Source of the DNA: Mustelus asterias
Lineage: Eukaryota
DNA: 64,000 bases
Reading direction: 5' to 3'
Assembly: GCF_964213995.1 (NCBI RefSeq)
Contig: NW_027590882.1
Location: forward strand, 62,001 to 126,000
Numbering within the stretch: position 1 is the first letter of the stretch; every line of letters starts with the position of its first letter. This document shows, piece after piece, positions 1 to 64,000 of this stretch. The translations under genes and the position numbers were made by a program. Below the pieces are notes generated by a model. It saw nothing but the letters and a program-made list of their open reading frames with translations, made no database searches and was not told the DNA's origin.

Positions 1-1319
1 GTGCTACTACTGTTGCTCCTTCCATTCCAAACAGAACTGCATTGGACGATGAAATGGATTCAGGTGTGAACTCATTGACTGGGGTATCAAAATCCAGAGG
101 CTTCCTGATCAGAAGTTCCGCTTCAAGCAATTCAATCTCGCTTGTTTTAAATGGCGACTTAACTTTAAAAGATCCTCTTTTCGGTCACTTTTTTCCACTG
201 TTATTTTGATTTGAAATTCGTGGTTCTGCGAAAATTCTACTGCTTATGCTACATAAACATTTCAATTATGCATTTCAGCAACAGCGTGGAGCTAGCATTG
301 ACATGGTGTCTGCCTGCATTAGTGTCGGAGACATTTTTGAAAACAGCATTTTCAATTTTAGGACGTATAGAACTTCGATTTTTATATTCTTTGCTTAGAA
401 TAGTAGAATCCTATTCCGGAGAAAGCAGCCACTCAGCCCACAGTGACAATGGCAGCCCTTTACAGGGCAATCTAGGTAATGGCACCTCACATGTTCCTTT
501 TGGTTGTTTTACTCTGGTAGTTATTTTAAACATTGTATTTTAATGCATGCAATTTAAGAGCGTAAGATACGTTAAATCAGCAAGGGTCTGATCGGATTTT
601 CATCAAACTTTTAGATTGTTGCCAAGGTGATATTCTCTCTCCCGTACTTAATCTTGGACTCCAGATTTTCCTCCCAGTGCCACGGAGGCACCAATCCCCA
701 GCCTGTGCATCTGGGCCCTTAGAGATAATCGAGCCACCACTTGCCGCCGTGCAGAGCTTTATCATGACACGGCATTTCACAAGTAAGATGAACAAGAGTT
801 TTTGAACATCTCGCCATGAGCTTAGCCTAAAATCAGGTTATTGCTCTCAAGTTATTTTACAGATGGGACATTCGTACACATTTAAGACCATCCGGTTAGT
901 CAGGGGAAGCGAGAGTTATGGGGCTAAGGTGGTAAAGTGGAGTTGAGGATAATATCAAACCAACCATGATTTCATTGAAAGGCGAAGCAGCTCCTGTGGG
1001 CCGAATGGTCTACTTCTACTCCTCCGTCTTATGCTCTTCTGGTTCGTTAATCACACCTTTGTGCATATCTGTCACCTTGTTATTTTTTCATATGCATCGC
1101 TTATAATATTGAATAAATTTGCAGTCTTTAATGAAGGGTGTCTTCTGCTTCTTTGTTAACGCGATGGCAAGACATGCATTTGGTTTGGTTGACAGAGAGC
1201 TCTTGTAGTCGCGCAGCACAAATGGAGGCCACTGAGCCCATCATGAGGATACCAGCTCCCCATGGCAGATCCCGCCAATTGGAGCCAATTTATTTTTTAA
1301 AGTCTCTCATAGCAGGAAG

Positions 1320-4300
1320 GGCTTGGCTCTTAGTGAGCAATTAATGGAGGGGTCACCTGTGGTTGTCCCCCTCCAAAACAAGTATATTGCTTTGGATAGT
1401 GTGGAGGAGGATGACTCTCCAGGGGTAAGCCACAGTGACCAGGTCACTGGCACAGAATCAGGTTCTGTGGCCCGGAAAGGAAAGAGAGGAATTCGGAGAG
1501 CAATAGTGGTGGGGGATGCGTCGGTTCGAGGCACGGATAGGCGATTCTGTGGGTGCGAACGGGACTCCAGGATGGTAGTCTGCCTACCTGGTGTTGGGGT
1601 ACTGGATGTCTCCGAGCGGATAGGAGGCATATTAAAAGGGGAAGATAAAGAAACGGATGTCGTTGTACACATTGGTGCAAATGACGTAGATAGGAAGAGC
1701 AGGGGGATCGTACGAGAGCAATTCAGGGAGTTGGGAAATAGGCGAAAAGGTAGGGCCTCCAGGGTAGCAATAGCTGGGCTGCTCCCAATGTCTCGTGCCA
1801 GTGAGGCTAGGAATAGGGAGTTAATACAATTGAACGCTTGGCTAAAGGACTGGTCCAGGAGGGAGGGCTTCATTTTCCTGGATCATTGGGAAGTTTTCAA
1901 GAGAGGATGGCACCTGTACAAGAAGGATGGGTCACAACTAAATTGGAAGGGCACGAATATCCTGGCTGGGAGTTTTGCTCGTGCAGTTCGGGTGGGTTTA
2001 AACTAATATGGCAGGGGGGTGGGGATCAAAAAATTAGGTCTACAAGTGTAGAGGCTGGGGACGAGCTTGGGGCCAGGACAAGGCTGGCAAAGAAGAAGAG
2101 CACTCTGGGGGAGGATGAACTCACTGGGCCTGGAGGTCTGGAGTGCCTCTACTTCAAAGCAAGGAGCGTAGCAGGTAAGACAGACGAACTTAGGGCCTTA
2201 ATGCTTACGAAGAATTTGGATGTAGTTGCGGTGACAGAGACTTGGTTGAAAGAGAGACAGGACTGGCAGCTGAATATTCCGGGGTACAAGTGTTTTAGGC
2301 GAGACAGAGGAGGGGCCAAAAGAGGTGGGGGAGTAGCAGTATTCGTTAGAGAACATATTACAGCGGTGCAGAGGGAGGACAATTCAGAGGGGTCGTGTAA
2401 CGAGTCACTGTGGGTGGAGCTCAGAAACAGGAAGGGCGCAGTCACTATGTTGGGGATATACTACAGGCCCTCCAACAGCCCAAGGGAAGTGGAAGAACGG
2501 ATATGTCAGGAGATACTGGATAGGTGCAGGAAAAAATAGGGTTGTTGCAGTGGGAGACTTCAATTTCCCTGGTATAGAATGGAAATCGCTTAGAGCTGGG
2601 ACTCTCAATGGGGAGGAATTTGTAAAATGCGTACAGGAAGGTTCTTTGGAACAATATGTAGATAGCCCGACTAGAGAGGGGGCTATACTGGACCTAGTAC
2701 TGGGGAATGAGCCCGGTCAGGTCTTCAAAGTTTCAGTAGGAGAACATGTGGCAAATAGTGACCACAATTCTGTTAGCTTTAGGATAGCGATGGAAAAGGA
2801 TGAGTGGTGTCCCAAGGGTAAGGTGTTGAATTGGGGGAAGGCTAACTTTAGTGGGATTAGGCAGAAATTGGCAGTTGTTGATTGGGAGAGACTGTTTGAG
2901 GGTAAATCCACAACTGGCATGTGGGAGTCTTTTAAGGAACAGTTGTTAGGGCTGCAGGACAGGCATGTGCCTGTAAAAAAGAAGGATAGGAAGGGTAGGA
3001 TTCGAGAACCGTGGATAAACAGGGAAATTGAGGGACTGGTCAAAAAGAAAAGGGAGGCGTACGTTAGGTCCAGGCAGTTAAAAACGGAGGGAGCTCTGGA
3101 GGAATACAAAGAAAGTCGGAAAGAACTCAAAAGAGGAATTAGAAGGGCAAAAAGGGGTCACGAAATGTTCTTGGCAGACAGGATTAAGGAGAATCCCAAG
3201 GCATTTTATTCATACGTTAGGAACAAAAGGGGTGTCAGGGAAAAAATCAGACCTCTCAGGGACAAAAGTGGGGAATTATGCTCAGAGCCCAAAGAAGTAG
3301 GGGAGATCCTAAATGAATACTTTGCGTTGGTATTCACAAAGGAGAGGGATGTGTTGACTGGGAGTGTCTCGGAGGGGAGTGTTGAACCATTAGAGAAAAT
3401 CTCCACTACAAGGGAGGAAGTGTTAGGTTTTTTAGAGAATATAAAGACTGACAAGTCCCCAGGGCCTGATGGAATCTATCCAAGGCTGCTCAGGGAGACG
3501 AGAGATAAAATCGCTGGGCCTCTGACGCAAATCTTTATCTCATCACTGGACACAGGTGAGGTCCCAGAGGATTGGAGGATAGCTAATGTGGTCCCGTTAT
3601 TTAAGAAGGGTAGGAAGGATAACCCGGGTAATTATAGGCCGGTGAGCTTGACGTCCATGGTAGGGAAGTTGTTGGAGAGAATTCTTAGAGATAGGATGTA
3701 TGCACATTTAGAAAGGAATAAACTCATTAACGATAGTCAGCATGGTTTTGTGAGAAGGAGGTCATGCCTCACTAACCTGGTGGAGTTTTTTGAAGAAGTG
3801 ACTAGAATGGTTGACGAGGGAAGGGCCGTGGATGTCGTCTCTATGGACTTTAGTAAAGCGTTTGACAAAGTCCCTCACGGTAGGCTGGTGCAAAAGGTTG
3901 GATCTCATGGGATAAAGGGGGAGGTGGCTAGATGGGTGGAGAACTGGCTTGTCACAGAAGACAGAGGGTGGGAGTGGAAGGGTCTTTTACCGGCTGGAGG
4001 CCTGTGACGAGTGGTGTTCCGCAGGGCTCTGTATTGGGACCTCTGCTGTTTGTGATTTACATAAACGATCTGGAAGAAGATGTAACTGGGGTGATCAGTA
4101 AGTTTGCGGACGACACGAAATTGGCTGGAATTGGCGATAGTGAGGAACATTGTCAGAGACTACAGATGGATATAGATCGGCTGGAAATTTGGGCAAAGAA
4201 ATGGCAGATGGAGTTCAAACCAGATCAATGCGAAGTGATGCATTTTGGTAGAGCTAATGTAGGGGGGAGCAATGCGATAAATGGCAGAATCATAAAGGGT

Positions 4301-5010
4301 GTAGATACGCAGAGGGACCTGGGTGTGCAATTCCACAGATCCTTGAAGGTGACGTCACAGGTGGAGAAGGTGGTGAAAAAGGCATATGGCATGCTAGCCT
4401 TTATAGGACGGGGTATAGAGTATAAAGGTTGGGATCTGATGTTGCAGATGCATAGAACGTTGGTTCGGCCGCATTTGGAATACTGCATCCAGTTCTGGTC
4501 GCCACACTACCAGAAGGACTTGGAGGCTTTAGAGAGAGTGCAGAGGAGGTTTACCAGGATGTTGCCTGGTTTGGAGGGGCTTAGTTATGAGGAGAGATTG
4601 AGTAAACTGGGGTTGTTTTCACTGGAAAGACGGAGGATGAGGGGAGACCTAATAGAGGTGTATAAAATTATGAAAGACATAGATAGGGTGAACGGTGGGA
4701 AGCTTTTTCCCAGGCCGGTGGTGACGTTCACGAGGGGTCATAGGTTCAAGGTGAGAGGCGGGGGGGAGGTTTAACATGGATATCAGAAGGACATATTTTA
4801 CACAGAGGGTGGTGGGGGCCTGGAATGCGCTGCCAGGCAAGGTGGTGGAGGTGGGCACACTGGGAACGTTTAAGACTTATCTCGATAGCCACATGAACGG
4901 AGTGGGTATGGAGGGATACAAAAGAATGGTCTAGTTTGGACCAGGGAGCGGCGGGGGCTTGGAGGGCCGAAGGGCCTCTTCCTGTACCGTATTGTTCTTT
5001 GTTCTTTGTT
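1320..5010 (+). mobile_element. CR1-clade LINE, near full length: ORF1 with SGNH/GDSL esterase domain (1323-2006) plus frameshifted ORF2 (APE endonuclease + RT)
   Basis: ORF1 motifs VVGDASVR, VVHIGAND, DGSQLNWKG; endonuclease motifs VAVTETWL, YYRP, GDFNFP, SDHN; RT motifs PGPDG, NYRPVSLTS, DFSKAFD, GVPQGSVLGP, KFADD. Frameshifts near 2535, 3950 and 4765; (TTCTTTG)n-like 3' tail. Confidence 0.95.
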
Positions 5011-5740
5011 GAAAAAAGCTTCTGACTACCCACTCTGTCCATGCCCCTCATAATCTTGCACATTTTTATCAGGTCACCCCTCAACCTCCGTCGTTCCAGT
5101 GAGAACAACGCAAGTTTCTCCAACCTCCCCTCATAACTAATGCCCTCCATACCAGGCACCATCCCGGTAAATCTTTTATGTACCCTCTCCAAAGCCTCCA
5201 CATCTTTCTGGTAGTGTAGCGACCAGAATTGAACACTATATTCCAAGTGCGGCCTAACTAAGGTTCTATAAGCTGCAACATGACTTGCCAATTTTTAAAT
5301 TCAATGCCCCGGCTGATGAAGGCAAGCATGCCGTATGCCTTCTTGACTACCTTTTCCACCTGGGTTGCCACTTTCAATGACCTTTACACCTGATCCCTCT
5401 GCTATCAATACTCTTCAGGTTTCTGCCCTTTACTGTATATTTCCTATCTGCATTATACCTTCCAAAATGCATTACCTCACATTTGTCCGGATTGAGCTCC
5501 ATCTGCCATCTCTCCGCTCAAGCCTGTAACCGAACTATATCCTGCTGCATCCTCAGATGGTCCTCATCGCTATCTGCAGGTCTACCAATCCGCAAATCTA
5601 CCAACCTTTGTTTCGTCTGCAAACTTACTAATCAATCCGGTTACATTTTCTTCCAAATCATTTATATATATTACAAACAGCAAAGTCCCAGCACTGATCC
5701 CTGAGGAACGCCACTTGTCACAGCCCTCCATTCAGAAACA
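5011..5740 (-). mobile_element. CR1 LINE ORF2 3' fragment, tail-to-tail with the previous element
   Basis: Minus-strand translation YRTLVRPHLEYSVQFWS...[14 protein letters not shown]. Confidence 0.9.
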
Positions 5741-6431
5741 CTTTTATTTTAGTGGTCTAACCATTATAATGCCGTCCCCCCACTCACATCCTCCCCCACC
5801 CCCACCCCCCCCCCCCGCCCCACCCCCCTCCCCAACCCGCCGAAAAATATGACAACGAAAAACAATGGAAGTTAAGGTAATTCCTGATAGGAATAACGAA
5901 TTGAAGAGCTAACTGGTCACCTGGAAGCGAGAAGAACCCAAAAATGTTCCCAATACCCAAAGCGAAACGCTGCTCCTGTGCCTGGTTTGACTACATTGGC
6001 TGCAGCAGTGATTAGGGCCATTTGGAATGGGCTATAAACGTTAGCCAGGCCAGCGACTCCCACACACAATGTATTTGTTGCTTCACCCAGCGGTACGTGC
6101 ATTTCCGGCAGGGCCAGAATGTATTTCCCATCCCGAATCACCATTGAACCGCGTGGCTTGCATTGACCATGGTGTTGTACTTGAAGTCTCATGCAGTGAA
6201 CCAGATGGGTTTTAACAACAATTGACTCATGGTTCGATTGTTGAATTCCAGGTTGCTTTTATTGAATTCAGATTTCTCCAACTGCCATGGCAGGAATGCA
6301 ATCCTCATGTGTGTCCGAAGCTTTAGCCCTGGCTTTCTGGATTAATCGTCATGCCGTTACAACACCCCTGAAGGGGGAGGGAGGAACAATTGATCATGGT
6401 GGGTTTTGTGCCCGTGTTCACCATAGAATAT

Positions 6432-6755
6432 AATAATAGAATCGTAAAAACCATACACTGCAGAAAGTGGCCGTTCGGCCCATCGAGTCTGCACTGCTTC
6501 TCCGAAAGAGAAATCAACCCAGACCCTCCCCTCTGCCCACGGTCAATCCACCTAACCTGCACATCTGTGGGCACAAAGGTGCATTTTGCCATGGCCAATC
6601 TACCCAATCTGCACATCCTTGGACTGAGGGAGACCAGAGCACCCGGATGAAACCCACGCAGACACGGCGAGAACGTGCAAACTCAACACAGGCAGCCACC
6701 CAAGGCTGGAATCGAACCCGTACCTCTCGCACTGCAGAGCTAACCACTGTGCCGA
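6432..6755 (-). mobile_element. HE1-like V-SINE (diverged)
   Basis: tRNA-like head (GGTTAGC...GGTTCGATTCC), V-domain-like core, CR1-like tail CTCGATGGGCCGAA. Confidence 0.75.
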
Positions 6756-7667
6756 GGACTCTGGATGACTTGCCCAGAGACCGCTCCCCCGAGCAACAAA
6801 CCCATAAAACTTTCGTGTGACTTCTCAACCTGTACTTGATATTTTAAGAGGAATGATCCAGCTCTCTAACAGGAATGGCACAAATTACACTTCTCAGTCT
6901 CGAAGTCCATGCTCTGAATTTCCTATCAGGTGTTGATTTTCTTTTGCTTCTCGGCAGTAGGGGGGTTAATCGACTTTGGCTTGCTTATTTTGATAGAAAC
7001 TGTTGAGATAAAATGATACATGCGTTCACTGCTGATTGGGGGAACCAGGGTCTGGTTGACAAGGCGACCAACGGCAGCAGGATGTGAGCCGAGTGTGCGG
7101 TTTCAGTCAAGAGGTCGCTGAGCCTCTCAGTTTACTCAAAGACCAGAACGTGTGGTTTAATCACCCGGGACTGGAAACTCCAGCAGCGAGGTGGCAGTTA
7201 GGCAGTGCGGGGGGAGGGGTGAGAGGCCAGATGTTGCCAACTGTCGACAAGCATGAATCTTTTCAGAGACTTTCCCAGCGACTGAAGCTGCAGTAGATTT
7301 CTGCAGACGACAGTTCCAAAGGCATACAGGCATCTGAGAGAAGAAACAATTATTTTCTTCGCCCTCTTTCCTATCTGTCCCGCAAAGGTTAAACATTCCG
7401 TCAGCTTCCACCCCTCACACCGCTGGCCCCATTACCCCTCCGAACCCCCACCTCCCCACAACAACCGCCCCCCTCCGCCCAAAAAAGATCATATATGTTT
7501 CAAAAAATCATCACTCAATCTTCTGCACTCCAATGGACTCTGTCCGATCTTTCCTCGTATAACCCCATTCCAACTCCCCAATTCAGTCGAGCTTCCCCGC
7601 CTTAAGAAAGAAAATCTGCGGTCTTTACGCCGTCTGGCTTTCATGACTCCTGACACGCAGTATTGTT

Positions 7668-7983
7668 TATTCATTCATGGAACATGGGCGTTTATTGACC
7701 ATCTCCAGTTGCCCTTGGAGGGCAGTTGACAGTCAACCACATTGATGTGGCTCTAGACTCACGTGTTGGCCAAACCAGGTAAGCACGGCAGATTTCCTTC
7801 CCCAAAGGACATCGTGACCCAACTGTTTTTTTTCTGACAATTGGCAATGATTTTACTGTCATCAGTAGATTCGAAATTTCAGATATTTTTATTGAATTGT
7901 GTTTCAAACACGGGACCCCAGAACATTAGCTGAGTTTTTGGATTGATACTCGAGCGATAATATCACTACGCCATTCCCTCCCC
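7668..7983 (-). mobile_element. SacSINE1-like DeuSINE
   Basis: tRNA-like head, core GGAAGGAAATCTGCC...CCTGGT..GGCC, 3' end ATGAATGAAT. Confidence 0.7.
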
Positions 7984-8035
7984 TGGGGAGATGGCCATTA
8001 GCAAACTATACTGTTCAAGGGAAATTAGCAAGAGC

Positions 8036-8255
8036 AACACAAAACCAGAAAATACTGGAAAAGCTCTGCAGCTCTGACATCATCTGTGAAGAGAGAATAG
8101 TGTTAGCGTTTCGAGTCCGGATGGCCCTGACGAATCGTCATCGAGACTCGAAACTTTGGCTCTATTCTCTCTCCACAGATGCTGTCAGACCCACTGAGAT
8201 ATTCCAGAATGTTTTGTTTTTGTTTTGGATTATAGAATCCGCAGTAATTTGCGTT
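8036..8255. mobile_element. Penelope-derived inverted terminal fragment (family B) with degenerate hammerhead motif
   Basis: Imperfect inverted arms around CTGACGA...CTCGAAAC (8127-8154); same sequence as the terminus at 60665-60770, which lies downstream of a GIY-YIG remnant. Confidence 0.65.
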
Positions 8256-10366
8256 TCGGACAAGCAACAATTTTTGGCCTTGCGAATAATACTGATAGCC
8301 CAATGAATGAAAATTATTGAGAAAGAATCCAAGAATTAACAAGTATCTGTTTAACCGATTCTTCAGGCAGCAACTATTAGTGAATCAAATGAAAGTGTTG
8401 CACTCCAGTCAATCCTGTCACTCATCCGGTTCATACATTAAGGAACGAGGCAATTCGGCCTAACGAGCGCATGCTTGCTATCTCAATGAGCTCAAAAAAA
8501 CCCACTGCATTTGCCGTTGGCACATGTCCCTCTGCATGTTATACTTTCGATTTTGTAATCATTCTCTTTTGAAAGTCACCACGGAAATGTTTACTCTGGT
8601 CTTTGAGACAATGAATCCCAAACCCTAACAATTGACAATGTAAACCCGACTTGCTCATCTTCGATTCCAGGAACAGTTCTTGCTCCGTCTCTTACACGTG
8701 CGCCTTACCAAGCCGCCGTGAAATTTTAATATGTATACAGTAACATACAGGCTACTGAGAAGTAGGAGTTGGTCACTTCCGGCCTGCTCTGCCAGTAAAT
8801 AAGATTATGGCCGATCTCATTATAAGCTTCTGCCAACACTGATCACCTTTCACACTCCTTGTTTACTAAGAATCTAGCTCCTTCTGCCTTTAAAAATATT
8901 GAAAGACTGCTTCCACTGCCTTCTGAGGAAGGGACTTCCAGGGGCACATGACCCTCTGAGAGGAAAACCTCCCCACTCTTCCTCTCCTAAACGTGCGACC
9001 CCTTATTTGTAAAGAGTGCCCTTGGGGCTTCAGTGGAGCATTGCAGCAGGCTAAGGAGGGACTCGTAGGCAGGAAGAGTGAAGATGAAAACAGGTTGTGC
9101 GTTGGAATTCTCGAAATGAGCCACACATTTCTTTTCAGGGAAGAAACCAGCGTGAACGTAAGAGTTCAAAGTGCAGCATTTCTGACAAAAACAGGAAACG
9201 CTGCTTGCATCATGCCAGCCGTAACTGCAAGTGAGAAACCGAGTTAAGGTTTCTGGTTCATGTCTTTGCATGAGGGCTGGAAGATGTAAGAGATGAAGAG
9301 TTATTTTTATTCTTCCGCCCTATGTGGTTGCTGCAGCCTCTCGCCTCTTGTCTCACTAAACATTTCAGAAGATAGCTAAATGTCGGCCACATTTCTCTAG
9401 GTCTTGTCTCACACATAGTCCAGGTCGTAGGCAGATTTCCTTTCTGAAAGAACATAAAAACTAGAAGCAGGAATAGGCCATCTGGCCCTCCGAGCCTGAT
9501 CCGCCATTCAATAAGATCATGGCTGATTTTTTCATGGGCTCAGCTCCGCTTACCCGCCCACTCACCATAACCCTGAATTCCTTAACTGCTCAAAAATCTA
9601 TCTTTGCCGTAAAAACGTTTAACGATGTAGCCTCAACTGCTTCACTGGACAGAGATTTATACAGATTCACAGCCATTTAGGTGAAGAGGTTCCTCCTCAA
9701 CACAGCCCAAAATCTCCTCATCTTTATTTTGAGGCCTTGTCCCTTAGTTCTAATTTCATCTGCCATGGAAACAACCTCCTTGCTTCTATCTTATCTATTC
9801 CTTTCATAATTGTATGCGTTTCTATAAGAACCCCCATTTTCTTCCAAACTCCATTGAGCATTGGTACAGCATTGGTGCGCAGAATGTGCTTTTGCAACAA
9901 CGGATGACAGTTTTCTTAAGTTCTCTATTATTCAGCCGAATTTTCAAATCTGCATTTGTATTAATTACATTTAAATTCCACCTGTCACCGTTGGTGGGAT
10001 TTGAACTCGTGTTTCCAGAGCACCAGACAATACTTCCACGAGCCACAGCCATTACCGCGATAAAATCACAAGGGCAGTAGATACCTGAGGACACCATCAA
10101 AAGGAGATTCACCCTCCAAGTCACTCACCATCCCGACTTGGGAATATATCGGCAGTTCCTTCAGTACTGCTGGGTCATAATCCTGGAATTGTCAGAAATG
10201 TATATCTTTCAATGAGATCTCCCATTCTTCAGAATTTAATTGAATGCACACCTCAATCTCTCCTCAAAGGACAATGCTTACATCCCAAGTATCAGTCTGG
10301 TGAACTTGTGGTGCACCCCATCTATAAGAAGTATGTTCTTTCTCGCCTTCCTATCTAAACCCAGAT

Positions 10367-10675
10367 TGGCGGGACATTGACATAGTGGTTAGCACTGCTG
10401 CATCATAGCACCAGGGACCCGGGTTCGATTCCTGGCTTGGGTCACTATCTGTGCGAAGTGTGCATGTTGTCCCCGTGTCTGCTTAGGTTTTCTCCGGGTG
10501 CTCCGGTTTCCTCCGACAGTCTGAAAGATGTACTGGTTAGGTGCATTGACCAAGCTAAATTCTAAATCAATGTACTGGAACAGGCGCCGGAGTGTGACGA
10601 CTAGAGGATTTTCACAGTGACATTATTGCAGCATTAATGTAAGCCTACTTGTGACACAAATAAATAAACTTAAAA
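10367..10675 (+). mobile_element. V-SINE with HE1-like head and an alternative (non-CR1) tail
   Basis: Head TAGTGGTTAGCACTGCTG...GGGTTCGATTCC, V-domain GGGTGCTCCGGTTTCCTCC, tail ...CTACTTGTGACACAAATAAATAAACTT. Confidence 0.8.
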
Positions 10676-11274
10676 GTTATTGCTGAATGCAAAAATTCAA
10701 ATTGCATTCGGTGCACTGAGGGTGCTGGGTGGGGAATTGGATTGAACCCCTGTGCCCAGAATATTAGTCTCGGACTCTTCAGTGACATGGTCATTGCCCT
10801 ACGATCTCCACCTTCCAAATATGTTATTCAGATTTGAATTAATTATTGAGCAACCCATATGAATGCATGAACATTTCTGTTTCAGTGTCCAGATGCGCCC
10901 TACGTCCGCCCCCTGCTGACTGCCCATTGCACAGCGGGAACAGGCGGATGCCACGATTCTCTCTGTCTTTCCTCTGGATGACCAGAGGTGCAGAAAATAA
11001 TACAACTCAAACATTAGGCTGCAAACGGCAAGAACCAAAAGTACAACTGCAGAGTCCAAAAGCAGAAAGAAAGGCACATTCTGGGCTGTTTCGACGGTTT
11101 CAGGGCATAGAAATTAATCTGTTCTTATGTGTGCTGTAGATTTGAACCTAACGGCTCAGCGCTGAAAGAGTAAATCGAAAAGTGAGCATGCGATGAGCAG
11201 GAGCTACTGTAAGTGCTTCAGTGCAAGGGAGCCCCATCAGTAAGCCTTGCAGTCATGGAGTATAGTGAGGAATC

Positions 11275-12050
11275 TCACTCTCTCTCTCTCTCTCTCTCTC
11301 ACTCTCTCTCACGCACACATACTCTCACACACGCACATACACACACTCAAATAAACACGCACACAGGAAAACGCACACTCAGACATGCACACACACTCAG
11401 GTAAACGCGCGCACACACTCAGACAATCAGAAACAAACACACATACAAACACGCACCCAAACGCACAGACAAATACACGCACACAAACACACACCCATAG
11501 GCATACACACACACTCAGACAGAAATGCAAACTCTCTTAGACAAAAGCTGACACACACAAACACAGACGTCGACAAAGACACACAGATTACCTCAGGCAA
11601 AATAACACACACAAATATACACACGCACACACACAGATACATACATGCACACAAGCACACGCATAGATACACACACTGTCAGATAAACACACACACAGGC
11701 ACACACACACATTGACAAGCAAACACAAACACACACTCTCAGACAATACAAATATACACACACTCAAACAAGAACATAGAAACACACACACTCTCATAGA
11801 GCAGACACAAATGCTCAGACAAACTCAGACACACATACACACACGCTGCCTCTCAGCTAAATACACACACTCAGACAATCACAAACACAGACACACACAA
11901 ACAGAATTTCAGAAATCATACGCACGGATACACCCACACAGACCCCAGACAGACACACACATGCAGTATCAAAAGAACATGCAGAGAAAGATATACACTG
12001 TTGCTCAGGGAAAACAAAAAACATACACAGACCCACACACACAGAAACAG
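11275..12050. repeat. Degenerate (CA)n/CAGA-rich low-complexity tract
   Basis: Directly visible; source of the spurious HT-rich and CV-rich ORFs. Confidence 0.95.
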
Positions 12051-12054
12051 AAAA

Positions 12055-13690
12055 AATAGAAACCGGAAAGGCCTTTCGAGCCTTCTTCGCCACTCATTAT
12101 GATCATGGATGATCATCAAATTCAATATCCTGATCGTGCCTTCCCTCCAAATCCCTTGATCCCTTTAGCCCCAAGAGTTATGTCTAATTTCTTCTTGAAA
12201 TCCTGCAACGTTTTGGTCATAATCACTTCCTGTGGTAGTGAATTCCACAGATTCACCACTGTCTGGGTGATGAAGTTTCTCCTTCACCTCAGTTCGAAAG
12301 GTTTTACCCCTTATCCTCAAACTATGACCCCCCTAGTTCTCGACTCCCCAGCCGTCTGGTATATTCTTTCTGAATTTACCCTGTCTAATACATTTAGAAT
12401 TTTATCAGTCGCTATGAGATTCCTTCTCACTCTTCTAAACTCCAAATAATATAATCCTAACTGACTTCGTCTCTCCTCACACGACAGACCAGGAATCAGT
12501 CTGGTAAATCTTCACTGCCCTCGCTCTGCAGTAAGGACATCCTTCCTCAGATAAGGACACCAACACTGCACACAATACTCCAGTTGTGGGCTCACCAACG
12601 CCCTATAAAATTGCAGTAAAATATCCCTATCCTTATACTCAAATGCTATCGTTATGAAGGCCAGCATACCACTTGCCTTCTTTACCGCCTGCTGAACCTG
12701 TGGTGCTTTCTTTCAGCGCCAATACACGTGGATGCCAAGCTGTCGCTGAATATTCACCTCTCAATTTATTCAAATAATAATCTGCCGTCCTATTGTTGCC
12801 ACCGAAGTGGATGATCTCGCATTTGCCCACATTATACTGCATCTTCTATGCATATGCCCAATCACTCTGCCTGTTTAAATCACGCTGAAGCATCGCTGCA
12901 TCCTTCTCAGAGCTCACCCTCTCACCTAACTTTGCGTCACCTGCAAATTGGAGAAAACACATTTAGTTCCCTCTTTGAAATCAATTATACATAATATGAA
13001 CAGTTGGACTCCTAGCATGGATCCCTGCGGTACCCCACTGGTCACTACCAGCCAATTGGAAAAACACTCATTTCTGCCAACTCTTTGCTTCCTATCTGCT
13101 AAGCAGCTTTCTATCCAGCTCAAGACACTATCCAGGCCACTTTTATGGTCGTACGCTATATGAGACCTTGCCGAAAGCCTTTTAAAGTCTCAATAACCCA
13201 TACCCACCAGTTTTCCTTGGTCACCACTATTAGTTACATTCTCACACAATTTACCAAGCATGATTTCCCCTTTGCTAATCCATGTTTACTTCGTCTGATT
13301 TTACCACTGCCTTCCAAATGCTGAGTTATGAAATCCTTAATAATTGATTCGAGCAATTTCCCAGTTCTAATGTTCGGCTCTTTGCCTTATGGTTCACCCT
13401 ATTTCTCTCTACCTCCCTTTTTGAATGGCGGGCGTATATTAGCTACGCTCCAATCTGTAGCGACCAGTTTAGAGTCTAAATATATTTTCGAAAATGCCCA
13501 CAAATGGATCAACTATTTGTTATGTTTCCCGCCTTCTTACTTTCATACTCTATTTTTTCCCTTCCGAATCAATTCCTTTTGTGCTGAATTGAAACTGCTC
13601 CAAATTCTCAGGTCTATGGATTTATTTGCCAATTTGCATGTTTCTTCTTCCCTTGTACGCGATGGCTTGGCCACAGTTCCCTTACCAGTC
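12055..13690 (-). mobile_element. Old CR1 LINE ORF2 3' portion
   Basis: Fragments VTSGVPQGSMLG and MQYNVGKCEIIHFG; many stops. Confidence 0.85.
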
Positions 13691-13724
13691 TTCCACATCC
13701 TCTGTGCTAATGTCTTTCTTCAAT

Positions 13725-14043
13725 ATCACATAGGATCCCTACAGTGCAGAAGGAGGCCATTCGGATTATTGAGTCTGCACCGACCACAATCCCAGACCCT
13801 ATTTCCGTAACCCAAATTATTTACCCTGTCAATCCCCTGACACGAGGGTCAATTTCGCATGGCCAATCAAGCTAACCCACACATCTTTGGACTGTGGGAG
13901 GAAACTGAGGCACCCGGAGGAAACCCACGCAGACACCGGGAGAATGTGCCAACTCCACACAGGCAGTGATCCGAGGTCGGAATTGGACCCGGGACCCTGT
14001 CACTGAGGCAGCAGTGCTAACCACTCTGCCACCGTGCTGCCCC
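13725..14043 (-). mobile_element. HE1-like V-SINE
   Basis: Reverse complement closely matches 14383-14732. Confidence 0.9.
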
Positions 14044-14198
14044 GCTTTAAGAAACAATGTACTCCATTTTTTTTGTTTTCTGTCTGTCCTTCCTAAACAT
14101 CGAATGGCCCTCAATGTTTAGTTCCCATCCTTGCTAACCTTGGAGCCATGTCACCATAATGCCAAGTATATCATACATTTTGATATATTTCAAATGTT

Positions 14199-15750
14199 CA
14201 CACACACACACACACACAATCCGAGACCAACACACATATACATACACAGCACATACACATTCAGAAAAACACACAAGATCTGAGAAAAGCAGACACAAGC
14301 AAACTCGCAAACGCATACACACATACACACATACAGACACACGCACCTCTGAAAAACACACACACACACACAAACAGACAAATGGGCGGCACGGTAGCGC
14401 AGTGGTTAGCACTGCTGCTTCACAGCTCCACGGACCTGGGTTCGATTCCCGGCTTGGGTCACTGTCTGTGTGGAGTTTGCACATTCTCCACGTGTCTGCG
14501 TGGGTTTCCTCCGGGTGCTCCGGTTTCCTCCCACAGTCCAAAGATATGCGGGTTAGGTTAATTGGCCATGCTAAAAATTGCCCCTTAGTGTCCTGAGATG
14601 CGTCGGTTAGAGGGATTAGTGGGTAAATATGTAGGGATGTGGGGGTAGGGCCTGGGTGGGATTGTGATCGGTGCAGACTCGATGGGCCGAATGGCCTCTT
14701 TCTGTACTGAAGGGTTTCTATGATTTCTATGAAACAGTCACGAGCACGCACACACATGATCTCACAAAAACCGATACAGGCAAACTCGCACACACAGGCC
14801 CATACACGGATATACTCGCTCAGACAAACACACACACGCACACACATACTTTCTCTCTCTTTCAGACACGCAGACACGCTGTCAGACAAATACATGCACA
14901 CACACACAGACAACCACACAGACACAAACACACACACGCATTTAGACAAGTACAGAAAACATACACGCAAACACACAGGCAAATGCAGGCACACGTATTT
15001 CTTAGACGGACAGACACAGGACAACTCGCAAACACAGAGACACTCTCAGAAAAACACAGGCACACAGTCACAGACAAAGATACAATCACAAGAACACACT
15101 CAGACAAACACACACAAGCAAACGCTTGCACACAGAAATATATAGAGAAAAACTCAGACAAACAGACAAAGAAAACATACACTCTCAGACATGCATGCAC
15201 ACACACAGACACACTCGCTGGCAAATATACACACACAGACCCACACACAGCTGTACTATCAAACGAACACACAGGCACACACATACAAATTCACTCTGAT
15301 GCAAACACACAGATACACACAATCTCTCACACAAAACACACACACTTAGAGACAAACACATAAGCACTCAGTCAGCACTCAGGCATACATACAATCACAG
15401 AAAAGCACATAGGCACCAACACACACACACACAAACACCCAGGCAAACACAGTCACGTACACAGAAACACACGCACACAGTCCAACATAGGCACACATAT
15501 GATCTCAGTCAAGCAACATAGGCAAGGTTGTAAACTCACAGACCCACACTTTCAGCATAATACACACACATACACACACATGAACAGACAAGCAAACAGA
15601 CACAAGCACACGCACACACAGACTCAGGAAACAACAGTCACGATCTCAGAGAAATAGACACAAGCAAAGTCGCACATACGGACACATACTAATAAATACT
15701 CAGACAAAAGCAAACACACACACACTCTCAGATAAACACAGAGACAAACC
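14199..15750. repeat. Degenerate (CA)n-rich tract containing a SINE; resumes at about 16200-16290
   Basis: Directly visible. Confidence 0.95.
14383..14732 (+). mobile_element. HE1-like V-SINE, full length
   Basis: A/B boxes in the tRNA-derived head, V-domain, CR1-type tail ending TTCTATGATTTCTATG. Confidence 0.92.
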
Positions 15751-15758
15751 AAAAAAAA

Positions 15759-16195
15759 TCAAGATGGCGTCGGACCATAGCGACTTATTGCATGCTGTGC
15801 CCCGCATCTCTCTAATGCTATCTTTTACTCTCGGTCTTTGCTTCTAAAACTCTATTCTAATTCTTTTGAAATCGATAACAATGTTTTAATTAAATTGACC
15901 TTTCTCTACCCCCTAGCTATGACTGTAACATTACATTCTGCAATCTCTCCTTTCCTTCTCTATGTGCGTGTAATGCCGTGTTTTTGAAACCTACTTTTCC
16001 ACTCACGTAATGAAGGAGCAGCGCTCCGAAAGCTCGTGATTCCAAATAAACCTTAACCTGGCGTTTTGAGCCTTCCTACTGTTCTCTATGTGCGGTATGG
16101 GTTTTTTGTATAGCGCGTTTTAAGTACAGAAACAATACTTTTCACTGTATACTAATACACATGACAATAATAAATCAAATACAACAAAATCAAAA
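15759..16195 (+). mobile_element. Bipartite non-autonomous element: AAGATGGCG head fused to a Rex1-type 3' UTR, with an internal Penelope-terminus insert (about 16000-16082)
   Basis: Homologous to 57798-58080; tail matches the 3' UTRs at about 25880-26055 and 35640-35810. Confidence 0.65.
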
Positions 16196-17050
16196 ACATA
16201 TACTCTCAGAAGAACACACAGAGACACACACACACAGACATACACACTATTACGGACAGTCTCACAAACACAGAGACAGACAGAGACCATAAAGTGTTGA
16301 TGTCAATTTCAGTTTACTCAACCTGCTGGGTAACGGAAGCAAACTTAAAACCGGTGTGTGGGTTTTATTGTGTGATGAGATAATGTATAAATGTATCACC
16401 GTAGCCCAGGGTGGGGTTGTAGTTGATCATTTATCTGCTGTCTGTACTCCTGAACAAATGTCAAATTGGAGAGGTTATCAAGTTTGTGTTATAATGTAAT
16501 GATGTGAAATATGTGGGAGAAGAATTGGTGTGATAAAGGGTGGAAAACAAACTGGGGAATGAGACTGAAGCTGCTGTGCAGACTGAATAGTTCTTGTTGT
16601 GTGAATGGAGGGACACATGTAGGGACGGATGGAGGGAGGAAGGGATGGACGGATCGAGGGACCGATCGAGGGAGGGAGCAATGGATGGAGGGATGGATGG
16701 GGGTGACCTGGGGGAAGTCATTGGGCAGAGACTGTGCTTGCTGCTGTTTCCCCTCCTGGCGCCAGGGGTCACTGGGACACTCCCTGCAGCTGCTGCTGCT
16801 GCTCCTCACAATGTCACATCTTGGCCGTACCTTGGACCAGCTGCAGCTCTTTGGCGGAACATCAGGAGCCAGTGGTGGGGAAGGACTGGCCGTCCTACTC
16901 CAGTGACGTCACCACCAGCCCCGACACCCGCCGTTTATTTTAAGAAAAAAAACGACTATTCAGAAATGGAGAAAGTGACTGAAATTCTGAACCAGACTGG
17001 CCACCGGGAGGTGATTTATATGTAAATAAAAATACAATTATTAATTTAAT

Positions 17051-19839
17051 ATGAAAGATGCCGCGACCAAAGCCATCCTAGACCTTAGGACGGTCGTGCT
17101 CGGCCCCGAAACTGCACGCAAACTTGAGACGGCGCAGGCGTGCGGTGGGATCCCGCCCGAGCGTTCCCCTGTTCGGGCGGAATTCCACATTGGCCCAAAA
17201 CCTCAGCCCCCCTCCCTGGGTGAGGTGCCCCACAGCCTGAGCCGCCTCGCGGAAATGCCCTCCGTGCCTTTTTCTACCGCGCGGAGGCGTTTCCTGTGCG
17301 GGCTGCTGCTGCACACCCTCCACTACCGCCTCCTCGCCTGTCGCCCGGATACACCTTGGCGGGCCTTGTTGCCGCCGGGCGGCGGAGGTCCCCGCTGGAG
17401 CTCCCTCTACGGAGGGATCTCCCCCAATTACGTCGGGGACCTGGGGTGGAGGGTGATGCATGCAGCAGTTCCGCACAACCGTAGGATTCACTGGTTCACG
17501 GGCTCCGAAGACTGCCCTTTCTGCGGCCTTGTGGAGTCCGTGGACCATGTCTATGTTGAGTGTCTTAGGCTGCACTCCCTTTATGTTTTCCTGAAGAACC
17601 TTTTATTGATGTTCTGTTTGCACTTCAGTCCCACGCTCCTGATCTACGGACACCCGGTGCGGAGAGGGGAGGGTCGGGATGGCGACCTCCTCGTGAACCT
17701 GCTCCTGGGCCTGGCGAAACGCGCCATTTACCGGTCCAGGCAGCGGGCGATCGAGGGGGCCGTCCATCCTGACTGTCTTCCCCTCTACCGCGGCTACGTT
17801 CGCGGCCAGGTGTCCCTGGAGAGGGAGCATGCGGTGTCCACGGGCGAGGTTGACGCTTTCCGCGCCCGCTGGGCACCGCAGGGGTTGGGGTGCATTATTG
17901 ACCCTAATAATCACATTTTAATTTGATGTTTTTAAGTTTCCTTTGTATTTTGATTTCTGTTCGGGCTGTTCCCCCTCCTTTTTGGGGAGCTGCCCCTTTT
18001 ACTTTGTCCCGATTTAATCTGAGTTTGTTTACTTGGTTTGGTTTGACCTAAAAAGAGGTCCCCTGTTCGGGCGGAATTCCACATTGGCCCAAAACCTCAA
18101 CCCCCCTCCCTGGGTGAGGTGCCCCACAGCCTGAGCCGCCTCGCGGAAATGCCCTCCGTGCCTTTTTCTACCGCGCGGAGGCGTTTCCTGTGCGGGCTGC
18201 TGCTGCACACCCTCCACTACCGCCTCCTCGCCTGTCGCCCGGATACACCTTGGCGGGCCTTGTTGCCGCCGGGTGGTGGAGGTCCCCGCTGGAGGTCCCT
18301 CTACGGAGGGATCTCCCCCAATTACGTCGGGGACCTGGGGTGGAGGGTGATGCATGCAGCAGTTCCGCACAACCGTAGGATTCACTGGTTCACGGGCTCC
18401 GAAGACTGCCCTTTCTGCGGCCTTGTGGAGTCCGTGGACCATGTCTATGTTGAGTGTCTTAGGCTGCACTCCCTTTATGTTTTCCTGAAGAACCTTTTAT
18501 TGATGTTCTGTTTGCACTTCAGTCCCACGCTCCTGATCTACGGACACCCGGTGCGGAGAGGGGAGGGTCGGGATGGCGACCTCCTCGTGAACCTGCTCCT
18601 GGGCCTGGCGAAACGCGCCATTTACCGGTCCAGGCAGCGGGCGATCGAGGGGGCCGTCCATCCTGACTGTCTTCCCCTCTACCGCGGCTACGTTCGCGGC
18701 CAGGTGTCCCTGGAGAGGGAGCATGCGGTGTCCACGGGCGAGGTTGACGCTTTCCGCGCCCGCTGGGCACCGCAGGGGTTGGGGTGCATTATTGACCCTA
18801 ATAATCACATTTTAATTTGATGTTTTTAAGTTTCCTTTGTATTTTGATTTCTGTTCGGGCTGTTCCCCCTCCTTTTTGGGGAGCTGCCCCTTTTACTTTG
18901 TCCTGATTTAATCTGAGTTTGTTTACTTGGTTTGGTTTGACCTAAAAAGAGGTCGGGCGGAATTCCACATTGGCCCAAAGCCTCAGCCCCCCTCCCTGGG
19001 TGAGGTGCCCCACAGCCCGAGCCGCCTCGCGGAAATGCCCTCCGTGCCTTTTTCTACCGCGCGGAGGCGTTTCCTGTGCGGGCTGCTGCTGCACACCTTC
19101 CACTACTGCCTCCTCGCCTGTCGCCCGGATACACCTTGGCGGGCCTTGTTGCCGCCGGGCGGCGGAGGTCCCCGCTGGAGGTCCCTCTACGGAGGGATCT
19201 CCCCCAATTACGTCGGGGACCTGGGGTGGAGGGTGATGCATGCAGCAGTTCCGCACAACCGTAGGGTTCACTGGTTCACGGGCTCCGAAGACTGCCCTTT
19301 CTGCGGCCTTGTGGAGTCCGTGGACCATGTCTATGTTGAGTGTCTTAGGCTGCACTCCCTTTATGTTTTCCTGAAGAACCTTTTATTGATGTTCTGTCTG
19401 CACTTCAGTCCCACGCTCCTGATCTACGGACACCCGGTGCGGAGAGGGGAGGGTCGGGATGGCGACCTCCTCGTGAACCTGCTCCTGGGCCTGGCGAAAC
19501 GCGCCATTTACCGGTCCAGGCAGCGGGCAATCGAGGGGGCCGTCCATCCTGACTGTCTTCCCCTCTACCGCGGCTACGTTCGCGGCCAGGTGTCCCTGGA
19601 GAGGGAGCATGCGGTGTCCACGGGCGAGGTTGACGCTTTCCGCGCCCGCTGGGCACGGCAGGGGTTGGGTGCATTATTGACCCCAATAATCACATTTTAA
19701 TTTGATGTTTTTAAGTTTCCTTTGTACTTTGATTTCTGTTCGGGCTGTTCCCCCTCCTTTTTGGGGAGCTGCCCCTTTTACTTTGTCCTGATTTAATCTG
19801 AGTTTGTTTATTTGGTTTGGTTTGACCTAAAAAAAAGAG
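17051..19839 (+). mobile_element. Three head-to-tail 5'-truncated copies of a Tx1-clade (L1-like) retrotransposon 3' end (17051-18057, 18058-18951, 18952-19839)
   Basis: Each encodes the zf-RVT C-terminus LGWRVMHAAVP...CPFCG..ESVDHVYVEC, followed by a near-identical 3' UTR ending TTTGACCTAAAAAGAG. Confidence 0.9.
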
Positions 19840-20230
19840 GACAGAGGGTAGCGGTAGAGGGGTGATTTTCTGACTGGAAGGCTGTGACTAGCCATGATCC
19901 ACAGGGATCAGTTCCGGAACCTTTGCTGTTCGTAGTATATGTAAATGATTTGGAGGAAAATGTAGCTGGTATAATTGTAAGTTCACAGACGACACAAAAA
20001 TTTGTGGAGTTGCGGAGAGTGAAGAGGATTGTCAGAGGATACAGCTACAGCAAAAGATAAACCGGTTGGAGACTGGGGCGGAAAAATGGCAGATGGAGTT
20101 TATTCTGGACAAGTGTGAGATAATGCATTTTGGAAGGTCCAATGCATGTCGGGATTATATAGGAAAGATAGAACCCGTCGGAGTATTGATAAGCAGAGAG
20201 ATCTCGACGTACATATCCACCGATCACTGA
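19840..20230 (+). mobile_element. CR1 RT fragment (old)
   Basis: Degenerate PQGSV.G..LFVVYVNDL...KF.DDTK...KWQMEF. Confidence 0.8.
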
Positions 20231-20861
20231 TAACATCAAAGGACAGTGGCTGAATGACAGACTCTCCAAGGTTCAAACCCGAAAAAAAGAAATAAGACGG
20301 TAGTGGGTTTAAATTTGTGATTCAAACCATGCTTGCGAACAGAGAGAAAATGTGCGACATGTTTTGTCCACAATTCCCAGTCTGGTGAGGTGACTGCGAG
20401 TAAATGGAAGAACACTGAACTGGGATATAATTAATGTCCTTATCGGGGCAAGGTGTCCTTTGGTGTTATTCACATCAGAAGAAAATCCTGATCTAGTTAT
20501 GGTAAGGCAGAGATTCTGGTCCGTAAAAGGTGTCAGGAAACAACAAAGCTCGAAAATTACGCTCGAAATGACAGTGGCATTGTGGGGGAATTCAGTAATA
20601 TTCGCAAAAAAGCATTCACAAAGCACGCTGTGTACCGACTGTGATCAAATGGACCGAGAAACGGAAAGGGGAGATGGGAAAGGGCTGGCCAATAATTGAT
20701 ACAGACTAGGAAATAACACCAAAGACAAATTGTCAGCTGACGCACCACGAACTCACTTTGGTGAGTGCCTTCGCTCGGAATTATAATACATTTCTGTTAC
20801 TCTCACTGTTTTTCGGGTGAGCGCGCCCTCTGCTGATCACGAACTGGAACTATCAGTGCGG

Positions 20862-21146
20862 TGCTTTTGTCCGAGATCCGCTCTATCTCTGCAGCAGAAA
20901 CACAAGGCGGTATCGGAGAGAAGCGTCCTGGTGACATTTGAGGAACAGTGTTCCTTTGTACAAAGTAGGCAATATTTTTCCACATCCTCCGGGCTATAAA
21001 TCCTCATTAAATATCTCGGAGTTTCGCTGGGATACAGGAACAGAGTAGGGAGAGTAGCTGTCGAGTATTTACAATCCAGCATTATGCTCTGTGCTTGGAG
21101 AACGCTTAATTCAGATTGATCATTGGACACAGAATCATCACTATTT
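20862..21146 (-). pseudogene. TCR alpha/delta-type V pseudogene (V1), internally deleted, heptamer lost
   Basis: Splice acceptor at 21147-21149; translation DDSVSNDQSELSVLQAQSIMLDCKYS...LYPSETPRYLMRI...NVTRTLLSDTALCFC; nonamer-like ACAAAAGCA at 20862-20870, 23 nt after the last Cys codon. Confidence 0.75.
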
Positions 21147-22223
21147 CTGCAACAAAACACAGAATGTATCAAATATCTGCGAGTGAAAATAACACTTGGA
21201 ACAAATATTCCCCATTTTTTAGTTCGTATATGTCTGTTTTGCTGCAGCTGTTTCTCTGATTGTATCTTCCTCTAAATCTATTCCTCATTCATTCATTTAT
21301 ATCACCGGTTCTTGCTCTGCTTAACTCCAGGTCTCGACTCCAATTCCAATTATTCAATCCCTCTTGTTTTCTTCCCATATCTCCACCTACATTTCTCCCT
21401 TGTCTCTCCCTTACAGGTTTCAATAACAGATATCCCGCATAATGGACCATCAGCTGGTGCTCAGGTCCATCGTAATATTTTGATACTTTGAAAAAATTCC
21501 AGTAGTCATTTTACATTCCACTCCATGGAAGTACTCCAGAATGTGATGCATGTTGCTGTTGTTAGGAGTGAGATTAATCAACAACTTGCAGCCAAAGCAC
21601 ATAGTACAAATCATGTATATCCAACGCCCAACATATCGACAGACATATCAAACACTCCCGCATTAATATCAAATATTAATTTCCACACCAAATGCCGTTA
21701 TTAGTCATTTCCTTGGATATAATGAAACACAGGAGGAATTGCAACCGACAGGAATGTTCTCGGTGCCAATATGAAATAATGCATGTCTATGTGTACATAT
21801 GATAGGGGAGATCTGAAATAAAAACAGAAAATTGCTGGAAAGACTCTGTGGAGAGAGAAACTGAGCTAAACATTTGCGACTTTGAAACTCCGAGTTGGCT
21901 GAGCAAAGGAGATAATTCTGCCTTTTACTGTAAAGGATATATGAAAATTCTGTCCCAAGGCAACTAATCGAAAACCATACATCAGTGTTGCATTTCTACT
22001 TTGTCCTCGGTGACGATATGAAAGATATTTACCATGGAAGTAATATATATGATTACGTATTCCATTAAACCTCCATTGACGTCATTCTCCTTTAATATTC
22101 TGGATCGAGAGAATGCCGAAACCAGGAAACGGCAATTAGTGGAATTGCAGCTTCCCGTTTTGATTTTAAGTGAGCAATTTTTGAAGGAGAGTGTTGACCA
22201 TAAAAAACAACTTTCTTTTGCAT

Positions 22224-22543
22224 GGACAATTATCGGTGGAGTGTCTGCGATCTCTCAATCACAGCAGATATTAACACAAAAGAGACAATCGATTGAAATC
22301 CAATGAAATACAATCACCTGATGCCCTGAGAGCATCCGCTCGTTCAGCCTGCAACAGAACCGTGGCCTGAAATTTGTCATTTCATCTGTTAGCAGAAACA
22401 CCACAGACTCTTCAAACTCTTCATTCACTCAACAAGACGTTTGACCAGTCCTAATGGAGACAGCACATCGGTATCAGGCGCTGGGGTGTGTTACTGTGTC
22501 AGTGAGTCACTGAGACACAAAACCCGCACGTCGCAGATAAACT
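22224..22543 (+). pseudogene. Highly decayed TCR V pseudogene (V2)
   Basis: AISQSQQIL..SIEIQ*(C), FR2-like IRSFSLQQNRGLKFVI, FR3-like SVSGAGVCYCV; RSS-like GTCACTG-22 nt-AGATAAACT at 22506-22543. Confidence 0.55.
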
Positions 22544-22552
22544 ATCCAGTTA

Positions 22553-23406
22553 TATCCCGAGGTGATGAGAAGCTTTTTTTATTGGTCGTGGTTCATCCTG
22601 AGCAACTCCGTGACGAAGGACTCTGTGCTCTACGGGCTGTTCCCAGGGACAAACCGAGACAAGCACCAATTGCTGTTGGAGAATTTTCAACTGGGTAAAA
22701 CACACCATTTGCCTTCCCGAAACCAGTTGATCTTCATGTGCAAAGAATTGTCCTCGATCGAGTGTTGCAGACAACACATTCCAGGCCACAGGGCTACCGA
22801 TTGAGGGACGCACTAAACCTTGGGGCTGTTGCTGCAAAGGCGCAATGAGGAAAACTGCGATCTTTCGGCCATTGTGATCTGAGGGGAGCAGAACTCTATA
22901 TGAACGCCCCGTGCTGTTGGACTCACATTGAATGAATGCAGTGAATATTACACGTCTCGCAATTCTACTGAAGCACCTGAGAGTGTAACTTGTTCAATGT
23001 AGACAACCTAAATAACATCGCCCCTCCTGTATTGACGATCTTGAAATATGTATTATGTTCCATTGATTGCACTGAAGCTCTTCAATGTGCAACATTATCT
23101 TTGCAGAAAACTTCAGTATCACTGCACTTTCTGAAATGACCATTTTGCAACGTTCTGTAATGTTTCATTGAATGCGTTGAAGCGCGTCAGAGTGCAAAAT
23201 TATCTGTGTCCGAAACCTAAACGTTATTGCACTTTCTGTAAAAACCGTTCTGAAAAATTCTGTAATATTCCTTTAATTATACACAGAGTGCAACAGCTTC
23301 ATTGTCGAAAGCTTGAATGTTATTGCACTTGCTGTTATGGCCATTTTGAAGTATTTTGTAATGTTCTTTCAGATACTTTATGAATAAGTTTTCTTTTGGA
23401 AAAAAG
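22553..23406 (+). mobile_element. Old Tx1 3' fragment, related to the element at 52447-57640
   Basis: SNSVTKDSVLYGLFPGT...ELSSIECCR matches SSSVTQDSVLYGLFPGT...ELSSTECCR; similar AATAA...A-rich end. Confidence 0.85.
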
Positions 23407-23509
23407 CACAACGTCCCAGTTTGCGAGTTCACAATCCTCACAGCTGTCACTGCTCCCTTCAGTAAGTTGACTACATTGTGAACTACTGGTGAATACAAAG
23501 AGCTTCTAC

Positions 23510-25325
23510 AAATACATAAAAGGCAAAAGAGTAACAAGGAAGAGAGTAGGGTCTGTTAAGGATCAACTAGGTCATCGATGTGCGGATCCACAACAGCTGG
23601 GTCAGATCCTAAATGAATATTTCTTATAAGTATTTATTGTTGAGAAAAGCATAGATGTTCGGGGCCTTGGGGAAATAAATAGTGATGTCTTGAGGAGTGC
23701 ACATATTACTGAGAAGGAGGTGTTGGAAGTCTTAAAGCGCATCAAGGTGGATAAATCCCCGGGATCTGATGAAATGTATCCCAGGACATTGTAGGAGGCT
23801 AGGGAGAAAATTGCGAGTCCCCCAGCAGAGATATTTGAATCATCGACAGTCACAGGTGAGGTGCCTGAAGATTTGAGGGAGGCAAATGTTGTGCCTTTGT
23901 TTTAAAAGGGCTGCAGGGAAAAGCCTGGGAACTACAGGCCAGTGAGCCTCATACCTGTGGGGGGTAAGCTGTAAGGGATTTTGAGAGGCAAGATCTGCAG
24001 GAATTTAGAGACGCAGGAACTGATTAGGGACATTCAGCATGGCTTTGTGAGTGGAAAATCATGTCTCACAAACTTGATGGAGCCTTTTGAAGGGGTAACC
24101 AAGAAGATAGATGAGGGCAGTGCAGGTGATGTTGTCTACATGGACTTTAGCAAGGCTTTTCACAAGGTACCGCATGGCAGGTTGTTGCATAAGGTTAAAT
24201 CTCATGGGATCCAGGGCGACGTAGCTAAATGGATACAAAATTGGGTTGATGACACAAGCCAGAGGGTAATTGCCGAGGGTTGTTTTTCAAACTGGAGGCC
24301 TGTGACCAGAGGTTTGCCTTCGGGATCAGTACTGGGTCCGCTGTTATTTGTCATTTATATTAATGATTTGGATGAGAATATAGGAGGCATGGTTAGTAAG
24401 TTTCCAGATGACACCAAGATTGGTAGCATAGTGGACAGTGAAGAAGGTTTTCTTGGACTGCAACGGGATCTTGATCAATTGACCAGTGGGCTGACGAATG
24501 GCAGATGGAGTTTAATTTAGATAAATGCGAGGTGATGCATTTTGGTAGATTGAACCAGGGCAGGACTTACTTAGTTAATGGTAGGGCGTTGGGGAGAGTT
24601 ACAGAACAAAGACATCTAGGGGTACATGTTCATCGCTCCTTGAAAGTGGAGTCACAGGTGGACAGAGTGGTGAAGAAGGCATTCAGAATGGTTGTTTTCT
24701 TTGGTTAGAGCATTGAATACAGTAGTTAGGACGTCTTTTTGAAGTTGTACAAGACATTGGTAAGGCCACACTTGGAATACTGTGTACATTTCTGGTCACC
24801 CTATTATAGAAAGGATATTATTAAACTAGAAAGAGTGGAGACAATATTTACTAGGATGCTACCGGGACTTGATGGTTTGAGTTGTAAGGGGAGGCTGGAT
24901 AGACTGGGACTTTTTTTCTCTAGAGCGTCGAAGGCTGAGGGGTGATCTTACATAGGTCTATAAAATAATGAGGGGTAGATCAGCTAGATAGTCAATATCT
25001 TTTCCCAATGGTGGGGGAGTCTAAAGCTAGAGGCATAGGTTTAAGGTGAGAGGGAGACGTACAAAAGTGTCCGGAGGGGCAATTTTTTCACACAGAGGGT
25101 GGTGAGTGTCTGGAACAAGCTGCCAGAGGTATTAGTAGACGCGGGTACAATTTTGTCTTTTGAAAAGCATTTAGAAAGTTACATGGGTCTGATGGGTATA
25201 GAGGGATATGAGCCAAATGCGGGCAATTGGGACTAGCTTCAGGGTTTGAAAAAAAGGGCAGCATGGACAAGTTGGGTCAAAGGGCCTGTTTCCATGTTGT
25301 AAACCTCTATGACTCTATGACTCTA
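23510..25325 (+). mobile_element. CR1 LINE ORF2 3' portion with (CTATGACT)n tail
   Basis: QHGFVSGKSCLTNL, YMDFSKAF, GSVLGPLLF, KFPDD; tail repeat at about 25306-25326. Confidence 0.92.
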
Positions 25326-25654
25326 TGGTGCTATCCATTCCTCAGGAAAATGGTTACTCGGGCCGGCTGAAGCATGTTAGCATTTTACTGCTCTTTATTT
25401 CTATGCATTTTGTTAACCTTGAGCTCTTGATTGTTGTGCGGGAAAGGTTAATCCAAATTAATATCATCACCGTGATATTGAGCCAGGTCTGCACCGACAG
25501 CAGTTATTTGTTCAGTCACTTCAGTTGCAGACGGAGATCTGTACACCGTACAGACAAGGAGGAGTCTGTTGACCTATTGTGCCTGTGCCAGGACTTCGCA
25601 GGGGCTATCCAAATAAGTCCACATCCCTGCTCTTTACAAAGAGTCCTGAAGGAA

Positions 25655-26055
25655 ACTTGGTCCATCACGCAAACCAGCCTCCCATCCATTGACTCTGTCT
25701 ACACTTCCCGCTGCCTCAGAAAAGCGCCCGGCATAATCAAGGACCCCACGCACACCGGGCATACGCTTCTCCACCTTATTCCGTTGGGAAAAAGAAACGG
25801 ATGTCTGAGGTCACGTACCAACCGACTCAAGGACAGCTTCTTCCCTGCTACCATCGGACTTTTAAATAGATCTACCACACATTAAGCTGTTATTTCTCTA
25901 CACCCTGGTTTTATTTGTAACACTGCATCCTGCACCCTCTCCTGTCCTTCTCCCCTATGTTCTCTATGTATGGTAAGCTTTGTCTGTATAGCATGCAAGA
26001 AACAATACTTTCCACTGTATACCAGTGTATGTGAAAATGCTAAATCAAATTTATC
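25655..26055 (+). mobile_element. Rex1/Babar-type LINE 3' end
   Basis: LPSIDSVYTSRCLRKA..IIKDPTH.GH.L...RSRTNRLKDSFFP. Confidence 0.8.
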
Positions 26056-26525
26056 CAAACCCAAGACAATTCCTCCTTTACATCTTTTGAAACAATATTC
26101 AGTTATTTCGTTCAGAAAAACAATGAGAGAAATAAAACCTGAAATAGAGGCATGCATTCTAATGAACATTTTCTAAAATTTTATACTGTTGACGGATTGC
26201 GATATTAAGAATGCTGAAAATTTATTGTACTGAGCTGGTGCTCCCAGTTTGTCTGATTCTAGGAGCAGCGCTCCGGAAGCTTGTGCTACCAAATAAACCT
26301 GTTGGACTTTAACCTGGTGTTGTGAGAGTTCTTACTGTCATGAATTAGAGCAGAAAGGAGCTCTCAGCTAATTGGATGAATCCAGAGCAAAGAGCCCAGG
26401 AGCTTATTGGATATCAGCTGATGACGCTGCCAGGAATAAACCAATTTGTAGATTGTGGTATCCAATCAGCTCTTTATTCTCTAATCAGTGCTCTCCACTC
26501 TTCCGACCATAGGTTCTGTAGGGTG

Positions 26526-26533
26526 TGACGTCA
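26526..26533 (+). promoter_or_regulatory. CRE (TGACGTCA) in the V3 promoter
   Basis: Perfect CRE about 90 nt upstream of the leader ATG; CRE-like elements are established TCR V promoter motifs. Confidence 0.7.
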
Positions 26534-26624
26534 GATCAGCCACAGCCAATGCTCTCAGCTTTATCTTGTTCAACCTTCTGCAGCTTTTGGAGAAACAAGT
26601 CCCTGGAATCCAGGAGCAGCAGCA

Positions 26625-27665
26625 ATGCGGCTCCCCGTTTTCACTCTGATCTGGGTGACATTCATTGTTGATGAGTTTAATACTTTAAAAATGAGTTATT
26701 TTCTGGAGGAATAAAGTTGAAAAGCAGGACATTCATGTTATACAGGTATTGGACAAATGAATTCTTGCGAGTGGTTTTAGTCTTTTGAAAATAGATTCGA
26801 AAAGCACACTGAAAAGGCGATTTCGAGAAATGGTACTCGGATTGGGAGATGAGAGCTATCAGAATGCAAGATTATGATTACTTTCTCGACTGACCAAAGA
26901 AACTAACGCAAACCTGACTGATCTATTTATAATGATAACGAGGATTGGTGTTGGGTGGACGGGGAGAGGATGATTCCACTTGTAGGAGGAATCCAAATAT
27001 ATGTCCCAAAATTCTAATGAAACAAATAGATCAACTGGGAATCGGAGAGAAACATCTTTAGAAAGAGTTGGGTAGAATGTGACTCATATTAACACAATGA
27101 ACACTTGAGGAGAGGAGCAAATACTTATTTAAAGGTAAACTAAACTAAACAGCTGAGGAAGAAAGGGACAACTGCATTGAGAAGAGGCGAGAGGGAGGAA
27201 TCTCCAGGGGACTGTAAACGGGAACATAGATCAGTTGGAGAGAATGTGGTATGATTCAATACATTCAATACATATTTTTATGTTGCACTGTCAGTGAATT
27301 TTCTCCCTTAGTTCAATTGAACTTTTAATCAATGTTTTTCCTTTCTTTAACCGTGTGTTTCAGATCTGAGCGATGGAGATTCTGTTACTCAGCGGGAACC
27401 CTCACTCACACGGACAGAGGGAGAAGATGTCACTTTAAACTGCACCTTTACCGACGATGCTTATTATTTATTTTGGTATCGTCAATACCCAGGAAAACAG
27501 CCTGAGTTTGCAGTCCGGAGAGACAAGAAGGGCGGTTTTGAATTAAAGGCGGATTTCGCTCAGACCCGGATTTCTGATTCAGTCCAGCAGTCAGACAGGT
27601 TGTACCGATTGACTATCTCGGAGCTGCGGCTGTCTGACACTGCGGTCTATTACTGTGCAGAGTCT
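26625..27665 (+). pseudogene. TCR alpha/delta-type V segment (V3): leader exon 26625-26670 and intact V exon 27364-27665; leader donor mutated (G|ATGAGT)
   Basis: Leader MRLPVFTLIWVTFIV, phase 1; V exon (D)LSDGDSVTQREPSLTRTEGEDVTLNCTFTDDAYYLFWYRQYPGKQPEFAVRRDKKGGFELKADFAQTRISDSVQQSDRLYRLTISELRLSDTAVYYCAES with both canonical Cys and the WYRQ Trp. Confidence 0.9.
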
Positions 27666-27704
27666 CACACTGATGAGAACGAGTGAAATCCTCGTACAAA
27701 AACT
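27666..27704 (+). other. 23-RSS of V3
   Basis: CACACTG + 23-nt spacer + ACAAAAACT. Confidence 0.95.
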
Positions 27705-29069
27705 GCTGCAGGTTTCTGAGTCACAGCTGCTGTCTGTCGAGTGCTGTTTCTAACAGCAGGTTATACACTAACACGTCAATACATTCCTGTGAACGCAAAC
27801 CAGGCCACAATTCACACAAACACCATCTAAAATCGTTCACAGAATCCGTCTGATTATTACATTCACTGTGCGAGGGAAGAATTAGCTGTTGGTTATTTGG
27901 AATCACCGGGAAATCGGCACTAATATTGAGAATTCAAAATGCTGCAGGTAGCCTTGAACTAGTTGTACCCTTGTTCTGATGTTTCAAAGAACACTCGGGG
28001 CAAAGAAACAATACTGTTTGGTTTGATATGTCAGTCAATAGTGTAAACTGATGCCCGCCTGCTGAGGCAAATCCTCATAATCACAACAGCCTGATTAAAC
28101 ATCTCTCAATGTTACAGTAATGAAATAAAAATATCAACTGGGAATCGAAGAGAAACTTCATTGGAAAGAGTTCGGAAGAATGTGACTCATATTAACACAA
28201 TGAACACTTGACACATATTAAAACTAAGAATTCTTTACAGTAAAGGTACAAAAGTTTATTTCAATGCATGCTTAGAATCCAATGAACAATGATTAATATC
28301 TCTATTAATAATCTCTAAGAACAGGTTTGGTGTACTCTAGACACTGGAACATTTGGTAAGAAAATCGACTGAATGCAAAAACCTAATTGAGAAGAGCGTC
28401 AGAAAGTTCCTGAAGGACAACTAGGGATGGACAATAAATAGCGGCCTAGCCCGCGATGCCCACATGCCCGAAAGCCTTTCTTTAAAAGTCTGCTGTAATC
28501 ACCAGAATTGCTTTGGGAAATCGAATCCGCGGGACAAGTCTTTATGCTCAGACAAATATTTTGTTGGGATATGGACCAAACGCGGGCAATTGGGACTTGC
28601 ATAGTGGTTAGAAGAGGGTAGCATGGACAAGTTGGGCAGAAGGGTCTGTTTCCATGCTGTAAACCTCTATGACTCTATGACTACTTCCATATCCGTTATT
28701 TCCCTGAATATCCACAAATCTATCAACTGCCTTCAAGAAATCAAACGACTGTACAATCATTGCTCTCTTTGACACATAGAGTGCATTAAAGCGAATGTAT
28801 GGTTTTTGACTGAGATGATTTTTGAGATATGACTCTGATGAGTTTTATTTCATGTTGTAATAACAGCACCAGAGTCTCCTATTCAGAGTTGCTCGTAAAC
28901 GACAGAAACTACTATAAAGAGGGATTTTACATACACTGACAGACATTCAGCACAAAGAACCTGATCATTCGGTTTAATTGGTTTTAATGAGATGATTTTG
29001 TTTCTATTAACTGTTCACAATCCAGCTCAGAGATCGGATTCAGTGAGAGGAGGTGAGAATGACTTTGCT

Positions 29070-29546
29070 GGTTTTTGTACGGACTAACTGCGACTCTGTA
29101 ACTGCGGTTCAGCGCACACTGTTACAGATACACGGCAGAGACAGAGGCACGGACCCCGGTGATATTTAATGGAGCTGTTTTCTTGTCTCTGTCCAAATTA
29201 GCAGAAAACTGGTCCGAAAAATCAGGAGACTTATCCCCCTTCCCCTGGCCGTAACTTTTCAATAAATATCTCGGAGCTTCTCCTGGATACAGGATGTACC
29301 AGAATAGAGTTTGGTCAACGTACTTATCTTTATAACTGCAGTTCAAAGTTACCGTCTGTACTTCCTGAACCGTTAATTCAGGCGGCTCCTGGGAAACTGA
29401 AGTTTGGCCATTGGTTCCTGTAACAACATATAGACTGTGTGAGAAATCTGTGAGTGAATATAACCCATTGAACACACACTGAGGATTTGAGCTCAGACTC
29501 ACGGGGCAGCATGTCCATTATCATCAGTAGAACACGCAGGGAACAT
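29070..29546 (-). pseudogene. TCR alpha/delta-type V pseudogene (V4): leader 29546-29503, 85-nt intron, V exon from 29417, degenerate RSS
   Basis: QTSVSQEPPELTVQEVQTVTLNCSYKDKYVDQTLFWYILYPGEAPRYLL...SAVYL*QCAL, with a stop before the second Cys; leader is 44 nt (out of phase); CGCAGTT-21 nt-ACAAAAACC. Confidence 0.9.
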
Positions 29547-29699
29547 GTGGTTCCTGACTGGACAGGAACAGCGACACTGTTTAAAATATGTTGTTGCTTC
29601 TAGTCTTATATCACGGGGTAAACTCAGATCAGAGGCATCTTCAAACATTGGCAAATTGGGGGGTTTTCTCAGTGTTGCAATTGGCTGGTCCCCTTGAGA

Positions 29700-29707
29700 T
29701 GACGTCA
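29700..29707 (-). promoter_or_regulatory. CRE (TGACGTCA) in the V4 promoter
   Basis: About 155 nt upstream of the V4 leader ATG. Confidence 0.6.
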
Positions 29708-30470
29708 GCTATGGACCAAACACTGTTAGTGGTGGACTAAACACAGCTGGCTCCCTCCAAACACATTCCATCCCGGGCTGTGTGTGTTTTTCTCACTCTC
29801 TTTCTCTCTCCATGAAAGGTGAATAACGTTATCAGTTACACTGTCTCTTTCTCGGTTAACCCTCTTTCGTTCGAACTCAATATCCCCCTTTTTATAGATA
29901 GATTATCTTTCTAAATAAAGTTAAAAGTGAAATAAATAATTTACCCTCATTTACTCTGCGGGTATTAATGAGTGCATCCACTGCATGAACATAATAGTAG
30001 TTACTGCTTTATTTATACCGGGGATAAGTAATCACCCAAGTCAACATTGACTTGCGTTTCCACTGGGATTACTCTTATACTGGGAAAGTACTGATTCAAT
30101 CAGTCATTATTTCTGTCCAGAAACTTCAAAATGTGACAAGTCTCAGTGTGCCTTTAATATTGGATCACATTTAACAGGTTCCCCTGACAGATAGGCATCT
30201 GATACAGAAAGATTGGAAGTACTGATTTATTAAGTTATTCACTCGGGACATCTGTGGGTTTTGTGATTGGGATCAGGAAATGATTGGATTTATCCAGGAA
30301 TAATCTGAGCGCCAAATGTCACATTTCCCCAACAGTGACAATCACTGACGTTAGGGAGGGAAAGCCACTCAGCTGGGGCTGCATTGTCAGGTTCATCATC
30401 TGTACATTTTCTCTGAAATTCAATGCAATGTGTTTTGCGGACAAGGAACCATTGATTGAGGACCTGCGCC

Positions 30471-30509
30471 AGTTTTTGTACGAAGCCCGCGGGATCCTCA
30501 TTCAGTGTG
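30471..30509 (-). other. Intact 23-RSS of V5
   Basis: CACACTG + AATGAGGATCCCGCGGGCTTCGT (23 nt) + ACAAAAACT. Confidence 0.95.
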
Positions 30510-30963
30510 GGTCTCAGTGCACAGTAATACAGGGCGTTATCTGTCATCTTCAAATCTTTCATGGACAAGTGAAAAGTGCTTTGTGTCTCGCTGAGATTCC
30601 AGCTGAAATGTTTAAAGCCGGGAGCCGTATCGGTAAATCCATAACTCTCGGCTCTGAGCAGATACTGAGGAGCTCGGTGTGGATACTGGCGATACCAGAA
30701 CAGGACATAGACTGTAGGTAAACCCTATACAGAGTAACTGCAGGGTATTGCTGAATCTTCACCCTCTGCTGCTTCAACTCTTGGTTCTGACTGGGACACA
30801 GTCGCCGTTACTCATCTCTGAAAATAGACAACAGACGCGCAGCGGTTTAGAAGGAGTAACAACAACGGAATAATCGCCTAGAAATGGAAATGGGCAATTA
30901 ATATGGTGATTGGCGGATTTCAGTCAAAGGTTCAAAATGACCGTCCTGTGATCAGGACAATAA

Positions 30964-31185
30964 GAAGTTTCACAACACCAGGTTAAAGTCCAACAGGTTT
31001 ATTTGGTAGCAAAAGCCACACAAGCTTTCGGAGCTCCAAGCCCCTTCTTCAGGTGAGTGAAGGGGCTTGGAGCTCCGATAGCTTGTGTGGCTTTTGCTAC
31101 CAAATAAACCTGTTGGACTTTAAGCTGGTGTTGTTAAACTTCTTATTGTGTTTACCCCAGTCCAACGCCGGCATCTCCACATCAC
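30964..31185. mobile_element. Mini Penelope-terminus insertion (family A): hairpin with arms of about 90 bp and a hammerhead motif
   Basis: Arms about 30957-31047 and 31059-31149; TSD CAGGACAATAA at 30953-30963 and 31186-31196; sequence matches the Penelope end at 61333-61460. Confidence 0.85.
31019..31055 (-). ncRNA. Minimal type I hammerhead ribozyme motif
   Basis: CAC-CUGAAGA-A-GGGGC(UUGGA)GCUCC-GAAA-GC-UU-GUG: both core boxes, 5-bp stem II, palindromic AGCU in place of stem III, CAC/GUG stem I. Confidence 0.7.
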
Positions 31186-31499
31186 CAGGACAATAACCAG
31201 AGACAGACAGACTTTCACCTCCATAGTTCCAGTCTGAACACCAGAAACAGAGGCAGTGATCACTGTCTGCATAAGACCTGGAAATGGAGAAGTTGAAACA
31301 GTCAGTGGAATGGTATGAGGCCGAAAGTCACTTCGTCTCTCCGCCCATTTTTACATCTTCAAACAGACGCTTCCTCTCGAAGGGAATCGTGATTTTTCAT
31401 AAGTGATCAGAGAGCGCCCTCCCGTGGACAGCAAAGCCGCATATTGGAAACAGATACACACACGGTCACCTGTAAAGGCTGATAGATAGATATCTAGAT

Positions 31500-31735
31500 A
31501 ATAGAATCATAGAATCATAGAATTTGTACAGTACAGAAAAATGCCATTCGGCCCAACGAGTCTGTACCGATCACAAACCTACCCAGGCCCTCTTCCCGTA
31601 ACCTCATACATTAACCCCGCTAATCCCCCTGACACTAGGGTCAGTTTATCATGGCCAATCAAACTAACCTGCACATCTTTGGACTGTTGGAGGAAACTGG
31701 AGCACCCGGAGGAAACCCACGCAGACACGGGGAGA
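31500..31735 (-). mobile_element. HE1-like V-SINE, 5'-truncated
   Basis: V-domain plus (TTCTATGA)n tail. Confidence 0.85.
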
Positions 31736-32357
31736 GCAGATACACACACGGCCACGTGCAAAGACCAACACGTGTCAGGATATATAAACATATAGATAAA
31801 AGCCCAGACACAGACATCAATTCCAATGTCCCTCGTTATAAATCCGGAATTATTCTGTAGATTTCTGACACATTAGTCTGAGTTGCTAACTATGAAAACA
31901 CACGAATAACTCCAACTCCGTGTTCACTAGAAGCCTCGTGAACCGCACAGAATCAACAAAAGCATAGACACAGGGACAAGTAAACACAGTGATCGATTCT
32001 CAAACTGATCGACTCAAACACACACAGACAATCACTGAGGAAGATAAACAAACAGACTAAAACAGCCACTGACACACTCAAGAGAAGTTCACCCATGGAC
32101 AATGTCAAAAGCGTACTAGCTCCAGAGTAACTTTCTGAATTGGAATTCCCTGGGGTCGTGTCAGTGCGGCAATATCGTGTTAGATATTCATTGCGATGGA
32201 ACTACCCATTTTAACAACAGGAACAGCCAGAAATCTATTTCTCATCAATGGTGATCATTAATTGATGACTCAACAGTGGACACTTTTGGAGAATAAGCAA
32301 TAATGGATGTATTTATTTTTACAGCCAGACATATTCTGGATGTGTCCATATCATGTT

Positions 32358-34955
32358 TAAAGTTTATTTATTAATGTCACAGCTGGATTACATTAATACT
32401 GCAATGAAGTTACTGTGAAAATCCCCTAGTCGCCACACTTCGCCACCTGTTCGGGTACATAGAACATAGAACATAGAAAGCCACAGCACAAACAGGCCCT
32501 TCGGCCCACAAGTTGCGCCGATCACATCCCCACCTCTAGGCCTATCTATAGCCCTCAATCCCATTAAATCCCATGTACTCATCCAGAAGTCTCTTAAAAG
32601 ACCCCAACGAGTTTGCCTCCACCACCACCGACGTCAGCCGATTCCACTCACCCACCACCCTCTGAGTGAAAAACTTACCCCTGACATCCCCCCTGTACCT
32701 ACCCCCCAGCACCTTAAACCTGTGTCCTCTCGTAGCAACCATTTCAGCCCTTGGAAATAGCCTCTGAGAGTCCACCCTATCCAGACCCCTCAACATCTTG
32801 TAAACCTCTATCAGGTCACCTCTCATCCTTCGTCTCTCCAGGGAGAAGAGACCAAGCTCCCTCAACCTATCCTCATAAGGCATGCCCCCCAATCCAGGCA
32901 ACATCCTTGTAAATCTCCTCTGCACCCTTTCAATGGCTTCAACATCTTTCCTGTAATGAGGTGACCAGAACTGCGCGCAGTACTCCAAGTGGGGTCTAAC
33001 CAGGGTCCTATAAAGCTGCAGCATTATCTCCCGACTCCTAAACTCAATCCCTCGATTAATGAAGGCTAGTACGCCATACGCCTTCTTGACCGCATCCTCC
33101 ACCTGCGAGGCCGATTTAAGAGTCCTATGGACCCGGACCCCAAGGTCCCTCTGATCCTCTACACTGCTAAGAATGGTACCCTTCATTTTATACTGCTGCT
33201 CCATCCCATTGGATCTGCCAAAATGGATCACCACACACTTATCCGGGTTGAAGTCCATCTGCCACTTCTCCGCCCAGTCCTGCATTCTATCTATGTCTCG
33301 CTGCAACTTCTGACATCCCTCCAAACTATCCACAACACCACCTACCTTGGTGTCGTCAGCAAACTTACCAACCCATCCCTCCACTTCCTCATCCAGGTCA
33401 TTTATGAAAATGACAAACAGCAAGGGTCCCAGAACAGATCCCTGGGGCACTCCACTGGTCACTGACCTCCATGCAGAGAAAGACCCCTCCACAGCCACTC
33501 TCTGTCTTCTGCAGGCAAGCCAGTTCTGGATCCACAAGGCAACAGCCCCTTGGATCCCATGCCCTCTCACTTTCTCAAGAAGTCTTGCATGGGGGACCTT
33601 ATCGAACGCTTTGCTGAAGTCCATATAGACCACATCCACCGCTCTTCCTTCGTCAATGTGCTTGGTCACATTTTCAAAGAACTCAACCAGGCTCGTAAGG
33701 CACGACCTGCCCCTGACAAAGCCGTGCTGACTACTTTTGATCATACTAAACTTCTCTAGATGATCATAAATCCTGTCTCTCAGGATCCTCTCCATCAACT
33801 TACCAACCACTGAGGTTAGACTCACCGGTCGGTAATTTCCCGGGCTGTCCCTGTTCCCTTTCTTGAATATAGGGACCACATCCGCAATCCTCCAATCCTC
33901 CGGAACCTCTCCCGTCTCCATCGACGATGCAAAGATCATCGCCAAAGGCTCCGCAATCTCCTCCCTCGCCTCCCACAGTAACCTGGGGTACATCCCATCC
34001 GGTCCCGGCGACTTACCAACCTTGATGCCATTCAATAGTTCCAACACATCCTCTTTCTTTATGTCCACATGCTCGATCCTTTCTGTCCTCCGCAATCCAG
34101 CAGTACAACCACCCAGATCCCTTTCCACCGTGAATACCGAGGTAAAGTATTCATTAAGCACCTCCGCCATTTCTAACGGTTCCGCACAAACTTTTCCCCC
34201 TTCACCTTTTAAGGGTCCTATGCCTTCACATCTCATCCTTTTACTCTTGACATATTTGTAGAAAGCCTTGGGATTCTCCTTAATCTTACCCGCCAAGGTC
34301 TTCTCATGACCCCTTCTCGCTCTCCTAATTTCCTTCTTAAGCTCCTTCCTACATCGCGTATACTCCTCTAAATCCTTAACACCTCCTAGCTCTCTGAACC
34401 TTCTGTACGCCTCTCTTTTCTTATTTACCAGGTTCATCACAACCTTCGTGCACCACGGTTCCCGTACCCTACCAACACCCCCCTGTCTCATCGGAACGTT
34501 GTCATGCAGAGCTCCAGACAAACATTCCTTGAAAATCCTCCACTTTCCTTCGGCACTTTTCCCCAAGAATGCCTCCTTCCAATTTACCCGTCTAATTTCC
34601 TCCCTGATGACACTGTATTTCCCTTTACTCCAGAGAAACACTTTCCTAGCCTGCCTGACCCTATCTCTTTCCAATGCTATCGTGAAGGAGATAGAATTAT
34701 GATCGCTATCCCCAAGATGCTCACCCACCGAGAGATCCTCCACCTGTCCAGATTCGCCACCTGTTCGGGTACACGAAGGGAGAAATTTAGCATGGGAATG
34801 CACCTAACCAGCACGTCTTTCGGACTGTGGGAGGAAACTGGAGCAAATCCACACAGACACAGGAAGGACGTGCAAACTCCACTCAGACCCAAGCCAGGAA
34901 TCGAACCCGAGTCCCTGGCATTGTGAGGCAGCAGTGTGCCACTGTGCTACATTGC
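32358..34955 (-). mobile_element. Alternative-tail V-SINE split by a CR1 insertion (halves 32358-32459 and 34753-34955)
   Basis: The joined halves match 10367-10675. Confidence 0.85.
32460..34752 (-). mobile_element. Very young 5'-truncated CR1 (family B) with uninterrupted ORF2 3' part and 21-bp TSD
   Basis: Open RT frame 32542 to about 34750 (GVPQGSVLGP, KFADD); TSD TTCGCCACCTGTTCGGGTACA at 32439-32459 and 34753-34773; (TTCTATG)n tail. Confidence 0.97.
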
Positions 34956-35489
34956 CACCCCGTGTGAGGTCAGTGTAGGTAAGACAGATTCCCCACCCAT
35001 TCTCGAGGTTGCCAGATCGGATGTTTGGGACACAGGAGGACAACACAAGGAGACTGCTTCAGGTATAGGTGATTAATTCTCCTCTGTTATATTCCACACT
35101 CTGGAAAGTTGTGGAGTTAATTAGTTATATTATATATAATTCAGAAATAATGGGGAGATGCTTCATCCGATTAAACTCGTTTTGTAAATTTTGTAAATTT
35201 GTAAATATATGTTTACATTGAAAACTATATTGGGAAGCTATATCCAATATTTCATGCCATTGGGTCAGGGAAACGTTGTTACTTAAAGCAAACTGTACAT
35301 GGATTCCACAGAAACTCCTTCTTCAAATGGGGATTGGACAATGACTTGAAAGGGAGAAAAATCAGCTTCATGGAATGAGAGAAGGAAATTGAAATGAGAA
35401 CAAAGAACAGTGCAGCACAGGAACAGGCCCTTCGGCCCACCAAGCCCGCACCGATACATCAGTTTGGTAGCTCATCATAATATAACTGG

Positions 35490-35810
35490 CAGAGGCATTA
35501 AGGACCCCATGCACTCTGGACATTCTCTCCTTCACCTTCTTCCTTCGGGAAAAAGATACAAAAGTCTGAGGTCACGTACCAACCGACTCAAGAATAGCTT
35601 CTTCCCTGCTGCTGTCAGACTTTTAAATAGATTTACCTTGCATTAAGTTGATCTTTCTCTACACCCTAGCTATGACTGTAACACTGCATTCTGCACACTC
35701 TCATTTCCTTCTCTATGAACGGTTTGTTTTGTCTGTATAGCGCAAGGAACAATACTTTTCACTGTATGTTAATACATGTGACAATAATAAATCAAATCAA
35801 ATCAAAATCA
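35490..35810 (+). mobile_element. Rex1/Babar-type LINE 3' end
   Basis: IKDPMHSGHSLLHLLPSGKRYKSLRSRTNRLKNSFFPAAVRLLN; (AAATC)n tail. Confidence 0.85.
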
Positions 35811-35894
35811 TTCTTGGATTAATATGTCGACAGCAGTCCCAATGAGTGTTGCAACATTTCAAGAGAGTCCCATTGGGTCCTACGGACGCCAGCA

Positions 35895-35970
35895 GTTTCT
35901 GTAGTGTATTCACCTCATTGGTTGCATTCACCTCACACACAAAAGGTCCTTAGTTCAAAACCATGCCGAA
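35895..35970 (+). pseudogene. tRNA-Val pseudogene
   Basis: GTTTCTGTAGTGTA...CCTCACAC...AAAGGTCC..GTTCAAAACC; lies at the homologous position of the duplicated unit that carries the intact tRNA. Confidence 0.7.
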
Positions 35971-36778
35971 TTATTAAAATTTGTTCATTAAGGGTGAGGG
36001 AGGTTTACATGATTGAAATTTGTTGCTGAACATTATCCGAAACTCAATATTAAAGACATGTTATCTTTGCTCTGACCTCGGCCTCAAAATCTTTCAGCAA
36101 AATCAGAGATCTTGTATTTTTATGACGCAATGAGAGGAAATAGATGTTCCTGTTTTGACACCATGGACATATCAGCAACTCATTCAGTCCACAACAGAAT
36201 TTAATGGCTTTGTTGATGCAGACTAACAAAGTGAATCATCACCTGAACCATGTCTAATAGTATTGTGTGCTCAAAAAGGCAGACACAAGTGAAACTGTAA
36301 CTGAACTAGAGGAAATGGCGCACATTGCGCGGAACCATTATTTTAACGTCGTTCTTCAGAGTAAAGAAATAGGGAAAACCACTCAGACAGTTGAGGAAAT
36401 CGAGAATCAGTGCGAATCTACTGGACTTTCCTGCAGCTGAACGGGATTTAGACGCCTGAGTGTTTCGCACACAGAATAAAGGGGGATCAAGTATAACTAA
36501 CAAGTCATTCTTAAATCTATTCCCTTTAAAGATATTTGATTTTGTTTAAAAGCTGATTGTGGTCAATTTCAATGAAGCACCGTGACATGTGTATTACCCA
36601 GTGACTCGATTCCTTTTGTTGGTCAGTCATGTTTGCAATTCAATGTTGCCTATTTCGGAGACATTTCATTCAGAATGAGGAGATGTGTAATGAATAAAAA
36701 TGTATTAATATTAAACATTGAACAGCGAATAAATATTGGGTAGAACTGGTTGAAATTATTCGAAGGAAGATGAGAATG

Positions 36779-39392
36779 ATAGAACATAGAACAGTACAGC
36801 ACAGAACAGGCCCTTCGGCCCACGATGTTGTGCCGAGCTTTATCTGAAACCAAGATCAAGCTATCCCACTCCCTATCATCCTGGTGTGCTCCATGTGCCT
36901 ATCCAATAACCGCTTAAATGTTCCCAAAGTGTCCGACCCCACCATCACTGCAGGCAGCCCATTCCACACCCCAACCACCCTCTGCGTAAAGAACCTACCT
37001 CTGATATCCTTCCTATATCTCCCACCATGAACCCTATAGTTATGCCCCCTTGTAATAGCTCCATCCACCCGAGGAAATAGTCTTTGAACGTTCACTCTAT
37101 CTATCCCCTTCATCATTTTATAAACCTCTATTAAGTCTCCCCTCAGCCTCCTGCGCTCCAGAGAGAACAGCCCTAGCTCCCTCAACCTTTCCTCATAAGA
37201 CCTACCCTCCAAACCAGGCAGCATCCTGGTAAATCTCCTCTGCACTCTTTCCAGCGCTTCCACATCCTTCTTATAGTGAGGTGACCAGAACAGCTCACAA
37301 TATTACAAATGTGGTCTCACCAAGGTCCAGTACAGTTGCAGCATAACCCCACGGCTCTTAAACTCCAACCCACTGTTAATAAAAAGCTAACACACTATAG
37401 GCCTTCTTCACAGCTCTATCCACTTGAGTGGCAACGTTTTGAGATCTGTGGATATGGACCCCAAGATCTCTCTGTTCCTCCACAGTCTTCAGAACCCTAC
37501 CTTTGACCCTGTAATCCACATTTAAATTAGTCCTACCAAAATGAATCACCTCACATTTATCAGGGTTAAACTCCATTTGCCATTTTTCAGCCCAGCTTTG
37601 CATCCTATCTATGTCTCTTTGCAGCCTACAACAGCCCTCCACCTCATCCACTACTCCACCAATCTTGGTGTCATCAGCAAATTTACTGATCCACCCTTCA
37701 GCCACCTCCTCTAAGTCATTAATAAAAATCACAAAGAGCAGAGGACCAAGCACTGATTCCTGTGGCACTCCGCTAGCAACCTGCCTCCAATCCGAAAATT
37801 TTCCATCCACCACCACCCTCTGTCTTCGATCAGACAGCCAGTTACCTATCCAATTGGCCAACCTTCCCTCTATCCCACACCTCCTCACTTTCATCATAAG
37901 CCAACCATGGGGGACCTTATCAAATGTCTTACTAAAATCCATGTATATGACATCAACTGCCCTACCTTCATCAACACCTGCAGAAGGCAGAGAGTGGCTG
38001 TGGAGGGGTCTTTCTCTGCATGGAGGTCAGTGACCAGTGGAGTGCCCCAGGGATCTGTTCTGGGACCCTTGCTGTTTGTCATTTTCATAAATGACCTGGA
38101 TGAGGAAGTGGAGGGATGGGTTGGTAAGTTTGCTGACGACACCAAGGTAGGTGGTGTTGTGGATAGTTTGGAGGGATGTCAGAAGTTGCAGCGAGACATA
38201 GGTAGAATGCAAGACTGGGCGGAGAAGTGGCAGATGGACTTCAACCCGGATAAGTGTGTAGTGATCCATTTTGGCAGATCCAATGGGATGAAGCAGCAGT
38301 ATAATATGAAGGGTACCATTCTTAGCAGTGTAGAGGATCAGAAGGACCTTGGGGTCCGGGTCCATAGGACTCTTAAATCGGCCTCGCAGGTGGAGGATGC
38401 GGTCAAGAAGGCGTACGGCGTACTGGCCTTCATTAATCGAGGGATTGAGTTTAGGAGTCGGGAGATAATGCTGCAGCTTTATAGGACCCTGGTTAGACCC
38501 CACTTGGAGTACTGCGCGCAGTTCTGGTCACCTCATTACAGGAAAGATGTTGAAGCCATTGAAAGGGTGCAGAGGAGATTTACAAGGATGTTGCCTGGAT
38601 TGGGGGGCATGCCTTATGAGGATAGGTTGAGGGAGCTTGGTCTCTTCTCCCTGGAGAGACGAAGGATGAGAGGTGACCTGATAGAGGTTTACAAGATGTT
38701 GAGAGGTCTGGATAGGGTAGACTCTCAGAGGCTATTTCCAAGGGCTGAAATGGTTGCTACGAGAGGACACAGGTTTAAGGTGCTGGGGGGTAGGTACAGA
38801 GGAGATGTCAGGGGTAAGTTTTTCACTCAGAGGGTGGTGGGTGAGTGGAATCGGCTGACGTCGGTGGTGGTGGAGGCAAACTCGTTGGGGTCTTTTAAGA
38901 GACTTCTGGATGAGTACATGGGATTTAATGGGATTGAGGGCTATAGATAGGCCTAGAGGTAGGGATATGATCAGCGCAACTTGTGGGCCGAAGGGCCTGT
39001 TTGTGCTGTGGCTTTCTATGTTCTATGTTCTAACACACTTAGTTACCTCCTCAAAAAATTCAATCAAATTTGTGAGGCACGACTTGCCCTTCACGAATCC
39101 GTGCCGACTATCCCGGATTAATCCGCATCTTTCTAAATGGTCGTAAATCCCATCCCTAAGGACCTTTTCCATCAATTTACCAACCACCGAAGTAAGACTA
39201 ACCGGTCTATAATTACCAGGGTCATTTCTATTCCCTTTCTTAAACAGAGGAACAACATTCGCCACTCTCCAGTCCTCTGGCACCATCCCCATGGACAGTG
39301 AGGACCCAAAGATCAAAGCCAAAGGCTCTGCAATCTCATCCCTTGCCTCCCAAAGAATCCTCGGATATATTTCATCAGGCCCAGGCGACTTA
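36779..39392 (-). mobile_element. CR1 (family C), 5'-truncated, host of a nested CR1
   Basis: RT fragments at 39023-39322, 37376-37942 and 36856-37263 are collinear. Confidence 0.93.
37978..39031 (+). mobile_element. Young CR1 (family B) nested antisense in the family C copy
   Basis: Near-identical to 32460-33510; TSD AACAC at 37973-37977 and 39032-39036. Confidence 0.95.
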
Positions 39393-39617
39393 TTGATGCA
39401 TTAATTATTGAGCAGAAATCATTGATCCCTTAGATATTTGCCGGACGACCGCTTATAAATGTTGAAGTTCAAGATGAGTTGAGAAATCAGGTTGAAAGAA
39501 ACGATTTTTGTCTTGTATTAAGTGACATGGGCTCTCAGTTTTACCATTAGAGCCTGCAGCAACACAGTCGAGTTGAACATTGTGGTCAGGCCAATTGGCG
39601 GCACTATGCTGGTAGTT

Positions 39618-39690
39618 GTTTCTGTAGTGTAGTGGTTATCACGTTCGCCTCACACGCGAAAGATCCCCGGTTCGAAACCGGGCAGGAACA
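39618..39690 (+). tRNA. tRNA-Val (anticodon CAC)
   Basis: 73 nt; acceptor stem GTTTCTG/CAGGAAC, anticodon arm TTCGC-CTCACAC-GCGAA, T loop GTTCGAAAC; about four differences from the canonical vertebrate tRNA-Val-CAC as I recall it. Confidence 0.93.
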
Positions 39691-40427
39691 TTTATTGAAA
39701 TTATTCATTTTGTATGCGGGAAGTTTTGCATGGTTTCAGTTGTTGCTGAACATTCTCCGAATCTCGATGTTGCAGCCATATTATCTTTGGTCTGACCTCG
39801 GCCACAAATGCTCTCAGTAAAATCAGAAATGCTGTATTTTAAGACGCAATGAGGAAATAAATGTTTGTACTTAGACACCGTGCGCATATTAGCAACTTGT
39901 TCAGTCCATAACAGAATTTAATGGATTTATAAATGCAGACTAACATAGTTAATCACCATCTGAAACATGTCGAACAGTAGTGTGTGCTCATAAAGACAGA
40001 CACAAGTGAAACTGTAACTGAACTAGAGGAAATGGCGCACATGTCCTGGAAGCATATTTTTTGAATTGTTCTTCAGAATAAAGAAATGGGAAAAAATCAC
40101 TCAGGCAGATGAGTAAATCGAAACTCAGTGTAGATCTGCTGGACTTTTTTCTATAGATGAACGGGATTTAGGCGCCAGAATGTTTCACGCGCAGAATAAA
40201 GAGGGATCAAGTATAACTAGCAGATCATTATTAAGCCTTTTCCCTTTAAAGATATTTGATATTGTTTAAAAGCTGACTATCTCAAATAAGCACCATGGGA
40301 TGTTTACTACCCAGTGACTCGATTTCTTTTATTGGTCAGTCATGTTTGCAATGCAATGTTGCATATTCCCGAGATATTCAACTCAGAATGAAGATGGATG
40401 TATTCAATACATGTATTCATATTTAAT

Positions 40428-41252
40428 ATAGAACATAGAACAGTACAGCACAGAACAGGCCCTTCGGCCCACGATGTTGTGCCGAGCTTTATCTGAAACC
40501 AAGATCAAGCTATCCCACTCCCTATCATCCTGGTGTGCTCCATGTGCCTATCCAATAACTGCTTAAATGTTCCTAAAGTGTCTGACTCCACTATCACTGC
40601 AGGCAGTACATTCCACTCCCCAACCACTCTCTGCATAAAGAACCTACCTCTGATATCCTTCCTATATCTCCCACAATGAACCCGATTGTTATGCTCCCCT
40701 TGTAATAGCTCCATCCACCCGAGGAAATAGTCTTTGAACGTTCACTCTATCTATCCCCTTCATCATTTTATAAACCTCGATTAAGTCTCCCCTCAGCCTC
40801 CTCCGCTCCAGAGAGAACAGCCCTAGCTCCCTCAACCTTTCCTCATAAGACCTACCCTCCAAACCAGGCAGCATCCTGGTAAATCTCCTCTGCACTCATT
40901 CCAGCACTTCCACATCCTTCTTATAGTGAGGAGACCAGAACTGCACACAATATTCTAAATGTGGTCTCACCAAGATCCTGTACAGTTGCGGCATAACCCC
41001 ACGGCTCTTAAACTCCAACCCCCTGTGATTAAAAGCCAACACACTATAGGCCTTCTTCACAGCTCTATCCACTTGAGTGGCAACGTTTTGAGATCTGTGG
41101 ATATGGACCCCAAGATCTCTCTGTTCCTCCACAGTCTTCAGAACCCTACCTTTGACCCTGTAATCCACATTTAAATTAGTCCTACCAAAATGAATCACCT
41201 CACATTTATCAGGGTTAAACTCCATTTGCCATTTTTCAGCCCAGCTTTGCAT
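40428..41252 (-). mobile_element. CR1 (family C) 3' fragment
   Basis: Near-identical to 36779-37605. Confidence 0.93.
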
Positions 41253-41970
41253 CGGTGTGTGGGAAGGGATTCACTCAGTCATTCTACCTGTGCAGACACA
41301 ATCTCACTCACAGCAATGAGAGACCGTTTAAATGCTCTGACTGTGGGAGCGGATTCAGAAGCTCTCAGGATCTGGTGTCCCACCAGCGCATTCACACTGA
41401 GGAAAGACCATTCAGCTGCTCTCACTGCACAAAGAGGTTTAAATGGTCATCCAGCCTGCGGGTACACCAGCGAGTTCACACTGGGGAGAGACCATTCCCC
41501 TGCTGTGTGTGTGGGAAGGGATTCACTGCTTCATCCAGCCTGCTGAAACACAAAGCCACTCACTCCAAGGAGAGCCCCTTTAATGCTCTGCCCGAGAGGC
41601 CGGCTTCAGAAGCTCTCAGGAACTGATGATCCCCGAGCACATTCACACCGGGGAGAGGCCGTTCAGCTGCTCTCACTGTTCAAGGAGGTTTAGAATATCA
41701 CCAACACTGCTGAAACACCAGTGAGTTCACACCGGGGAGAAACCATTCACCTGCTCGGTGTGTGCGAAAGGATTTACTCAGTTATCCAGCCTGCCCAGAC
41801 ACAACATCATCACACCCAGGAGAGACCCTTTAAATGTGGGCGCGGCTTCAAAAGCTCTCGGGAACTAATGTCCCACCAGTGAGTTCACACCAGGCAGAGG
41901 CTGGTCACCTGCTCTGACTGGGAAGGGATTCAATCAGTCAGCAAACTTGGTGAAACACCAGTGAGTTCAG
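41253..41970 (+). pseudogene. C2H2 zinc-finger array pseudogene (about 8 fingers, frameshifts and stops; 5' end abuts the CR1)
   Basis: CGKGFTQS...H, ERPFKCSDCG, HTEERPFSCSHC, HTGERPFPCCVCGKGF. Confidence 0.9.
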
Positions 41971-42059
41971 AAGTGATGACAGTTCTGGGATTATTCTTGT
42001 GAATCTTTCTTGCCCCTTCTCCAGTGCCTCTGTTTCCTTTTTCTAAATGGAGATCACAA

Positions 42060-43240
42060 ATAGAACATAGAACAGTACAGCACAGGAACAGACCCTTCAG
42101 CCCACCATGTTGTGTCGAACATGATGTCAAATTAAACTCTTCCTTTCTGCCTGCCCTTGGTCCATATTCCTCTATTCCTTGCATATTCATGTGCTTATTT
42201 AAAACCCCCTTAAACGCCCCTATCGTATCTGCCTCCACCACCACTCCGAGCAGCGCATTCCAGACACCTACCACTCTCTGTGTAAAAACCTTACCTCTCA
42301 CATCTCCTTTGAACTTTCCCCATCTCACCTTAAGTGCATGCTCCCTGGTATTAGACATATCAACTCTGGGGGAAAAGATTCTCTGTCTCTCATTTTATAG
42401 ACTGCTATCAGATCTCCCCTCACCCTCCACCGCTCTCGAGAAAACAACCCTCGTTTGTCAGTCGCTCACACCCTCCAATCCAGGCAGCATCCTGGGAAAC
42501 CTCTTCTGCACCCTCATCAAAACCTCTGCATCCTTTCTGTAATGTGGCGACCAGAATTGAACACAATATTCTAAGTGCGGCCCAAACAAAGTTTTATAAA
42601 GCTGCAACATGACACGCTGACTCTTGTACTCAATAAAGGCCAGCATGCCATATGCCTTCTTTACCGATAAATATTTGTGTGGCTAATTTCAGGGAGCTCT
42701 GGACTTGAACCCCAAGACCTCTGTACATGAACTGCATACTTATCCTTAATATTTGATCTCCCAAAGTGCAGTACCTCACACTTGCCCGGATTAAAATCCA
42801 TCTGCCATTTCTCCGCTCATATCTACAGCTGATCTACATCCCACTGTATCCTTTGACAACCTTTGACATTATCTACAACTCCATCTAGTTTTGTGTCATC
42901 TGCAAGCTTACTAACCCACCCATCCACGTTTTCATCCAAGTTATTGATATATATCACAAATAGCGCACGTCCCAGTACGGATCCCTGCAGAACACCACTA
43001 GTCATGGACCTCCAGTCAGAAAAACACCCTCCACCACTACTCCCTGACTTCTATGGGCAAGTCAATTCTGAATCCAAGTGGCCAAGTCACCGTGAATCCC
43101 ATGCATCTTAATCTTCTGGATGAGCCGACCATGAGGGACCTTGTCGAAAGCCTGACTAAAATCCATGTTCACAACATCCACTGCTCTACCCTCATCGATC
43201 ACCTTCATCATCTCCTCGATAAAATCGATCCAGTCAGTAA
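42060..43240 (-). mobile_element. Old CR1 3' portion
   Basis: TSGVLQGSVLG, KLADDTK, PHLEYCVQFWSP. Confidence 0.88.
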
Positions 43241-43869
43241 GATGTTGACGGTGCTCCCACTGCAGTCCTGTGATGAAAATATAGACTGGTTGGTGAAATG
43301 TAGATAACAGGTAGAATTGATATCTAATGAGGACTTTAGACTTCAGAATTGAATAAAGGGCTCAGTGTTACTAACGGGGAAAGAAGGGTTAAACCCCTTA
43401 CCCAGAACCCTTTTCACACACACGTGGACATCTCTGAATCTGACGCACACCAAATGGAACGTTACACAAGGGGCTGGAATTCACTGGAATTTCTTAACAA
43501 CCTTTCAATAGAAATGTCCTGGTACCGACTGTGACAAAGGACACAACAGACAGCAAGAACCAGGAGGAACCTTTAACACAGAGAATGTTAATAACCTTGT
43601 TCAGGACACCGGTGCCAGGCACAGGAGGATCCCAGGAAAAACGGAACATTTAATTTCTGTGTTTCACAATTCTAAATGACTGATTCTTTAACATAGGAAT
43701 GTTTAAAAACAGCATTGTGATATTCCAAGGTCAACTGTGTCTGGGAAAGGGGCACACTGATGTGTTTTTATTTTAAACAGGAGGATCCATTGAAAAGCAG
43801 CTCTGGGCGATATGAGCACCTCCTGACCTACTTTCAATTCATTTCAAATCACCCATCACTTTCCCTGGA

Positions 43870-44262
43870 ATATTCTTTATTCTTTCCTGGGATGTGGACA
43901 CTGCTGGCAAAGCCCCAGCACACGTTGCTCAGCTCCTAATTGCCCTTGAACGGAGTGACTTGCTCGGCCATTTCAGAGGGACAGTTAAGATTCACCCACA
44001 TCGCTGTGTGGGTCTGGATTCACATGTCGGCCAGACCGGGTAAGGATGGCAGATTTCCCTCCCTAATAGGGAGCATGAAGAGGGTGAACTGGAAGGGTTT
44101 TTACAACAGTCGATAGTATCATGGTTACCGTTTCTGAGACTAACTTTATATAATTCCAGATTGATTCACTGAATTGAAATCCCACCAGCTGCCTGTCCCC
44201 AGATCCTTTGCTGGGTCTCTGCATTACTCGGCCAGAGACATTCCCACTATCCCACCACCTCC
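43870..44262 (-). mobile_element. SacSINE1-like DeuSINE
   Basis: Same core as 7668-7983 (GGAAATCTGCCATCCTTACCCGGTCTGGCC). Confidence 0.7.
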
Positions 44263-47200
44263 CACTGAATGGAATATTCCACACAACCCCTTAGTTAAAC
44301 AGGAAGTAGAAAAGAGAAAGGCTTTGACCTTTGGATGACCTCATCACCAACTACAGAAACCTTACAGCTGACCATTCTGTAAAAGTTTATAAACTTTATT
44401 TTTATAAAACACAGAGTAAGAAACAGGTGAAAAGTAACGATGGACGTTGTGACTGACATCAGAAACATTGATTGACCGGATAAACACTCACTACATCACA
44501 GAGCGATCCTCAACCATTAAAGAATTGACCCACAATAAGGAATGAGAGAGCCTTATAAAAAGGGGCAGGAGTTTACACAGAGAGGTGACATCCACAGCTG
44601 CTCAGGATGATGGAATTCAGTTCAGGAAGGGGATAAAGTGAGAAGCTTTTGTGATTCAAGACAGAAGTATTGAACAATCTGGAATCAGTGCTTCTCGAGC
44701 TTGCTGAAGAGCCGAACACATCAATTAATCTCATCATAAAAACCCCCAGTGTAAATAACATGGATTTGACTGGCAAATGTTGAAGTGTTGATTCAGAGAC
44801 ACAAGTTTTGACTTCCCATTTGAGCCTGGGACACCTTTCCGTCTCTCTATTGCTCATGTCAATGACAGCCAGGCGACGGAGCTGAGGGCTGAATTTAGCT
44901 GAGATTAACAGGGCCTGCGCCCCAGTTGGGAAACTGCCCTGGGCATTGCACTTATAGAGAGACAGGAAGCTGCTGGAGGACTGACTGGGAAATGGGCCTC
45001 CAACCAATCAGGGCACCGGAGGAGGTGACCGGGGCTGATGGTGATGTGACCCCCGGGGTTCAGTGTCCCTGTATCCAAAGCGGGGAGTCGCGGGAACAGG
45101 GTACAGAGGAGCTGAAGAGAAACCATTTGTGTCCAGAACATTGTGAACATCCTTTACTCTGGTTGTCTTTGATCCTCAAGTCATTTTCTGTTTGTTTTAA
45201 CCATGTTCTGTTTCATTAATAAACTTTTATCAGTAAAAATATTTGATTTTTCTGGACATTTCCTGATGAGATTGATGCACTTTAGGGAAAGTGGGTGGGA
45301 GGGGTTGGCAGGCTCTTTAACAGAAAGTGAGTCCCTCTAAGGTAATTGGCAAAGGAACCAGAGGGGGAGATGGGATTTTATTTTTGACTCAGCGATGTTA
45401 GAAAATGGAGTTCAGGGAGTCAATTAACCCTTTCTCCCCTTTTCCCAAACTCTGAAATGATTCCCAGTGATAACCCTTATTGGTGACAGTGGTTAGATTT
45501 TATTCAGTATCAATAAGAGCCGACACAGGCTAATGTCTGAGCAGTCGTATCAAAGTGCAGCAGCATTACCATTACACTCTGGGAAGAAGCAGCATCTCCA
45601 CGGAAATGCTCCCTGCTCTGCCCCAGATGCCATGGCACCAGTCAATGCAATATGTAAAACCTCGACAAATCTCTGTGCTCGGGGAATCCCTTCTTATACT
45701 TTTTTACATCACAAAGTCTATGGAGACTGATTTAACCCAATCATTGCTCAGCTAACACGTGAACGGATCAATTACAAAACCTGTCATTGAACCATCTGTA
45801 CCTGCCCAAGCCATGTCAAACTCTCAAACAATTGTCTTCCCACGCTCCGTCCCTGGTACAGGGAGTCAGCATTCCCATGCCAAGCAGTGAAAACATGGTG
45901 TTCGTGACACCCAGGTGTCATCCAGGATTCAAGGCACTCCTGTTTTCTCTGTCCTCTGGGAGCTGTTTATCTCCCTGTTCCCACACAGCAAGTCGTCTGT
46001 TCTCAGCTCTGCTGGATTTCTGCTGAAGTTTGACCCCTTTTACACCTTTCGGATCAATAAAACATTTGGTTAATGAAGATCCAAACCACAATTTCCCATC
46101 CTGTCACCTGTCAACCATCCTTACCCAGAGCGTAATCACAACAGGAATAAAAACAGGAGAAGTGTCACAATCAAATTCAAAATCAATGCACAGCCAGTCA
46201 TAGAATTTAATTTAATATTCACTAATTAGCAAGAAAACCCAAAGTAGGGGGTCCCCCAGGATTCTTACAGTCCACACCTTGAGGGGGGAGAACTCTCCCT
46301 CTGACCCCTCACTCAATTTCAATCCGTTATTGTCCAGTTCTGGCCCCGCCTGGGGTAACATCTACTTGATCTTTCCTACTCCTGAAGGAGCACCGTGAGT
46401 TCTAGGTTACTTGTACATAAGGACAGATGCTTCAAGCAACAGATCAAGCATGGATGTAAAAGATTCTCCAGCTCTCTCTTTACCCCTATCTAAGTTGTGG
46501 ACAGTTCTTACTGTGTTATTTCCCCCAAGCCCTTAATTGTCCCAATCTATAATATTATCCATTTTATTTTAATTTTCCTCACTGTGTGAGCATGTGCAGT
46601 GTGTTTAATTGGATCCTGATTGTTTTGAACTCAGTTTCTCTGGAGTGTGTGTCAGTGCCTTGATGATGTCACAATGTTGTCTCAATGCCCTGGCCACATG
46701 AACCATTTCATCTCCTGCTGTGTCTCAAGTAGCTGTGTGTGTTTGGGACCCGCTCTTCACTCCATCTCACCATGGATTTAGGCTTGCTATTTTTCACATG
46801 TAACACATCACATCTGCACACTCACTCCGGTATCCCAAAATCATGTCACACATTCTTAACTTTCAGATGTGCTGATGAAAAGATCAAAGTGAGTGTCTGT
46901 CTTTCTTATCTCCCCCTGTTATGGTGCTGATATTTCATGTAGTGGCCGGGCTTTCAAACAAAGTTCATGGACAAAGTTGTAAATATCTCCCAGAGAAAGT
47001 GATCAACTTATTCATCCCATCCCATTCCAGACTTTCACTAGACTGTAGGTGGATACCAGATTGATATATTCCATTCAACCACTCGCAAGGTGAGTTATTC
47101 CAATTTCTTTATTGTCCAGGACAATATATTCACAATATCTTTAAAACAGAAATTAAACATTCCCATTTGATTTCAGGTATTAACACATTCTGTTAGTTTG

Positions 47201-47774
47201 TTCTTTATTGTCGATGTCAGGCTGGGGTTGTTCTCCTTGGAGCAAAGGAGGTTGAGGGGAGATTTGATAGAGGTGGACAAGCTTCTGACAGGTTTAGATA
47301 AGGTGGACAAAGAAAAGCTGTTCCCATTAGTTGATGAGACAAGGACGAGGGGGACACAGATTTAAGGTTCTGGATCAGAGGCGTGGAGGGGAGGGGGGGC
47401 GGATGTGAGGAAGAATATTTTGAAGCAGTGAATGGTAATGACCTGGAACTCGCTGCCTATGAGGGAGGAGGAAGTGGAGACAACAAACAATTACAAAGGA
47501 AATTGGACGGGCATTGGGGGGTTTCAAACAGAAATGCTGACTAAATATCTCTGACCTTCCTCACATCCTGTCACTCTGTGATCCTTGTGAAATTTGAAAC
47601 CAGGTATTCGCAACAAGACTGAAAGAGCATCAGCCCACTGGAGGCTGAGACCGGCCAGTCCAGCAGAAAGAAACCCTCTGACCCTCCCCATTGACCAACT
47701 GTGAGAATGAACAAAATGCAGTCCTGGATGCAACTGAGAGCAGAAACAAGAACAGCAGAATCCAACCCCTGGAA

Positions 47775-48113
47775 TCACTCGTGAACTTGCTGGTGTCTCA
47801 GCAGGTGGGATGAAACTCTGAATCCCTTCCCACACTGAGAGCAGGTGAATGGTTTCTCCCCAGTGTGAACTCGCTGGTGTGCCCGCAGGTCGGATGACTG
47901 AGTGAATCCCTTCCCACACTGGGAGCAGGTGAACGGCCTCTCCCCAGTGTGAATTCGCTGGTGTGTCTGCAGGCTGGATAACTGAGTGAATCCCTTCCCA
48001 CACTGGGAGCAGGTGAATGGCCTCTCCCCAGTGTGGCTGCGCCAATGAGCTGCCAGCAGACATGGGTATCTGTATCCCTTCCCACAGTCCACACATTTCC
48101 ATGGTTTCTCCAT
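47775..48113 (-). CDS. Small KRAB-less C2H2 zinc-finger protein (4 fingers, about 112 aa from MEKPWKC)
   Basis: Open frame with four C-x2-C-x12-H-x3-H fingers and TGERPF/TGEKPF linkers; splice acceptor near 48465; candidate CpG promoter near 49.9 kb. Confidence 0.8.
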
Positions 48114-48599
48114 GGTGCAGGTGTCCTTACCTCTCTCTTGGGTGGACAATTAGTTGAAACTTCGTCCACACACAGAACAAGATTACAGTCTCTACCCGCT
48201 GTGAATGGTGTGATATTTATTCAGACTGTGTAACTGGTTAAAGCTCTTTAGTCAGTGCAATGGAACACTCTCACTCGAGTGTGGCAGTGTGTCGATGCTT
48301 TTTCACTCACACTGACATTTCAAATCTTTTCAAATTGACAGACTGGACAATCATTTCTCCTTCTGGATTCAAAGTCTGATGATATTGAGGTCCCAAGGAA
48401 TATGATTCTGTCGCGTCTAGACGTGACGTTTGAGATTTCAGCCTGTGATTCCTCTTTCAATATCCTGTAAAATGAGTTTACAAAAGTCATCAGTGTCAGT
48501 ACAGGATAGAAATTCAGAACAGACAATTTCTATGGAACATTCTTTCCTCTCTCATTCCCCAAAAGCTGGAAATCTCCATCCCACACACTCTCTCCCCAT

Positions 48600-48790
48600 T
48601 CTCAGCAGGTCTGGCAGCATCTGTATGGAGAGAAAAGAACTGATGTTTCAGAGCTTTGACAAAGGGTCGTCTAGACAAGAAACATCAGCTCTTTTCTCTC
48701 CTTACAGATGCTGCCAGACCTGCTGACATTTTCCAGCATTTTCTCTCTTGGTTTCAGATTCCAGCATCCGCAGTAATTTGCTTTTATAAG
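48600..48790. mobile_element. Penelope family B inverted terminal fragment (a similar copy lies at about 51640-51805)
   Basis: Inverted arms CAGCAGGTCTGGCAGCATCTGT / ACAGATGCTGCCAGACCTGCTG. Confidence 0.65.
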
Positions 48791-49500
48791 GCTGCAGATA
48801 CCTCCTCCCAAGTAACATGCGTGTGCCCAAGACATCACCACTTGTTTCCCTTATTTCTTTAGCACCCATGGTGCTCTCCGCAGTAAACACAGAGGAGAAG
48901 TATTCATTAAAAATCTCACCCATCTCCTGTGGCTCCACACACAGATGGCCATACTGATTTTTAAGGGGATCTATTCTCTCTCTAGCCACCCTTTTACTCT
49001 TAATATATCTATAGAACCTCTTGGAATTTTCTTTAATCTTACCTGCCAGATCCATATCATACCCTCTTTTTGTCCTCCTGATTTCCCTCCTCAGTATTTT
49101 CTTACACGTTTTATAGTCAGAGTGATTCACTTGTCCCCGATTTCCTAAACCCAATGTATGCTTCCTTCTTTTACCTGACCAGAGCCTCAATGTCCCTTGT
49201 CTGCCAGAGATCCTTAAATTTGCCATTCTTTCCCTGCATCTTAACAGGAATATACTGCCCCTGGATTCTTGATATCACACTTTTAAAACCTCCCAGTTGC
49301 CAGTCATTCCTTTCCCTTCAAACAAACTCACCCAATCGACATCTGCTCGATCCTGCCTAATGCCCACAAAAGTGGCCCTGTTCCAGTTTAGGGCCTTGAC
49401 CTGTGGACCTGTCCTATCTTTTTCCAGAACTATTTTGAAACTATTGGTGCTCCCAATCGTGCTCCCTGACTGACACTTCAGTCACTTGCTCCACCTCATT
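48790..49500 (-). mobile_element. CR1 ORF2 internal fragment
   Basis: EIRRTKRGY..DLAGKIKENSKRFYRYIKSKR...FNEYFSSVFT. Confidence 0.85.
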
Positions 49501-49825
49501 TCTTAACTGTCTAATAGAAAGTGAGTCCAGGAATTGATGATGAAAAATAAGGAGCTGGGAGATGAATTGAACAAGTATTTTGCCTCGGTCTTCACAATAG
49601 AGATACAGTTAAAACTCAGAAACAGCTGGAAATCAGAAAACAGAAGTGTGGGATGAACTCTGAAAAAGCACAATTCCCAGGGAAGTGGTCCTCAGCAAAC
49701 TGTTGGAGCTGTGGGCTGATGAGTCCTCGGGTCCTGCTGGGCTTCATTCTCGGGTCCTGCTGGGCTTCATTCTCGGGTCTGAACAGAGGGAGATCGTTGG
49801 TGTTCAATTTTCTAAACCGTCCGTC

Positions 49826-50060
49826 GCCATTACCCGCACTGCGCATGCTTCAGGCCCCGCCCCTCATTCACTCCGATTGTTTGGAGGACCAGCCGCTCCC
49901 GCTCGGTCATCCAGCCCCGCCCCCTCTTCCTATTAGTCCGGAGCTGCCGTCAATCAGTCCCCGGGCATTGTGATGTGGAGCATGCGCAGTGTCATTGCTG
50001 TCCTTGGCGCTTGTTTGTCCCGGAGAAGCGGAGTCAGCGTTAGGCGGTGGCTGGGAGGAT
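49826..50060. promoter_or_regulatory. CpG-rich, probably bidirectional promoter
   Basis: Inverted NRF1-like 13-mers CACTGCGCATGCT (49837-49849) and AGCATGCGCAGTG (49979-49991) flanking two GC boxes. Confidence 0.6.
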
Positions 50061-52733
50061 TTGGAAACACTTTGTGGATCCGCAAACCCTTCAGAATCAT
50101 TGTCAGCTCCCTGGTTTGCAGCTGCGGGGCTTCTCCCTCCCTCCCTCCCGGGAACAGGCCCAGGTTAACGGCCCCATCCTGGCTCAGCCACTGGAGGATG
50201 GTTCACATCAGAGGATGGGGGAGGGGGACAATAAATAAGAGGTTACACTTTGGCCTCAAATCAATGAGGACTCTGATCTCTGGGAAGGAAGGAAACCCTG
50301 GGAGGTGGGCGGGGAGGATTCACAAACACCCGCTGGAGGCCCCAACACCCCCAGTAAAAAGCTGCAGCTCCCTGCAGTGACCAGGAGAGAAAATAATTGA
50401 TTTTATTTTCACTCTGTACAAAAGAGAACTGAACCCATCCAGAATAGAGAGTGGGAGAAAAGATTTGTGAAGATATTTCACACTGGGTTTGCCAGGCTGA
50501 CCAACTCTCTGAGAAAATGAAAGGACATCCTTCATGAGTCTGTCGGAGCAGGTGAGCAGTATTGTGTGCGGTGCTGTTGGAACTGTGTGGGTGGACAGGG
50601 GCTGGTTGGCAGGCAGAACAGCTGGAAGAGGGTGCTGCACACATCCATCTTATGGGTGAAACAGCGCCCATACACCATGCAGCCTGGCACAGTGGAGTCA
50701 AACACGGGACAATCCATTGAAATATGAGCTGGTTGGTCAGTGTGGGAGTTGGTTGCAGGACAGGGAGGAGGGAAAGTGTTCAGGATGAGGATTTACTGCT
50801 GCACAGGAACAAGTGAGGAAACGATGTTCCACAGAACATAGTTTCAAATTCCAGCATCCGCAGTAATTTGCTTTGATTCCAAATAAACTTATTGGACTTT
50901 AACCTGGTGTTCTGAGACTTCTTACTGTGCAAACTCCAGAGAGACAGTCACCCACCGCTGGAATCGAACCCAGACTCAGTGAGGCAGCAGTGCTAACCAC
51001 TGTGCCACAGTGAAGGGAGTTTGCCGCAAATTTCGGGTGATAACAATGGGCTGGATGTTGCTCAGAATGTGGAGCACTGCAGCAAAGTACAGAGAGACAG
51101 AGACAGAGCAGCAAACTGGACTGAGAAATGGAGTCTGCAGACTGGAACTGGCAGCATGAGGAGAGGTTATTTAGTCTAACACTCACAGCAATCTACAACC
51201 CACCCCCATTACCGAGACAGTGAGACAGAGATTACAAACACTCACCAACACAGCTCCACTGAAACGTCCCAGGAAAAAGGGGGAATCTGTGGCAGTTCCT
51301 GTCCTGAAATAGCCCCAGGACTGTCACTCAAATCCCCAACCCGGCCCAGTTCACAGCTCAGCCTCTCAGCTTGCAGCTTCCTGCACCTTGAGCCAACCCT
51401 GTCCAGGTGTGGGAGGGATGTGGAACCCCAGAGTGGGGGGAGGGGTGACCTCCTGCTGTGTCCCAAATAGTTTCTCCTTCCCCTCCCCCTTGGCGCTCGA
51501 AGGTCTCAATGTGGATGTGTTGATGGACATTGCAGAGCCTAACTGAGCTGCGCCTGTCCCTTATCCTGGGTCAACCCCTCCCCTTGGGTTCAGTGTGTTC
51601 AGTTCGCTGCTTCTTTCCCTGCTGAACCTTCAGTTAATCAAAAACAGAAAGTGCTGGAAAACTTCAGCAGGTCTGATCGCATCTGTGATCATCCAGACTG
51701 GAAGCATGAACTCCATTCTCTCTCCACAGATGCTGTCAAACCTGCTTTGATTTTCCAGCATTTTCTGTTTCAGATTCCAGCATCCGCAGTGTTTTGCTTT
51801 TATCTTCATTTAAACAAGTATTCTTTGACGGCCTTTACCCTCCGTGCTCCTTTCCAGAGCTTCCCACCTTCTGCTATTGTCCCTGACTCCCACATTAACT
51901 GTCATTCCTTCCCTTTATCCCGCTCACATCCCGCTCGAAACTCAGGCTCAGAGTTTTGCCGCCATCTCCCCCTCCCCCAGCCTCCACATCCCAACACCCG
52001 GAATCTCTAACCCAGCGGTTCCAGTTTGTCTGGTTTGAGTTCAGATTTGCCGCAGCACCGACAGGATTTCACTTCAAACCAGCCGGAACTGACTGCTCAC
52101 AAATCCCCAAATGTTTCTCCAGCAGCCCGGGCTTGTTAATGTTGTTTAAAGTCAGCGCTCAAATGCAGTTACTATCCTCAGTTTAAAAAACTTCTCCGTT
52201 TAATCCAAAGTATTATTCGCACCAGACATAAACACAAAATTGTGAACGTTACCCACCGCCCCCCCCCCGCCCCCAACTCCCCCCTCCCCCCCGCCCCCCG
52301 CAACCAGACCCGAGCTGGGGTGTCCCGAGGAAGAGACATCTGTTTCGGGTGTGACAATTCTTACACATTCTCTGGTTGACATAAAACGGAAAACGCTGGA
52401 AATTGCCCCCATTACCGAGACAGTGAGACAGAGATTACAAACACTCTTTTTTAATTTCAAAAATATACTTTATTCACAAAAAAAAACTCTCCAATAAAAC
52501 ATTGCAAAATGACAGATCCAAAAGTCATAAACAGTGCAAAAAAGAATCATTTTTACAGGACAATACAGTGCTTATTTACAAAAACATTACATTTCGTTAC
52601 ATTTCATTTCTTAAAACTATGTACATACATCAGAGTTTACTGTGTGCCGTTATTTTTCAGTTCAGCACACAGTTACGCAGGCCGAGGGTATTCTGCAGTT
52701 ACTGGGCCCTCGGTCTGCCTCGGTTGAAAGGCT

Positions 52734-55700
52734 TTACACGGTGGCCTTTCCCCATTGTGCCTTGGTGGCGGCTGCCCCAAGCTTGAGCGCGTCCCTGAGC
52801 ACGTAGTCCTGGACCTTGGAATGTGCCAGTCTGCAACACTCGGTCGAGGACAATTCTTTCAGCTGGAAGATCAGCAAGTTTCGGGCGGACCAAAGTGCGT
52901 CCTTCACCGAGTTGATGACCCTCCAGCAGCAGTTGATATTTGTCTCGGTGTGCGTCCCCGGAAACAGTCCGTAGAGCACAGAGTCCTGTGTCACCGAGCT
53001 GCTCGGGACGAACCGCGACAAATACCACTGCATCTCACTCCAGACCTTCTTTGCAAAGGCACATTCCACAAGGAGGTGTGCGACCGTCTCATCAGCCCCG
53101 CATTCGCTTCGAGGGCAGAGTGCGGTGAGGTTGAGACCCCGGGCGTGCATAAAGGATCTGACGGGGAGTGCCCTTCTCACCACCAGCCAAGCCAGGTCTT
53201 GGTGCTTGTTTGTGAGTTCTGGTGATGAGGCATTCTGCCAAATGACATTGACAGTCCGCTCAGGGAACCATCCGACAGGATCTGCCGTCTCCTTTTCTCT
53301 CAGGGCCTCAAGGACATTACGTGCTGACCACTGCTTGATAGCCATGTGGTCAAAGGTGTGTTTCCGGAAGAATTTCTCCACGAAGGACAGGTGCTGTGGT
53401 ACGGTCCAACTACTTGGAGCGTTCCGCGGCAATGTGGCCAGACCCATCCTCCGCAACACTTGGGACAGGTAGAACCTCAAAAAATAGTGGCACTTGCTGT
53501 TACTGTACCGAGGATCTACACACAGCTTGATGCAGCCGCACACAAAGGTGGCCATCAGGATGAGGGCGGCGTTGGGAACGTTTTTCCCTCCATTCTCTGG
53601 AGATTTGTGCATCGCCTCCCTCCGGACACGATCCATCTTTGATCTCCAGATGAACTTGAAGATGGCCCGGGTCACTGCTGCTGCGCAGGACTTGGGGAGA
53701 GGCCACACCTGCGCCACGTACAACAACACGGACAGAACCTCGCATCGGATCACAAGGTTCTTCCCAGTGATGGAGAGGGAGCGTTGCTCCCACAATCCCA
53801 ATTTTTGTCTGGCTTTGGCGATGCGCTCCTCCCAGTTTTTGGCGCATGCCCCTGCCGCTCCGAACCATATCCCCAGCACCTTGAGGTAGTCGGCCCTAAT
53901 GGTGAAGGGGACAAAGGATGTGTCAGGCCAGTTCCCAAAGAACATGGCCTCACTCTTACCCTGGTTGACTTTGGCCCCCGAGGCCAGCTCGAACTGCTCA
54001 CAGACTCGAAGAAGCCTGCGAGCAGACAAGGGGTCCGAGCAGAAAACAGCCACGTCATCCATGTAGAGGGAGGCTTTGACTTGCGTCCCTCCGCTGCCTG
54101 GGATTGTAACCCCTTTGATGCCTGGGTCGCTTCTGAGGGCCTCGGCAAGGGGTTCAATGCAACACACAAAAAGGATGGAGGAGAGAGAGCAGCCCTGCCT
54201 GACTCCAGACCTGATCTGAAACATATCTGATTCCCACCCATTGATTGAAACTGCGCTACTGATGTCTGTGTAGAGCAGTTGGATCCAATTGCAGATTCCC
54301 TCCCCAAATCCCATTTTGGAGAGCACATCCATCATGTAGCTGTGCGATATTCTGTCAAACGCCTTCTCCTGGTCTAGACTGATGAGGCAGGTGTCCACCT
54401 GCCTGTCCTGCACGTTCGGCGATCGTATCCCTGAGTAGCGCGAGGCTATCAGAGATCTTCCTGCCGGGTACAGCACAGGTTTGATCAGGATGGATCACTG
54501 ACCCCAGAGCAGACTTGACCCGGTTGGCGATGACCTTGGCCAGAATCTTGTAATCCACATTCAATAGTGAAATAGGTCTCCAATTTCTAATTTCTTCCCT
54601 TTCCCCCTTCTGCTTGTAGATGAGGGTAATGATGCCTTTCCTCGTGGATTCTGACATGCTGCCTTCCAGAAGCATACTCTCGTATACTTCCAGGAGGTCC
54701 GGGCCCGTCAAGTCCCACAACGCCGAGTAAAACTCAGCCGGTAAGCCGTCGCTTCCGGAAGTTTTACCCTTCTGAAGGGACTCGACTGCCTTTTTCAGCT
54801 CATCCAGAGCTACCGGTCTGTCCAGGCTCTCCCGCTCGCCGTCGTCCAAGACTTGCGTGATAGACGACAGGAAAGACTGGGAGGCCGTGCTGTCTGTTGG
54901 CTTCAGGTCATACAGTCCGGCATAGAAGGATTTGCAAATCCTCAGGATGTCAGACTGCGATGACCCTACAGAGCCATCTTCTTCCTTCAGGCTTGTGATC
55001 ACAGAGGTTTCTCTGTGCACCTTCTGGAAGAAGAAACGCGAGCACGTTTCGTCCTGCTCCACGGAGCGGACCCTGGACCGGAAGATAACCTTGGAGGCCT
55101 CCGAGGCAAAGAGCGAGGCTTGCTGGCTCTTCACCTCCCGGAGGTCCTCCTTGACATCAACCCCCACCGACTGCAGTTGGAGTAGCTCCTGCATGCTTTT
55201 CTGGAGTCGGGACATTTCCCCCCGTCTCTCCCTGGCCTTCTGAACCCCTTTTTGGATAAAGAATCTCTTGATGTTGCCCTTGATGGTTTCCCACCAGAGC
55301 GATGGAGACTCAAAGAAGGGTTTCACAGTTCTCCAACCGTGGTAAACTCTTTTGAGTTCCTAGAGGTTCTCTGGGGTCAATAGTTCTACATTAAGCTTCC
55401 AGGACCCCCTGCCCACTTTCTGGTTTTCCTCCAGCTGACAGTCTGCCAGCAGGAGGCAGTGGTCAGAGAAGAACACCGGCTTGACGTCGGTGGACCTGAC
55501 CGTGAGCACACGGGATGCAAACATGAAGTCGATCCTGGAGCGGACAGACTCATCTGGCCACGACCACGTGTATCTACGCTGCCCTCCGTCTGCTGGGTTG
55601 CTGAAGACGTCGAGCAACTTGGCATCTTTGACTGTTTCCAGCAGGGCTCTGGATGTAGCGTCCAGTTTACTCTCGGCCCTGTTGGACCGGCCGGCCTTGT

Positions 55701-56142
55701 CAATGATACAGTTAAAGTCCCCACCCAGTATGATTGGCCTGGAGGTGGTGAGTATCAGTGGCAGCTGTTCGAAGAGTGCCAGCCGCTCGGTCTTGACGGC
55801 AGGGGCATACACATTAATCAGCCTGAGAGGGCAGTTTTTGTACGTGACATCTGCTACGAGGAGGCATCCTCCCACCACCTCCTTAACTTCGGAGACGGTG
55901 AAGTTGCCCCCTCGCAGCAGAATGCCTAGGCCGGATGAACGGCAGTCGTTCCCACCTGACCAGATGGACGGTCCGTGGGACCACACACTCGACCAGCACC
56001 TGTAGTTGCTGAGGTGTGGTATTCCACACTCCTGCAGGAACAGCAGGTCGGCCTTGACCTTGGCCAGGTAGGACAAGCTGGCCGCACATCTCAGATTATC
56101 TTTGACGCTGTGAACATTTAAAGATGCAAACTTTAAAGACAT
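52734..56142 (-). pseudogene. Tx1 ORF2 (APE endonuclease, RT, zf-RVT) with one nonsense codon (55360-55362) and one frameshift (about 54418)
   Basis: FLQE, NVYAP, GGDFN, SRID, FSDH; NWRPISLLNVDYKIL; LDQEKAFD, GVRQGC, LYMDD; C-terminal CPRSEC..ETVAHLLVEC. Confidence 0.93.
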
Positions 56143-56180
56143 TTTAATGTTTAAAAGGTTTGTCAGTTCTTACGTGTCCT

Positions 56181-57560
56181 TCAGTCAGCCTCCTCCAGGT
56201 GCTGCATTCCTGTGGCGCTGACGAAATTCTGCAGGGCTGCAGGGCTGAGGTAGCAGTCCGACCCTGCCTCAGGGCCCCGACCACAACTGGGTGACATGGT
56301 CGGTGTCGTGTAGCCCTCGGTTGGTGCCGGGCTTGCGGGCTGATCTCCGCTCTTGGCGTTGTCGGTGTCCTCGTTCCTGTTGTCCGGGGTTTCGGGGGCC
56401 TCGGCCGCACTGCTGTATCCGTCGGCTGGATGGTCCCTGGCTGCTTTGTGGTCGTTGGTCCGAGTCCGTTGTGGTTCCTGTGCCGCTTTTCTAATGCACC
56501 GTTTGAGGCTTCGTCGGCTGCCCGCTTTCTTTTCCTCGTCTGAGGAGACGTCGCCACTGGAGACTCTAGCTGCGCAGGATTTCCTTTTCTGGGTTCTTTT
56601 CTTTTTCTTTACCACCTGCCAGGGGCCCTCGGGATCTCCGATCTCGTGCTCCATGTCCTCTGCGCCCTCTGCTGGTGGTGGTGTGGATGTGTCATCATCC
56701 TGCTGCACTGGGAGGTCCACCTTTGCTTCAGAAGCTTTCTCCGTGCCAGCTTCTTTTGCGGTGGGCTTCCTGTTCCCTGAGGCGGCAGGAGCACTCGCCT
56801 TCCTCGCTCCGCCTCCGGTGATCTGGGCGTAAGTGACCTTCCGCTTGGGACAGACTCTGCAAACATGGCCAGCCTCCCCACACAGGTTGCAACATTTGCT
56901 GTCTTTGCACTCGTCGGTCGAGTGCCCCTCCTTCAGGCAGTTTCTGCATACGGTGACGCTGCAGCTCGCGGCAAAATGGCCGGTTTTGCCACAGTTGCGG
57001 CACAGTCGTGGCTGGCCCGTGTAGTACAGGAAGCCTCGATTCCCTCCGATGGCAAAATTGGAGGGCGGGTGCAGAAGGCCTCCCTTGGGGTCAGTCTTCA
57101 GGGTGACTCTCACCTGCCTTTTACAGGTCCATATTCCGTACTGGTCCATGACGTCCACGCTCTCTCCCTTCACCTCCACGTACCTGGAGAGGAACGTCAG
57201 CACGTCACCCGCAGGGACGTAGTGGTTATACATTTGGAATGTGATAACCCGGTTCTGCTGGGACGGCATGGTGAACAGGGGCTCCGCCGTCAGGATAGAG
57301 AGGGGCCCCTCTTTGCCTTTCTCCTTCATCGCTGTCAGGAGCTTGACGCATCCTGACAGGCTTCTGAAGCTGACATCCACGTACGGCTGGTTGCTGTACT
57401 CAGCCACACCGTAGACGTCTGCTGCTTGGAATCCGCAGCACTCGAACAATACCTTCTTCACGAGGTAATCGCGGCCCACAGGCGAGCCTCCTCCCGAAGG
57501 CTTCACCCGGATGGTGTTGGGCTGCCTTTGGCCTGTAGCTTTCGGAGCAGCTGCAGCCAT
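56181..57560 (-). CDS. Tx1 ORF1, gag-like protein with three CCHC zinc knuckles (ZCCHC3-like family)
   Basis: CRNCGKTGHFAASC, CRNCLKEGHSTDEC, CNLCGEAGHVCRVC; intact 459 aa. Confidence 0.92.
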   Translation of the reverse strand: MAAAAPKATGQRQPNTIRVKPSGGGSPVGRDYLVKKVLFECCGFQAADVYGVAEYSNQPYVDVSFRSLSGCVKLLTAMKEKGKEGPLSILTAEPLFTMPSQQNRVITFQMYNHYVPAGDVLTFLSRYVEVKGESVDVMDQYGIWTCKRQVRVTLKTDPKGGLLHPPSNFAIGGNRGFLYYTGQPRLCRNCGKTGHFAASCSVTVCRNCLKEGHSTDECKDSKCCNLCGEAGHVCRVCPKRKVTYAQITGGGARKASAPAASGNRKPTAKEAGTEKASEAKVDLPVQQDDDTSTPPPAEGAEDMEHEIGDPEGPWQVVKKKKRTQKRKSCAARVSSGDVSSDEEKKAGSRRSLKRCIRKAAQEPQRTRTNDHKAARDHPADGYSSAAEAPETPDNRNEDTDNAKSGDQPASPAPTEGYTTPTMSPSCGRGPEAGSDCYLSPAALQNFVSATGMQHLEEAD

Positions 57561-57797
57561 AGCTCGAAAACACTGAGTCTTACTGTACCGGCGTTAGGTC
57601 CAAGCCAATCCATACCTTTTATCATCCTAAGATTATCATCTTAATCTGATCTCCCATTATCCTTCTAAATTCCATAGAGTATAGGCCTGTTCAATATCTC
57701 TTCACACAACAAAGTCCTCATGTCTTTAATCAATCTGGTGAACCTCCTCTGAACTGCCTCCAATGCTGCTACATCTTTCCTATCTTGTAAGATAGAT

Positions 57798-58080
57798 TCC
57801 AAGATGGCGCCGGAGCGAGGCGACTTCTTGCAAGCTGTGCCCAGCATACCTTCTAATTCTATCTTTTACTCTCGTTCTATGCTTCTAAAATTTCATTCTA
57901 ACTCTTTTAAACTCTCTAACAATGCTTGAATGCAATTTCTTACACCCTAGCTATGACTGTAACACTACATTCTGCACTCTCTCCTTTCCTTCTCTATGAA
58001 CGGTATGCTTTGTCTGTATAGCGTGCAAGAAACAATACTTTTCACTGTAAATACATGTGACAATAAATCAAATCAAATCG
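57798..58080 (+). mobile_element. Bipartite non-autonomous element with Rex1-type tail (second copy)
   Basis: CAAGATGGCGCCGGAGCGAGGCGACT head joined to ACACCCTAGCTATGACTGTAACAC...GTGACAATAAATCAAATCAAATC. Confidence 0.7.
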
Positions 58081-58554
58081 ATAATGAGAGCTCATCTTTT
58101 CCTTCATCCCTGGAATCAATCTGGTAAATGGTCTCTCCCCAGTGTGAACTCACCGGTCTGTCAGCAGGTTGACCGTGCCCCCAAATAAAAGAGAATGTGG
58201 AACTTGGTACACAACAAGTGGTTGAGTTGAACAGCATGAATACATTGAAGGGGAAGCTAGATACATACATAAGGGAGAAAGAAATAGAAGGATATGCTGA
58301 AGGGGGGGCGGGGGGGGCGGGGAGATGAAGAACAGTGGGTGGAGGCTCATGTGGAGCATAAATACTGACACAGACCGATTGAGCCGACTGGCCCAGCCCT
58401 GTGCTGTAGACTCACTGGAACAGAGACTAATGTATTTATTTGAGATCTGACTGCAGTGGTAGATGCAGAATCTATCAGATAAATTCAGGCCAGACTTAAG
58501 GATCATGGTGTTGTGATCTCAGTGAAAACAGTGTGGAGCAGCCACAGTATCTCG

Positions 58555-59010
58555 GTTACGATGAACATTCATCTTCTGAAAGCCCTTGTGTTGCCGTGAC
58601 AATGTGTGTCTGTGAAAGCTGGACTATCAATAAGAGTGACGAGGATCCAATAAAAGTGTTTGAAATGAAAGGACTCAGACGGATATTCCGTGTGTCACGG
58701 ACGGCAAAGTGGATGAATGAGTGGGTGCTGGAGAAAGCTGGTGTTCACCGGAACCTGTCTGAGGCTCTCACATCCCGGAAGCTCACCTATTTTGGACATG
58801 TGTTGTGAATAGGGAGGGAGTGTTTGGAAAAAGAGGTAATGCGAGACAAAACACCTGGAAAATGTGTTCAAGGAAGGCCCGAGACAGGTGGATAATATCG
58901 GAATGTGGACCGGCCTCTCGATGGGACAGGCAGTGAGAGCAGCTGAGAAATCAGTGGAGAAAGATTGTTCAGAGTGCGGCCAACCCTCAGAACGAGGACG
59001 GATAAAAGAC
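58555..59010 (+). mobile_element. RTE-clade LINE 3' fragment
   Basis: CESWTI...IKVFEMKGLRRIFRVS...NEWVL...RKLTYFGHV. Confidence 0.8.
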
Positions 59011-59511
59011 AAGACATCTGTAGTGGTAGGAAAAAGACTATTTATTATCCAGGATAAAATTAATGTACTCTATAGAAACTAGGAGTAGGCCATTCGAGTC
59101 TGCTCCACCATTCAATATGATCATGGCTGATCCTCGATCTCAATGCCATATTCTCCCCATACCACCTGAAGCCGTTAAAATCTAAAACAAAAATTATCTC
59201 TTCCTTGAATATATTCAGTGATTGGGATTCCACAGCCTTCTGTGGTGGAGAATTCCACAAGTTCACTACCCTTTGAGTTAAGATTTTTTTCCTCATCTCA
59301 GTCTCATCTGACATCTGCTTTTGTGGATCATTTCAGTGGAAATGTGCCCTCGCTCAAAGAGCATCAGCCACTGGAATGAACATTGAGAGACCGGCCAGTC
59401 CAACAGCAAGAAACCCTCTGACCCCCACACTTCACCAACTGTCAGAATGAACATGGTTCAGTCCTGGATGTGATCAACAGCAGCAATAACAACAGAATCC
59501 AACCCCTGTCA

Positions 59512-59817
<306 letters not shown>

Positions 59818-59849
59818 TCATTTAAAAATAAAGCTCGAAGACAAAGATG

Positions 59850-60770
59850 CTTGCCACTTGAACACACCACCCTGACTTCCTGTCCACATTTCCATCCTTG
59901 GCCTTTTGCATTGTTCAAGTGAACCCCAAAGCAAACCAAAAGGACACTACCTCATCTTCTGAATGGGCACTTTACAACCTTCCGAATTGAATATTGAGTG
60001 AACAACTTTAGAGCGTGAACTCTCCCCTCCACCATCACCAAATTTCCATTAGTTTTATTTAATTTTGTGTCATCTTTTCATCTCACTCATCCATTTATAT
60101 CATTCTTCTTTCTCTCTTCCATTTTTTCACTTCCCTATTCCCGCTCTCCTTCTTGTGCCTCCCCCCTCCAGGCCAACTGCCTTAACCATCTACACCTCTG
60201 TCCTGCTATTCAAAATATTTTGATCTCTTAATGGACAGTGCTAACCACTGTGGCACCGTGGCCGGCACAGTGGTTAGCACTGCTGTCTCACAGCGCCAGG
60301 GACCTGGGTTCGATTCCCAGCTTGGGTCACTGTCTGTGCGGAGTTTGCACATTCTCCCCATGTCTGTGTGGGTTTCCTCCCACAGTCCAAAGATGTGCAG
60401 GTTAGGTGGATTGGCCATGCTAAATTGCCCCTTAGTGTTAGGGGGACTAGCTTGGTAAGTGCATGGGGTTATGGGGATAGGGCCTGGGTGGGATTGTGGT
60501 TGGTGCAGACTCGATGGGCCAAATGACCGCCTTCTGCACTGTAGGATTCTATGATTCTCTGATATTTAGCAACTTCTCAGCCGCCTTTATCCTCATTTCC
60601 ATTCCCTTTGTCCCATTCCACTCCCCCTCCTCATAGTATGAATCTTTTCTGATTCTCTTTCCCCTTAGCTGTGACGAAGGGTCATCCAGACTGGAAACAT
60701 TGGCTCTATTCTGATTCTCTCCCCACAGAAGCTGTCAGACCTGCGGGGTTGTCCAGCATTGTCTGGTTCA
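59850..60770 (+). mobile_element. Decayed Penelope-like element (family B) 3' end, interrupted by a SINE
   Basis: GIY-YIG C-terminal remnant ISILGLLHC...LIF*MGTLQPSELNIE; terminus with GTGACGAAGGGTC...GACTGGAAAC. Confidence 0.7.
60254..60560 (+). mobile_element. HE1-like V-SINE
   Basis: Matches 14383-14732. Confidence 0.9.
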
Positions 60771-61085
60771 GCTCCGCCCACTGACCGCGCATGCGCCCTG
60801 CTCCCCACGGAACAAAGATGGCGACCGGTGCACTGGGCCTGATCCTAGATAAAATCCCCGCAAACCCGGGACCCGCAGGCTCTTATTCGGCCCTTGCGTT
60901 CTACAGCGGGTGTTTGTGAAGCCTCCGCTCCCTCCCCACCCCGACTCCCGGCTCAATTCCTCCCTCCACCTCACCGACTCTCACCCGCTAAAAAAATAGC
61001 ATCTCCCTCACTCGCAGGGCTCCGAGCAAAGTGACACAACGCATGCGCCAGAGACAGCACCGCGCCGGCGTACTGGCCTCCTGTG
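60770..61085. promoter_or_regulatory. CpG-rich promoter-like region upstream of the minus-strand ZNF remnant
   Basis: GCGCATGCGC (NRF1-like) at about 60786, CGCATGCGC at about 61040, YY1-like AAGATGGCG at about 60814. Confidence 0.5.
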
Positions 61086-61332
61086 GAGTGAATAGGGCAC
61101 TTTCACACCCGCAGCGAATGCTGGGTGATAACTGCACCATTGAAATCTCAAAGAGTTAATACAAAATAAAATTGTTAACATTTGAGATAAATTAACAAAA
61201 TATTGTGAATTGGTGATCTGCTGTACTCCATTTCTGAAAGTTCTGCTGTGGATCCCACACAGAGATATCAAAGCTTTTATACCGTTTCTCCTCTCCTTCC
61301 TTGATGGTGCTGATTCTGGCTGGGTTCAATCG

Positions 61333-63606
61333 TGATGTGGAGATGCCGGCGTTGGACTGGGGTAAACACAGTAAGAGGTCTCACAACACCAGGTTAAAGT
61401 CCAACAGGTTTATTTGGTAGCACAGGCTTTCGGAGTGTTCCTCCTTCAGGTGAGTGAAGAGATGTGTTCACAAACAGGGCATTCATAGACACAGACTCAA
61501 TTTACAAGATAATGGTTGGAATGCGAGTCTTTACAGGTAATCAAGTCTTTACAGGTACAGACAATGTGAGTGGAGAGAGGGTTAAGCACAGGTTAAAGAG
61601 GTGTGAATTGTCTCCAGCCAGGACAGTTACTGAGATTTTGCAATCCCAGGCAAGTCATGGAGGCAACAGGTAGTGTAACATGAACCCAAGATCCTGGTTG
61701 AGGCCGTCCTCATGTGTGCAGAACTTGGCTATCAGTTCTTGCTCGGCGATTCTGCGTTGTCGTGTGTCGTGAAGGCCACCTTGGAGAATAATTACCCGAA
61801 GATCAGAGGTTGAATGCCCGTGAGTGTTCCCCGACAGGAAGAGAACACTCCTGCCTGGTGATTGTCGAGCAGTGTTCATTCATCCATTGTCATAGCGTCC
61901 ACATGGTCTCGCCAATGTACCACGCCTCAGGACATCCTTTCTTGCATTGTATCAGGTAGACAACGTTGGCTGAGTCGCAAGAGTATGTACCGTGTACTTG
62001 GTGGTTGGTGTTTTCACGTGAGATGATGGTATCCTTGTCGATGATCCGGCACGTTTTGCAGGGGTTGCTGTGGCAGGGTTGTGTGGTGTCTTGGTCACTC
62101 CTGAAGGCTGGGTATTTTTCTGCGGACAATGGTCTGTTTGAGGTGCGTCAATGCCAGATTCATCAGCCACCCTCACGACACCCAAGCACAACGCAATGCC
62201 ATCTGCACTCTCAAGACCAACCACAACATTGTCATCAAACCAGCAGACAAAGGAGGGGCCACTGTCATGCTGAACAGAATGGATTACTGCAAAGAAGTGT
62301 ACCAACATTGAACAACAAGGAATACTACAGACAGTGATCCACAGATCCGACCAAAGAACACACCCATCAACTCAACAGACTGATCAAGACGTTTGGAACA
62401 TAGAACAGTACAGCACAGAACAGGCCCTTCGGCCCACGATGTTGTGCCGAGCTTTATCTGAAACCAAGATCAAGCTATCCCACTCCCTATCATCCTGGTG
62501 TGCTCCATGTGCCTATCCAATAACCGCTTAAATGTTCCTAAAGTGTCTGACTCCACTATCACTGCAGGCAGTCCATTCCACACCCCAACCACTCTCTGCG
62601 TAAAGAACCTACCTCTGATATCCTTCCTATATCTCCCACCATAAACCCTATAGTTATGCCCCCTTGTAATAGCTCCATCCACCCGAGGAAATAGTCTTTG
62701 AACGTTCACTCTATCTATCCCCTTCATCATTTTATAAACCTCTATTAAGTCTCCCCTCAGCCTCCTCCACTCCAGAGAGAACAGCCCCAGCTCCCTCAAC
62801 CTTTCCTCATAAGACCTACCCTCCAAACCAGGCAGCATCCTCGTAAATCTCCTCTGCACTCTTTCCAGCACTTCCACATCCTTCTTATAGTGAGGTGACC
62901 AGAACTGCACACGATATTCCAAATGTGGTCTCACCAAGGTCCTGTACAGTTGCAGCATAACCCCACGGCTCTTAAACTCCAACCCCCTGTTAATAAAAGC
63001 TAACACACTATAGGCCTTCTTCACAGCTCTATCCACTTGAGTGGCAACCTTTAGAGATCTGTGGATATGGACCCCAAGATCTCTCTGTTCCTCCACAGTC
63101 TTCAGAACCTTTGATTCAGACCTTCAGAGCACCCTCCGTGCTCTCATCCCACGTACTCCCCGTGTTGGAGATCTCCACTGCCTCCCGAAGATACACAAGG
63201 CCACACACGCAGTTGTCCCATCGTCTCAGGCAATGGGACCCTGTGCGAGAACCTCTCCAGCTACATCGTGGGTATCCTGAAACCCATTGTACAAAGAACC
63301 CCCAGCTTCTGTCGTGACACTATGGACTTCCTACAGAAACTCAGCTCACATGGAGCAGTTAAACCAGGAGCACTCCTCGTCACAATGGATATCTCAGCAC
63401 TCTACACCAGCATCCCCCACAATTATGATATTGCTGCAACTGCCTCAGTACTCAACGCCGACAACTGCCAATCTCCAGATGCAATTCTACAACTCATCCA
63501 CTTCATCCTGGACCACAATGTCTTCACCTTCAACAACCAGTTCTTCATCCAGACACACGGAACAGCCATGGGGACCAAATTCACATCTCAATATGCCAAC
63601 ATCTTC
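61333..63606. mobile_element. Penelope-like element (family A), rearranged: GIY-YIG plus terminus on minus (61333-62140), RT on plus (62141-63606)
   Basis: PCHSNPCKTC...YSCDSANVVYLIQCKKGCPEAWYIGET; IVIKPADKGG; LVTMDISALYTSIPH; QTHGTAMGT. Confidence 0.9.
62397..63110 (-). mobile_element. CR1 (family C) 3' fragment inserted into the Penelope RT
   Basis: Open frame 62470-63096; Penelope sequence resumes on both sides (flanks ACGTTTG / ACCTTTG). Confidence 0.93.
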
Positions 63607-64000
63607 ATAGAACATAGAACATAGAACAGTACAGCACAGAACAGGCCCTTCGGCCCACGATGTTGTGCCGAGCTTTATCTGAAACCAAGATCAAGCTATC
63701 CCACTCCCTATCATCCTGGTGTGCTCCATGTGCCTATCCAATAACCGCTTAAATGTTTCTAAAGTGTCTGACTCCACTATCACTGCAGGCAGTCCATTCC
63801 ACACCCCAACCACTCTCTGCGTAAAGAACCTACCTCTGATATCCGTCCTGTATCTCCCACCACGAACCCTATAGTTATGCCCCCTTGTAATAGCTCCATC
63901 CACCCGAGGAAATAGTCTTTGAACGTTCACTCTATCTATCCCCTTCATCATTTTATACACCTCTATTAAGTCTCCCCTCAGCCTCCTCCGCTCCAGAGAG
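63607..64000 (-). mobile_element. CR1 (family C) 3' end, running off the window
   Basis: Near-identical to 62397-62780. Confidence 0.93.

Follow-up and report, generated by a model that had tools for sequence, protein, structure and literature searches.

Among mammals, a V segment may lie inverted on the 3' side of C-delta, as human TRDV3 does. In sharks, the standing picture is of immunoglobulin genes in miniclusters; T cell receptor (TCR) genes form translocons, where a single C-delta is nested ahead of the J-alpha array. In the available part of Flajnik et al. 2025 (PMC12227049), the shark TCR alpha/delta organisation is a translocon, TCR alpha/delta is linked to IgH in an elasmobranch antigen-receptor complex, and a table gives catshark and stingray one delta C model followed by an alpha C. 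Scattered shark V exons in mixed orientation are already published in that same part. Signatures of CLXXXFXP for trd and CLXTD for tra are given in the methods of PMC10322711. A literature search, with most subscription papers outside its scope, found no report of multiple shark C-delta genes.

The window analysed here, a 64-kb stretch of Mustelus asterias DNA, contains five V pseudogenes that by themselves are ordinary. They are very probably the 3' flank of a TCR-delta mini-locus that occurs 19 times in the assembly, likely as at least 10 real loci spread by segmental duplication among the IgM clusters of the shark antigen-receptor complex. The mini-locus consists of a NAR-TCR V-D-J, a supporting V-delta, D, five J and an intact C-delta.

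V exons in the window

All five V-type exons proposed by the sequence-only reading were found in the orientations it gave (V1, V4 and V5 on the minus strand, V2 and V3 on the plus strand), and their assignment as TCR alpha/delta-type V segments holds, with a V-set domain, both Cys and a 23-RSS in V3 and V5. It was also right that several V families are sampled (pairwise identity 21-40%) and that V1 and V2 are decayed. V1 (20860..21146) has internal deletions, no Trp and no usable RSS, and V2 (22226..22543) has a stop in place of the first Cys, frameshifts and a degenerate RSS remnant. These two are classed as V exons only through their likeness to sister V exons, V1 with 66% nucleotide identity to those at 11.018 Mb of scaffold C71 and on contig C546, and V2 with 70% identity over 300 nt to those at C71:19.43-19.45 Mb.

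V3 (27364..27665) is an open frame with a V-set domain (Pfam E=5e-14), both Cys and WYRQ, followed by its 23-RSS (27666..27704, plus strand). The V3 leader exon (26625..26670, plus strand) has the donor AT instead of GT (26671-26672), the sole lesion of V3 in this copy. V4 (29070..29416) retains V-set similarity (E=1e-11) and the Trp; a TAA stands just 5' of Cys2, the RSS heptamer is broken and begins CGC, and the leader remnant (29503..29550, minus strand) keeps a GT donor. V5 (30510..30817) has both Cys and WYxQ in a V-set domain; it has lost one nucleotide close to the start of the exon, carries a TAG at 30725-30727 and has a leader donor other than GT. A 233-bp MITE-like hairpin with an 11-bp target-site duplication (30953..31196) is inserted in the V5 leader, whose 5' part lies at 31186..31224 (minus strand). 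Both V4 and V5 are inverted relative to D-J-C-delta, and the 23-RSS of V5 (30471..30509, minus strand) is oriented toward it.

The 23-RSSs of V3 and V5, claimed as exact, are present with one heptamer and one nonamer mismatch each. Two such signals in the window compare with a shuffled mean of 0.015, and none of 200 shuffles had two or more. Exons V3 and V5 end after Cys2 with the 23-RSS 3' of them and no J part, and the RSS is broken in V1, V2 and V4. CRE octamers at the V3 promoter (26526..26533) and the V4 promoter (29700..29707) agree with what had been claimed; V2 has one upstream as well (22077..22084), and the leader claimed for V4 lacks the expected start. In place of the supposed neighbouring tRNA array the window has a single tRNA gene; zinc-finger motifs occur in four patches.

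That every segment is disabled is true of the window copy but not of the cassette family, where 14 of 25 sister copies have an intact V3; none of 31 has an intact V4. Sequencing error as the source of the lesions was rejected, since 7 of 25 copies share the V3 donor change and all 31 copies of V4 are broken.

A tree of the V exons other than V2, built without V of the IgL, beta and gamma types, placed V1 and V4 with V exons of C546, which carries a C-alpha gene (94/88), and V3 with bamboo-shark V models (97/95), while V5 formed a long unplaced branch. Support for the alpha/delta side, against IgH V, TAILV, NAR V and supporting V-delta, was weak (77/40). Homologue searches with V3 returned shark gene models without names, and a PDB search returned only multi-domain antibody constructs, which give no class for V3.

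The TCR-delta unit on the window contig

Window base 1 is base 62,001 of contig C850. The claim of no D, J or C in 64 kb is correct inside the window, but about 560 bp ahead of its first base is the end of an intact TCR-delta constant gene. The C exon (C850: 57,787-58,098, with AG/GT splice sites), hinge (60,823-60,885) and TM exon (61,328-61,437), the latter two also with splice sites, are preceded on the 5' side by five J segments (36.6, 38.9, 40.5, 49.5 and 50.4 kb), a supporting V-delta fused to D-delta (36.27 kb) and a NAR-TCR V-D-J cassette (30.4-31.8 kb). Only three of the five J have a good 12-RSS, and the fused D retains its 23-RSS. The cassette has the NAR-TCR layout of NAR-type V, D (12/12) and J (23-RSS), then the supporting V-delta with an extra CDR1 Cys, which we take to be a feature of such supporting segments. 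Read mapping (run X3) left part of the supporting V without cover, which is given no weight here, and offered no single-copy baseline from which depth could yield a copy number. The duplicated block (window 1..30963, plus strand) continues 5' out of the window through C-delta, and 38 kb match C71:7.135-7.173 Mb at 98.6%. C850 is a mosaic of sister copies.

These segments decide against an orphon, a V-only cluster without partner segments, for which one might cite the window's lack of D, J and C and the distance of some cassette copies from any listed C-delta. The contig, which is gap-free, also carries D, five J and an intact C-delta at 21-50 kb from V1, and 16 of 19 units keep this spacing; for the window copy the orphon is refuted and has practically no probability left. 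The sequence-only reading had proposed locating the scaffold relative to the constant genes and had named linkage to J or C as the refutation of an orphon; that linkage is what was found. Its other suggestion, a decaying TCR alpha/delta locus edge in the usual sense, also falls: there are many duplicated TCR-delta units, and the block flanks one of them on its 3' side.

The multiplied C exon has the trd signature CLXXXFXP rather than CLXTD, that of tra, and a search with it matched Ig domains only. The TM carries Arg and Lys as in alpha/delta chains, and its best matches (alpha 31.0 bits, delta 29.1) do not separate the two by TM alone. In sister units a D with a 5' 12-RSS and a 3' 23-RSS stands before J1 (10 exact matches against 0 in the control, nine of them upstream of a listed C), and C-delta is preceded by five J only, whereas the two C-alpha genes have 139 and 34 J motifs ahead of them. 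The signature, the D with 12/23 RSSs and the small number of J thus identify the gene as delta. That it is instead TCR-alpha or a new chain is very improbable, as NAR-TCR cassettes also lie upstream of it, and there are separate C genes, about 30% identical to it, that have the tra signature and large J arrays.

Copies of the unit across the assembly

With all 119 candidates scored, the assembly contains 19 C-delta copies (matches at 83-100%), all intact and encoding 15 distinct proteins. Three are at 7.14, 11.04 and 12.27 Mb of C71, a 20-Mb scaffold, among IgH clusters; these units are 97-98% alike over 7 kb and differ in flanks and V content. Gap-free C71:7.05-7.20 Mb carries, in order, an IgM-type VH-D-D-J (with C1-set exons at 7.07 Mb), NAR V-D-J, supporting V, TAILV-like V, D, five J and C-delta, then V1, V3, V4 and V5. 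A NAR V lies 16-58 kb 5' of C-delta in 15 of 19 units, and V2 and/or V3 lie 22-35 kb 3' of it in 16. Five units have the supporting V fused to D, with three different V-D coding joints. An IgM V on C71 is 56 kb from a D-delta. The same V cassette is also found behind an IgM cluster without any C-delta (C71:9.05-9.09 Mb), and further cassette copies lie away from any listed C-delta.

Four groups of copies, 99.1-99.8% alike across 7 kb, could be haplotype duplicates; merging leaves about 14 groups at 99%. One could hold that the linkage to C-delta is real but that most of the copies are artefacts of assembly (retained haplotypes or mis-assembled repeats), with a true count of two to four. The 16 copies on unplaced contigs, the several pairs more than 99% alike and the mosaic C850 would fit this. 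Yet two haplotypes of a few loci could not yield 15 distinct proteins at 87-99.8% nucleotide identity, three dissimilar units share one scaffold, and the duplication controls are clean, neither C-alpha having a near-identical twin and no proteasome exon turning up again, at equal score, on another contig. We regard the artefact as quite unlikely.

Less easily set aside, though still unlikely, is that the units are real and mostly passengers, one or two C-delta being used while the others arose recently, as by-products of the duplication of IgM clusters, and have yet to decay. The V cassettes behind C-delta are largely dead, one follows an IgM cluster that has no C-delta, and the pN/pS among C-delta copies (about 0.76; 0.034/0.045) is consistent with only weak purifying selection. 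Against this, C-delta is intact in 19 of 19 copies while adjacent introns and V exons collect frameshifts: the coding region has two gap events, both in frame, and 1,050 intron columns have 18, of which 13 are not a multiple of three. The three different V-D joints also point to RAG-type action on several units.

Only two C-alpha genes are in the assembly, on C71 and C546, and no C-delta was found beside either, with an assembly gap at the latter. On C71, 186 gap-free kb 5' of J-alpha contain no V and no C-delta. On C546, decayed D-delta relics are followed by the gap and then J-alpha, and the gap may hide a nested C-delta. Neither C850 nor the sequence behind the units at C71:7.14 and 12.27 Mb showed a J-alpha array. 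The canonical nested translocon, with C-delta directly 5' of a J-alpha array and C-alpha, was seen at none of these places.

Ig-type miniclusters are repeated V-(D)-J-C cassettes that rearrange mostly each within itself, and the units have this cassette form. Judged from their sequence, they are best read as TCR-delta miniclusters of the Ig style, in some of which V and D are joined in the germline, in parallel to TCR-mu. By analogy with Ig miniclusters, RAG would act mostly inside each unit, assembling NAR V-D-J first and then joining V-delta to D to J. Inverted V1, V4 and V5, which lie behind C-delta, would need inversion to join D or J; V2 and V3 face away, and the only partners with which they could form a coding joint on the chromosome are a downstream unit or J-alpha. 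The V cassette of the window copy would be a passenger, its V3 and V5 still RAG-cleavable with no protein possible. Copies would evolve by birth and death and by exchange between units, as in the C850 mosaic. A stronger version, which we put forward tentatively and at somewhat less than even chances, has TCR-delta wholly out of the alpha locus as 15-20 working Ig-style miniclusters among the IgM clusters, each with NAR-TCR cassette, D, J and C-delta and with RAG still editing them in the germline, which would make V-D joins and cluster content vary from one individual to another.

If true, a shark with at least 10 TCR-delta V-D-J-C units breaks the minicluster/translocon rule, and its layout converges on that of mammalian TCR-mu. 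Questions would follow about allelic exclusion with many delta loci, whether trans-rearrangement of IgM V to TCR-delta is mere short-range joining between neighbours, and whether germline RAG joining extends to TCR genes. With 15 distinguishable C-delta proteins, transcripts could be assigned to units in one repertoire experiment.

Comparison with known systems

As with the mammalian inverted V, there are V segments behind C-delta that face it; here they are of several families, in mixed orientation and dead in the window copy. The elasmobranch complex, in the part of PMC12227049 available, likewise has alpha/delta V exons, intact and pseudogenic, that stand in either orientation between IgM clusters across megabases, and NAR-TCR V cassettes at several places; it differs from the 19 D-J-C-delta units found here, none of them seen beside a C-alpha. 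Shark NAR-TCR, so far as the accessible portions of PMC12227049, PMC6795676 and PMC3457774 describe it, shares the NAR-type V-D-J before a supporting V-delta joined to C-delta, whereas most units here own their D, J and C, and 5 of 19 have the supporting V fused to D. As described in PMC12698447 and PMC3457774, the newt separation of TRA and TRD and the second C-delta of frogs and birds resemble our case in TRD standing apart from TRA, in inverted V groups and in a germline-joined segment; C-delta there numbers one or two, about ten times fewer.

The TCR-mu of marsupials and monotremes, as covered in the available sections of PMC7615758 and PMC3457774, also comprises double-V chains that derive from delta and are encoded by repeated clusters lying outside the alpha/delta locus, with the supporting V pre-joined. 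It is an independent lineage with a VH-type V in place of the NAR-type V, and its 5-9 clusters stand in tandem. The 19 shark units are scattered among IgM clusters, and in them only V and D are pre-joined, with introns retained.

The delta unit beside the cassette

Contig C850 (NW_027590882.1), on which the window occupies 62,001-126,000, was rebuilt in full (150,712 bp, gap-free). Outside the window, and all on the forward strand, it carries a NAR-type V with a 22-RSS, a D (12/12) and a J with a 23-RSS at 30.4-31.8 kb, a supporting V-delta at 36.0 kb, five TCR J segments at 36.6-50.4 kb, of which three have a good 12-RSS, and a three-exon constant gene that stops at 61,437, some 560 bp short of the window start. 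V1, one of the five V exons of the window (V1 to V5, together the cassette), sits 21 kb behind this constant gene. The orphon V cluster proposed by the sequence-only reading is thereby refuted, as D, J and C lie on the same contig, a linkage that reading had itself named as speaking against an orphon. The cassette very probably belongs to multiplied TCR-delta mini-loci.

To judge from its sequence, the constant gene of C850 is delta. It fitted the trd signature and did not fit the tra signature, both taken from the accessible methods of PMC10322711, and in sister units a D between a 12- and a 23-RSS was found ahead of J1 (10 exact matches, against 0 in the reversed control). Two further C genes, about 30% identical to C-delta and 75% to each other, fitted the tra signature. 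Counting against the delta identity are the TM exon, which taken alone is ambiguous between alpha and delta, and the names of the nearest proteins, which are Mustelus asterias RefSeq models (81-98%) called 'alpha chain-like' or uncharacterised. A basking-shark model has NAR V, supporting V, TAILV-like V, J and C in matching order, so that the unit has the look of an ancestral 3' end of the delta locus.

Copies of the unit and their V-D joins

A search of the assembly with the C exon gave 19 matches at 83-100% (all 119 candidates scored). None of these copies lacks the C, hinge or TM exon; the splice sites are correct throughout, and each gene has a single terminal stop. Between them the copies code for 15 different proteins; they are 87-99.8% alike over 7 kb, and form about 14 groups when grouped by eye at 99%. 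Selection is weak by pN/pS (about 0.76), but there are no frameshifting gaps in 483 coding columns versus 13 in 1,050 intron columns. False duplication was checked with modest controls: no twin was seen for either C-alpha, and none of 28 proteasome-exon matches turns up again at equal score on another contig. In 15 of the 19 units a NAR V stands 16-58 kb 5' of C-delta, and V2 and/or V3 lie 22-35 kb downstream in 16; of the three units lacking them there, two stop at a contig end and C181 gave no match.

Three C-delta copies are on the 20-Mb scaffold C71 (7.14, 11.04 and 12.27 Mb), which between 1.6 and 13.5 Mb also holds many C1-set exons. The gap-free 150-kb map of C71:7.05-7.20 Mb starts with an IgM-type VH-D-D-J, a NAR V-D-J, a supporting V and more V exons, and continues with D, five J, C-delta, V1, V3, V4 and V5. 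C850 matches the unit at C71 12.25 Mb at 99.4% over 38 kb, from D onwards, and that at 7.14 Mb at 98.6% over 38 kb; among the matches listed, its V1-V3 are closest to C106 and its V4-V5 to C401 and C123. C850 is a mosaic of sister copies.

Other layouts were also observed. Three units lack V3-V5 and instead have, about 55 kb behind C-delta, an inverted NAR V (C71:11,098,250, C71:12,325,426 and C111:897,136). At G000:C138:217,600-218,500 an IgM-type VH stands directly before D-delta and J-delta, a ready-made VH-delta layout, and the D of this unit resembles a fused IgH D/D-delta. The V block of alpha contig C546 lies directly ahead of J-delta at G000:C71:11,018,000-11,024,000, with no D seen. 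Two to three stacked 23-RSSs with 61-bp spacing occur behind the supporting V-delta at C71:7,091,239-7,091,340 and 12,229,725-12,229,890. An extra D-J-delta stretch at G000:C973:93,700-96,900, on a contig without a C-delta match, is possibly a twentieth unit.

The supporting V of C850 is fused to D (C850:36,275); in comparison with the germline V and D of sister units and reads, 3 nt have been trimmed per side and none inserted. The join of C401 differs from it, and a third, common to C436, C119 and C96, predates their duplication and is therefore germline. In sequencing run X4, which may be the sample that was assembled, a 57-bp piece spans the C850 join with no mismatch at depth 5.2 (germline V 9.3, germline D 5.1); the piece extends 30 letters to one side of the join and 27 to the other, under the 31-letter rule. 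Runs X1 and X2, from one sample, gave germline ends only and X3 the D end only, with no C850 join in read contigs, which cannot prove absence. The C850 join is likely a polymorphic germline join.

The V exons and their possible use

All five V exons of the sequence-only reading were borne out in position, as was their strong divergence, with V1, V3, V4 and V5 at 21-40% pairwise identity. The V3 exon is open, of V-set type and followed by a 23-RSS; the sole lesion of V3 is AT for GT at the leader donor. V5, although it has a 23-RSS, has lost 1 nt, contains a TAG, lacks GT at its leader donor and bears a 233-bp hairpin insertion within the leader. In V4 a TAA precedes Cys2 and the heptamer is broken. 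Decay is evident in V1 and V2, the latter being identified as a V exon through V exons of C71:19.43-19.45 Mb to which it is 70% identical across 300 nt. The 23-RSSs of V3 and V5 had been called exact; they are present, each with one heptamer and one nonamer mismatch, and two such sites were found in 0 of 200 shuffled controls. In a 46-row tree, which omits V2 and in which the row named 'teleostlike' is a squamate model, none of V1, V3, V4 and V5 falls with the NAR V, supporting V-delta, TAILV-like or IgM V rows, although V5 is unplaced.

A hairpin element with 102-nt arms and an 11-bp target-site duplication (window:30953-31196) marks a sub-lineage of V5 copies. Just ahead of V1 are three tandem LINE-like units of about 890 bp, 98% alike (window:17165-19833), of which C106 has another copy number. 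The tRNA array said to adjoin the cluster proved to be just one gene, a tRNA-Val (window:39617-39691) downstream of the cassette, where short C2H2 zinc-finger patches also lie (window:41333-41668, 47843-48095 and 58146-59748).

The genome contains at least 150 relatives of V3 (150 of 1,763 candidates scored), and the V4-V5 part has at least 31 matches at ≥92% over ≥1.1 kb (40 of 3,289 scored). The 17.7-31.0 kb stretch of the window aligns to C106 along 12.9 kb (99.0%) and to C71:7.16 Mb along 13.3 kb (98.1%). V3 was readable in 25 of the 32 cassette copies retrieved and passes (ATG, GT donor, open frame, RSS) in 14, one of them with an in-frame 8-residue deletion; the AT donor is common to 7 of the 25, and 4 have broken frames. 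No unbroken V4 occurs among 31 copies, and V5 has an open exon and RSS in 6 of 26, being wholly intact in 1 of the 18 that were parsed. Lesions common to sister copies must be inherited, which rules out read errors as their source. At C71:9.05-9.09 Mb a cassette lies behind an IgM cluster without C-delta.

The observed steps of the proposed working are anatomical, and the joining steps are inferred from the 12/23 rule. Joining inside one unit, of NAR V-D-J plus V-delta-D-J, would give a three-domain delta chain, and in C850 one join would be enough for the second domain after the V-D fusion. V1, V4 and V5 lie behind C-delta and point towards the unit, a geometry that would allow inversional joining; such joining of a V behind C-delta has a mammalian parallel. 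V2 and V3 point away from the unit. None of the window's V exons can yield protein, so the cassette is a passenger in C850; in sister copies it is a possible V source.

TCR-alpha loci and known systems

Two TCR-alpha J-C loci, those of the two C genes with the tra signature, were located, one at G000:C546:138,000-242,000 with 139 J motifs before C, the other at G000:C71:18,366,000-18,432,000 with 34 J motifs (18.37-18.41 Mb) before C. Neither V nor C-delta was found in the 186 gap-free kb 5' of the C71 array. C546, of which 214 of 249 kb were covered, has V exons, two D-delta relics with a shortened 3' RSS spacer (G000:C546:113,600 and 120,800), decayed J, a 200-N gap and then the large J-alpha array. 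Because of this picture of C71 and C546, gap included, loss of a nested C-delta beside TCR-alpha is only suggested.

According to the accessible text of PMC12227049, alpha/delta V exons of either orientation occur between IgM clusters, and the pattern seen by the sequence-only reading was therefore already known. In the available portions of that paper and of PMC6795676 shark TCR is organised as a translocon, and Table S1 of the former gives catshark and stingray one delta C ahead of alpha C; PMC5931798, in the part consulted, describes the nurse-shark germline locus as incomplete. No report of many C-delta genes in sharks was found in the literature searched, mostly open-access papers. As far as the accessible sections of the respective papers go, TCR-mu consists of repeated clusters derived from delta (PMC7615758, PMC3457774), and separation of TRA and TRD is described in newts (PMC12698447).
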